Below are positions 1-64,000 of a stretch of DNA of 64,000 bases, piece by piece. Below the pieces are notes generated by a model. The model was not told the origin of the DNA and searched no databases. It was given only the letters and a program-made list of their open reading frames with translations. Both the position numbers and the translations under genes were made by a program. The DNA lies in the NCBI GenBank assembly GCA_002269645.1, contig NIVC01000038.1:310001-374000 (forward strand), written 5' to 3'. The DNA comes from Macrostomum lignano. Lineage: Eukaryota. Position 1 is the first letter of the stretch, and each line of letters begins with the position of its first letter.

Positions 1-217
1 GGTGCTGCCATTGCTGACAAATGTCACATTGAAGCGCTTGTTGTTTTTTGCTAACTGGCTCTTGACAAAAAATGCAGATGTCTGCCATTTTCACTTATAA
101 ACTAGCTGTTTCTTACATGTATTTGCTTCTCATATGTGATTTCATGCACCATATTTATAATAAAATTCTGGGTGGGGGTAGGCTGGCCACTTCAGTCTTG
201 AGGGGTGTGACCATCTC

Positions 218-248
218 TGCACCTGCACCCCTCTTGGATCCGCAACTG
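218..248 (-). mobile_element. Possible DNA-transposon terminus (hAT-like)
   Basis: Minus strand reads CAGTTGCGGATCCAAGAGGGGTGCAGG, resembling CAGTGGCGGATCCA-type transposon ends. No partner end seen in the window. Confidence 0.3.
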
Positions 249-786
249 TGGTTAGTTGGTTGGAGAATTGGCACGTTGCACTCATAGACACAAATACATG
301 TACGGCTTAGCACATTTAGGGGGTGAAAACGCTCTAGCTCAGACTGTATGCGTGTGAAGGGTTGGTTAAGTCCCTGCAGGTGGAGCAAGGAGAAATCAAT
401 TACGTAACATCACTCTAGCTCAGATTGTATCGGGTTGTGATTCAAGGGTAGTTAAGTCTCTGCAGGTGGAGCAAGGAGAAATCCATGGCCACATACTTTG
501 TTGCCTCCCCTGGGTTGTAGAAGTGATAATGCCAATTTTAGGCTTTAGCAAGGAAGCAAAAATAATTATTAGAGCTTGGCAAGTTTGAACATTAGAACAA
601 AATTACGATGAGCACTAGTATCTACGTATGTACTCGTACATTAAAGCGTGCATATGCAAACTGCGTATACATTGTGTACATTGGATGCCAATTATAGCGA
701 CAACAGACAAAATTGACTAATATGATTGAGTAACAATTTATAACAATAACAATCGAATAACAATTTACAGCATTGCTAAATCTTGG

Positions 787-926
787 GATGACGAAGTGTC
801 CTCAAAATTTGGTCACTTCGTCATCTAGATTTACTAACATTTTTTGATATGACGAAGCATCCAAAAACCATGGTCACTTCGTCATCAAGATGACGAAGTG
901 GTAAGATGACGAAGTGTCCAGGAACC
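787..926. repeat. Cluster of direct and inverted GATGACGAAGTG motifs (transposon subterminal-repeat-like)
   Basis: About six copies of ATGACGAAG/CTTCGTCAT in both orientations, ending at GTCCAGGAACC. Confidence 0.6.
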
Positions 927-1530
927 GAGTGTAACGATCCGTGACCATAAATTAAGTCTTTGCTCATTCAAGCTTGAATTGAAAGCAACCCCGCCTACCT
1001 TTTGTATTCAACTTAAACAAATTAATACGGCTCGTATGTGAACTCAATAGAAGTGGAAATCAAAAATAAAAACACTGCATCAGTTGCCACCCATTCACGA
1101 TACTTCATATTATTTCTAGATACCAACGGATTGACAACAGTTTGTAGCAATGAATAAATTGTTTTTCTATGAAATCTTTCATCAGGCCTAGCTGTTCTGC
1201 GAATGTGGGTGCAAAAGGTATCTCATATCTGCATTTTAATAGCTCGTATACGTAGCTCATATAATATCATGCATAATGATGGGGATGATGGGATGATGAT
1301 GAATTACGGAGGCAGAAGTGCACTGAGTCACACATACATGCAGTGACTAGCCCAAGTAAAGGCTGTTTGCTCTGTAAGTGCGACGCAATGAACCCCCCCA
1401 TCCCAAATTTGAGCGTAAAACAAAGTGTAATATCTGGCAAGAAATGTGCACGGTGATTCTTAAATATGCTCTAGGGCTATATTGGGTGCAGCAACTAAGT
1501 AAGTGCGGATTTTTTGGCTTTTTTAACTCG

Positions 1531-3147
1531 TTATGATCTGAAATGGTTCAGCGGTTTCTGTCCACGCTTGTTGAGTTGACCATGCCAGGCTTCTACGTCG
1601 TTGTTGGTCCTCTTGTACTGCTCGAAGACGCAGATAGCATCACGGTCCCAGACGGGATGCTGCAGCCAGGTAGTGCGCACATACTCGGCTAGCTGTAGGA
1701 GTAGCTCATTACCTATTGCCAGTTGAATGCAGGCTGCCAGACCATCAAGCATACAAGCGGACGGCAAGCATGGAATCGAGAGAAGCATGCGTACAACCAA
1801 CTTAACTGCTGGAACAGTGGAATACTGCACCTGAAGGCCAAGATTTTGGACACGCCTGAAGACAGCTTGACAATAATGGAAGAAGTAGCCGCGAACTTGC
1901 GCACCTGGATATACCAGCCGAATTGCTTGCCAAGCAGCAGCTTCAAAGTCACAGGTGAACTTGATTGGCGCATTACCTGTTGACTCCCAAAGGCAACGAA
2001 AGCAGGCTTGATAATCAACTTGAGCCTTACCGGACATCAAAAAGAAGGCAAGTGGTACCAGCCTTTCCTGCCCATCAAAGCGAATCGCGCCGTGTACACT
2101 GTAAAGCTGTTTGAAAGGTGCCTTGACAATGCTAAAAGTTCCGTCGCACTTCAAGATTCGTCGGGTTGATAATAGTTCTCACTGAGTTGTCGTCATGAAG
2201 ACGAAGTGTCGCCCGTTTGTCTCAGGAACTGTCACATCCTGCAAATGAAACTGGGCAGGTACATGTCTAGGATCAACTTGGAAATGTACGTCAACAGGTT
2301 CCATAGGGCGATCTTTTTTGCGACTGTAATTAGCATTGCGACTCAATGACTCAATACTAAGCACCTCCTGCACTTCAGGTGAAAATTCTCTTACCTTCTC
2401 CTCCGCGATAATTCTAGCAGAGGTAAACAACATGCGCTTTGCTCCCTCCTTTACCTCCTTTGCTGCCTTTCTCTTCTGAGCTGGCCGATCAACTGGATCG
2501 CACGTGTGCGGAGCAAGGGCTTCTATGGTTCCATCAGCACGGCGGACTGCGGAGCCATGACAGTGCAGTGATAAACGCTTAGTGCAGCGATAGTACGTGT
2601 TGCCATTTCGCCGCGTTTTTTCATCCATCAGATGGCCAAGGTCTCGTTGGGCATACTGCACTAGAAGGTCTTTTCCGTGACTGCATCCTGCACCTGTAAG
2701 AATCTCAAAGGGCTGGGGAGGTGGGCTGCGGGGCGGTGCAAGTTCTGCTGGAGGAATTTGAATGGATTCTTCCAGAGCTGGATCAGGGTCATTGAAATCT
2801 GGATACTGGTAAAGAAAATTTTCTGCTTGTGCCGGAATCAAATGCACTGGTTCTGGATTTTCAGCAGGCAGAGGAACAACCGCTGGTCCAGAATTCGGGG
2901 CTTGTACATGTACCACTACAGCATCTGCAGCTTGAGACACTGCTAAGTTACCTGCAGGAGCCCGTCTATTGCATTGATTGCAAAGCCAGAAAAACTCACC
3001 GACATTTCTCATTGCAGAATACTGATCGATTGTGACGCGACTATCACATGCACGGTGCTGCCAATTCAAGCATTGAGAACACTCAATTGCTTCTTGTCCA
3101 TCGCAAACTGGCTGCAGACAGACTACACATGGATATGCGCCTGCCAT
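1531..3147 (-). mobile_element. Mutator-like (MULE) transposase with N-terminal PHD finger and FLYWCH-like Zn finger; one in-frame stop
   Basis: PHD (CVVC..CSQC..HRAC..WLCNQC); YYRCTKR..C..HTC; MULE core DGTF..FKQLYSVH, PLAFFLM, CDFEAA, FHYCQAV, RTNNDVEAWH. ORFs 2179-3147 and 1531-2154 are in the same frame, separated by a single TGA at 2179-2181. Confidence 0.85.
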
Positions 3148-3515
3148 TTTGTATCTAAGTGCTTAGACTGCTTCAGTGAATGAGACAGATGAATTTTGAA
3201 CAGGGCATGAAATTTACCCAGTTTTTATCCCTTTAAACAAGTAAATTAGTCTCGACCAATAAGAGAAACTGGAAAAAGCTACACCAGATTTTATATGAAG
3301 AAGAGATTTGTTTAATACGAAATATGTTTACACCTCTTAGGGGCCTACTATAAGTAGGAAATTAAGACTCGTAACCATTTTTGTCTTTAGCCCTGCAATA
3401 AACTAATAAAATTTTGACTGCCTGTCTAAACCCCCCCATTGCAACCCCACATCTCCCCACCCGAAGCTATCCAATAGTAAACCAGCTGTCATTTTCCGTG
3501 ACCCCCACCCCAGCT

Positions 3516-3554
3516 GTGGCCATCTTGGTGTGTGGCCATCTTGGTCTTACACCC
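3516..3554 (-). repeat. Probable terminal/subterminal repeat of the MULE element
   Basis: Tandem TGTGGCCATCTTGGT x2 followed by CTTACACCC, about 400 bp upstream of the transposase ATG. The matching other end was not found. Confidence 0.35.
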
Positions 3555-6500
3555 TACCAGTCAGTGCCATGTCTACAAATATATAAAAATTAGGTGCAAT
3601 ATTGACATACATAAGTCATAATATAGTTAGCATGCAGAAATGGCCAAATTCAGGTTTGGTATGCATATAATTAGTAGTACTAGTAGTATACATACATCAC
3701 ATGGCTAAGCAGCTATCCAACAAGCTTAGAGACTTAGAGTTAGTCGATTTACTAATCAAAGAAATGGGCACTGGTTCAGTTTCGTTCGCAAAATTATTTT
3801 TCATTCAGAAATGGGTCTAGATCTGAAGATTTGATTTAATGTGTACACACTGGAATGACCGACTGGATAGACATTGACACCAATCTCTACACTAGGCCAC
3901 TACGGTGTATTATCTCATGCGTGTTATATTTTATAACACGCTACGCTTTCAATGTTATATTGACCCTTTAATGTACAAGCCATGTTTAGTATGAAGCCAT
4001 GTAATGTATTATTTATTATAGTATGAGTCGCTCATGGCTGTGAGGTGGGGGCGGAGGAAGAAAAAGATTTAAAAAAGTTGGGTTTACAAAAATATTTGGC
4101 GATTGCGGATTTTGAACTCGGGATTTCTTCGAAACCGGTCGTCGTTGCGTTCGCACGAATTGAAGCCGGAAAATCGCGCAGATGAGGGTCAGAGAGGGTC
4201 AGAGAGAGGGTCAGAGAGTCAGCGAGCGTTCAGAGAGGGTCCTCAGACACCGTAGTTAATGCACTTCGATTTCTTGACTGATTACTGTTAGTAGAGTAGC
4301 GCTGCCACCACCGTAATTTACGTATTACGGAACGTTTAAGTCTCAGAGCTTTCTTAGAGATGAGAACTTGGTTGTTTTACGCCCCACGGGCAAATGATTT
4401 AAGATAAGCTACGGCTTAATTAAGTATTAAACGAAGAACAATTGACGTTAGTTTATTAACCAATCACTGAATATTATTATTATACCGGAGTCGACCAGAC
4501 GACAGAAAGTTCCGGGGGAGCCGCGGTGCGTGGCTCTAAATAAGTTAAATTCGAATCACTAGTCTTAGTATTTGGCTTTACTCAACTGGGAACAAATAAC
4601 AAGTATTAAATTTATGTATTAAGTTTATGTAGCGAGAGCGAGAAGGGAGGAGAAGGAAGGAGGAAGCAGGAAGGAAGGAAAGGACGGACATGGGGGCGGA
4701 AGAGAGAGAGCCGAGCTAAAATAACCAAAAAAGGAGCAGAAGGTGGGCAAGGTGGTCCAGAGAATGGGGACAGGACGTGGACTCCAAGGCCCAGAACTTG
4801 GCGAGCAAAAATTCCGCAGAGATACACAGAGAAAAACAAAACTAACAGAAAAAGGGCACGAAAATCCAGAAAGAGGGCAGTTATGCCGGAAAAGGAACAA
4901 AATACGTCATAGAAATCGCCAAAGGGTGAACGAATAGGGCCAGGAATGGGGCGGCGGCAAAAGGGACGGTCCATAAAGTTATTAAAAATTTAAATATTCC
5001 TTAGTGGGAGTCCGCAACTACCACAGCTGCACCACATCGCATTTTAAAATTTACATAGAACTTCTTGAAAACGCATCCAGATTAAACAAAGCAAAGCAAA
5101 AAACTCCCCCTATAGGGCTGCGAGCCTCTGGGCATTTTCACTACCCAGCTCTAAACAATTTTGAAAATTTCTGAAAGCGGTCCAAGAGCGAAAAAATCCA
5201 AGTCTACAGTAAAGGCTTAGCTGGAGCGAGTCTGGAAGCTTATTGCGATGGGCGAGTCTCATATCAGGTAGGCAACCGCATAAATCCTTTATATAGGGCT
5301 GCAAGCCACAAGGCTTTTCGCTATCCAGCTGTATTAAGTCCAGGCCAAGGGGTTGGAGATCGAGGGGCACAAGGAGCAAGAGGAAACCGGACTCAGCCGG
5401 TATTCCCCGATTCGGGACGAACTCATTCCCCAGGACACCAATCCACTGTCAGAGATGAAAGCCGAGACACAATAAGCAGGGAGACAGCCAGAGAAGACAG
5501 CAGATGGACCAAGAGAGCAGATGGAATCACAGAGGGCGAGATCTATAACTCCTAAATTTTGGGCGACTCAAGTGCCACATAAAACCTAGATAAAGTCGTC
5601 TTTCCTGCAGGGAATGTATGACCGAAGGGCTCAAGTCCCGTTCTAGCCACACTGTAGTCCAGAGTCCCACTCACTCCAGGTACACCCCTCAAAACTAAGG
5701 CAGGGCAGAAAAATTGATAAGACCATTTTTAGTATATGGACTTCACCTTCGGTGAGGGCCGTTAATGATTGGGCTATATCGATCGATAGGCCAATTAGAT
5801 TGCGCACAATCCGATAAATGCCGCCAGAAGGCAGCCGGGGTAAAAACAGTCAGAGACCGTCTTTACGGGCCATCCATCATGTTATTACTAAAATTTATGA
5901 TTATCAGTTTATATACTTTGGGAGATTAATTGAGTAATAACGCTTTCGAAAACCGCCTATTGTCGTACAATTAGCAGTTTTGAATTTTTTTCCTATTGGT
6001 TTCGCGAATCATGCAAGCAGATGTGACTAGGGCATAGAAATCCCACGCATGTTTTCTAATTCTAGAGGCAAGTATGAGAGAGACAAGCCAACTGCCTGCT
6101 CGTAAGTTAAAGCGCGGGATAGAGCCTCTGCAGGACTTTACAGCTTTAGAGAGCATGCGGTTTCCTTGCTGCTTGTCGATCGATCAAGCAACTAAATTCT
6201 AGCGCATAATAGTTAGCAACTAACTGCTGCACACATGCTGTGGGGTCCGCGGTCTACAGGTAGGGTTTCAAGCTAGTGGGGCAGTCATGCAGAACTACAT
6301 ACTACAGGCAGGCAAAGGCAGATGGAGACGGGGTAGGAAAGAAGTGAAAAGTGGAGCAGCTGGTTGGCGTATTGTCTTCTTACTATAACCGCCTCTCACA
6401 GCTCGCGCTCAGCATCGCATGCAGCTACCAGAAGGCCCCGCCCACAGTCCGGGTAGCCATTGAAATTTTCTGTCACGCAAAAAAACAAAAAAACTTCTTT

Positions 6501-6678
6501 CGGTCTGGCTCCACTGGCATTGGCTGTGCTCCATGTGGACAACTCTGAGCTGTGGGAGCTCTAACCAATGGCTGGGGGAGATTAAAGAAGACATGAATAA
6601 AAACTGCATCCAACTAGAGACGCATCTGCTTTCCTCATCAATCGCACATTTGAATCGCTCTAACAAACAGCATCAGCC

Positions 6679-7428
6679 ATGTCCCCGTTGCAGCTCTTCA
6701 TACTTGCGTCAATTTTCCTGACGCTGTCAAGTCTTGAATTCTGTCTGACTAATTTTGTGCCTGTGCAATCGTCGAAATTTCGCTACCTCGGTTGCTATGT
6801 GGATTTATCGAACCGAGATCTGAAAGGGCTCCAATCGATCAGCACAATCGGCCCGTACTCAATAGTGTCCTCAGTCTTTGTCTACAACACTTCAATGACG
6901 CTGGAGCTGTGCAGCCAAATCTGCGCCTACGGCCGGTTCCGCTACTTCGGTGCTCAGAACACCGCCTACTGCAGCTGCGGCTTCACCTACGGACTGCACG
7001 GCGCCGCCACTGAGGACAGCTGCAGCGCCAACTGCCCCGGCAACTCAACTCAGAGGTGCGGCGCCAGCGGAAGAAACTCAATGTACGAACTCACCTACCC
7101 ACTGAGTGAGTAGCTTTTGCTGCGATTGCATCAATTTTTTAACTAATTATCATCTCCGAATACCGCAATTTATGAATCCTCAGGCGGAAACAAGATGACC
7201 GTGGAGTCTGCTGCGTCCATGCCGAACATCTCAGCCACGAGCAGCTCCATCATTTACAGCAGCACTGATGCTGGAAGCAGCACAGAGTGCATTGTGGCCT
7301 GCCACCTCAGCCAGGACTGCCTGGGCTGTGCCTTCGTACCTTCGAGCCGGATGTGCCGCCTGCTGAAGTTCGCCGCTGTGCCCGCTGAGGTGGCCAGCGA
7401 GACTGAGTGGGTCTGGATGAAGCTGTGA
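6679..7428 (+). CDS. Secreted WSC-domain + PAN/apple-like protein (2 exons: 6679-7105, 7184-7428; 223 aa)
   Basis: Hydrophobic signal peptide; WSC motif YLGCY.D...MTLELCSQIC...YFG.Q...CSCG...C...CPG.....CG; phase-1 GT..AG intron 7106-7183 joins in frame (A|GC GGA AAC AAG ATG); exon 2 has C...C.....C..C.F......C.L (PAN/apple-like). Confidence 0.85.
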
Positions 7429-7897
7429 GGCTGAGTGGGTCTGGATGAAGCTGTGAGGCTGAGTGGGTCTGGATGAAGCTGTGAGGCTGAGTGGGTCTGG
7501 GTGAAGCTGTGAGGCTGAGTGGGTCTGGATGAAGCTGTGAGACTTAGTGGGTCTTGATGAAGCTATGAGGCTGAGTGGGTCTGGGTGAAGCTGTGAGACT
7601 TAGTGGGTCTGGATGAAGCTGTGAGGCTGAGTGGGTCTGGATGAAGCTGTGAGACTTAGTGGGTCTGGATGAAGCTGTGAGGCTGAGTGGGTCTGGATGA
7701 AGCTGTGAGACTTAGTGGGTCTGGATGAAGCTGTGAGGCTGAGTGGGTCTGGATGAAGCTGTGAGACTGAGTGGGTCTGGATAAAGCTGTAAGACTTAGT
7801 GGGTCTGGATGAAGCTATGAGGCTGAGTGGGTCTGGATGAAGCTGTGATGCTGAGTGGGTTTGGATGAAGCTGTGAGGCTGAGTGGGTCTGGATGAA
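7401..7897. repeat. 28-bp minisatellite (GGCTGAGTGGGTCTGGATGAAGCTGTGA), about 17-18 copies
   Basis: 28-bp period read directly; the first unit is the last codons and stop of the WSC gene. Confidence 0.95.
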
Positions 7898-8748
7898 CCG
7901 TTTTTATTCTCATGTAGCAAGTTGAAAACTGCGGAGAAGACACTGCTAAGCAAGATGTCCGATTGCGCTACAAAAAAACTTAAATAAAAGATTCCATCTC
8001 TCAAGTACAGTTCAAGTTTCCGGATTCTAAACAAAGCAATGAAGACCGTGCAAAGCATGCAGCCTTTGTTTTATTCTGACTTCCGATAGACATACGAAAG
8101 TTCAACGAATCCTTGTGATACTTGATTTTTCTTTTACAAACAGATGAAATAATTGTACATGGCAAGCACCGGTTAAATCCATATGTCATGCACTGATCTA
8201 GTATTTTCCATACTGTCCAGTAGTTTCCAATCCATCTGACAATATTTTAAGAGTCTTATTCATCACTGGACTGCCCTCTTCGATTCTCCGCCAGTCGCTC
8301 ATTAGAGCCGAGAGATAGCTGTAGCTAGTATGTGGGCCAGAAAAATTAGAGTTCTTTTCCTTATCTTTTAGAGGTTATCGGGCCTTCATCAACTTGTTTA
8401 AATTAATGCATTTTCCTCTTCTCGAGTACCCAGCAGAGGACCCACAGACAAAACTCAGTGCCAAAAAGGTACTGTGCTTGGAAATTGACTCCTTGCCACA
8501 ATACGAGTAGTACTTCCAATAGCGGTTTAGTAAGAGACGCCTTTTAATTAGCTTAACTCAGCTACTTTAGATGAGCTTAGTTCCGTTAAACTCAAAACGT
8601 ATATTTTTATAGTTAGCCAGTAATAATGTCTCTAATACTCTGAAACTATATTTTCAGTAGAAGATTCCAACCCATCAATTAATTTGAAATTGTGAGCATT
8701 TCGCTATCATCACACCGGTTCGACATTGATTGTCACTCAATTTGCGCA

Positions 8749-11160
8749 TCACCTCGGCGTGAAGACAATCTTGTGCTCAGCCGGTGCCCGAATTCCTCCG
8801 CCGTGATTCTCGGCATTGTCTTTGATCTCGCCGATGCTGCGCCGCTCCACAGGGTCCAGGCCGAACCGGTAGCGCTGCATCAGTCTCGTGAAGAAGACAA
8901 ACAGCTCCATGCGGGCGAGGCTCTCGCCAAGGCAGGCTCGCTTGCCCGAGCCGAACGGCACCACCGACTCGTTCGGGCTGAAGCGGCCCTCCGCTTCCAG
9001 GTAGCGCTCGGGCTTGAACTTCTCCGGCTCCGGGAACACTCTCGGATCGCGATGGATGCCGTAGATGTTCGGCACCACCACGCTGTCAGCGGGAATCCGA
9101 TAGCCGCAGATGACGGAGTCTTCAACGCAGCGGTGAGCCACACCCATGGGAACGAGGGTGCCGAGCCGTTGCACCTCCTCCAGCACCGCTACCGTGTAGT
9201 GCAGACTGCCTTTGTCCTTCATTGTTGGCATTCTCTCCGTGCCAACGTTGACTCGAATCTCTTCGAACACTTTCTCAGCCACGTCCGGGTTCTCGATCAT
9301 GTACAAGATGCCCCAGCGCAGCGTGTTGGAGGTGGTGTCGGTTCCGGCCACGAAAAGGTCGCGAATGGCCATGGCGAGGCGGAGGTCGTTGAATATTCTG
9401 TCGCTTTCTGCAAAGAGTTCGAGTTGGTTGAGTGAGACTGGCAGACGAATTCAACTAACTGTGCGACTGTTTCTGAATGAATGCAGTCTGAATTCTGTAT
9501 CGCTCCTATAATATATGCAACAATAAGCTTTCGATCTTTAAAAGGTGGAGTTACAGTGTCTGGATCATAGATCTTATATTTTCTCGATCGGCCACTAATT
9601 GTATTGCGACAATAGGGAAAGTGCTACCGCTGTTTTTTCTGTTGCTTGCTCGAAAAATAACCGACATGGTTAAATTTTTAATTCAGTAGCTTAGGGACAT
9701 GGACACTATTTTTTGAGAATTTGATAGAACTTCTCGTTATGTAAGAGTCGATGTGTCTGAAAATTGTGTATGATGGTAGAAATATTAGAGACTATTACTT
9801 ATTAAACTAGAATTTAATATAAGTATTTTTTGTCTCCACACAGGTGGTTTTACTATTAACGGAAGCTAATATTTGCATTAACAGTGCAAAACACTGATAT
9901 TTGAGGAAAGTTTGATGTCAGATACAATTTAAAAAATCCGATTAAGACAGCCTTGGCAGGTATCTCAAGTGAAACTGAAATTTTTTATCTCGAAAATAAA
10001 TTAAATTAAAAGCTACTCAATCAAACTAAGATGAATGCATGTACTGTAGAGACTACTAATGAAATAGAGTTCAGTAGTTGATTTTCTCGCCGTCGCGAGT
10101 TGCAAAATTATTCGCATTTAGCTCTAAGGCCACATGAGTGGTTAATGAGCGGCCCATCTTGTGTATATATGATCTTTGGTGTAGATTGGTTTCATATCTC
10201 AGCATATATGGGCATCAGCATGTCAAGGTGTTCAGATAGGTATCAAATAAGCTCCCAGAGTCTCCATATGAGATTTGAAAATATTACAGCAAAATACTCA
10301 CCTAGATTAGTCTGATGCTGCAGGTGCGCATCGATGTAATCCCTCGGCTCAGACTGCATGTCCGCATCGCCCTTGTGCTTGGCCACCTGCTCTTTGCAGA
10401 ACTGCAGCAACTGCCGGCTCAAGTGAATCACTCGCCGCCTCTCCGGTCGCAGTAGTATTAGCTTGGCCAGGAAGCCGAACTGCTCAAAGTACTTGTAGTT
10501 CGCGCCCAGCATGATGTTCATGTGTCTAGCAGCTCGACGTTGCGTAAGGGACTGGAACATGTCCAGCAGTTTGGGGAATCTCGGATCCTCCGTGGCTGTG
10601 CGAGCGCCGAACACGAGCTGGCAGATGACATTGCTGACGGCGGGACTGAGCAAGTCGGTGGTGCTCAAGGCCTGCCCAGCCGGAGTCGAGTCGATTGCCT
10701 CGCAGAGCTCGCCAGCCTCCCTCAGGATGATCTCCTCACCGCCCTGTCTGCCGAAGCCGAAGTCGCGCAGAGTTTTCAGCGAGAACCGCCGGTACTCGCG
10801 CCACAGCTCGCCCTCGGTGGACACAATGCCACCGTCGCTGCCCAAGGTCGGCTTCTGCAGCACCCGGACTGGCCGGCCGATGAATCGTTGGCCCTGCTTC
10901 ATCATGGCCTCGTCGAAGGCCTCAAAGTTGTTGAGGATGTAGACTGGCTCGAGACCGTAGTAGAGAGTGACCAGAGGCGAGTTCGGGAAGCCCTCCAGCA
11001 TCTGAGAGGCCAGGTTGTTCTTCATGTACGGCAGGCTGCCTACCAGGGGCATCCAGCCTGGACTGGGCGGCTCGTTCGGCTTTGGTGCCTTCTTGACGCA
11101 GAGAAAATACAACAGCAGCACAGCCCCAGCAATGAGGCCCATGGCTATCAGAGTCAGCAT
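8749..11160 (-). CDS. Cytochrome P450, CYP2 clan (2 exons: 11160-10302, 9407-8749; about 505 aa)
   Basis: N-terminal TM anchor + PPSPG; WREYRRF C-helix; AGTDTT I-helix; EVQR (ExxR); PEKFKPERY; FGSGKRACLG heme motif. Donor G|GTGAGT after 10302 and acceptor TTTGCAG before 9407 join in frame (phase 1). An in-frame acceptor 30 nt upstream is also possible. Confidence 0.93.
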
Positions 11161-11807
11161 AGTGTCAGCTTGTCAACGATCGCTTGATTCAAAATGTACC
11201 TGTACACAGAATGACTGTGGAAAATATTTTCGGCTTCAACTGCAGTCCTCTGGCTGTTCATATATAAGCAGAAGCAGACCAAAAAGTGTAGTTTCATTTC
11301 AAGAGCATTACGAAATTTCTTCAAGTCGCCTTTTTGAGGGTAGATTGATAGTGCGCAGGAGAGATTGTACTCGAGCTGCTTCGAGCTTCGAGCCCAACCA
11401 GTGCAAGCATGTCATGTCGTCAGTGCATGCTGTTTGCTCTACGTGGCTGCTGAGATAAAGAGGCTTTGGGTGAGCTGAGTTCGCCTAGCTTCGTAATGTT
11501 TACTCTGAACTCACATACCTGTCACATTTAAATGGAATTTCAAACTGAGAGCAGAAAGTCACTCATTGAAAGTTTTGGCATAAAGGGTCAAGCAACAGCT
11601 CCAGATGACCCTTTACCAGTGTTTTAGTGTCTGTAGAAACAGCGTCACCTCAAGGCCTTGACGCGGATAAACGACGCGCCACTGGCAGAGTCCGTCGTCT
11701 ACCCGTAGGAATCCCATGAAGCACAAAGTACTGTAAATGCCTGTTCTCGGGTAGGGTGAGGTGCATCAGCTGTAACACCAGGTTATGCTGCGAGTACCTG
11801 ACAACAA

Positions 11808-12082
11808 AATCCTGGGAGTGCCAAGCATCTGACTATGGAATCTTGGGAGTGCCAAGCACATCTGACTATGGAATCTTGGGAGTGCCAAGCACATCTGACT
11901 ATGAAATCCTGGGAGTGCCAAGCACATCTAACTATATGGCAGCTTGGGAGTGCCAAGCACATCTTGGGAGTGCCAAGCACATCTTGGGAGTGCCAAGCAC
12001 ATCTTAGGAGTGCCAAGCACATCTTGGGAGTGCCAAGCACATCTTGGAAGTGCAAAGACCATCTTGGGAGTGCAAAGCACCT
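11808..12082. repeat. Two-tier minisatellite: about four 31-35 bp units followed by about seven 20-bp units (core CTTGGGAGTGCCAAGCACAT)
   Basis: GGGAGTGC-like core starts at 11814, 11845, 11878, 11911, 11946, then every 20 bp to 12066. Confidence 0.9.
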
Positions 12083-12399
12083 GATCAAGGAGTTTCAAGC
12101 TGTATATGTGCAGCATGCAGAGAAATATAACAAATAAATTTGAACAACTAGTAGTTCAGTTGACAGAATATTTAATATTGTAAGGAGAATATATTTTACA
12201 GCTTTTTACTTTTTCCAGGTATTGAAACACCGTGATTTTTTAAAAATTTATTTCTGCATATTAACAAATATTGACATGTATGTACAGGTAAGGTTACGTA
12301 AGGTTACGTACATGTAGTGTGTGCAGAATTCAATCTGAACATCGAAATTAAAAATTAAAATTTTTAGCTTTTTACTACGTACTATCAGCAGTAAGCATA

Positions 12400-13128
12400 G
12401 CAATTAGATCAAATAGAAAATTTCTGTCAAGTCTGTAAATGTTCATGAGGGAGTTGTCAGGCTGTCAGTCACTGCAGAGTACATTAATACGCAATGAAAG
12501 TACATGATGATATTTATTTGCATGCTGATTGAGCTTATTCTGAGAGCAGGTGTCTAAATAATCCAGGAGCATGTACACTCAATGCTTTAAGCCGTAAAAG
12601 TACATCTAAAATATTGTCAGAAATATGTGCCCGTAAACTTTCTCAAACAGATTTCTCAAACAGGCAATTGGGTATTGAAGTCCGCAGAACAAAATCGCAG
12701 AAAAAAACCCGCATCAAAGCAGACACGCAGTTTGAATGGAAAAAGCAATTCAGCATGCAGTGTGAATTGAATTGCAGCGCAAATGTGCGAAACTGCAGTT
12801 CATAGCAAGAGGGCTGCTCCCATTCGATGGGTCCCGATGTGCACACTACCCAAAAAGAGCAAAAAGGGGAATGAGTCAGCAACAAGGGATGCACTGATTT
12901 CAGCAGAAAAAAACAAGGAAACCCAACGGTAAAGCACACAGTTTTTATGTCTGGAAGTCTAGTCCAGCGAAACTTGTAAATCTGAGCAACGAAGTCCTCA
13001 GGTCACTGCAGTCTCATCCGACTGCGCTTGGCGTGAGCCCAGCCGTCTCTCTGCTCCGCTGCAGTTTCCATGGCAACCAGGCGACCCAAGTCGGCCCCGT
13101 CTCGCCGCAGCCTCGCCCTCGCCCACAG
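12400..13128 (-). pseudogene. Relic third cGLR paralog: only the last ~40 codons (LWARARLRRDGADLGRLVAMETAAEQRD..SRMRLQ*) plus the shared 3' flank
   Basis: 13003-13128 is near-identical to 17813-17940 and 52723-52850; 12400-12990 aligns with 17040-17810 and 52040-52720. Confidence 0.75.
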
Positions 13129-13244
13129 CTCAATGACGGACAGCTCAATGACCCAACAACTCAATGACCAACAACTCAATGACCAACAACTCAATGACCA
13201 ACAACTCAATGACCAACAACTAAATGACCAACAACTCAATGACC
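13129..13244. repeat. 15-bp tandem repeat CTCAATGACCAACAA, about 7-8 copies
   Basis: Read directly; begins where homology to the cGLR C-terminus stops. Confidence 0.9.
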
Positions 13245-13432
13245 CAGCCTCTAGACAATGGCCAATAGCTCAATGAAAAAGGTGTTGTAATTTCGCTTCA
13301 GTGACGATTTCGGCCAGTCTTTCGTGCTGTCCGAATGACTTTCCAGCTGTGGCTCTCCTCAAAGCCGAGCTGTTTTGCTTCAGAGCGCAGCGCTTCAGGT
13401 CCTTCAGAAAGCGGCCGACTTCGACGCGAGAC

Positions 13433-13593
13433 GGAGAGGCGGGAAAAGGGAGAGGCGGGAGAGGGAGAGGCGGGAGAGGGAGAGGCGGGAGAGGGAGAGG
13501 CGGCAGAGGGAGAGGCGGGAGAGGGAGAGGCGGGAGAGGGAGAGGCGGGAGAGGGAGAGGCGGGAGAGGGAGAGGCGGGAGAGGGAGAGGGAG
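13433..13593. repeat. 15-bp purine-rich tandem repeat GGGAGAGGCGGGAGA, about 10 copies
   Basis: Read directly; produces low-complexity ORFs in several frames. Confidence 0.9.
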
Positions 13594-13890
13594 ATTCAAA
13601 ATTCGAAGAGATCAAAATGAGTCGAGCACTCAAAGGATGCCGGTTGGTGAATGTCTGAGCAGCTGCAGTCACAGCGCACGTATTTCACAAGTTTTATGCA
13701 TGTGAGCCGTGGATTATGGGGAAACTATGGATTTATGGATTTGGCCTCATTAACACTGCCACTCAGGACACGCCATGCTGTTTGCTCAAGTGGCTGAGAA
13801 TATTTTACCTGACTGGTTATTGCCTGCCATCTGGGGTCTGCATGTTCGGAATGAACTTGGTGTGCATTGGTAACTGACTGCGGCAGTGCG

Positions 13891-14170
13891 GATGAGTCAG
13901 TGGCGCCAATACAGATGAGTCAGTGGCGCCAATACAGATGAGTCAGTGGCGCCAATACAGATGAGTCAGTGGCGCCAATACAGATGAGTCAGTGGCGCCA
14001 ATACAGATGAGTCAGTGGCGCCAATACAGATGAGTCAGTGGCGCCAATACAGATGAGTCAGTGGCGCCAATACAGATGAGTCAGTGGCGCCAATACAGAT
14101 GAGTCAGTGGCGCCAATACAGATGAGTCAGTGGCGCCAATACAGATGAGTCAGTGGCGCCAATACAGATG
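13891..14170. repeat. 23-bp minisatellite GATGAGTCAGTGGCGCCAATACA, about 12 perfect copies
   Basis: 23-bp period read directly. Confidence 0.95.
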
Positions 14171-15071
14171 GTCATTCGCACCGAGCCGCCATCACAGCTT
14201 ATAGGGATATATGATGTAACCACGCTCTGGTCGCGGGATAGGGCATGGGAACTTTTTCGAAAGTGCCTCCTATCCCGTGCACCCCCCTGCACAGAGCTGT
14301 CGAGACTCGGCCAGGTCTCCGACCAGGCCTGGAGACTCCCGCTCTGCTGCACCCCCCTGCTGCCTTGGCTCCATCTTCTCTGCCGCCACACTTGCCTTTC
14401 CGGAGCTTCCCCCTCCCTCTTTGTACCTCCCCCTCTACCCTATCTCCCCTGCGCTCTACCCTATTCTTCTTGTACTCTTCCTGACCCCTCTCTTTTTGTC
14501 TCTCTCTGCACTCTTTTCCTGCGCTATCCCCCCTTTTTTTGCGTCTACTTACAGTATTTTGTGTGCTCACCGTCTCCCCATCCCTTCTCAAACTCCCAAA
14601 CGGTGACGCAAGTCGTGTGACCCCTTATTCCCCTCGATGACTCATCGATGACTCACCCCCCTCCCTTGTGCAACCTTTTCTCATGCCATTGTTCTCCTCT
14701 CCAAATTTCTCATGCGACACCCACCCCACCTCCGCTTCTATTGTTCTCGTTTTTGATTCTTTTGTACTCTTTACCCCCACCAATTATCACATTTTCTCCG
14801 ATTTCCTCTTTCTATTGTTCTCGTTTTCGCACCTAATTATCACCTTTTCCCCAATGTTTGCTTTTCTATTGTTCTCGATTCTCCCCAATTATTCCCGATT
14901 TCCGATTCCTTTGTTCTCGATCCCAGCCCCATTGTTCTCAATGTTTGCTTGCGCAACACTTTCGCGACCACCCGCTGCGCCAATTATCCCCCCACCCCAC
15001 CTCCGGATTGCGCAATTCTCCCATTTCTCATGTTGCTATGCCGGTCTTATGTTTCTCATTATGACTATTTC

Positions 15072-15152
15072 TGACGTCATTCTGCCGGCAGCCAATCAGA
15101 GAGAGGGAGTCATGGAAACGACCTTGGAGAGGCGGCTGTGAAGGCTATAAAA
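15072..15152 (+). promoter_or_regulatory. Compact Pol II promoter-like module (CRE, CCAAT, TATA), possibly in a solo LTR
   Basis: TGACGTCA 15072-15079, CCAAT 15092-15096, CATGGAAAC 15111-15119, TATAAAA 15146-15152; GTAAGT donor at 15471. Confidence 0.45.
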
Positions 15153-16401
15153 GGAAGCGATTTCGGCATGAGAATCCTCAACTGAGTTTATCTCTGTTCC
15201 TCTCCTCGTCCTTCTTTGGACTTGCGGTCAGACATTGCTCTGACCTTCCCGTCTATCAGACGAACCCCTGCCGGTCCGTCTGTTACCGCCAAGTTATCTT
15301 CAGCTCCCCAAGCGAGCTCGCCTATCGGCCAGCGGTCTGATACCGCCCAGCATCATCAGCATCGCCTGATCTACATCAGCGCCTCGTCGCTTCACTGTCC
15401 GCCTGACTGCAGCCTACAGCCGCCCTCGGTCACTCCGTCTCTCTCTCTCTCTCTCTCTGTGCAGCTGCCGGTAAGTTCCTGTTACTGATTTGTGCTCTAA
15501 TCGCCTTTGCTTATCCGGGGTTTGCCTATTTGCCATTGCTTAATTAGAGAGCTGAGCCAATTGTGATACCGTAACCTTTGCTGTATTTTACTCAATAGTG
15601 AAGCCGCCTAATTGCCTGACTATTTGCCTAAGGGCCTAATTATTAACTATTAACTAACCTCATCATTATTCACTCTTTCACCATCATTTCACCCATGGCT
15701 TGCTAAGCCTTTCTCCCGGGGTGGCGAAGCATAAGGAAGTTTGGGTAAGCTAATGGCCTCTCCCCGTGCAAAGCTCGCCTATGAGTGCGTGCTGCGGGTC
15801 CGTGTCTGCGTGCTGTAGAGGGGATTAGCGGTTCATGGCACAGAATGGCAGCAGGAAGATTGCAACACCCTGCTTACGCGTCCCTTCGCCCTGAGCAATC
15901 TAAACTATATAGCTAGTGCATGTTCACCTCACACTATTCTTAGTAATTGACGCCGCAAGTCCGCCTCGCTCACAGCCACAAAGGATCCCCTGCTGAGAAA
16001 TCCTCCAGATTTAGCCCAGAGTTCCCGATCATGCCCCAAGCAGAGTCCCTGTACTCGGCTGCATGTGTCTCCCCTGTTAGCCTAAATCTCCTGGTAACCA
16101 TCCCAGGCGGGGCTCTAGCCTCGAGAGGTCTGGTAGAAAGATCCAGGTGCGCCAGGTCACATAGAGTGGTGGCAGCCAACTATTGCACCTTGGCTACAGG
16201 TGGGGTCCATGTGGGTCCTTGGCCCTCTGGTCACAAAGCGCTACCAAAGCTACCAATCATGTGGGCGGGACAGTCTGGTGCTGGAGGTCCGTCAGGTCAT
16301 TGCCCGGTCATAGGCAGCCTACGGTCATTGCCCCCTCTAGTCATGCGTTCGTCTCTCTACGGAGCGGACAGGCGACAAGGGCGGTTACATCATATATATA
16401 A

Positions 16402-16729
16402 TGATTAACTTTAGGGATCTTGCAGGTGATTAACTTTAGGGATCTTGCAGGTGATTAACTTTAGGAATCTTGCAGGTGATTAACTTTAGGGATCTTGCAG
16501 GTGATTAACTTTAGGAATCTTGCAGGTGATTAACTTTAGGGATCTCGCAGGTGATTAACTTTAGGAATCTTGCAGGTGATTAACTTTAGGGATCTTGCAG
16601 GTGATTAACTTTAGGAATCTTGCAGGTGATTAACTTTAGGGATCTTGCAGGTGATTAACTTTAGGGATCTCGCAGGTGATTAACTTTAGGGATCTCGCAG
16701 GTGATTAACTTTAGGGATCTCGCAGGTGA
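16402..16729. repeat. 25-bp minisatellite TGATTAACTTTAGGGATCTTGCAGG, about 13 copies
   Basis: 25-bp period read directly. Confidence 0.95.
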
Positions 16730-17812
16730 ATGGCTTTAAAAATGTTGTCTTGTATCCCTGTATTACATGAAAATTTCGCGTTGTACAGTCAAGAAATAAA
16801 TTAACAAAACTTGTTTTGCAGGACTAAAACATCAAAAAATGTTTGAGACTTGCGTTACTATGAGCAAAATAATGTTATTAAAAATTCATGCACGCATTTT
16901 TCATTAATTTTAATTTTAGCTGGATAAAGATTCTAAAAATTTTAACAAAACAAGTTTTCATATCAGATCAAACTATTTTATCATTTTTCTTTTGGTTTTT
17001 ACAATATGATCACATTGACAGAATTAAGATGAAAACAGAATTGTAACAGATGTTGATTAGGCTGTCAGTCACTGAATGTTCATGAGAACATGATGAAATC
17101 AATTTGCAGTCTGATTCAGAGGATTCTGAGAGCAGGTGCTTAAATAATCGAAGAGCATGTACACACAATATTTGAAGCGATATAATAAGAACATCTTTAG
17201 AAACATATTTATCAGAAATATGTGAAGCAAAATTTCTCAAACAGCTCGCGAAAAAGCTAGAGAAGCTTACAAAATTCCGAGTACAACTCAAGCTGCTGCA
17301 TCAAGTCTCTCCAGCTTCTCCCTGACCCAGCCGACCTTCGGATCTTCCAGTTCATTTGCATTTGGCTTGAATATTTCATTAAAAAGCATTGGCAATTGGG
17401 TATTGAAGTCCGCAGAACAAAATCGCAGAGAAAAGCCCGCATCAAAGCAGACACGCAGTTTGAACGGAAAAAGCAGTTCAGCATGCAGTGTGAATTCAAT
17501 TGCAGCACAAATATGCAAAACTGCAGTTCATAGCAGGAGGGCTGCTCGCACTCGATGGCTCTCGACTTGCTCATTTCCTAGAAAAGCAACAAAGTCAACA
17601 AGAAAAAATCCATAAACAATAAATTAAGATTATTCATTGTCAAAGGATATTTTGGCATCTAAAAAGAATTAAACTAAAAACTAAAAAACTTACCGACTCA
17701 ACTAATTTCAACAGAAAAACAAGGAAACCCAATTGTAAAAGTACACTGTTATAATTAGGGCTGAAAGTAAAGTGCAGAAAAACTTGAAAATCTGATCAAC
17801 GAAGTCCTCAGG

Positions 17813-19503
17813 TCACTTCAGTCTCATCCGACTGAGCTTGGCGTGAGTCCAGCTGTCTCTCTGCTCCGCTGCTGTGTCCATGGCAACAAGGCGACCCAAG
17901 TCGGCCCCGTCCCGCCGCAGCCTCGCCCTCGCCCACAGCCTCCGCTCCTCATCTTCCCTGCTGCGGTGAGCGCCGCTGTCGCTGCCGCTGCGATTCGAAA
18001 CTCGCCACCGCTTCTGCCCGACCCAGCCGATCTTCTCCTCGTCCTGCGTCTCCATGGCGACGCGTCCCTCTTTCTCGATCATCTCCATCTGCTGCAGGCT
18101 GAGCTCCACGTGCTCGCGGCAGTCGCTGTAGTGAGCCAGAGTGAGCAGCTCCTCTAAGTCCGGGTCACCATGCAGCACCTCGGAGTCCGGGTTACTCCGC
18201 ACCTGCAAGAGCGGGTATCTCCGCAGCTCCTCCAAGCGCCGATATCTCTGCAGCTCTTCCAACTCCGGGTCTCCAAGCAGCTGTTCAATCCAATGATCGA
18301 ATGCGATTGCAGGTGCGCGATTGCGGAGCAGCTCAGCTTGGAGACTCCAGCTCAGGCAGCGGAAGTTCACGTACAGGTGGGAGGAGAGAGGCTGCGACAG
18401 TCTGGCTGTGAACAGAATCTGCGTGAACTCGGGAAGGAATGGGAAGCGAGGCGGAGAGTCGCAGGGGAGACAGAACCTCCACACCCAGTCTGAGTCTTCT
18501 GACAGTTTTATCTTGATCCGGTACACGCTACTCTCGTCTCGAATATCCTGTGGCTTCAAACCTGACTCAAACTGATGTCTCTGCAGCTCCATCGCGAGTC
18601 TCTCAGCCTCCTCAGATTCTCCGAACTTCAAATGCGCCATGGCGGTCATGCACATTGCGGCGCACTTGCACCACTGCAGCTCATGCAGGAGACTGAGGTG
18701 CTTCATCAGGGTGTCTCTGTCGCTCGATTCCGACTGCAGCTCGCTCACACACTGGTGCACCACACTGTACACGTTTGCGAACTTTGAATAATTTCCTTCC
18801 GTGATCTCCGTGACAGCAGGCGGCGCTGTCAGAGGCAGCAGAGTGAACGGGTGAAAGTAGAACTTCTCTGACTGCAGAGGTCTCACGAGTGTCTTCAGCT
18901 GCTCGACCACTCCGCCGATGTCGCTTCTCAGCTCACAAATTCGGTCTCGAACCCTCGCCTTCGTGTTGTCGAAGTCGCCGCCGATTCCAGCGTTCTTGAA
19001 GTAGAGCGGAGCGTCGGGCATGAAGAAGTGCGGCATGCACTCATCGGGCGAGCTGCTCGAGTCGATAAAGCTCAGCATCATGTCGAGAGACTCCTTGAGC
19101 AGAGCGATCAGATTGTGGGGCTGCCAAGCCTCAGTTTTAGGATTTGTGCCATGCTTCTCCAGCATTGTGAAGAGCAGAGTCTTTGCATGGTAGGTCTTGA
19201 GTCCAGGTGTGTCCAGAGTGAGCGGCAAGTGTCTCTTGAAGATGAACTTGATGAGTGTGAACAGCTGGCCCTGGACTGTGCTCAGCCGTCTCATGATCCG
19301 TTTCTCTTGGAAGCTGAAGCTCACTCTGAGCTCGTTGGTCGAGCTTGGTCTGGTCGCCCGAACGAGGTGAACATTATTAGGACTTTCTCCAAGCAGTTTT
19401 GCAATTCTATCCTTACAAAAACTGCTGCAGCACCGGATCGCATGGCACGTGTCCTGTGCAGGCCGCACACCGCACGCCGTGGCTGTCACTGCAGGTTGGC
19501 TGC
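17813..19503 (-). CDS. cGLR-A terminal exon: Mab-21 domain plus helical C-terminal extension
   Basis: 558-aa ORF; Mab-21 helical-lobe motifs; acceptor CTCTGCAG at 19504, in frame with the upstream exon. Confidence 0.9.
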
Positions 19504-22500
19504 CTGCAGAGCGCAGTGAGAGTCAGATTGTGGCCAGTGAAAAAGATGACTCTGTTTGAAACTGCTTTTTTAGTTTTTCAAAACCCATGAACTCATCGGA
19601 GTTGATGCGATTTACCGGATTTTACAACTTTTTAAAGCTTTTTATTTTTTAATTCTTGATTTGATTGCATAGCAATAGGACAGGACAGGCTTTCTCAGTT
19701 TTCAGCTCAAGCATCATCAGGAATCAGTGCCCAGCAGCAAGGCACCAATCAGGCAGTCAAAGGGAAGGGCGGCTTCGGCTTATTTTGTCACACTTTAAAG
19801 GTATGAGGCAGCTCTGAATGCCTTGTGAATTTCAAATACTTTGATGATAAACCCAGCCTCACTCACCAGCTCCCACTGACACCTGTGCGTGGCCCTCCTT
19901 GATCTTCAGACAAGTGTCGTATCTGCAAAAGTCCTGGCTACTATTTTGTTTGCAGCCACCTTCCAGATGAAACTTTTGCCCAGCAACCAGCACAGTCCAG
20001 TCAATGTCCGAGTCTGCAGCTGTCCTGCCGTTCACTTTCACCAGACTGTTGGCCCAGCCCTCTGCGTAGCTGCCCGTCATCTGCCTGCCATCCTGTGTGA
20101 GGACTCGAGCGACTCCTTCCAGCCAGTCAGCCAGTCTCTGCTGACACTTTGCTCTCTGCTCGGTGAATCCCGCACCGTTGAGCAGTCGATGCAGCTCCTC
20201 GCTCAGGCGCATGTCTTGCTGGGAGTCGTCTGAGAGCCTGGAATGATCCGAGATGCGTGTGGGTGACTAGCTCAGAGTTGGATGGACAGAACATGCAGGA
20301 GAGCTGAGAGTGCAGCTGCTGCAGCACTCAAACCGGCATCTCAAGCAAGACAGCTGAGAGTGCAGCAGCATTCAGCCCCTACTAACCCAACCTCAACCCG
20401 GCTGCAATTTCTGCTCCAAGCTGTCTTCCTGCTGGAAGGCGCAATGCGGCAGTGAAAGCCGAACCGGTCAGACTCACCGATGGAGGCCCGAATCCAAGCG
20501 GTGAGTAGCTTCCTGACGGGCTTCTGGGCTTCTGCAATGCGGGAAGGAGAGCCATGCAGGCTTTTCACAGAAGAGAAACTGAGCCAAGTAATTGACTTTG
20601 AGGAGCAAATATTTTTTTTGACACAATGCACACTACGTTTCTGAAAATACTTAATGAGAAAGCAGAAATGCATTGGCAGTTGTGTGGGGAATGCGCCGCG
20701 CCTAAGCCAGCCCTGCTTCATTTCACTGGCGGTTGTCAGCCCCTTTATTTTTGCTCTTCGCCGGCCAGAGTGGGGGCACCACAGCCTAGCCTTTTAGGGC
20801 CTGGTTGGCTGAGGCTTGATTTCTAATTTCATTTCTGTTTGTGTTCGCGTTACACCCGTCTCACGCTGATTGGCTGCACAGACTCGAGTCACGATCGACC
20901 CTGTTGTTTTTGTCTTTGGTGGTTACTTAAGTCCCACTTTCCTACCCCTCCCTCTGTTTTTTCTCCACTCCCGCGTGCACTCCGGCTAGCAGCTCTATAA
21001 TTCTACTGAGAACCCCTGCAGTCCACTTTATCGAACTTCTTAGCCAGCTCCAGATTGCTCCCAGATTCCTTCGTTAGCCGCACTAAAAACTCACCCCGCT
21101 CTGGTGGGATCTAGAAGCCGCAGCACCTGCCGCTGCTCGAATCGCTGTGCCACCTGCGCACACGTCAGACCCCGACCGTCTCGATGGCTGGTTTCGGCTC
21201 TTCTGTCAATCAGAGCCTTGGCTGCTCGCGCGTGACCGGCTTCGCACGCTCGTGACAGAGCAGTCCGACCCTGACTGTCTTCAGCACGCACTGATGCACC
21301 GAGATCGATGAGTTTCTCAATGAGCTCGTGATGACCTGCATCAGCTGCCAACATGAGAGCAGTGGCTCCAGTGCTGTCTGGCAGATCGAAATTTTGTATG
21401 CTAAATCGCTTATCATTGATCAGTGTGACAGCAAGAGCGACGTGTCTTTGAGAGATGGAGAGACGAAGAAGCTGTGTGATGCGAGCTGGCTGCATTCGAG
21501 AGAGGGTGTCGGTGAGAACAGAGTTCCTGCCTTCGATCGCCATTGCTGCAGTGAAGCTGAGAATGGAGTTGGATTGGAAGAGCCAGTCGGGCTCGAGGCC
21601 GAGGAATGCAACGACATTTTCCTGAAGATAGGAGCAAGCCGCGACTGCGCATTGCAAACGGAGATTCGTTCTCTGATCCGGACTTGAGAGGCTCGAGATG
21701 AGGAACATGACGACTTTCAATTGACCACTTTTTGCAGCAGATTTGGCAGCTTCCATGCGGCAATCATCTTTTGCTTTATCAGCGACCGTCTGCAGAAGAA
21801 ACTTGACGACTTGTAGGTGACCCTTTTCTGCAGAAGATTCGGCGGCTTGGATGCATAAATCATGTTTTTTAGTTTGGTCAGCGACTGTGTGGACAAGAAA
21901 CTTGATGACTACTAGGTGACCACTTCTTGCAGCAGATTGGGCAGCTTGGATGCATAAATCATCTCTTTTAGTTTGGTCAGCGACTGTCTGGACTAGAAAC
22001 TTGACGACTTCTAGGTGACCATTTCTAGCAGCAGATTGGGCAGCTTGGATGCGGAAATAATCTTTTTTAGTTTGATCAGCGACTATCTGGACAAGAAAGT
22101 TGACGACTTCTAGGTGACCTTTTCTAGCAGCAGATTGGGCAGCTTGGATGCAAGAATCATCTTTTTTAGCTCGATCAGCGACTGTCCGGACAAGAAACTT
22201 GACGACTTCCCATTGACCAAAGATTGCAGCTGAATGGGCAGCTCGGATGCAGGAATCATCTTTTTTAGCTCGATCAGCGACTGTCTGAACAAGAAACTTG
22301 ACGACTTCTAGGTGACCCTCCATTGCAGCGGAATCGGCAGCTTGGATGCAGGAATCATCTTTTTTAGTTTGGTCAGCGAATGTCTGAACAAGGAACTTGA
22401 CGACGTCTAGGTGACCTTTTATTGCAGCATATTCGGCAGCTCGGATGCAGCAATCATCTTTTTTAGTTTGGTCAGCGACTGTGTGGACAAAAAACTTGAC

Positions 22501-24435
22501 GACTTCTAGGTGACCATTTCTAGCAGCAGATTGGGCAGCTTGGATGCAGAAATCATCTTTTTTAGTTTGGTCAGCGACTGTCAGGACAAGAAACTTGACG
22601 ACTTCTAGGTGACCCTCAACTGCAGAAGATTGGGCAGCTTGGATGCAGAAATCATCTTTTTTAGTTTGGTCAGCGACTGTGTGGACAAGAAACTTGATGA
22701 CTTCTAGGTGACCACTTCTTGCAGCAGATTGGGCAGCTTGGATGCAGAAATCATCTTTTTTAGTTTGGTCAGCGACTGTGTGGACAAGAAACTTGACGAC
22801 TTCTAGGTGACCATTTCTAGCAGCAGATTGGGCAGCTTGGATGCAGAAATCATCTTTTTTAGTTTGGTCAGCGACTGTCAGGACAAGAAACTTGACGACT
22901 TCTAGGTGACCATTTCTAGCAGCAGATTGGGCAGCTTGGATGCAGAAATCATCTTTTTTAGTTTGGTCAGCGACTGTCAGGACAAGAAACTTGACGACTT
23001 CTAGGTGACCATTTCTAGCAGCAGATTGGGCAGCTTGGATGCAGAAATCATCTTTTTTAGTTTGGTCAGCGACTGTGTGGACAAGAAACTTGACGACTTC
23101 TAGGTGACCATTTCTAGCAGCAGATTGGGCAGCTTGGATGCAGAAATCATCTTTTTTAGTTTGGTCAGCGACTGTCAGGACAAGAAACTTGACGACTTCT
23201 AGGTGACCATTTCTAGCAGCAGATTGGGCAGCTTGGATGCAGAAATCATCTTTTTTAGTTTGGTCAGCGACTGTCAGGACAAGAAACTTGACGACTTCTA
23301 GGTGACCATTTCTAGCAGCAGATTGGGCAGCTTGGATGCAGAAATCATCTTTTTTAGTTTGGTCAGCGACTGTGTGGACAAGAAACTTGACGACTTCTAG
23401 GTGACCATTTCTAGCAGCAGATTGGGCAGCTTGGATGCAGAAATCATCTTTTTTAGTTTGATCAGCGACTGTGTGGACAAGAAACTTGACGACTTCTAGG
23501 TGACCATTTCTAGCAGCAGATTGGGCAGCTTGGATGCGGAAATCATCTTTTTTAGTTTTGTTAGCGACTGTCTGAACAAGGAACTTGACGACGTCTGGGT
23601 GATCCTCCATTGCAGCGGAATCGGCAGCTCGGATGCAGCAATCATCTCTTTTAGTTTGGTCAGCGATTGTGCGGACAAGAAACTTGACGAATTCTAGGTG
23701 ACCCTCAACTGCAGAAGATTCGGCAGCTTGGATGCAGAAATCATCTTTTTTAGTTTGGTCAGCGACTGTCTGAACAAGAAACTGGACGACTTCTAGATGA
23801 CCATTGGTTGCAGCAGATTGGGCAGCTTGGATACAGCAATCATCTTTTTTATTTTGGTCAGCGACTTTCTGGACAAAAAACTTGACGACTTCTAGATGAC
23901 CATTGGTTGCAGCAGATTTAGCAGCTTGGATGCAGGAATAATATTTTTTAGTTTCGTCAGTGAATGTCTGAACAAGGAACTTGACGACGTCTAGGTGACC
24001 TTTTATTGCAGCATATTCGGCAGCTCGGATGCAGAAATCATCTCTTTTAGTTTGATCAGCGACTGTGTGGACAAGAAACTTGATGACTTCTAGGTGACCA
24101 CTTCTTGCAGCATATTCGGCAGCTTGGATGCAGCAATCATCTTTTTTAGTTTGGTCAGCGATTGTCTGGACAAGAAACTCGACGACTTCCCATTGACCAT
24201 CGCTTGTAGCATATTCGGCAGCTTGGATGCAGTAATCATCTTTTTTAGTTTGGTCAGCGATTCTCTTCAAAAAAAACGTGACGACGTGTAGGTGACCATA
24301 TCGTGCAGCCAGTGGAGCATTTCTTATGCAGAAGCGGGTTTTGGCTGTTTGTCGTGGTCGAAGCAGCAGATGAGCTCTGAGTGCGGTGATGTTGCCAGTG
24401 GTGACAGCTTCATGGGAGCTGATGTATTGGCCCAT
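17813..24435 (-). CDS. Ankyrin-repeat cGAS-like receptor (ANK-cGLR/Mab-21 nucleotidyltransferase), copy A; predicted exons 24435-21095, 20531-20478, 20237-19867, 19503-17813; 1818 aa
   Basis: All three introns are GT..AG with consistent phases (2,2,1) and total length 5457 nt. NTase motif GSYAEG..DSDID, third Asp in QDTCHAIRC, Mab-21 motifs LRVSFSFQE, LIKFIFK, LKTYHAKTLLF, PHFFMP. Exons 2-4 are conserved with copy B. Confidence 0.8.
19867..20237 (-). CDS. cGLR-A exon with spine helix and NTase signature (GS..DxD)
   Basis: RLSEELHRLL..GF..QR; MTGSYAEGWANSL..AADSDIDWTV; acceptor TTCCAG and donor GTGAGT conserved in copy B. Confidence 0.88.
21095..24435 (-). CDS. Ankyrin-repeat exon (about 27 x 33-aa repeats plus C-terminal canonical ankyrins); exon 1 of ANK-cGLR-A
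   Basis: Unit AAQSAARNGHLEVVKFLVxTVADQTKKDDFCIQ (99 bp); canonical repeats TALMLAADAGH, GRTALSRACEAGH. The ORF ends GG|GTGAGT, so the apparent TGA lies within a donor site. Confidence 0.9.
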
Positions 24436-24469
24436 TGGAGGTGAAAATCTACTGGCGTATTGAAAGTCT

Positions 24470-24583
24470 GCAGATGTCAGTCACGGCTGCTGTCAGAGTG
24501 GCAGATGTCCGTCACGGCTGCTGTCAGAGTGGCAGATCTCAGTCACGGCTGCTGTCAGAGTGGCAGATGTCAGTCACGGCTGC
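24470..24583. repeat. 31-bp tandem repeat (GTCACGGCTGCTGTCAGAGTGGCAGATGTCA), about 3.7 copies, just upstream of the ANK-cGLR start codon
   Basis: Units start at 24480, 24511, 24542, 24573. Confidence 0.9.
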
Positions 24584-25989
24584 TTCTGAGCCCTTTTACC
24601 CTCAGGATGACAACGGAGAGGCAGTTGCTGCAGCGGCCACCCCAAGCTGTACTTGATGAGGCTGAGGTGGCCCATTGTGCTTCAGCGTAGTCAGAGATTT
24701 CCGAACGCATTTAATTTATGTCCTACTGAGCGGTTTAAAATGCTGCTCAGTCCCTCAGTACACCATGTAGGTTTGAAGAGGGGTTTAAGTGCTAAACTGT
24801 ACAAGGCGTTTGAGGGAGAAAGAAGATAGGGAGAAGGAAGGGAGGGAAGAATAGGGGAGAGGGAGGGATGGGGGAGAGAGAGAGGGAGGGGTAAGGGGGC
24901 ATTGTTAAGTCGCCTTGGTGAGTTTTTCTCTCTCGGCCATGTCAACTGCAGCAGCTTCAGCCAGTTATACAGTGTAGAGAGTTAATAAAACCATACCCTA
25001 AAGCACTACTTAAATTGATGCTCTTGGAAAAGTCTATTTTAATCCGCAAACTAGAGTCACGCGCAAATAGAGTGACTCAAAACTCCACGTAGGACCAACG
25101 TCTGTTTGATCAAAAAACCGGATTTCAGCAGCTGTATTTGCTTAACTCCATATATGGTAATGCTCAAACATTCATGACCGCTTAATCAAACAGGTTTTAC
25201 CTTAAAATTTTGCTATAAATAAATGAAAATCCGAGTTTAAAATTCTGACTTAGAGCGGTCCCTAAGACGACTTCGAAGAAACAAAGAAGACCAATCTCTG
25301 AGGGACTAGGCCCAATTGGTAAACGTTTACCGGATTTATTTCTTTGCTAATAGGTTGATTAATTAAGTTTGGCAGAGCTGTTTTTGTCGATACATTAAGG
25401 AAAGGCCTCCTTGTTTCCTAGGATATATTCCTAGAGAATTTATTGATTAGTTTGAGTTACCCGTTACGTTTCGGACATAACGAAGAAGGCGCCCTTCAGG
25501 AGGACCCATGCAGAGCTCAGAGAATTTAATTGTTCATTAGGACCTACGGTATGCTTTTAATTTCGAGCTCGAGGACCATCAAGACTTCTGATTCGCTCTC
25601 GTTTTTGGTCGACTCAAAAATAAAGTTAAGGACTCACGGAAGCAATTCGCTCTCGCCGAAGCCAGTCGTTACAACAACAGAAGAGCAAGGCCTATTGGTT
25701 CACCTACGATGCACACCACTACCCGAATAAGACGTCTACAAACTACAAGTGGATCCGCACCAGTAAGATTTACTTGAGTTTGCGTGTACCTAGGCACTTG
25801 TTTCCATAGTGTTTAAATGTGATAGTTTTCAAGTGACTGATCCAACACTGAAACTCTTCATTGGGAAGCAGCAGAGCTCTCTGCCCCTCTCTCTGTCTCA
25901 CCCTCACTGCCGACCAGCCACTCCTTCCAGTACGAATTGAGACAAAGGGCTCAAGTGCCCTAATTGCGCCTCCACGTTGATGCCGTCAA

Positions 25990-26300
25990 GATCAAGTCAA
26001 GATGGCAGTAAGATGATTGTTCACCATTTCATTCAACTCCCAAGGCGTTGTGGCAGTTGAAATATTTCCTGAGGGCAGCACTGTGACTGCTAAGCATTAC
26101 GCCAAAGCAGTGCTGCTGGTTGTGCTGCAGGAGAAGCGGCAGCAGGCAAGAACTCGGCGTCGTGTCAGGCTGCTGCATTCACGCATTATTTAGGAATTAT
26201 TAGAGCAGCAGAGGGTTTAGCTGCCGCCCCACCCACTTTGCTCGCCAGACCTCTCACCCTCTGAATTTCTGGGCGGCCTTTTTCGCGCATTCAAGACCTG
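25990..26300 (+). mobile_element. Mariner (Tc1/mariner) transposase remnant
   Basis: Translates FNSQGVVAVEIFPEGSTVTAKHY..VL..RVRLLH and LPPHPLCSPDLSPSEF (decayed HPPYSPDLAPSDF); frameshifted. Confidence 0.75.
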
Positions 26301-27829
26301 GCTAGAGCAGAACTGGAGAGGGTGCCCACAGATAAAATCCAGAAGACATCAGCTCCTTCCTTCAACAAAAATGAAGTCGCCACACATCTAGACAGTTGAA
26401 ATATTCAAACAGATTTCTACGAGGCCTGACTTTTTATATAATCGCTAATGTACTAGGAGCAGTACTTTCAGACCTCATTTGCGCATAGTAGCAGTGTCAT
26501 TCATCGCCAAGCCTTATCTGCATCGGCTGACCTCAGGACACAACTGTCAGCGTGTGCGTTCGGATGTGCTCAATGTTTCTCTAATTTTGTACGCAGTGTG
26601 GTTTGCACACCTACAAAACTCTTAAGGTCGGCACAGCCGGATGGCCGAGTCCCAATGCAACAATCGGTGCAGGGCGAGTCCGGCCGACAGGTTCAACAGC
26701 AACATCTTCAGCTCTGGCCGTTCTAGTTCGTGCTAGTTCGTCTATGCCCTGTTGAATCAACAAAATCTCAATTCTTTTTAGACGCCCCCCATTCGGGCTC
26801 AGCACTTGAATTTTCTTAAAAGTTAAGAAAGCCCCAATCCAACACCATTGACCTGATTCACTTGAGCAAGAGTTAAGAACCATCTATTTGCCGTTCCTGA
26901 CGCCCCAGCGTCGCAGAATTCCTACTGTGTTGAACCTTGTCTAAAAAACAGAAAATTTTGATTATCGATCCGCCGTCATCTGATCGCATGCCTATTCATC
27001 AAAAAATGCTCCGATAAAACCTTGGAGTGCCAACCATCTGACTGTGAAGGTTGGCAGCAGCTGGGATCCAACCCTGATGGACGAGTCTTTCAAGAACTGG
27101 ACGGAATGCGTCACGCTCAGCTACCCGGAGTCGAGCTCCGACTCGCTGCTTCAGCTGCTGTGTCACGGTCAACCAGTTGTGAGATTGGTGGCTTTCCTGG
27201 AGGTTGTCTCGGCCGGTAGGCACGGCTGATGTGAAATGAAGGTAGGTGGCGATGCTCTCCATGACTGCTACAAGTTGGCAAGGAATAAAAGCTAGCAAAG
27301 TGCAGTGCTAAGACTGTTGAGAGTCGCTCTCAGTAACTGGATGAGGGAGGGTCGGACGCTGCTTACTAACCCGACCAACTCTGCTTAACTTGCACGTGCT
27401 GAAGAGTATAGTGCCAGCATTTCTTAATGAAAATACAGAAAATCAATGCTTTAAATTACCTGAATTGGGTCATCAATTTATACCGTAGATGCAACAAGAA
27501 TCTGAACGCTTTATTCTACGGTTACGAGCGCAAAAAGTATAAAAATCTTACTAACGCTTTTGGCATTTGCACATTCGCAACACTCAATCTGGAACTGCAC
27601 CATTCAGAACAGCTGCACGATCGCCAGCCAATGACGCGGTTTCTAAAGCGATTTCTCGTGCCGCTGACGCGCAGAGTTCGGCTGGATTGCAGAATAGATT
27701 TCCAGTCAAGAGTCGGGACAGGTTCGCTCTGGGTGCACCTGGTGGCTCACTATGAGCAGAGTGACATTCTGCTGAATGTAAACCTCATGCTGCAGTTATC
27801 TTAAATATACTAAATCGTAAATACACTGA

Positions 27830-28250
27830 TCTGATGCTGTTGCTGTTGCTGTGGTTGTTGTTGATACCAAGTTCTACTGCTGACCCCCGTCCCCCTCCAC
27901 GGTGGGTGCTTCTTCCACCACTCCCAGAGCACCTTAGCCTACCTCGGGCGCTCGCTGAGGTCGCTAAGCTCGCTCAGACCCAACTCCCTCCCCCGTCTCT
28001 CCGAGGCAGCGCAGACCATCACATGCTCTATAGTTTCCTCCTCGATCCTCCCCGCACATCCGGCACCTGTCCTCCTCTTGCTGCCCGATCCTCTTCCTGT
28101 ACGCGGCCAACTCCAGCGAATGTCCCGTCCTAGCTCTCCTGAAGCTGACCTCGTATGCCCGACTCTCAAACTCCGGGTCTCTGCTACCGTGCTTGGAGCT
28201 GCCATACGTCCTTCTCATTCTCTCATGTCTCCACTCCTTATTAGAAGATA
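27830..28250 (-). mobile_element. 3' fragment of a non-LTR retrotransposon (C-terminal CCHC knuckle plus short-repeat tail)
   Basis: LRVGHT..RIG..EDRCRMCG..EETIEHVMVC split across frames; CAACAG-type tail near 27830-27860. Confidence 0.65.
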
Positions 28251-29029
28251 AGCCTACTTCTTGTCCGGCATCTGGATAGGCGGTCTGGACGCCAGTGAGA
28301 ATTCAAGCGACGGCGAACCTTGCGCTGCTGCACAGGTTGTTCGTCCTTTCTACTCGCGGCAACGGCTCCAAGCGTCTCCAGCAGCCCCTCGGATGTCACT
28401 CAAATGCTTCCGGTGCCATTGTTGACATCATCTGATCGGTGGCTGCTCAGCAAACTCGGCTCTAAGCTTTCGATTCGACAGGACTTCATTGGGCCAGTTG
28501 TGGCTAAACACGTTTTTATCACGCCTCTGCCTTACGCTCGTCAATTATTGGTGCAGATAGATATTCTGGGCTTTCCCATTGGAAATAGTTTGAAAAGAGA
28601 AGCGCGATATGTTAAAAAATCGAAAGATCCGTAGTGTCGATTAAAACGTGTTTGCTCCGCAGTCAAGTCGATGGACATCTTCATCTGACTAACATGGCGG
28701 TTGAAGCTGAAAACTGCTTGAAATCGATTTTCAGCGATCGATCTTTCCGTTTCGTGGGGCGGGCTTTGTTAACAGGGCTGGGATCTAACAAAAGCCACAC
28801 AAATCAATATGTACTTCGAAATTGCATGTCATTGTTATAGTCAACTATCACGCAAAAGAAATAGTGGGAGAGCACTCTTGCTCCCAGGCTGTCGTATGTA
28901 CTCGCACTTGCTAAAGTCATCTGCCTTCACTTCAAACCGAGAACTTTAACCGTTGAAATAAGTCAATAAAATACTTACAGTAACTCATAAATATAAACTG
29001 AGATTACGTATATTTTTTAATAAGCTGCA

Positions 29030-32000
29030 GAATTTAAGCATCAGCAACGGAGAGACAAAACCTGCGGCTCAATTGTAATTTCGATGCACCGGGAGAATGC
29101 CAAGTGTCCAGTGGATGAAATTCTCCGTCTGGCTCTCATCGCAGAAATGAGTGGGCTCAGACCCAGCAGCGTGTACTCGAGTCCGTGAAACTCAAAGACC
29201 TCTCAATTACCAAAATACTCGATCTTGTCGCCCAGCTTGACTAGGTCAAGTAGTTCGTATCAACCCGATCGAGCATAAACTCTGCCCAACACGCGCATCA
29301 AAATTCAGTTCTGTTATAAGTAAAGGAGGTCGAAGTCTAGCGCGTGATAGTAGCAGCAATTACATTTAGTGACGTGTGTGCCAAACTGAAGCAGCATATC
29401 CTTTTTTATTCTGAATAAATAGCTGGGTCTTAATGGCTCAAAAATGATAGCCATATACAATATATAACAAGTTCTAAAATGCATCATAACGATCATCGTA
29501 AAGCCACGCACCCACCAGTAGACCTCGCATTTTGATAATTTGGACGACAGCAGGCTCCAGGAAAATGGAAAAACCTGTTCAAAATTCTCCGAGTCGAGCC
29601 ACTTTGCTGCCATCCGCTCCCATCTGCATCTGTCATCTTGGGCTATCCATGGCTCCCATCTGCATCTATCATATTGGGCTATCCATATAGTTAGGCGGAG
29701 AACCTCCCTTTCTGTACTTTTACATTCGCAGTCTGCGGCGAAATTCTTCACATTGACACCACCAACTCGATCCATTCCATGGAAGAATCCAAATAGCAAA
29801 TCATCATTAATAAAAAATAGATTCAAATACAACTGGAAACGGGTGCGGAAATCAGTGCACTTCGCTGCCAGCGCCGTCTGCAAGCCTATGACGGGCATGC
29901 GATGCGATTACTGGGACAGTTGTCAATTGTCATAGAATATCGCCGGTTGCTGCACGCGATGGATTTGACTGTGGTTCAAGGCTTAAAGCTATTTGACTTG
30001 CTCGGACAGGACGTTATTCATGGTGACGAAGTGTTCAACACCTCTGCAGCGTGTCAGTGTTGCGTGTGAAGCAAATGTTCCTGATCGAAATTTATTTTCG
30101 TGACTGCGCAATTATTTTAATATCAAGAGGTCGAACGGACCAAACTAGGAATGAACAAAATAAAATGGACTGAGAGCTGCATTAGCTGTCAAGCTTAAAT
30201 TGAGGCTTAAGCAAAGCATAACAGTGGCATCCGCCAGCAGCTGATACCGAAATGCCTGGACGTCCGACAAAATCGTAATTAAAAAAATTTGGTAAGACAG
30301 CCGCTGATGAGAAATCGGTACCATCTGCGAGTTCCTCGAAATCCGTACAAGTTGCGACAGCGGTGAAAGCAAGCGCAAAAGATGCGTCAAAAAAGCGCTT
30401 TCAAGGCGCATATCTAAAATAATCAGGAAAGATGGGCGGCTCTAACTCTTTCTTTGGCCCTGCCCCCCCCCCGGTCCCTATCCCTTCGACGGTCATCAAT
30501 CGTCAGATCAACGACTGGGCAGATTCCCTTCACAGGGACAGAAGGACGGGCACCCAAAACTGCCGTAAATTTCGTGCCGCGGTTCCGTGCCCCTCTCGCA
30601 GGCTCAGAAACGTCCTTCTGAACCAAAATCGGAAGGATTTTCGAGCCCTTGTCATGACCTTTACCGGCCATGGCTACCTCGCCAGCCACTGCTTCCTCCG
30701 AGGCGATCTCGAGAGCGAACTTTGCCCTATTTGCGAGTACGACAATGAAGATGCTCGGCACTTTGGTTGTCACTGCCATTTTTTAACCAGAGACCGGCTA
30801 CGCTACCTCGGGCCAAACCGGTCCATTAGGTCTGCCAGCCCGATAGCATCTCACGGCTCATCCAGTTCCTTCGCGCGACTAGACAAGCCATTTTATTCCC
30901 CACAGAATATGACGCTTCGGGACGGACCGGCGGACCACCCTGACCAGCCTTACGCCTTTGCCTGCCTGCGGCCTTTAGGGGCTAGCGAAAATGGCGACCC
31001 TTGCCTACCCGCAGTGTCTACGGACCACCCTGCAGCTAAGTCAAGTAAGTCAAAGAGGTCGAGCGGACCAAACTATGAAAGAGAAAGTAAAATAGAGTGA
31101 GAGCTGCATAATCTGTCAAGCTCAAATTGAGGCTTGGAAAAGCACAACAGCCAGCAGTGCCGTCACGTCTACCCACGTCTACCACCGGCACGTCTACCCA
31201 CAAAACCTGCAAACAAGGGTGTGGAGGCAACCATGTAATCAGTTGATTGCGCTCAGCCTAGTTTGTGCTGGCCCGCTTAGTTGCATCGCCCAAATAAAAT
31301 CCGACTCGCACCCGATCCTAAATATCGAGTGTCTAATGCAAGGCTGAAACATGCAAAGAAATTTGCCTCTATCGATTTGCAATCAGCTTACTGGCAAATC
31401 GAGCTCGATGAGAATGCTTAGGACCTGTCAACCATCGACACGGCGAATGGCTTATTTCGAGTCAACCGCGTTAAAATGGGCATGAAGAATTCATACTTTA
31501 CTTTCCAGCGAGCCATGGAAAACATCCTTCATAACCTTAAGGACGTAGCCGTTTACCAGGATACCTGCGGATAAATCATCCTCACTTAGCAACCGGCTAC
31601 AGGCCGTAAAGACCAGACTGCGCGAAAAGAATGTCACTATCAACAATGATAAACGCACTGCGAAGTGTAACAAAATAGTAATTCCACCGGATGACAGTCT
31701 TGACATATGCTCAGCAACATTGAAAAGTCGACACTCTATGCGCCAGTGAGCAATTTCTCAAATGAAATTTTGGACTATTCTGATATAAAAGATGCGAGAA
31801 AATTGCATGACGGTTGCTTTAATCTGCCCAATCCTAGCACATGCCCCCCACTTTATTCTTCAACTCAGTTTTGCCGCGTGGCGTAGTGTAGTTGCGTCAC
31901 TCGCTAGATTGAGAGACTTTATCTGCCTTCTCAAAAGTGGCGACTATAGACGGAATCTTGAGGCATGGTGACTTTTCAATGTGGCTGATTATAGCTACGC

Positions 32001-32340
32001 TTTCAAAACGCAAGGAACTGGAGCAGTTTCTCGGTGTAGCTAACTTCTTCGGCCGGCTGATCCCAAACTTTGCTGGCGAAAGGAAGTGCCTGCATAACCT
32101 CCGGCGTGATGACGCCACATTTGTTTGGTCAGCCAAGTGCGATAGAGCGTTTATAGCGTTAAGAAAGGAAATCTCATCTGCACCTGAAGTCCAACTGTAT
32201 TCGCTTGAAAAGGAGTTATCAGTCACAACCTATGCCTCTCAAGGTGCACTTGCCAACGTCGTCGCACAAGACGGTCACCCACTAATATTCATATTTCGGT
32301 GCTTCGCAACAGCCGAAAAGAGTTATTCAAACATCTAAAC
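29030..32340 (+). mobile_element. Heavily decayed Gypsy LTR retrotransposon (gag, protease, RT, RNase H fragments), same family as 44287-47100
   Basis: 29030-29250, 29680-30060 and 31280-32340 align by eye with 44620-44800, 45100-45490 and 45650-46530 (e.g. ASIDLQSAYWQIELDE, RKELEQFLG). Confidence 0.8.
30432..31052 (+). mobile_element. 5'-truncated non-LTR retrotransposon 3' end inserted in the Gypsy relic
   Basis: FTGHGYL..H......CPICE..NEDARHFGCHC knuckle; ends in a TAAGTCAAG-type short tandem tail. Confidence 0.65.
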
Positions 32341-34550
32341 ATATTGTGGGCCGTCAATCACCTCAAACATTATCTTATAGGCGAAAATTCACCATAACAT
32401 GGCGAAACAACACTTTTGTGCCCACCAACACATCTTTTGCGAGCGATTTCGCAGCGCTGAAAAAACCGGATCTGAAACGACTGGAGCTGCTGATATCATG
32501 CAATGGGCTAGTAAAGAAGATCTCTCTGCAGTCCAACTAAAACTTTTGCAGCTAACTGAAATTGAAGGAGATGAGCATTGAATCCCATTTACTGCAATTA
32601 AACTCTTCAAGCTTATCAATCGCTATCTTTACTATTACTTCAGCTGCTGCATACGACTCTGGCTGTTTCTCAGACGCCAGCTGCATTGTCTCCGAATCAC
32701 ACAGTCTGAAAAGCATTGCACGGCAACCGAACTTTGGCTTTTCTCTGCTGAATGGGATACAGACGGCACAGAGGTCGCTGCAAGCCCAGTTAGAATGTCT
32801 AGCTAAATTTCGATTCAAACCAGAGGGTTCTGGTAGTTTTGGTAGATATTTTTGAGTAATTTACACAAGCTTCATTTTGCAGAGGACCCAATGGCACTTG
32901 AAAGCTCGTCAGCACAGTTTCACATCGTGTCAGACATTGAGCCGTCAGCATGGCAGCACGTTTTCAAACTGAGAGTGGAGTCAGTGGCTTTCAATCAGCC
33001 ACTCAAGCAAATCTAATATTCTTCATCAGTGCAGAGGCACCAAATGCGATGCAGTTCGAAATTCACGCCGTGGAATCCTGCCCTGCCCATCTGGAAGCCG
33101 ATGCCTCAATATCAGCCAGCTTTGCATCACCGTCTTGGATGGCTTCGACGCAGCCTTTGTGGAAGCAGACAAGAGTGGACAACTCTGTCTGTGAGCTTTT
33201 GGTGCCATTTGCAAGCGCGAAATAAATGTCGCTGGTTGCTTAAACCCTGTCTAGATGCGTCGCTGGCCAGTTCTCTCTCACTGCACAGGTAACTGCCACG
33301 CAGGTGCAGGATACCGACCCAAACTGCACGCTCAAGTCAGCGCTATCAAAGAGCAAATTTTCAATTCAGAATTCTGACTGTTTTTCAGCAGACACGACTG
33401 TGATGCGAGTGACGGTTGACAATAGAGATGCCGCTGAACCAACGCGAGCTAGCTGGTACAAAGACATTGTCCTTGAAGAAACTTGCAATGTACTCCAATT
33501 TGCTTTAACTGTACGTCATGTGCGGATGTGAGCATTGGTTAATGGCTAATAGCAGTTGTCTCCCACAATACCAGGCCTTGCTTGTAGTCAGCCACTCAAT
33601 TTCTGTGCAGTTTTGAATTCCAGTAGAGCCCGTGCCAGCAAATGAGAACGAGCTACACAACTCTCCATGTACGCCAATGATGACTGCAGATTGTGATGGG
33701 GCTGAGCAGCGACGGGGACTCACTCAAAACGCGACTGTGACTTTGTCAACGTGTCAAGAACTGTATGTCCAATACTGAGTCTGCTGTACTCCGAACTGCT
33801 AACTGGCTCAGGTGCTTCTTGCACCGAGTACCAGCGAACTGTACGAGTACCAGCAAACAATATTGGATTCTATTCTCAAGCAGACAGGTTTTCTTGCCGC
33901 GAATCTCCAGTAACCAACTTTTCCTGCCCATTTTTGACACAACGGATTCTAGATTGCAGCTCAAAAGTTCAACTTCTGCTTTGTTGGTCATCTGGATCTG
34001 CAATTCATACGAATGTCACATTCGAAAGAGTTGGTTTCGTCTGTTTGGAACTGGAACACAGCAGGTCACGTGCACAGCTTTGCGTCATACATACAGTCAA
34101 TTTCATTTGACTTTACAGAACATTTTGGGCTCTTAGATGTTTCTTGCGATGCTTGGATTGACGCTGGGTTTGTCTCAAATCAGCTGGAGTAGGAAGTTGT
34201 TCCAGATTTGAGTACCATTCTCACGTAGAGATCTCCAAACCTAGTAGACTACTAGAAGTAGTAAGATAAAATTATAAATACTAAGTTAAAAAAAGCAATG
34301 CGTCATACTCTATTTTTAGTAACACGTGTAATATCACGTAAACAGTGAGTGACTACCCTATTGTTCGAAAAACCGGTTCTTAACATCTATTTTTAAAACT
34401 TCCAAATATAGTAAATGTTAACCTGAATGCGACCCATGTCTCAACCCTTCCTATTCAAAAACCTCACCTGTCACATATTAAAATTACTTACGTAAACTCA
34501 TTAAAAAACCGGTTTTGAGCTCAAGGTCGACTCAAGGCCGAAAAATTGTG

Positions 34551-34678
34551 TATAAATACAAAGGCAAAATCCGAGCTGAAATCTCAGACTCGGAGCAGCC
34601 TCCAAAGATCTTGGGCTTTGCAAGAGCAGCCAAACGAGGCTATATCTCTGAGGAAGAGATAAACACCAATTGGTAAGC
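34551..34678 (+). promoter_or_regulatory. TATA box plus first-exon-like segment and splice donor (LTR/leader-like)
   Basis: TATAAATA 34551-34558; GTAAGC at 34673; no downstream ORF. Confidence 0.3.
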
Positions 34679-36285
34679 TTTGTTCAAGTCTTCGTTATTT
34701 TGATTATTGAGAGCGATTGTTATTTCCGGTCTTAAGTGTTCAGTTGATTTTATTGAGTCTATTAAGTTTGAGGCCTCCCTTTTTCCTAAGGGATTGGATA
34801 GGATCTGTGGACCGATTCCGATACCCTTAGAGGATTATCGATTGTTTTATTTTGTTACCCTAGAGTAACCGATAGGAGCACACAATTCCGATTCCGTTAG
34901 TTCTAGAAGAAGACGCCCTTTCTTTTCTGGAGGACCTCGTATTATTATAGAAGTTGATTTTGTTATTAGGGCAAATCGCTGACATTGATTTCTGCACTCG
35001 AGGAATACTGCGACGTCGATTTTATTGTTACGCTCTCGCTTTCGGCTGATTTTAGACTTCAAGAAGACCACCCCGAGAGGAACAGCTCTACGGACACGCG
35101 CGACAAAGAAGAGGAGCCCACAACAGTAAGTGATCACTGATTTTGTTCCCAGGCTTAAGTGTCTGGAAGTGGAGTTTTCCAGGGACTGATCACCACTCGA
35201 TCAAACTCTTCACTCAGCGTAACTTTTCTGGCAGTAAAAAGCCCTGCTGCAGTCAAAAGGAACCTTTCATTTAAAATGCTTGCATGATAGCGATATTTCT
35301 TCCACAAAATACCCTTGTCTGCTTTATATAAAATATTCACAAGTGAATCTCACGGATAAAAGCATGGAGAGGAATCAACCACTATTACTTCCTATAAAGT
35401 TTCTTAACGATGTTCTGTTTTTGTTCCTAAATGTCTCCTGTTGAAACGGAACGCCCTACAGTGTCTGCTCCGCCGTTGGTGAAAGACTCACAACTCATTG
35501 GTCTGACTGCTTGAGTCGGCTTTTTTCAGCGAATGCCTACAAACGCCTCGTGCAATGCAACATTCGAGCAGCAAAGCAGGCAATGGAACGTGGATTCCTT
35601 CACGATCGACTTGCACTTCACCTGCCAGCCTGCAATTACAGCGAAACCTTAATTGGAACCTCACCATCTGCTGCTCAAACCTGGTGAGCTATAGAGAGGC
35701 CAATACTACTGTACTCTGTCAGCAAAGCATTCAAGGAGCAAGAGTCGTTGGACCAGTGGCTCATCCGGCTGGCAGTGAGCTTCAGTGTAGCACTCAGCAC
35801 TCTATATAAAGAATATGTCCTCTGTTTGCTAGTACACAATTTACCATTCGCATGTTCACTATCAGTTCAGATTTGTAAATCTTTACTCAAGCTATCTCTA
35901 TATTGCTCAGCTCATTGAATCTGCTTTGCTTAAACGCAGCTTCCATCGCGAAGCGCTTGAAACTTTTCCAATATGGTTTCGTTGTGGCTATCAACCCTGG
36001 CAGTCATTGAAAATTTACAGCCAAACGTAACTGCGTTCTTCACCAACGCTTTTTATCTGACCTTAAATATAGCTAGGTTTGGCACCCACGGCTGCTTTGT
36101 TGTCAACTATGGTGACAACTAGTTTGAATAATCTTTCGGTGCTGTGGATCTGTGCACACCGTACAGTATGCGAAATGGTGCCAACTTCATTCATTTACCA
36201 TATTCATTTACCATATAGCAAACACTTTAATAATCCGGCACCTCCGGCATACTTATTCGGCAATCGGTGAATATTTGTCTCCGCC

Positions 36286-36900
36286 ATGGCATGTAACCAG
36301 GTTAGCAATGATACGGCTCGGTTCTCCGTTATTGTCAACAACTGGTACTGCGAGCGTTCGCTGATCAACTTCACTGTCAACAGAATCCTGGTGAATCTTC
36401 CTGATCCCACTGAACCACTGCCAGAGATTATGAGGTCATCCGATGCAATCGTCGATGCCCTCGGTTTTTTAAATTGCTCAGAAACATCCATCACAATTTG
36501 TTCCTGGTCAATAAATGATTCCACTGGAAACGAGAAGAACCATTTGACACATCACGATTAATTTACTTACAGCATCTCGAGGCTTCGTCTATGGTACGGA
36601 AAGTACACCGCGTCACTCGGTGTATCTATGACGATCGTTCAGCCTCCGGTGTGGTCAACTTCATAGCTGACTAATTGTCAAGACGCCGATTAGGCCCAGA
36701 AGTTTCGGTTTAAAACACCACGTTAAGCCTGAGTGTTGCAAACTTTACTGGCGACTTTGATATCAGCGAAGGAAATCTTACTGGATTCAAATTCTACTGG
36801 GCATGTTGTAGAGGAACCATAAAATTTCTATTTCCTAAGTCTTTACACACTGGTTGCTACGGAAATTGTATTGGCTTCATCTATAGTGGAAGGGCACCAG
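36286..36900 (+). pseudogene. Possible decayed GPS-like and PLAT/LH2-like segments of a polycystin-1-family gene
   Basis: N-glycosylation-rich ORF ending CSW..NHLTH; after an acceptor-like TTACAG the sequence reads FVYGTES..LIVKTP..KFLFP..HWL with stops and shifts. Confidence 0.3.
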
Positions 36901-37610
36901 CTATAGAAATAAGCACCTATCATACGCTTCCAAACCACTCTTATGCTGCTCGCGTCACAGCCAAGAAAGACAGTCGCCAAGATGCTGCACTTTTGAGCTT
37001 GCTGATTTTGCTACAGCCTGCGACCATTCTAAGCGCAAGGTAGAACATATGTCAGAATTATCGTTCATAATAAAAATCTGACATATTTTTGCTCATTATA
37101 TCGAATAAATTAATTTAAGTTTATCAGTATCAAAAACAGTTACACATAATGAAGGCTTCAAGCAAGCATTATCAGGTTTCTTGTGTTCAGTTCTGTGGAA
37201 CAAAATTCTCGAATTTCACGATTTCTTGGATAATGAGGCTCTCGACTAATACCTCAACTCATATTTGTTGGTAATTCATCGCTAACTAACTTATATTATC
37301 AGCACTCCACTGATTGATGGTACGAGCTAAGATTTAAAATTCCTGGAGTTTAAAGTACTCTGCAAATGCTGTGACGGAGATGCTGCTATAACAACCGTCA
37401 TTGTCGTTAATATGGCAAACCTGGAGGCAACTGCATGCACTCTTGCGCCACTTCCCGGATTTGCAATGGTAAAAACGTTTCAGTTTTTATGCTTTGGCTG
37501 AAAAGAGTTTAACGTTACAGTCAGTCGACAGAACTGCGAGTTCGCAATTTTCGATTTCAAGTTTCAAGCGAAAAAGGCAGCAGAACCTCTCCCCAGGTTT
37601 TCTTTCCAGT

Positions 37611-37850
37611 TGGATTGGAGACCGACAAATATCGGGAAGAGAATGTCGTAGTTGCTTCTGTCAGTCTTGGGGACTCGCAAAGATTCGTATTTGAACTGCA
37701 GGTAGTTCTTGTCTGGAATAATGCTGAAATGTTCCTGCAACTTAACTCTACTAAAACTCCATACTGGCATTTCAGGTGTTTCTGCCACCTGTGCCTGCTA
37801 AACAGTTGCTGACCAACACCAGGTCAATTTTCAATGGAGAAACGACGAGT
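37611..37850 (+). pseudogene. AlkB-family (ALKBH2/3-like) 2OG-Fe(II) oxygenase fragment
   Basis: VVASVSLGDSQRFVF, then after an intron-like gap VPAK..TR/VNFQWR, resembling IASLSLGA.R.F and H.VP..RINLTFR; frameshifted. Confidence 0.4.
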
Positions 37851-38069
37851 TTAAAAAATTCTTGGACACTGGAACCCAGCAGGCAGCTTTAACGACTCTT
37901 AGCGTGCTCTTAAAGTACTTGTAGTTATTGAGACAAGTCTATGAGCTAAGTCTGTTTTTAGAAATAAAGATAAATGTACTTAGTCCCGCTGATAGCGCGC
38001 AAAACGCGGCTGAGCTACGCTAGAGCAAGATTCAAGATTATGTTAATCCAGGAGATATAACAACTGGCT

Positions 38070-38370
38070 ACAAGGATGGCCCTCAACAACGTGAACCCAC
38101 CAGCACCGTTTCTGCCAGCAAGCGGGTCGTTGGCAGTCCCATGAAATTGATGGCTCGACGCCTTCGATGTCTTGAAGTGTTGCCGACTGGCTCGCGCAAA
38201 TCTGGACTTCATCTGCTCGGTATCGAGGGGCAGCGGATAGCTCGGGCTCTAAATGCGAATCCCGATGAGCAGACTTTCTGGCAAACTCGAGATCTGCTGA
38301 CGAACGTATTCGGCAACCAGCCAAATTTGATGCTTGCACGCCACAAATTCCGGGAACGTTATTAACTACC
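38070..38370 (+). mobile_element. Gypsy gag N-terminal fragment
   Basis: PAPFLP.SG..AVPW..W...F and LHLLGIEGQRI..L..F.NQPNL.LARHKFRER. Confidence 0.55.
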
Positions 38371-38629
38371 TGGAGATTACGCAGCCACCTTTGTCGCAGC
38401 ACTGCGATAGCTGTCAGCCGATCTGTGCTACTTTCATAAGTTCGGCACAAAGTCCAGGCATTGTTAAGTGCCTTGTCAATTTCAGGGAAACGGGCAGGCC
38501 GGCAGTCAGTGAACAGCTCGGCTGCCAGCAGCAGCAGCAACCTGCTGCAGCCGACGGAACACCCTTCACGCGGGGCTGTGTCATGAGGTTGAACCCTCGG
38601 GCCAATTTTTCCGGCCACACTCACCCGAG

Positions 38630-41360
38630 TAGCAGAAGACAGTCACCCATGGCCCGTTCTACCGGCTGTCTCGGGGGTCTGTCCTGGCCCATCAGCACGG
38701 TTTTACTTATCTGTGTTTTTCTTTGCTTGGCCCCTGACCGCCTCATTCTTCGTGCGGGGGACGTCAAAACCAACCCAGGCTCGTCCTGGCCGTGTGGCTC
38801 CTGCGGACAAAACGTGGGCAATTTCTCGGCCGTGCAATGCCGAAACTGCCTCGTTTGGACCCACAGCAGCTGTGCCCTCCTCACCAAGATCCACCCAGAT
38901 CCGACAACTCGCTAAACAAGACGGTGGATGGACCTGCGAGACCTGTATGAAACCCGCGGCCCCACCAGACGGCAAATCTACCGACAGAGCTACCAGTCCT
39001 GCCGTTATCACCATTAACCGCTACGAGTCAGGAGGCGCACCCAAGCAGCCACCAGTCACTAACTGGGCGCAGACGGGCTGCCAGAAAAAATCGGTAAAAC
39101 CGGCCAGCACCGCCCAACCACAGAAACCACCGGCTAATGTCACCCAGCGGGCCCGTAACGGGATCATCATTCTACAACTTAACTGCAATGGTATTGGAGC
39201 CAGAGCCACTGAACTCGCCGTTGTTCTGGATCGGGAGAAACTCCACGCGGTCCTGCTTCAGGAAACCTTTCTCCACCAGCACTCCCGCCCTCCGTGCTTC
39301 CAACCCGACAACATTGGCGGCCGAATAGACTATCGGAGCGAGGGGGGAGCGACCAATCAACCCAACCAAGGCGGGATTCTCACGATCATCCGGGACGACA
39401 CCCCCTTTCAAGTGCTCTGACCCCCATATCAACAACCAGGGGACGACGTGACTTACTGCAGCGATGTTACCAATTTTCCGAACAAAAGCCAATCGGTCAC
39501 GCTCGTTAACGTTTACGTCCCTCCTGCTACCCGCGCACTCCACGACAGAAGTGCGGAATCGACCTTCAACCCGGAGGCAGTCCAAATCGGCAGGCATGCG
39601 ATTGTTGCCGGAGATTTTAACACTAACTCCAGCGCGTGGGGCCCTTCCCAACGCGAGGACTCCCTCAGGCGCAAACTAGAAGAATGGTGCACCCGTCTGA
39701 ACCTGGACATCCTTTTTGACGGCAGTTGCACCCGCATTAACCCGGCCACTGGAAATAAATCTTCCCCGGACATCACTTTCGCCACGAGCGACCTGTCCCG
39801 TCAGGCCATCTGGTCCACGGGCCCGAGTATCGGGTCCGATCAGCTGTCTATCTGGACCAACTTGTTTCGGAAAGCCACTCCCTACCAGAGCAAAAGAGCC
39901 GGTACAATTTCAAGAAAGCAGACTGGGGCTTCTACCGTCGACACATCTACAAGCACCTGTCTGAACTCCCGGCGTGTGATCATCTGCCTATCAACACTGC
40001 CCTGATCACCCGGGCCGCCAGAGCCTCCATACCATACGGGAAAGGCAACAACAGGCCCCTGTTCTGAAACGAACGCTGCCAGGTGGCGGCCGACAGCAGT
40101 GAACCGGCCCGGCTGGTAGTCATGGCGAACCCTGAAGACGCCGACGCCAAGGCCTCCGCCGCTACCATCATCAGAGAGAAAAGGCGACATCAATTCCACC
40201 ATTCGGTCGCCACGCTCGTGCCGAGTGACTTCCTGTGGAGACCTATCAAGCAATACGATGGCCGCCTGCAACCCGCTCGTCCTGTGGCAATATTCTGCAA
40301 CACTATTCTTGGAGATATTAGCCACCGGCGAGGTCCCCGCTGCGTGGAGAGATCGTTGCACTCCTTAAGAAGGAGAAGGACGCGAGCGCTATTAGCTCTT
40401 ACAGGCCCATCTCCCTGCTCATCTGCGTTGGTAAACTAATGGAGCGACTGGTCACGAACCGGCTATATTTTTGGCTCGAGTCTCGTAACTTGTTAAATCG
40501 CAACCAGGCAGGTTTCCGCAAATGTCACTCTACCATGGACCAACTTACGCGCATCACCCAAGCGATTTTCGACGCCTTCGAGCAAAAGAAACCGGAACGC
40601 GCGATTCTATATTTTCCTGGACTTTGCTAAAGCCTATGACCAGGTGTAGCGCCCGGCCCTGTACGCGAAAATGGCTCGGCTTGGCGTCCCGAAGCATGTT
40701 ATTAGGTTCATCAAAAACCTACTCTCAGACCGCGTTCGATCCAACGACATCCAGCGACATCCAACTGGAGTGTTTTTTCGGACGGATTACCGCAAAGATC
40801 GGTCATTGCACCTCTGCTCTGGCTCGTCTACGTCCACGACATTGACGGCGGAATTGATAAGCGTTTACCACTCGCTCTTTGCTGAAGACACGGCACTTCT
40901 GGCAACGGGCTGGTCAATGGACGCCTGCGCCAAGAAGATTCAACCCGCGCTGGACCGTGTCGTGGAGTGGACACAAGTGGAAAGCATCTCTGAGCCACTC
41001 AAAATGCGTTTTCTCCACCTTCACGTTGAACCCCAGTGAATGCGACGGAACGATCCTCCCAACTCTGCACATTGAGGGACAGGAGTTAACATATGATCCG
41101 TCACCAACGTTGCTTGGGCTCGCCTTGACGATCGACTGACGTTCGAAAACCATATCGAGGCAGTGCGCCAAAAGATGGCCACCAGGTGGCGCTGTCTGCA
41201 AACCCTCGCCGGCAAAGTCTACGGCGCCTACGGTGCCAAGAAGCCGAATAAATTAAGTGCACACGCATCATTACCAGATGCCTCGGAGTTAGTTACTGCC
41301 GCTCTCTGCTTGCCGAAGCAGACCTCCCGGCCCTCCACCTACGAGCCAAACAGCTAGCCT
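38630..41360 (+). mobile_element. Decayed non-LTR retrotransposon (Ingi/L2-like): 2A-like peptide, PHD finger, APE endonuclease, RT
   Basis: LILRAGDVKTNPG; CGSC..CRNC..HSSC..WTCETC; ILQLNCNG, LLQETFL, VNVYVPP, VAGDFN, SSPDITF; RPISLL, NQAGFR..STMDQL, DFAKAYD, SLFAEDTAL; several frameshifts. Confidence 0.85.
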
Positions 41361-41439
41361 GTATCGAGTTTGTTTGAATTATATGCCTGCCCGACGACGA
41401 CCCGGAGCAGAAAACTGCTGTCACGTCGCCCCGCCGTCG

Positions 41440-41950
41440 CGCCTCCGCAGCAGGGCACACGAAGCTGCTGCAACTGCCTCGCTGATGACACATTCTTGCT
41501 TCAGCTGCGGCTGCTTCAGCTCGCTAGGCTCACCCGAAATCTAGTCACCTTGTCGCCACAGTAAGCTGCCGTGTGACTCAATTGGTTGTCTACCTTGCCT
41601 CACTGTCTCTGGTGTTTTCTGCGTTTGCCTGCGTGTTCTACCTTTCCATTGACTCTCAACTCCGTCAGTTCAGCACGATGCCCGCCACTCTGCAGCTCTG
41701 CAACGCTGCCCTTGGATTAGATATCAGATTTTCGCAACGTCATGCAGCGAAGCTTCTTTAGCCAGCTCTGCATTGTGGGCTTTGTGTGCTTTCTTATTCC
41801 GGTGCTGATGAACATCTTCGTAGCAGTGATCAATTGGCATCGGTTTGGGCAAGTCAAAGACAGACAACGAAGATCCAGATCAGCAGCTACGAGCTACATT
41901 GTTGAATGTTTTAGCACGCACTCAGAAAGCATCAAACTAAATGGTTGAGA
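41440..41950 (+). pseudogene. Polycystin (PKD1L/PKD2-type) channel S4-S6 fragment, frameshifted
   Basis: FLLQLRLLQLARL; VFSAFACVFYL..SQLRQFSTM..TL...ALG; FF..CIVGF..LIPVLMNIFVAVIN..FGQVK, matching the polycystin pore/S6 pattern (FST..LG..LLNMF.AII..Y.EVK). Confidence 0.6.
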
Positions 41951-41969
41951 ACTATTAGTGGGTTAATGA

Positions 41970-44900
41970 GTGTCGGTTAAGGCTACGGTAAAGGTTTTGA
42001 TTCAAGCTATGGACGCTTTGATAACGCCAGTTCCGCTCCGATTGCGCAGACCCGAGCAAGCAATTATCAGCATCCGTCAGTCGCCTGAAAGCAACTTTAA
42101 CGAATCTGGCTGGGCCATTTTATTTTCGATCACTAAACAGGCCATTAGACAAGTGAAGACAAATTAAAGAACCGGAGTCAAACAGATTGTGCGGCATCGG
42201 GCTGTGACGCAAAGTAACTAGAGAACCGCTCGACATCAGGAATCAAAAACACATCAAATGTTGGGAATCTGAAAGAGACTCACGACCAGGGAATGTGGTT
42301 GCAGTCACAGAGGAAAGGAGAACCTGAGTAGACTGAGACGTGGAGTCTTCAGCCACCTGCTGAAGAAACTGATTCAAAGACGATGGAAAATTTCCTGACT
42401 ACAAGAAGTCAGGGCCGTGCATCCAGAGGGTGTTCGACCGCACACTGTCTGGTTGACAGCCTCTAGATAGAATGTCGACGCGATTCTGAACGAACACATT
42501 TCAAAACTTATCTATGTTAGTGATCCAGCAGAGCGCTGTTAAACTGTCAGTTCAAACAAAGCCATCAGCGCCTGGGAATTGCCGCGATACCAGGTGAATA
42601 AAGTACGCGATGGGATCAAGACTCCTAGCAACTCTAAGCGAGCACTTTAGAGATTCAATAGCGATGCAACGTGAGACTAAGCCATAATGAGCATCGTGTC
42701 GACGAAAACGTCGTCAGCTTCAGCAAGTGCATAGATGCAAGTAGCAAAGTCCGACTCGCTAGCATCACAGAAGCCATGCCGTTGAATTTTTGTTGGCTTG
42801 GCACCAACTCGCGAAATAAAAAACTAGGAAACTCAATACGCAGTCATTTCAAGACTGCTGCCAGGATTACAATGCCTGGGATGTGTCAGGTGGAAGAAGC
42901 TCATCCCAGTCGACTTCTCTGACACACAGCTGCTGAAGCAATATTTTGGCAGAGATTACTGCTGGCGAAACTAGTTTAAGTGGATCGTACACTGAGACCC
43001 AGCTTGAGCTTGCTCAGTATTGAAAAATGCTCGCCGTGAACGCAAGCCGATTCACGACAGTCCATACGAATGACATCACCACCCGAGCACGAGACGAGCC
43101 CAGGACCTTTTTGGTGTGACCCACATCTTGCTCTGGAAGATGTTGATTTAATGAAGCAGAATTCGACATCCACACACGCATATTTATAGCACCAACAAGA
43201 TCAAACAAATTTTCCTGTTACTGTACACAGCCAAAGATACTGCGTCCGAACTACAACTGATCACGAGATTATCGACGTAAAGGTCTTTCAAAACAATACT
43301 GGCAAATCCCAAGGAAGCAGACGCAAAGGTAACCAGATTGCGGAGCACACCTGGCAAAAATTGCAAACCGAATGATAGATTTGCTTATTTTCCGCCAAAT
43401 TGGGTCACAGAAGCTAGCGTGAATAGAGATTTGGAGAAATGCCTTCTCTATGTCACTAAGAATTGCACCAGAAATTGCTACAGGATTATGACGGAAGCGC
43501 ATGAGAATCGCGGGAATTCGACGAATGTTTTGTGTGCTCGCCTGTAGCTTTCATGACACAGCTATTATGAAGATAATGACAGACATTATCCTGCTGTATC
43601 CTGCTGTCAGCCACTTTCTAAATGACGCCTGTGGCTTCCTGTTCACGGATGATCTCAAATACTCTCTTGACTCTACCTGGTTGGTGAGAGAGAGAGAGAG
43701 AGAGAGAGTGCGCATAGTCGAGTCCAAACGCTTGTACGCGAGATCAAAGTGATGACGTAGCCTGAGTGAGCCATCTGGATGCTTCCTTGAAAGCTTGCCT
43801 TCGTAGCCTCCATTAATTAGTTGCGGGTCACAAGCAAAGTCATCGATCAAGGACTGATATTGAATTTCTGAGATTACTTATCTTCTAGCTTCTAAGGGCT
43901 AGAATCAGGACAAGACACAGTCAGAAGTGCCTGTCAGCAGGTCCGCAACAGTGCAGCAAAGAACTTAAGAAGCTTCGCTGAGCCCATTAGCTGCTGAATT
44001 GCTCAAGAGACAGCTAGAGCCCTCAAGGCAGCTTCACCGGCCCGCGAAGGACGAAACCTAACTTTGAGGATACAGCTGACGGTCCAGCCAATCCGCACGT
44101 CACGTCACCGCCTACAATATCGTAATTGACGTAGCCCCAGTCAAAGCTTGTCTTACTAGTATATAGTCTATGGCTGTATCTCCCACTCTACAGTTTCCTC
44201 GGTCGCATACCATCGTTAATATCTACCGCTCTGGCTTTTAATCTTATACTAATATCTTTGAATCCTAAGCGCTGAAATATATTCGCTTGACGGCTTTGCC
44301 GATACATAGAGTTACTCCGTTGTTCCGGTCACCACAATGGCGTCGCAGCTTGGACGCAAAAGGCTGGTCTAATGAAGACAACAAACGACAGATTGCCGAC
44401 AACTTTATTGCCACTTTTGGTCTGCAAACAGTGGAAAAGCTGAGCCTATTAATCGCATCAAAGGAGGTGGACGCAGTCAACTTTTCCACAATAGAAGAAG
44501 CTATAACAGCATATCTGAAACCAAAGTCCAAGTTGATTCTAGATGAGCAGACTCGCTTTTTCACTCTCCGCCAAGCTCATGGAGAGAAACTGCCTGATTT
44601 CCTGGCGCGTTTGCGGCAGGCCGCTCAGGACTGCAATTTCGATGCACTGAAGAATGCCCAGAGTCCAGAGGATGAAATGCTCCGCCTAGCTCTCATCGCG
44701 GGAATGAGCTGCGCTCAGACCCAGCAGCGTGTACTCAAGTCCATGCAACTCAAAGACCTGTCAATTACCGAAATCCTTGATATTTTAGCTCAGCTTTAGC
44801 AGGTTAAGGAGTTTGTATCAACCCAATCGAGCGTCAATTCTGCTCAACATGCGCATCAAAATTCAGTCGGAGAAGAGACTCAAGAAATGCATCATAATAA

Positions 44901-47900
44901 TCATCGTGAAGCCACCGGACGCACCAGAAGACAGGAGGCAGTACGCACAGATCGCGCATGTCGGTATTGTTGACGCCAGCATGCCCCAAAAAATGCCCAG
45001 CCTATGGAAAAATGTGTGCAAAATTCTCCAAGCCGAATCACTTCGCTGCCTTCTGTCGGTCATCTTAGGCTATCCATACAGTTCAGATTGAGAGCCTCTC
45101 TGCCCCTTCGCAGGAGCAGTCTAGCGGCGAAATTCTTCACCTTGAAACCACCGACTCGATCCATTCCATGGAAGAAGCCAAAGAGCAAATCATCGTTAAT
45201 GGAATATCGATTCCAATGCTGCGCATGGACACGGGCGCGGCAATCAGTGTGCTGTCTCAGAAACTCTGGGAGCGCCTCAACCACCCGGCGCTGCTTCGCT
45301 GCCAGCGCCGCCTGCAAGCCTATGACGAGCATGAGATGCAAGTACTGGGACAGTTGTCAACCGCCATCGAATATCGCGGGCGGCTTCACCCGGTGGATCT
45401 GACTGTGGTTCAAGCCTCGAAGCCATTTGGCTTGCTTGGACGGGATCTTATTCATGCTGACCAAGTGTTCAGCCCCTCTGCAGCGTGTCAGCCCAACTAT
45501 GCAACTAGTTGATGGCGCTCATTCCAGATTCTGCCGGGCCCGCCCAGTTCCCATTGCTATGGAGGCTGCAGTAAACTCCGAGCTGGAGAGATTGCAAGCT
45601 CTAAGCGTCACGGAACCTATTGAGGGCCCGGTGAGTAACGCATCGTCTGTTGTTTGGGTAAAGAAAAAGGATGGGTCGCTCAGAATTTGCGCTGACTATA
45701 GCGTCCACGTCAACGCACAAATAAAATCCGATGCGTACCCCATTCTGAACGTTGAGTGCCTATTCGCAAAACTGAAGAATGCGAAGAAATTTGCCTCCAT
45801 CGATTTGCGATCTGCTTACTGGCAAATCGAGCTCGACGAGAATGCTCAGGACCTGTCTACAATCAACACGTCAAAGGGCTTGTTTCGAGTCAACCGCCTT
45901 CAAATGGGCATGAAAAATTCGTCCTTCATTTTCCAACGAGCCATGGAAAACATCCTTCATGACCTTAAGGGCGTGCTCGTTTACCAGGACGATGTGCTTA
46001 TTTTTGCCGAGAACTCGTCCTCACTCAGCAAACGGCTGCAGGCCGTGAAGACCAGACTGTGCGAAAAGAATGTCACTATCAACGAGGATAAATGCACTGC
46101 GGAGTGTGACGAAATATCATTTCTGGGTTTTCGAGTCTCTGCTTCTGGAATTCGACCGGACGACAGACTCGTCAAGAAGATCTTGGATATAGCCACGCCT
46201 TCAAACCGCAAGGAACTGGAGCAGTTTCTCGGTCTAGTTAATTTCTTTGGCCAACTGGTCCCAAACTTTGCTGGCGAAAGGAAGTGCCTGCATAAGCTCC
46301 GGCATGATGACGCCAAATTTGTTTGGTCAGCCGAGTGCGATAGAGCGTTTATAGCGTTAAGAAAGGAAATCTCGTGGGCACCCGTGGTCCAGCCATATTC
46401 GCTGGAGAAGTTATAGCTCACAACTGATGCCTCCAAAGGTGCACTTGCCGGCGTCATCACGCAAGACGGCCACCCAGTAATATTCATATCTCGTTGTTTG
46501 TCCAGCGCTGAAAAGAACTATTCGAACATCGAACGGGAAGCGCTGGCCATATTCTGGGCCGTCAATCGTCTCAAGCATTATCTCATGGGCCGAAAATTCA
46601 CCATACAGACAGATCACCAACCTCTGATTCGTTTGTTTGGCCAGTCGCGTGGCGTGCCCACCAACACATCTGTTCGCATCTCGAGATGGGCACTTGCAAT
46701 GATTCACTATGACTACGAAATTCAATACACGCCAGGGTCCAAAAATCACAGAGACGCTGTGTCTCGTGTACGCTTTACTGACCCGTCGACAGACACGGCG
46801 GAGCTGTCCGATGCTATAAACTGCGTCGCGTTTGAGACGCCCGTGGTACCCCAGCACCGCATTCTAGCAGAATTGGAGATGTATCCAGTTAGTCAGAGCG
46901 TAATTAATCGTGTTCAAACTGGAAGGTGGACGGGCTGCTCTCAGGCGGAAAGACCCTTCGCTGAGGTTTCTGACAGCCTCACCATTGAAGGTGGTCTACT
47001 TTGTTCATGGGTCGTATATTTATTCCACCACGCCTGAGGGCCGAGGCATTCCGCACTGCACACACAGGCTACATCTTCGCCTATAATTACATGGCCTTGT
47101 CCTGCTGGGAGCGAGGAATGCGCGCAGATGTTTAACGCTTCGTCCGTAACTGTCCGACCTGCAATCAGTTGCGACCAAGATTTTCACTCACGTGATGCAT
47201 TCCGCCACAGACTGACTGCACTGCCAAGGATCGCAGCACATGTGAGCATCGTGACCTGTGCACAAGCATCGAAAGCAATGGCTTTTCTGGTTGCAAACTT
47301 TCAAACCTCCATAATTGTGTCCTGAATTGCAGTAGGTGCAAAGGACTTTCCCAGGTTCCTTTGATGTGCTGCTCTTCGAGCTAGATTGAACTGTGAAAGT
47401 TGAAAGTAAAGGCTTTAGTGAGCCTCCAGACCGATCGCGATCATGTCAGGTTTTTTTGCCAACAAAAACAAATTTCCCACGAACATCAAGTTCCTGTCTT
47501 AAAAGATGTAAAAAAAGTCCTTAACTGAATCGAACTGCGAACCTGAATAAGCAGCTGACTTTAGCATGTCCAACCTAAACTCATCTGGATACCGGTTGAG
47601 TAGGTTTGGCAGCACCAATGTCTCATTACGAGTCAGCTTGCACATTTTGAGCTTCAAGACTGCGCACGGCAGCCGAAATCGTCATTAAATTGTTGCAGGC
47701 TTGAAATAGAATTGTCAGTTAGGCTAAACTCTGAGGTCACTGACTTTTAGATCTGGCTTGCCGAACCGATTTCACAGAATGGCGATCGCAGCTGCGCAAT
47801 TCGCGCCAGTCACTGCCAGACTTGGCCAAGTCGGAGAGACAAAGGAGCAAATAACTGAATTTGTCAATATCAGGGAGGGGCGAATTTGAATCCACTGATG

Positions 47901-48300
47901 ACGAAACCTGATCCCAGGGGGTCTTCCGACCTGCAATTTTCCCATCAAAGGTCGGCAGCTGACACTTAGGAAGCTTCACCTGAGGTTGAGCAGAGCTTGA
48001 AGCTTTTTGTAGCGCCAAATTTGAACTGAGAGGATTTTCCAGCAAGTTAATGCACTTGCGACAGCGAAGCGAATATTCATGGCTCTCAGCCAACTCCGAT
48101 TCCATCTTTTCTTCGGATTGATCTACCTGAATCACCTCATCTATGCCTTTTAAAGCCTTCAGCTTCTCCTTCAGAACCTCTACGCACGCCTCTGCATCGA
48201 CGTCAGCTTCGGAATTCCACCAGCATTCTCGACAAGCGACGAGAGCTTGTCGATCTTTGCGATAGTCCGAGTGACCGCTGCTCTGATCATAGCGGCTTAA
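41970..48300 (-). mobile_element. Decayed BEL/Pao LTR retrotransposon, split by a Gypsy insertion
   Basis: gag KLPKCQLPTFDG..WDQ..V..N..L.DIDKFSYL (47737-48135); GYE.KL..K....L....LAYKRL; RT RFR..DIEKAFLQI, LYVDN; WDELLP; RNase H GFCDASES (42740-43850). Confidence 0.8.
44287..47100 (+). mobile_element. Gypsy LTR retrotransposon (gag, protease, RT, RNase H, start of integrase), decayed and truncated
   Basis: gag FFTLRQAHGEKLPDFLARLR; protease MDTGAAISV; RT VWVKKKDGSLRICADY, DLRSAYWQ, YQDD; RNase H TDAS, NYSNIEREALA, TDHQPL; stops present. Confidence 0.88.
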
Positions 48301-49766
48301 CTGTATGAGGAAACCGCAGGCAAAATGACAGAGTAAAAATCTACGCGTGTTTAAGCAAAAGCTAGTAAAAATTTACAACACGTAATGAGTAGAAAGAGAA
48401 CAGCATGGATAAATGAGTTGAAATTTAAACAGCAAATAAAAACATTCTAAATAACATTCTAAATGAAAACTTAACTTTCAGACGAATCCATCATGTCTTC
48501 TTCAGGCTGTTGTCCGGTCCATCCGTCCTGAGTCCTGAATCCTGAGTAAACACTGAGTCAGAAGCCTCGACCACGAAGAGACCAGAAACCGTCGAGTGTG
48601 ACTTCCAGCGAAACGAGACAAATAAAGAAACAAATCTGTGCAAACCCAAATCCTAATGAGACGTGTAAAAATGTATAACTTAATAACTAGCAGTCAGACA
48701 GGTTGGGCGGCGCCGGGCCAAAATCAGTACATTTATTAAGGCATTGAAATTGAAATTGAAATTGAAATTGAGGAGGGGGTGGGGTTGGCTGCAAGATAAG
48801 ACATGGAGGGGTGTCGAGTGCGCGACGAAAGAAAGAGGCGAGATTGAGCAGCCAATCAGAAGGCAGCGTGGGAGAGAGAGAGAAAATAACAAGACTAAAA
48901 TGGACAGAGAGGGACAGAAAACAGAGTAAACGGAGACAAGTGCAAATGTGAACTAAGAAATGACCATGCATCGATTTGCACCGATCGATTTCGTATGTTA
49001 CAAGTTATGGTACCCTAAATGCAGATCTGAAAGTTAGAGTTAAGGATTGAGGCTTTAAAACAGAGTGCGTTTTTACTAAAACTAAAGAAATCCTCCTCTT
49101 ATGTGAAAATTATAATATCCACTAATCATCCACTTTGTATATTGCTTATTCGAGAAGTTGGGCAGTGAATATCAAATGAGTTTATGCAGTAAGCATATAC
49201 CAGACCAGTGAAGTAGTTTATTTCGTCTATGAGCGTAACAATAGTTCCAAACTTTTTTTGGTCGAAAAGTAGGAGTCAAAAGATTTTGAATTTTGGCTGC
49301 AGTTTTAATTGTCTCTCTATGTTATCTCGGTACTCTTTGGTTTTAAAGCTAGCTTCTTGCTCTTCTTGATCAATGAATGCTTATTAGACCAAACTGAAAG
49401 CTACAGTGACAGACCTAGTGACCATAGACAAGTGAAATTCAGCTCTGTCACTTTGGTACATCTTGCTTTGATTCACTCGGGGATGCTTTGTGAGCCCAAG
49501 TAGGCTGCGAAAGCTCTGATGAGCGAACGCACCTAAACTAAGAGAAAAGCCATAGACTATGCTAGCCGCTTCAAACTACTGAACCGACTGCTCCAACAGG
49601 CCCCATGCTACTGGTTAAATGATTCTGCAACTGCCTATGGATGGGATATAAACAAAAATAATAAGACTGTTGATGTCTATCGTTACATCGTAATAACAGG
49701 AAATGATATGATTTTCATTTCTTTGAGAAACATCAATTTTAGATTCATAAAACGATTTTATCCTAG

Positions 49767-50039
49767 CAGGGGTTGGAAAACTTTTAACACCGGGGCTAGA
49801 TGAAGAATCTTATGCATGACTGCGGGCCATAAAATTGGAGAGAGAAGATGGAATAGAGGAGAGTAGAGGATTAAGAAGAGGGAGGGGAGAGAAGAGATGG
49901 GAGAGAAGGGAGAGGAGATTAGAGAGAAGAGAGATGAGAAAAGACACAAACCTTGAGCGGGCTGGATTGCTATTGTGAAGTTTCAAAGGACCCGAGGGCC
50001 GGATAGAGAGGCCCTCAAGCCGGAGTTTGCCGACCCCTG
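49767..50039. mobile_element. Non-autonomous hAT (Charlie-like) MITE
   Basis: TIR pair CAGGGGTTGGAAAAC / GTTTGCCGACCCCTG; TCCTAG on both flanks (49761-49766, 50040-50045); GA-rich interior. Confidence 0.7.
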
Positions 50040-50804
50040 TCCTAGATCATTCAATTCAAACGGTACAGTTGCATGAATGACACAGCCTATCATTGGGAAT
50101 GATTCAACAGTGTACTACTGCCCAATCTTCTTATTAACTAAGAGCATATGCGTCTGCAGCTCATATTGTTTTGCTACTCCTTTCCGAGAAAAAAAAATTG
50201 AAAAGCACTTTCAAGTCCCAGTATTTTAATTTCACTCTAAAATAGCTGTCACGTACCTATAATAGATCAGGTGCTGATCCTTCGTCAGATGGTAACAATG
50301 ACGTTTCTCCGTGCAGTATTTGAAACCGGTTGGTTGATTGACTGATGGAACATTTTGCTGCGTGCGGCTCAATCTATGTTGCAGCTTTAGACAAGTCTGT
50401 ACTTTTATTTCAGAAGAGGCACAGCTCGATACTGGGTCGACTAAAGTGACCAGAGAGTGGAAAGAACTCGCATTTTAATAAGAGACCACAATCTATGGCC
50501 CTACTCTTCTATCTGTAGAACTTTTTAAGCCGAGAATTCTGCAGAAAATGCACTAACTGGTCTGTTATGTCTATGGCTTCAGCTCAGAAGCCCATGGAGA
50601 AAGCCTGATCGATAAGCGACTGTGTACTGCATGCAGACCAAACTCTAGAGCTGATTTATAAGTTGAGTTTCTCTCTTACGCATTTTTAAAACTCATTTTG
50701 CTCGTGATGCACATATAGAAGCTCCTAGCCCAACTCACTTTGCGTATTGACTTCTCGTATTGGCTATCAATGATAGCGATGAGGGGTCAGGGGGATTTCC
50801 TGAC

Positions 50805-51856
50805 CCCCAGTTATCTGTCTTTGTGTCTGTTTTAGTATTTGTCTTTGTGTCTCTCTTAATGTCTGTTTTTGTGTCTGTCCTAGTACCTGTCCTAGTGTCA
50901 TTCTTAGTGTCGGTCTCAGTGTCTGTCCTAGTGTCTGTTCTAGTGTCTGTCCTAGTACCTGTCCTAGTGTCATTCTTAGCATCATTCTTAGTGTCTGTCT
51001 TAGTATCTGTCCTAGTGTCTGTCCTAGTGTCTGTCTTAGTGTCTGTCTCAGTGTCTGTCTCAGTGTCTGTCTCAGTGTCTGTCTCAGTGTCTGTCCTAGT
51101 GTCTGTCTTAGTGTCTGTCTTAGTGTCTGTCTCAGTGTCTGTCCCACTGTCTGTCCCACTGTCTGTCTCACTGTCTGTCTCAGTGTCTGTCCTAGTGTCT
51201 GTCTCAGTGTTTGTCTCAGTGTCTGTCCCACTGTCTGTCTCACTGTCTGTCTCACTGTCTGTCTCAGTGTCTGTCCTAGTGTCTGTCTCAGTGTTTGTCT
51301 CAGTGTCTGTCTCACTGTCTGTCTCACTGTCTGTCTCACTGTCTGTCTCAGTGTCTGTCCTAGTGTCTGTCTCAGTGTCTGTCCTAGTGTCTGTCTCAGT
51401 GTCTGTCTTAGTGTCTGTCCTAGTGTCTGTCTCAGTGTCTGTCTTAGTGTCTGTCTTAGTGTCTGTCTTAGTGTCTGTCTCAGTATCTGTCTCAGTGTCG
51501 GTCCTAGTGTCTGTCTCAGTGTCTGTCCTAGTGTCTGTCTTAGTGTCTGTCCTAGTGTCTGTCCTAGTGTCTGTCTCAGTGTCTGTCTCAGTGTCTGTCT
51601 TAGTGTCTGTCTTAGTGTCTGTCTTAGTGTCTGTCTCAGTATCTGTCTCAGTGTCTGTCCTAGTGTCTGTCTCAGTGTCTGTCCTAGTGTCTGTCTTAGT
51701 GTCTGTCCTAGTGTCTGTCCTAGTGTCTGTCTCAGTGTCTGTCTCAGTGTCTGTCTCAGTGTCTGTCTCAGTGTCTGTCTCAGTGTCTGTCTCAGTGTCT
51801 GTCTCAGTGTCTGTCTCAGTGTCTGTCTCAGTGTCTGTCTCAGTGTCCGTCTTAGT
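50805..51856. repeat. 12-bp satellite GTGTCTGTCYYA, roughly 85-90 units
   Basis: Read directly; degenerate at the left end and homogeneous GTGTCTGTCTCA at the right end. Confidence 0.95.
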
Positions 51857-52722
51857 TTATGTTATATTTCTATATATCTAAATATCATTCTATATTTAGA
51901 AAGCGAAGCAGTGCGTTTGGTTTATGGCACAGAGCAGGCATCAAATATGGACGTCAATATTGAAATGGCCGCAGTTTTGACTTCATCAGCAGCGTGAGGA
52001 GCTCTTGGATCGGACAGAAAAATGAATGGCGACTGGGGCCGCGACCTGCCTGTCCGGTCACTGAATGTTCATGAGGGAGCTGTCAGGCTGTCAGTCATTG
52101 AATGTTCATGAATGTCCAGGAGCATGTACACAATATTTGAAGCGATAAAAGTACATCTAAAATATGTGTAGGAAGTATGCGCAGTAAAATTTTTCAAACA
52201 GCTCGCACAAAAGCCAGAGAAGCTTACAAAATTACGAGTTCAACTCAAGCTGCTGCATCAAGTCTCTCCAGCTGCTCTTTGACCCAGCCGACATTTGAAT
52301 TTTCCAGTTTCTTGCAGACAACTGCTACCTGTGCATTTGGCTTGACTATTTCATTAAAAAGCATTGGCAATTGGCTATTGAAGTCCCCACAACAAATTTG
52401 CAAAGAAAAGCCCGCATCAAAGCAGACATGCAGTTTGAACGGAAAAAGAAAATTCGGCATGCAGTGTGAATTGAATTGCAGCACAAATGTACAAAACTGC
52501 AGTTCACAGCAGGAGGGCTGCTCGTATTTAATGGCTATCGGTGTGCTCATTACAAAAAAGAAAAAACTCACTAAATAGGTAAAATACATAGAATAAAATA
52601 CACAAATTATAAACCGAATTCGCCAGAAAACATTCTGGGAAACCCAACGGTAAAAGTACACATTTTGGGTCTGAAATTCAAGTCAAGCAAAACTTCAAAA
52701 TCTGAGCAACGAAGTCTTCATG

Positions 52723-52850
52723 TCACTGCAGTCTCATCCGACTGAGCTTGGCGTGAGTCCAGCTGTCTCTCTGCTCCGCTGCAGTTTCCATGGCAACCAG
52801 GCGCCCCAAGTCGGCCCCGTCTCGCCGCAGCCTCGCCCTCGTCCACAGCC
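52723..52850 (-). repeat. Duplicated cGLR C-terminal module downstream of the copy B stop codon
   Basis: LWTRARLRRDGADLGRLVAMETAAEQRDSWTHAKLSRMRLQ* repeats 53085-53200. Confidence 0.85.
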
Positions 52851-52989
52851 TCGATGAACTCAGACGACAATACAGAATAAAAGCAGGAGAACTCAGAACA
52901 TAGTTATCTGAGCAACGAAGTCCGACTACCCAAAGTACAAACCAAAAGTAGATAAAAATTGTCTCAGCATCCAAGACCGCACCGGGCAG

Positions 52990-55829
52990 TCAGAATGACT
53001 CAGCCTTCCTTTTTCGGCCTCGACGTTGTGACTCGACTTTGAGGACTCCGGCTGCTGCATCAAGTCTGTCTAACCTCATCAGTCTCATTCGACTGAGCTT
53101 GGCGTGAGTCCAGCTGTCTCTCTGCTCCGCTGCAGTTTCCATGGCAACAAGGCGACCCAAGTCGGCCCCGTCTCGCCCCAGCTTCGCCCACGTCCACAGC
53201 CTTCGTTCCTCATCTTCCATGCTGCGGTGAGCGCCGCTGTCGCTGCCACTGCGGTTCGAAACTCGCCACCGCTTCTGCCTGACCCAGCCGATCTTCTCCT
53301 CGTCCTGCGTCTCCATGGCGACGCGTCTCTCTTTCTCGATCATCTCCATCTGCTGCAGGCTGAGCTCCACGTGCTCGCGGCAGTCGCTGTAGTGAGCCAG
53401 AGTGAGCAGCTCCTCCAAGTCCGGGTCCTCTTTCAGCTCTCGCTGCCAATCCTCCAGTTTGATTGAAGATGCTTGATTGCGGAGCAGCTCAGCTTGGAGA
53501 CTCCAGCTCAGGCAGCGGAAATTCACGTACAGGTGGGAGTAGAGAGGCTGCGACAGTCTGGCTGTGAACAGAGTCTGCGTGAACTCGGGAAGGAATGGGA
53601 AGCGAGGCGGAGAGTCGCAGGGGAGGCAGAACCTCCACGCCCAGTCTGAGTCTTCTGGCAGTTTATTTGACCCATATTTATCTGTTCGAATATCCTGTGG
53701 CTGCAACCCTGACTCAACCTGATGTGTTTGCAGCTCCATCGCGAGTCTCTCAGCCTCCTCAGATTCTTCGAACTTCAAATGCGCCATGGCGGTCATGCAC
53801 AGAGCGGCGCACTTGCACCACTTTTGCTCATGCAGGAGACTGAGGTGCCTCATCAGGGTGTTTTTGTCTCTCGATTCCGTCTGCAACTCGCTCAAACACT
53901 GGTGCACCACACTGTACACGTCTGCGAACTTGTAGTACATTTTTGAACAGTCAGTTCTTTCCCTGATCTCCGTGACAGCAGGCGGCGCTGTCAGAGGCAG
54001 CAAAGTGAACGGGTGAAAGTAGAACTTCTCTGACTGCAGAGGTCTCACGAGTCTCCTCAGCTGCTCCACCACTCCGCCGATGTCGCTTCTCAGCTCACAA
54101 AGTCGGTCTCGAACCCTCGCCTTCGTGTTATCGAAGTCGCCGCCGATTCCAGCGTTCTTGAAGTAGAGCGGAGCGTCGGGCATGAAGTAGTGCGGCATGC
54201 ACTCATCGGGCGAGCTGCTCGAGTGGATGAAGCTCAGCACCATGTCGAGAGACTCCTTGAGCAGAGCGACCAGATTGTGGGGCTGCCAAGCCTCAGTTTC
54301 AGGATCTGTGCCATGCTTCTCCAGCATTGTGAAGAGCAGCGTCTTTGCATGGTAGGTCTTGAGTCCAGGTGTGTCCAGAGTGAGCGGCAAGTGTCTCTTG
54401 AAGATGAACTTGATGAGTGTGAACAGCTGGCCCTGGACTGTGCTCAGTTCTCTGATGATGTGTTTCTCTTGGAAGCTGAAGCTCACTCTAAGCTCGTTGG
54501 TCTCACTCGGTCTGGTCGCCCGAACGAGATGAACATCAATGAATTTCTTATCAAGCATTTTTTCAATTCTGTCCTCACAGAAACTGCTGCAGCACCGGAT
54601 CGCATGGCACGTGTCCTGTGCAGGCCGCACACCGCACGCCGTGGCTGTCACTGCAGGTTGGCTGCCTGCAGAGCGCAGTGAGAGTCACTTTGTGGCGAGT
54701 GAAAAAGATGGGTCTGTTTGAATCAGCTTCTCTAGTTTTTCAAATACCCTTAAACCCATCGGGATTTTACTGGATATTCCACCTTTTTTATGTTTTTAAA
54801 TTTTTAAATTATTTATTTCATCACAGCAAGGCACCACTCAGGCAGTCAAGGGCGCGGCTTCGGCTTATTTTGTCACACTTTACAGGGTATGAGGCAGCTC
54901 TGCATGCCCTGTGAATTTCAAACCCTGAAAAGGACCTGAATTATTTAAAATTTTGCATTCGGCTTCGATTTTCAGGCAGATCTCGGAACTTTGATGATGA
55001 ACCGAGCCTCACTCACCTGCTCCCACTGACACCTGTGCGTGGCCGTCCTTGACCTGCAGCTGAGTAGCACCTTTGCAGGAACCATATCTTCCTCCGCAGC
55101 CACCTTCCAGATGGAACTCTTGCCCATCAACCAGCACAGTCCAGTCAATGTCCGAGTCTGCAGCTGTCCTGCCGTTCACTTGCACCAGACTGTTGGCCCA
55201 GCCCTCTGCGTAGCTGCCCGTCATCTGCCTGCCATCCTGTGTGAGGACTCGAGCGACATATTGCAGCCAGTCAGCCAGTATCTGCTGACATTCTGCTCTC
55301 TGCTCGGTGAATCCCGCATCGCTGAGCAGTCTATGCAGCTTCTCGCTCAGGCGCCTGTCTTGCTGGGGGTTGTCTGAGAGCCTGGAATGATCCGAGATGC
55401 GTGTGGGTGATTTTCTCAGTGTTGGATGGACAGAACATGCAGGAGAGCTGAGAGTGCAGCTGCTGCAGCACTCAGACTGGCATCTCAAGCAGGAGAGCTG
55501 AGAGTGCAGCTGCTGCAGCACTCAGACTAGCATCTCAAGCAGGAGAGCTGAGAGTGCAGCTGCTGCAGCACTCAGACTGGCATCTCAAGCAGGAGAGCTG
55601 AGAGTGCAGCTGCTGCAGCACTCAGACTGGCATCTCAAGCAGGAGAGCTGGGTGCAGCAGCTCAGCCCTACCAACCCAATCTCAAGCCTGCTGAGTTTCT
55701 CTTCTATTTCTGCTCCAAGCTGCCTGCCTGTTGGAAGGCGCAATGCGGCAGTGAAGCCGAACCGGTCAGACTCACCGATGGAGGCCCGAATCGAAGTGGT
55801 GAGCGGCTGCCTGCCGGGCCTCTGGGGTT
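52990..55829 (-). CDS. cGAS-like receptor (cGLR/Mab-21 NTase), copy B; exons 55829-55776, 55381-55017, 54665-52990; 5' exon not in the expected position
   Basis: Same exon structure, splice sites and phases as copy A; GSYAEG..DSDID and QDTCHA intact; all three exons open; no ATG at the position of the copy A internal Met. Confidence 0.85.
55439..55650. repeat. 50-bp intronic tandem repeat, about 4.3 copies (about 1.5 copies in the copy A intron)
   Basis: GCAGGAGAGCTG starts at 55439, 55489, 55539, 55589, 55639. Confidence 0.9.
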
Positions 55830-57794
55830 CTGCAATGCGGACAAGAGATCCGGCTTTAACAGAAGAGAAACTAAGCCAAGTAATTAAGTTTGAATGACAA
55901 ATAATTTTGACACTGCATGATAACTTTATAGAATTTCAAGCCGAATTTCTCAATTTACTCAATGAGAAAAGCAAAAATGCATTGGCAGTTGTGTGGTGAA
56001 TGCGCCGCGCCTAATCCAGCCCTGACTAATTGCACTGGCTATTGTCACCCCTTTATTTTTGCTCTTCGCCGGCCCAGAGTGCGAGGCACCCAAGCCGAGC
56101 CTCTTGCGCCTTGTTGGTTGCGGCTTGATTTCTAATTTTCATTCTGAACCCCTCCTCTTTGATGCCTGCTGCTAATAAAGTCTGGTTGCATTGAGTCGTG
56201 TTGGGTTTACCCCCGTATCACGCGTGATTGACTGCACAGGCATGAGTTGCGATTAACCCTTCTGTCAGTCGTTTATTTCACTCTAATTGATTGGCTGGGT
56301 AGTTTTTGGTGGCTACTTAAGTGCCAATTTTTTACCCCTCTCTGTTTTTTCTCCCCTCCTACTGTGCGCTCCGGCTAGCAGCTGTATAATTCCACTGAGA
56401 ACCCCGGCAGTCCACTTTATTGAACTTCTTTACCAGCTCCAGATTGCTGTCAGGCCCCCTTCGTTGGCGCTACGCCGTGTCCATTTGACGATCTGTTACG
56501 TCCGACATGTTATGTTTGACGTATAAACTTTTATGAAGAGATTATCACAGACGATTTTAATCCCGCGTATTCGAGCGGCCAAGGTTTTTCCTTTTATTTT
56601 CCTTTTCTTTTGCTGTGGCCCTTTAGCATCTAGCTAGACAGGCCCAGCCCATAAACAAATAGCGAAAATGTCAGAATAGAATATATATATTAACATACAA
56701 TACGCATCATTCCCCTTTGTCAACAAAACAATTGTTTGATATGACAGTTCAGTTCATAGCATCAGTTTCTGAATTCACTTTGCTACAAAAAATCCGGTTT
56801 CTTCAGCTTTGATCGATCCCGCAAAATTCGCTTGTTAGCCAATTGATGATTGCCGTTGCCTTCAGAGTCGCTCTTAGGTTTGTTCGGTGTTGCGTCTTGT
56901 CCTTTGCTTTTGTCTATGGCTCTCTGAGTAGAGATCCCGATGTTTCAGTTTCCTCCTGGGCTGACTTCCATGCATTGCACTCAGAGGATGCACTAGCATT
57001 GTGTCATGCTGTACGCTCATTATTCCACGCTTAGGAATCATTATTTTAGGCTTCTAAAAATACATTCATGAGACAATGTGTTTGTGTATATGGTTTTGTC
57101 ATAGACAATGATAAATTTTAGTCACTCGTGGCTTCGCCACTCGTGAAAATTTTATCATCGTCTACCTGGTACCTCCAAAACCATATACACAATCTATCAT
57201 TATTCGAGGGCTGTAGCTTTTCATTGAATCCACTATCTAGTGTAGGCGGAGCTTCCAGTTCGGACTTAAAGAGGTGATCAACATGCCTTTTCCAAATCTG
57301 TCCGTTGACTTCAACTTGATAGAATAGCGGTCCAGTTTGCTTGATCACTTTAGCGTGCGCCCATTTGTTCTCATTCTCTCTCCTGAAGTCAAGAGCAAGC
57401 ACAGTGTCGCCAACCTGAAACTCTCTCTGTGGAATCTGTTCCCGGCGCATTATCTGCTCACTTTGCGAGTCCAGCACTTTCCCGTACGTGTCAGGCTTGA
57501 GGAAATCCACTTTGGTCCTCCTGGTATATGCGAGTATCATCTCAGCTGGTGACTTGCCGGTGGTGCTGTGTGGAGTGCTTCGATATCGAAATAAGAAGTT
57601 CTGCAGGCTAAAGATAGGATTTCCATGGCTTTTCTTACCTGCTCTGATTGCTTTCTTTGCCGTTTGAACCATTCGCTCACTGAGTCCATTTGTTTTTGGA
57701 TGTCCAACTGCACTGAATATATGCTTAATTTTATTCGATTTGGTGAATTCGACAAATTCTTGTGATGTAAACTGACTTCCATTATCTGTTAGTA

Positions 57795-57992
57795 TGAAGC
57801 AGTCATTTTTACTAATTTGTACTTTATTTATAAATTCCTAAGACCTTTATTTTATCAATAACGCATCTCTGCCCATAGAAATAAAACCAATACTGTACCG
57901 ATGCAAACTAATGTTAAAGCCCCTGCGCATCAAGTGACAAAATAAACTCGCGTTTCCACTGTTAATAAATTCTACTTGTAGCAGCAGCTACA
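57795..57992 (+). repeat. 5' LTR of inner Gypsy
   Basis: Direct repeat of 62098-62275 with a ~20-bp indel. Confidence 0.9.
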
Positions 57993-57995
57993 AAC

Positions 57996-58013
57996 TGGTA
58001 GCAGAGCGTGGTT
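57996..58013 (+). other. Primer-binding site complementary to the initiator Met tRNA 3' end
   Basis: TGGTAGCAGAGCGTGGTT, 3 nt after the LTR; matches the invertebrate tRNA-iMet 3' end as I recall it. Confidence 0.8.
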
Positions 58014-58018
58014 CCCAA

Positions 58019-58855
58019 ATGTCAAGCACCGAAACTCCTGCTGCTTTGGCCAGCGCGTCTGGTAACGCACCGGCGGTGGACGAGCAGAACCAACCTTTGC
58101 CTCCACCCCAGCCAAATGAACTCAGCCGGGTCGCTGTTCGACCTCCAGCTTTCTACCGGAAATCACCGGAGACCTGGTTCAAGCAACTCGAATCGCAATT
58201 CGCGCTTGCAAACATCACCAACGGCGTCACAAAATACCACTACGCTCTGGCAGCTCTCCCGGAAGACATCGCCTGCGAGCTCAACTTTGACAGCAATAAT
58301 TATGACAACTTGAAGACTGCGGTATCCGACAGCCTGCGAGCCAACCGTCATCAGCTGATCGAGGAGGCCTTGTCGGCGGTGGAGCTCGGCCAGAGGAGAC
58401 CAAGCCAACTCGTTACCGAGATAAAACGGCGGTTTACAGAAGTCGGCCTGAAGGTCGACGATGCCATTGTGAAGTCACGCTTGATTTCAGCGCTGCCAGC
58501 TAACATCTGCTCAGCCCTCGTCGGACACGAAAGTAGCCCGCTGGACACCTTCGCAAAGATAGTAGACAGTATGCTCGCTGTCGCTGGTCGTCCTTCTCCT
58601 TTCTCCGACATCAAACGGCTCGCCGCAGCTGAATGGACAGAGCTGCCGGCGCCCCAAAATCCGCGCCGGCCGGCTGCCCCTGGCCATCGACAGCAGCGAC
58701 CACTCATCTGCAATGCACACATCTACTACGCTAACAAGGCTCGGACCTGCCGACCTTGGTGCAAATGGCCAGGCTCGAAGCCGGCAAACCTGCTTCGCCA
58801 AGGCCAGTCGACGCCAGCCCAGTCTCGTTCTTCATCGCCATCCCCAAACGAATAA
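58019..58855 (+). CDS. Gag of inner Gypsy element (278 aa, open)
   Basis: RVAVRPPAFYRKSPETWFKQLESQF..TKYHY; C-terminal ICNAH..A..C..WC.W. Confidence 0.8.
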   Translation: MSSTETPAALASASGNAPAVDEQNQPLPPPQPNELSRVAVRPPAFYRKSPETWFKQLESQFALANITNGVTKYHYALAALPEDIACELNFDSNNYDNLKTAVSDSLRANRHQLIEEALSAVELGQRRPSQLVTEIKRRFTEVGLKVDDAIVKSRLISALPANICSALVGHESSPLDTFAKIVDSMLAVAGRPSPFSDIKRLAAAEWTELPAPQNPRRPAAPGHRQQRPLICNAHIYYANKARTCRPWCKWPGSKPANLLRQGQSTPAQSRSSSPSPNE

Positions 58856-61800
58856 GTCATGTGAAGCGGCCGAGCCATGACAACGATCAGGCCCGTACGC
58901 CGTTAGTCTCTGCCCAAGTTCTGGGTTCCAACGTTCAGTTCATTGTCGACACCGGCGCCGAGAAATCGCTCCTTCCTCCCTGTTTCGTTCCGTTCAACCT
59001 CACTACTCCATGCAACGTTCAACTTCGTGGTGTCAGCGGCCACAATGTACGGTCCTACGAGCTATGGCCAATGCGCCACTTCAATTATGGTAAAAGGCCT
59101 CCGCCGCACCTTTCATGCCAACTTTATAATCGCAGAGACAGCACCAAATTTCGGATCCGATTTCCTAGCATCCTATGGCATATCCGTCGACATGGGAGCC
59201 AAGTGCCTTCGAGACCCGCTTACCTCGTTGACTGCACCGCTTCGATTTGACACCAAAAGCAATTTCCAACCACCGTCAATCCAGGTGGTTTCTAATGACA
59301 AAGGCAACGATTACTTCAGCCACTTTCCTGGCCTCACATATGCTCCAGATTACTCGGTTCTGCCCACCACTCCGTTGAAACATCACATCATCACATCCGG
59401 GGACCCGGTTTTCTGCAAGCCTCGCCCGCTCTCACCGGCAAAGTATACCGCAGCCAAGGCGGAATTCGACAAGCTTCTTCAGATGGGCATCGTTCATCCG
59501 TCATGCAGTCCTTGGGCTTCACCTCTCCACATGGTGAAGAAGCCGGATGGATCTTGGAGACCATGCGGAGACTACCGCGCCCTGAACAGCGCCACGGTAC
59601 CCGACAGGTATCCACTGCCTCACATTCGGAATTTTCACCACCAACTCCATGGCAGCCAAATTTTCAGAAAACTAGACTTGGTCAAGGCATTCCACTTCAT
59701 ACCAGTCGCTGAAGAGGACGTCGCCAAGACAGCAATCTGCACACCGTTTGGCTCCTTCGAGTACATCAGGATGCCTTTCGGGTTGCGAAACTCCGGCAGC
59801 ACATTCCAGCGTTTCATCGACTCGCTATTTCGTGACATGACTAGTGTCATCACGTACCAGGTACATTGACGACATCCTCATCCACAGCAAATCGGAGAGC
59901 GATCATCACAGAGACGTCCAGATTGTGATGCAACGACTTCACAACGAGGGACTTCGAGTGCAGCCAACTAAGTGCCAGTTTTTCCAGATCAGCATCGAGT
60001 TCCTCGGTCATCTGGTCTCGGCGTCCGGGATCCAGCCACTTCCATCTCGTGTGGAGACGCTGCGTCAAATCTCACCTCCGAACGATTTCAAGAGTCTACA
60101 GCGCGTACTCGGCATGTTTGGCTTCTACCAACGCCACATCCCCAACTACGCAAGCATCGTATTGCCTCTGCGATCGCTAAACGACGCCGATTACAAATGG
60201 CAGCCGGAGCACGATTCCGCGCTCTTAGAGCTTCAAGACGGCCTAGCCGCAGCGGTGACTCTAGCATTCCCGACCACTACAGGAAACTTCACGATCACGT
60301 CGGATGCAAGCTCCTTCGCCATCGGCGCCAGCCTCCACCAAGGAAAAAAACGGCGACTCAGTCCCCATCGCTTTCTATTCTAGGAAGCTCACTCAAACAG
60401 AGACATCGTACAGCGCATTCGATCGCGAGCTTCTCGCCGTGTTTGCCGCAGTCAAAACCTGGCGCTACCTAATCCATGGACATCCAACGACTGTATTCTG
60501 CGATCACAAGCCATTGATTGGCGCTTTCCACAGCAACAAAGAGCGTCTCTTCGATCGGCAGCAACGCCAGTTGGCTACTATCTCAGAATACGTCACTGAC
60601 GTCATCCACATCCCTGGCGCCAAGAACGTCGTCGCCGACACTCTCTCTCTCTCGAGACATTACTCGACCAGACGAATGCACAATCAACGTTGTCCAAGCC
60701 AAAAAGCTAGATCTACCCGCCGACCTGCCGGCGATCGCCAAGGCATAATGTGAAGCAAAACTTGCTGACGATGACCGCTACCGTCCGTTCGACATCGGTT
60801 TGCTGGACTGCCCACTGTACTGCGAAACCTCGCAGCCAAATCCGCGACCGGTCGTTCCGGAATGTCTACGTCGACAGATCGTCCAATCATTGCACAGCAT
60901 ATCTCATCCAGGTATCAAAGCTACTCTACGTTTAGTTGCCTATCGTTTTTTCTGGCCCTGCATGAAGTCAAATGTACAACGGTGGACGTCTGATTGCACA
61001 CAATGCCAAGCAGCCAAGGTTGGTCGTCACGTACACCGCCCGTTACACCATTTGCCTTCACCGACACAACGTTTCACAACTGTTCACATTGATCTGGTCG
61101 GACCACTCCCGCTGCCCGACACCGTCGAAGCAACCTCTCAACCACGATACCTTCTGACCATGGTGGACTCGTACTCCCGTTGGGTCGAGGCGATTCCGTT
61201 AAACTCCATCACAAGTATGGCTGTAGCACAAGCCTTCGTCAGCCACTGGATCTGCCGTTTCTCACATTGATCACCGACCAAGGAGCACAGTTTCGATCGG
61301 AGCTGATGGCAAATCTGGTGAACCTTCTTGGGGTCCATCACATACGCACATCTGCCTACAATCCCAAGGCCAATGGAATGATCGAGAGAGTCCATCGCAC
61401 GCTGAAAGCCGGTCTGAGAGCTCGTGGCCATTGCTGGTTGACTCAGCTTCCTATCGTCCTGTACGGCCTGCGGATCAATCCGGACGACAAAGGAAACTCA
61501 CCATTCTCGATCGTGACAGGAGAGCAGCCACTGGTCCCACCTGTCACCAACGAAGATACCGACCACCACCAGCTGTCAACTCGATTACACGATCTTTTCT
61601 TTCCATACCGCCTTCCGCGAACGCGATAGCAGCCGGTCCACTTGCCATCCGAACTGGCGTCCTGCAACTTTGCCTGGCTGCGCGTCGACAGGGTACGACA
61701 CCCACTTGAAGCGCCGTACCAAGGACCATACAAGGTGCTGCGCCGTTCCGACAACACGATGACACTGGAAATCAAAGGCAAACAGCAATCTGTATCAATT

Positions 61801-62097
61801 GAGCGAATAAAACCAGCCAGACTGCCAGACAGTCAACGACAGACCCGTTCAATGACAGCCGCCCAACCGCAGGATTCGCGTCCAGGTGTTCCCATTCCGA
61901 GGGAACCGACCAGCTCGCCCACGCCTACTCGACACGTTCACTTTTCGGACTCACCTGAAGTTAATGTTTTTAACTAAATTATACTATATTCCACTTCACT
62001 AACTAACACTAGCACTAATTTTACTAATACGAGCGTAATATTTTGACGTTTCGCTTGCCTAGATACCTGCACTCTTTCTCCGTGAGGGGGGAGTATT

Positions 62098-62275
62098 TGT
62101 AGCAGTCATTTTTACTAATTTGTACTATACTTTATCAATAACGCATTTCTGCCCATAGAAATACAACCAATGCTGTACCGATGCAACCTAATCTTAAAGC
62201 CCCCTGCGCATCAAGTGACAAAATACACTCGCGCGTTTCCACTGTTAATAAATTCTACTTGTAGCAGCAGCTACA
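62098..62275 (+). repeat. 3' LTR of inner Gypsy
   Basis: TGTAGC..GCTACA; preceded by PPT GAGGGGGGAG (62084-62093). Confidence 0.9.
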
Positions 62276-64000
62276 AGTATTTGTCGTGGAATTACAAAAC
62301 GGGCAAACGTCACTCTGAAACGTTGAATAGTGTTAAAAGCGTTCGCAACCTTCAATGGAAAGATTTCCACCCATTTCGATGTAGCATCAACAATCACCAG
62401 TCAGTTGTATCCATAGCACGGTCCAAAGAAATCTGCTTGCAGTCGTGTCCATGGCTTCTCAGGCCAACTGAGAGGGTTTACAGTCGATTCCAGCGGCTTG
62501 CTTTGCTGCAGTTCACATCCTTTGCATCACTTCACAGATCTTTCTATTTGCTTGTCAATTCCAGGAAACCAGACATGCAGGCGAGCAAATGATTTCATTG
62601 AAACAATTCCGGGATGACCCTCGTGCAGCAGGTCTAGAACATGATTTTAAAGCCTGGCTGGAACAATGACTCGAATACCCCAGAAAATGACTCCTTGTTC
62701 CAGACAGAGCTCGTTTCTCTTCTGGCGGTAGGTCTTCAGCTCATCGTTGCATCTATCTGGCCAGCCATCTTAACAAAACCTAATAACTTTGCTTAGTATT
62801 GGATCTCGTGACGTCGCCCGACGAATCCCATCAGCTCTTATAGGCAATTCCGGAAGTCGATGTTCCATGACTTCGTCGATACGAGATGGTGAGCTTGGAA
62901 GTGGCAACCGAGACAACGCATCGGATTGCCGTGTTCTTCCGTCTTCCTGAATCGGATTTCGTACTGGTGAGCTGAAAGCAAGACTGCCCAACGCTGCAAT
63001 CTACTAGCGAAAATGCTAGGAATGTCTTTCTTTTCTCCGAAGATGGTGATCAGAAGCTTGTGGTCCGTTACCAATGTAAACTTATTGCCAAATAAATACT
63101 GATGAAGCTTCTTGATCCCAAAAATGAAAGAAAGGGCCTCTTTTTCCAACTGAGAATAATTCCGTTCAGCCGATGAAAGAATTCTGGACGCAAAACAGAT
63201 TAACATTTCAATCACGTTGGACATGGTGTGGGGCAAGACGCATCCCAGTCCGTACTTCGATGCATCGGTGTGCAGAAACATCGGTTTCTTCGAGTCAAAG
63301 TGCACAAGCAGTCTTTCTTATGTTAGTAGTGATTTCACAGAATCTAAAGCTGATTGGCATTGGCTGTTCCAGCTGAATGTCACATCATTTCTTAGCAGTC
63401 GATTCAGTGGGGCCAAACAGACGACAAGTTCGGTATGAACTTCCCGTAGTAGTTGATGAGTCCCACTAGGGATCTGACTTCGGACACACTACCAGGATTT
63501 GGTGCATTTTGCACAGCACTGACCTTGTCTGGTGATGGGTGCAAACCATTGCAGTCGATTACATGGCCCATAAATTCCACCTTTTCTAATCGAAACTTGC
63601 ACTTTTCTTTGTTGAGCCTCACACTTCTGGACTGCAGTACATTCAGTACTTGGTGCAGCTTCTGGTCATGCTCCTCAAGTGATTTTACTGATATTAAAAT
63701 ATCGTCGATGTACGCCACTACTTCTAGTCCATTAAGGATCTTCTCAATTGCTTCCTGGAACTGGGCAGGAGCAGAGGCCAACCCCATAGTCAGTCGGTTG
63801 AATTGGTACAATTCCATACGTGTATTTATCGTCGTATACTTCCTGCTGCTCTCTTCCAACTCCAGTTGCAAAAAGGCCTGGGAAATGTCAAGTTAAGAGA
63901 AGTACTTCCCGCCATTAAGAGTAGCGAACATTTCTTCTTGCCGCGGTAGCGGATACTGATCCACTTCTAACTGTGGGTTTATTGTCCTTTTAAAATCTGC

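Follow-up and report, generated by a model that had tools for sequence, protein, structure and literature searches.

Predicted four-exon ankyrin–cGLR gene with an unusually large repeat array in Macrostomum lignano

Closest described systems and their relation to the locus

Receptors of the NLR type join a variable solenoid repeat to a signalling module, and RNase L uses its ankyrin repeats to bind what an OAS-family nucleotidyltransferase (NTase) produces. MAB21L1 and MB21D2 are Mab-21 proteins that are not known to have NTase activity. Fusions of ankyrin repeats to cGAS-like receptors (ANK-cGLRs) are listed by Li et al. 2023, and these include M. lignano PAA68676.1 and PAA93208.1, the former of which (BOX15_Mlig016402g1, here P0003) was cloned in that study (PMC9980059). 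Five M. lignano cGLR constructs, two of them close paralogs of the gene described here, were part of the 140-enzyme screen, and none is labelled among the 15 enzymes chosen as active (PMC9980059). The part of Li et al. 2023 drawn on here describes no ligand or product for any ANK-cGLR, and its Table S5 has cestodes as its only flatworm rows, with 0 cGLR and 0 STING, and does not contain Macrostomum (PMC9980059). A literature search on STING in Macrostomum or flatworms and on characterised ANK-cGLRs found nothing beyond that paper.

The gene examined here, copy A, lies on the minus strand of a 64-kb stretch of M. lignano DNA, the window, which also holds a tandem paralog, copy B. Its sequence very probably encodes a four-exon ANK-cGLR of the published family (Table 1). 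The preliminary description of this DNA had cautioned that the fusion might not be new, and the ankyrin–cGLR design is indeed already published for the same family, copy A being a new, unusually large member. P0003 is 79% identical to copy A over the cGLR part and shares the order from ankyrin repeats to cGLR core, the G-S loop and the acidic triad, but has 3 variable units as opposed to 26. Human and mouse cGAS, Sp-cGLR1 and Cv-cGLR1 (PDB 4k9b, 8gjy, 8gjw) share the predicted fold and the G-S and triad columns with copy A at only 14–18% identity. Whereas these known enzymes are single-domain proteins that sense nucleic acids, copy A carries in addition an ankyrin-repeat region of ~1,100 aa and, at its C-terminus, a helical tail of 334 aa, and it differs further by 8 inserted residues that separate the G-S loop from D-x-D and by a CHx3CCx3C cluster. 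The nearest relatives outside Macrostomum are mollusc-type cGLR-TPR fusions (P0138, P0139, P0151), in which a Mab-21 core also lies beside helical repeats, although these are C-terminal TPRs without an ankyrin array and identity is 17–22%. MAB21L1 and MB21D2 belong to the same fold family, and Mab-21_C is detected in copy A. Mab21L1/2/3 have no predicted functional active site (PMC9980059), unlike copy A, which retains all motif residues. There is no NACHT or NB-ARC domain in copy A, and its likeness to NLRs would be one of analogy only.

Table 1 Features of copy A, copy B and their surroundings (window positions; the slash marks the exon end).
Feature	Positions	Strand	Description
Copy A, whole gene	17813–24435	−	4 exons and 3 introns; CDS 5,457 nt, 1,818 aa; predicted from splice reconstruction and colinear tblastn of M. 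lignano paralogs
Exon 1	21095–24435	−	Start codon at 24435 (MGQYISS...); entire ankyrin region; aa 1–1113 plus 2 nt of codon 1114
Variable array	21766–24240	−	25 clear 33-aa (99-bp) ankyrin-like units; degenerate 26th down to ~21667
Higher-order repeat, units 9–15	22756–23448	−	Perfect 297-bp (3-unit) repeat; from pairwise unit difference matrix
Conserved C-terminal ankyrin module	21095–21765	−	aa 891–1114; canonical repeats, 74–83% identical to paralogs
Intron 1	20532–21094	−	Phase 2, GTGAGT...TTGCAG; homologous to copy B intron up to ~21059
Exon 2	20478–20531	−	54-nt linker micro-exon, 18 aa (SPEARQEATHRLDSGLHR); preceded by TTGCAG, end CG/GTGAGT
Exon 3	19867–20237	−	N-terminal half of predicted NTase core; preceded by TTCCAG, end G/GTGAGT
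Exon 4	17813–19503	−	Remaining NTase core, Mab-21_C, C-terminal helical domain, stop codon 17815–17813; preceded by CTGCAG
Mab-21_C (HhH/H2TH-like)	19004–19216	−	PF20266, 26.4–27 bits against a cut-off of 24.1 (marginal pass)
C-terminal domain	17816–18817	−	334 aa, mostly helical, conserved in family; AF2 pLDDT 81
Copy B (tandem paralog), exons 2–4	52990–55829	−	Exons 55829–55776, 55381–55017, 54665–52990; 698-aa frame open
Nested LTR-retrotransposon sequence upstream of copy B	56480–64000	.	RT, integrase and gag ORFs; begins where A/B homology ends

The nucleotidyltransferase core

The cGLR part of copy A has a cGAS/Mab-21 fold as judged from profiles and a structural model. An AF2 model of this C-terminal part reached a pLDDT of 83.9 and a pTM of 0.85, and a Foldseek search of the PDB returned cGAS as the top 28 matches (E down to 5e-8, target TM ~0.55), followed by MAB21L1 and Sp-cGLR1, so that the structural kinship to cGAS and cGLRs put forward in the preliminary description is borne out by the model. 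A family profile matched Sp-cGLR1 at 4e-35 and cGAS at ~1e-22, and MB21D2 as well as MAB21L1 were among the fold and profile matches. A single-sequence phmmer search against the PDB gave only a chance match and was replaced by the family profile. The same description had looked to Pfam profiles for both halves of the protein: the ankyrin region is clearly recognised (Ank_2 8e-123, Ank_4 3e-117 in exon 1) and PF20266 narrowly so, but PF03281, the Mab-21 NTase family, gave no match above its gathering threshold with either the single exons or the spliced 704-aa part. Distant relatives carry both PF03281 and PF20266. For the 334-aa C-terminal model, no PDB fold returned by Foldseek had an E-value below 0.08, and the matches were no more than loosely TPR-like.

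Li et al. 2023 define cGLRs by predicted structural homology to cGAS, a G[S/G] motif and an [E/D]h[E/D] X50-90 [E/D] triad (PMC9980059), and all three are present in copy A at the level of sequence and predicted fold. The putative G-S loop, G1187-S1188 (G73-S74 in cGLR-part numbering; 20074–20069), falls in the column that its relatives share and that aligns to the GS of cGAS. The first acids are D1209-I-D1211 (D95-I-D97; D1209 at 20008–20006 and D1211 at 20002–20000), and the third is D1273 (D159; 19453–19451), with 61 residues between D1211 and D1273. Catalytic intactness of copy A is thus a prediction from motifs and model. Copy B likewise keeps the G-S loop and the acidic triad.

An alternative is that the Mab-21 domain has no enzymatic activity and works as a scaffold, as proposed for MAB21L1, and that the protein is an ankyrin/helical-repeat adaptor in which the NTase motifs are kept but unused. 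The MAB21L1 and MB21D2 matches, the undetected PF03281 and the lack of an M. lignano enzyme among the labelled active cGLRs (PMC9980059) are consistent with this, as are the loss of an acidic residue in some family members (D-I-G in P0008, D-S-I-K in P0040) and a fairly high dN/dS of 0.71 between copies A and B in the NTase part. However, both copies in the window and the majority of relatives carry the G-S loop and three acids, [DE]x[DE] being kept in 97 of 109 by a crude pattern count (the count for the third acid is also crude, probably an undercount, and is given no weight), and the best structure and profile matches are the active enzymes cGAS and Sp-cGLR1, not MAB21L1. We consider the scaffold role unlikely and retain a predicted active enzyme as the working reading of the core.

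Exon structure and the fused reading frame

Splice reconstruction joined the four exons into a single 1,818-aa frame with one terminal stop. All three introns have the form GTGAGT...AG with compatible phases throughout, and the joined protein reads ...DPTRAG-SPEARQEATHRLDSGLHR-LSDDSQQDMRLSEE.... The exon coordinates and phases proposed in the preliminary description, including those of the 54-nt exon, were all confirmed on the sequence, and the one ANK-Mab-21 frame that it derived is matched by the same architecture and junction peptides in RNA-seq-derived gene models of paralogs. Its observation that the 1,114-aa ankyrin ORF (24435–21091) ends GCG GG/GTGAGT, with the TGA inside the donor site, is also correct; a phase-2 intron beginning GTGAGT reads ..G TGA, so a stop inside the donor is to be expected. 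A special role of the donor TGA was considered and rejected, since every phase-2 GTGAGT intron gives TGA.

Three M. lignano paralogs (P0002, P0001 and P0011) are colinear with all four exons in tblastn at 78–83% identity, the 18-aa micro-exon included, and the locus of P0002 itself has an identical four-exon layout with one exon of 54 nt; the four-exon frame is therefore not a product of chance. The exon 2 peptide recurs in P0001, P0002, P0008 and P0011, and the N-terminus of copy A matches those of P0011 and P0003. RNA-seq, together with trans-splice and polyA evidence, underlies the M. lignano gene annotation (PMC5730564), and ~40 of the 47 annotated paralogs are represented by fused models that share the junction peptide.

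Exons 2–4 of copy B retain the same entry phase as those of copy A. Its 54-nt exon is open and differs at third positions, as described earlier (GAA/GAG and CGT/CGG, to which GCT/GCC is added, all synonymous), but the changes are not solely of this kind, as five other codons differ nonsynonymously. No ankyrin exon for copy B was found in the 64-kb window, and none lies within 7.5 kb of it; homology between the copies ends at 56448, corresponding to ~35 bp downstream of the copy A exon-1 donor, with transposons beyond (blastn).

The two halves could instead be separate products, namely an ankyrin-only protein that ends at the 21091 stop when intron 1 is retained or polyadenylation occurs within it, and an mRNA for the cGLR part alone with an internal or trans-spliced 5′ end, the fused frame being minor or absent. 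Read-through into intron 1 stops immediately and an AATAAA lies near 20750, ~340 nt into the intron; many M. lignano mRNAs are trans-spliced and polycistronic precursors make up ~7% of the transcripts assembled (PMC5730564); and P0005 and P0040 are family members without ankyrin repeats, to which the missing ankyrin exon of copy B may be added. Yet this is improbable given the phases at all three introns and in copy B, the predominance of fused paralog models, the coding conservation of the linker micro-exon and the lack of a conserved initiator in the cGLR part, where both copy B and P0001 have R at the position of M1140 of copy A.

The ankyrin array, its family and its possible role

Exon 1 has a 33-residue period and 16 stretches matching Pfam Ank families, the best of which (aa 1014–1085) lie in the conserved module; the variable units are without the TPLH motif. 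The array (TRF period 99 × 26.4 copies, 88% matches) was singled out in the preliminary description as the unusual part, and comparison supports that view: copy A has 26 HMM matches versus at most 10 in 184 relatives, and the array is 31–46% identical to paralogs versus 74–90% for the rest of the protein. Seven units fall into two sets without a single nucleotide difference (9=12=15 and 10=11=13=14), and the older units flanking them show orderly divergence. Because the recently amplified units are identical, they have added length and no new specificity. Variability among units peaks at positions 13 and 14, which are ankyrin binding-surface positions. The 26 units, the perfect 297-bp repeat and the binding-surface variation are particular to copy A.

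Copy A belongs to a large lineage-specific ANK-cGLR family of M. lignano (101 clusters at E<1e-10), sharing the exon layout and junction peptides of annotated members. Between copies A and B, dN/dS is 0.64. Its locus is syntenic with a reference locus at 95–99% identity, at which an intact exon 4 is retained and no gene model was found. Copy A is absent from public protein sets, and a search for the exact ankyrin ORF returned no record. The GenBank annotation of M. lignano deliberately excluded transcripts overlapping repeats (PMC5730564), which can explain the missing reference model. The locus lies among transposons, with mosaic identity to paralogs. A P450 encoded next to it shares 98% identity with an M. 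lignano protein, which together with the synteny supports the species assignment.

It is improbable that the 26 units arose in assembly, or that copy A is a young unexpressed duplicate becoming a pseudogene, with an array size that would be functionally meaningless: seven DNA-identical units form a tract that is easily mis-assembled, and the unrecorded ORF, the reference locus devoid of a model and the mosaic, transposon-rich setting fit such an origin, but the frame is open through 3.3 kb of repeats and all exons, the older flanking units have diverged in an orderly way, exon 4 is intact in the syntenic copy too and the annotation's handling of repeats can account for the missing model.

The predicted ANK-cGLR would run from an MGQxxS motif through ~26 fast-evolving 33-aa units, the conserved ankyrin module and the 18-aa linker into a Mab-21/cGAS NTase core, Mab-21_C and the 334-aa helical domain. 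We propose that the core, once activated, may make a nucleotide second messenger and that the ankyrin solenoid may serve as a recognition or regulatory module that binds a protein or other ligand or restrains the core. Array specificity would evolve by changes at groove positions 13/14 and 25/26, and array length by unequal crossing-over between 99-bp units. This explanation as a whole, gene and mechanism together, seems to us reasonably probable, and the pairing of a sensor with an active enzyme is put forward tentatively. Counting against it are the undetected PF03281 and marginal PF20266 matches, the screened M. lignano paralogs not labelled as active, the identity of the newest units and the lack of STING in the cestodes of Table S5 (PMC9980059). 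The ankyrin repeats could equally act in localisation or scaffolding. A further version, in which the array is a true ligand-recognition module for a protein or other non-nucleic-acid cue, its length is an evolvable or polymorphic determinant of specificity and the signal is received by something different from canonical STING, in a phylum for which loss of cGLR immunity has otherwise been reported, is speculative, and we would not expect it to hold.

Copy A overturns nothing known; it is an extreme case of the fast-evolving part of the family, its 26 units including a higher-order repeat that is still perfect and varying mainly at groove positions. Repeat-rich members of the family are absent from the reference annotation, and published counts of M. 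lignano cGLRs are therefore likely too low. As there is no ANK-cGLR with a described ligand, product or repeat role, the family is a reasonable setting in which to ask how cGLRs gain new inputs, and since M. lignano is amenable to transgenesis and RNAi (PMC5730564), such questions are testable in the animal itself.

The fused gene and its surroundings

Joined by script, the four predicted exons of copy A, the ankyrin and Mab-21 gene of the window, gave a 5,457-nt CDS of 1,818 codons with a single, terminal stop and intron phases of 2, 2 and 1, as the preliminary description had proposed. All three donors read GTGAGT, and the acceptors are TTGCAG, TTCCAG and CTGCAG in order. Read-through of each intron meets a stop within 1–2 codons, so that a plain ORF list splits copy A into four frames. 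A special role for the in-frame stops at the donors was rejected; they are the ordinary outcome of GTGAGT in those phases.

The paralogs bear out the proposal of one fused ankyrin–Mab-21 frame. The C-terminal 704 aa, which include the cGAS-like receptor (cGLR) part and the tail, retrieved 47 proteins, all from M. lignano (55–86% identity), ~40 of which carry Ank domains and the Mab-21 part within a single model. When aligned, the paralogs are colinear with the window exons. The junction RLLDxxxAG / SPEARQxAxHxLDSGLHR / LSDDSQQD is common to copy A and the relatives P0001, P0002, P0008 and P0011, and the P0002 locus (NIVC01001976.1) has the same four-exon layout, one exon being of 54 nt. These paralog models were built on a genome-guided transcriptome that drew on trans-splice and polyA evidence (PMC5730564). 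The structural interpretation as a fused ankyrin-cGLR is supported by sequence and modelling, and the predicted four-exon model is very probably correct. Exons 2–4 of the tandem paralog, copy B, are open, the 54-nt exon as first described, and encode 698 aa that are 85% identical to copy A with the motifs kept (dN/dS = 0.64, dS 0.127). Homology between the copies spans 17059–21059 of copy A, ending ~35 bp before its exon-1 donor.

Features of the eukaryotic, transposon-rich window
Feature	Position	Strand	Remarks
MULE-transposase ORF and zinc-finger ORF	1531–3147		
WSC-domain ORF	6679–7113	plus	
Cytochrome P450 gene, at least 2 exons	8749–11160	minus	exon 10243–11160 98% identical to M. lignano BOX15_Mlig026100g2; synteny anchor
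Copy A exons	24435–21095, 20531–20478, 20237–19867, 19503–17813	minus	joined in silico; strand read over 19400–21200
8-residue insertion, W-A-N-S-L-V-K-V (copy A)	20015–20065	minus	
RT-bearing elements	38000–40400 and 44300–47100		
12-bp minisatellite	50814–51856		87 copies; between copies A and B
Copy B exons 2–4	55829–52990	minus	
Nested LTR retrotransposons	56480–64000		5' of copy B, reaching the window end

The BOX15_Mlig026100g2 locus (L002; NIVC01000143.1, assembly Mlig_3_7) is colinear with window 6.6–19.5 kb at 95–99% identity, which together with the P450 match assigns the window to M. lignano, as a duplicated block or part of another assembly. The reference stretch syntenic to copy A has an intact exon-4 ORF, and no gene model is called there. 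The GenBank annotation discarded transcripts overlapping repeat annotations (PMC5730564), which plausibly explains the missing model. The gene is thus "hidden" in the narrow sense that its syntenic reference locus has no gene call; its four-frame appearance is a normal splicing effect. Identity to the syntenic contig is 97.8% over 13891–18166 and only 89.3% over the exon-4 sequence 18250–19544 (window 17813–19544 vs L002 278–1910), while copy B (53080–54706) is 93.2% identical to the same reference stretch, a mosaic that suggests gene conversion or recombination between paralogs. A 50-bp repeat has 4.6 copies in intron 2 of copy B (55439–55666) vs ~1.7 in that of copy A (20292–20376).

The cGAS-like core and flanking segments

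A single-sequence Pfam search with the enzyme part of copy A gave Mab-21_C (PF20266) as the sole match, just above threshold (26.4 bits vs a cut-off of 24.1); the NTase model PF03281, named in the preliminary description, is unmatched. A PDB sequence search with the protein alone found nothing. A profile built from four divergent relatives reached 261 clusters at E ≤ 0.001 (101 of them at E ≤ 1e-10), the distant ones being bona fide PF03281 and PF20266 proteins, several with C-terminal TPRs. At the conserved columns of a 52-sequence alignment, copy A has G1187-S1188, D1209-I-D1211 and D1273, with acids two and three separated by 61 residues.

For the AlphaFold2 model of the 704 aa (pLDDT 83.9, pTM 0.85), the 28 top-ranked PDB structures are all cGAS, with MAB21L1 and Sp-cGLR1 coming next, in line with the anticipated resemblance to cGAS and cGLR structures. 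Similarly, the alignment-derived profile matched Sp-cGLR1 (4e-35), Cv-cGLR1 (6e-24) and cGAS (~1e-22), pairing GS with GS, DiD with EFD and the third D with the cGAS D. In silico, the protein has every feature by which Li et al. selected cGLRs: cGAS-like structure, activation-loop motif and catalytic triad (PMC9980059). The retained loop and acidic residues, together with these best matches, argue against a non-enzymatic Mab-21 scaffold, which we consider a doubtful though appreciable alternative.

Directly after the third catalytic Asp lies a family-conserved Cys/His cluster, D-T-C-H-A-I-R-C-C-S-S-F-C (19415–19453, minus), which could be a metal site or disulfide but is not positioned where the cGAS zinc thumb is. 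Compared with Mab-21 proteins of the mollusc type, members of the Macrostomum family carry 8 additional residues that separate the G-S loop from the D-x-D pair. The last 334 aa of copy A are modelled as a confident fold of helices and a small sheet (pLDDT 81), for which PDB comparison gave nothing better than E 0.08, the weak matches being TPR-like. The N-terminus, MGQYISS (24415–24435, minus), conforms to the pattern for N-myristoylation, G-{EDRKHPFYW}-x2-[STAGCN]-{P}, which is common to the relatives P0003 (MGQNQS) and P0011 (MGQNLS) and absent from P0001 and P0002; from sequence, it is a possible membrane anchor. A conserved stretch 3' of both copies (17288–17518 and 52245–52661, minus), ending GWV(R/K)E(K/Q)LERLDAAA, could represent either an alternative 3' exon or duplicated sequence; it resembles the exon-4 EEKIGWV segment and the extensions at the C termini of P0002 and copy B, and recalls the point where P0008 runs on into a kinase. 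Extra domains in relatives outside the window, namely protein kinase (P0008), caspase (P0053), WSC and RING (P0048) and AAA_33 (P0125), may reflect effector fusions or merged neighbour genes.

The ankyrin array

An AATAAA ~340 nt inside intron 1 would allow for a further isoform with the ankyrin part only, but the cGLR part lacks a conserved initiator (where copy A has the Met of QQDMRLSEE, copy B and P0001 have Arg), and mainly separate ankyrin and cGLR products are unlikely. In exon 1, 26 units, each 33 aa (99 bp) long, precede a conserved module made up of canonical repeats; these units keep the register of the classical ankyrin consensus AAxxGHLEVVKxL. Units 9–15 form a perfect 297-bp higher-order repeat, and outer units differ from this core by 10–28 of 99 nt; since the newest units are identical, the latest growth gave length, not diversity. 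In ankyrin repeats, positions 13 and 14 point towards the binding groove, and designed ankyrin binders are randomised at these two sites. The most variable positions, both within copy A and across 141 paralog units, are 13 and 14, then 25, 26 and 10.

Identity to paralogs is 31–46% in the variable array, 74–83% in the conserved ankyrin module, 82–87% in the cGLR part and 85–90% in the tail. Among 184 retrieved relatives, arrays built from such units reach at most 10 copies (median 3); collapse in the assemblies or truncation of gene models could have reduced these counts. Array size and turnover are therefore the unusual part, as originally suggested; that the array is artefactual or unexpressed is improbable.

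Relation to the published family

Li et al. (2023) reported extra domains, ankyrin repeats among them, in 13% of cGLRs (Fig. 1C, Table S2) and only Mab21-like proteins in most platyhelminths. Their screen list has five M. lignano proteins, two of them close paralogs of copy A (#93 PAA68676.1, our P0003, entered with Ank_2 in Table S2, and #92 PAA93208.1). None of the five carries the label of the 15 active-studied enzymes, the main text does not mention Macrostomum, and Table S5, which omits it, gives 0 STING genes in six cestodes (PMC9980059). The architecture and the M. lignano family are therefore already published, in keeping with the earlier caveat that the fusion alone may not be new; the biology of the array is not part of that account. 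Copy A is an unusually large, locally unannotated member of the M. lignano ankyrin-cGLR family. On the favoured and plausible reading, its enzyme core would make a nucleotide signal, with the ankyrin solenoid supplying recognition or control and the array evolving via groove substitutions and unequal crossing-over.
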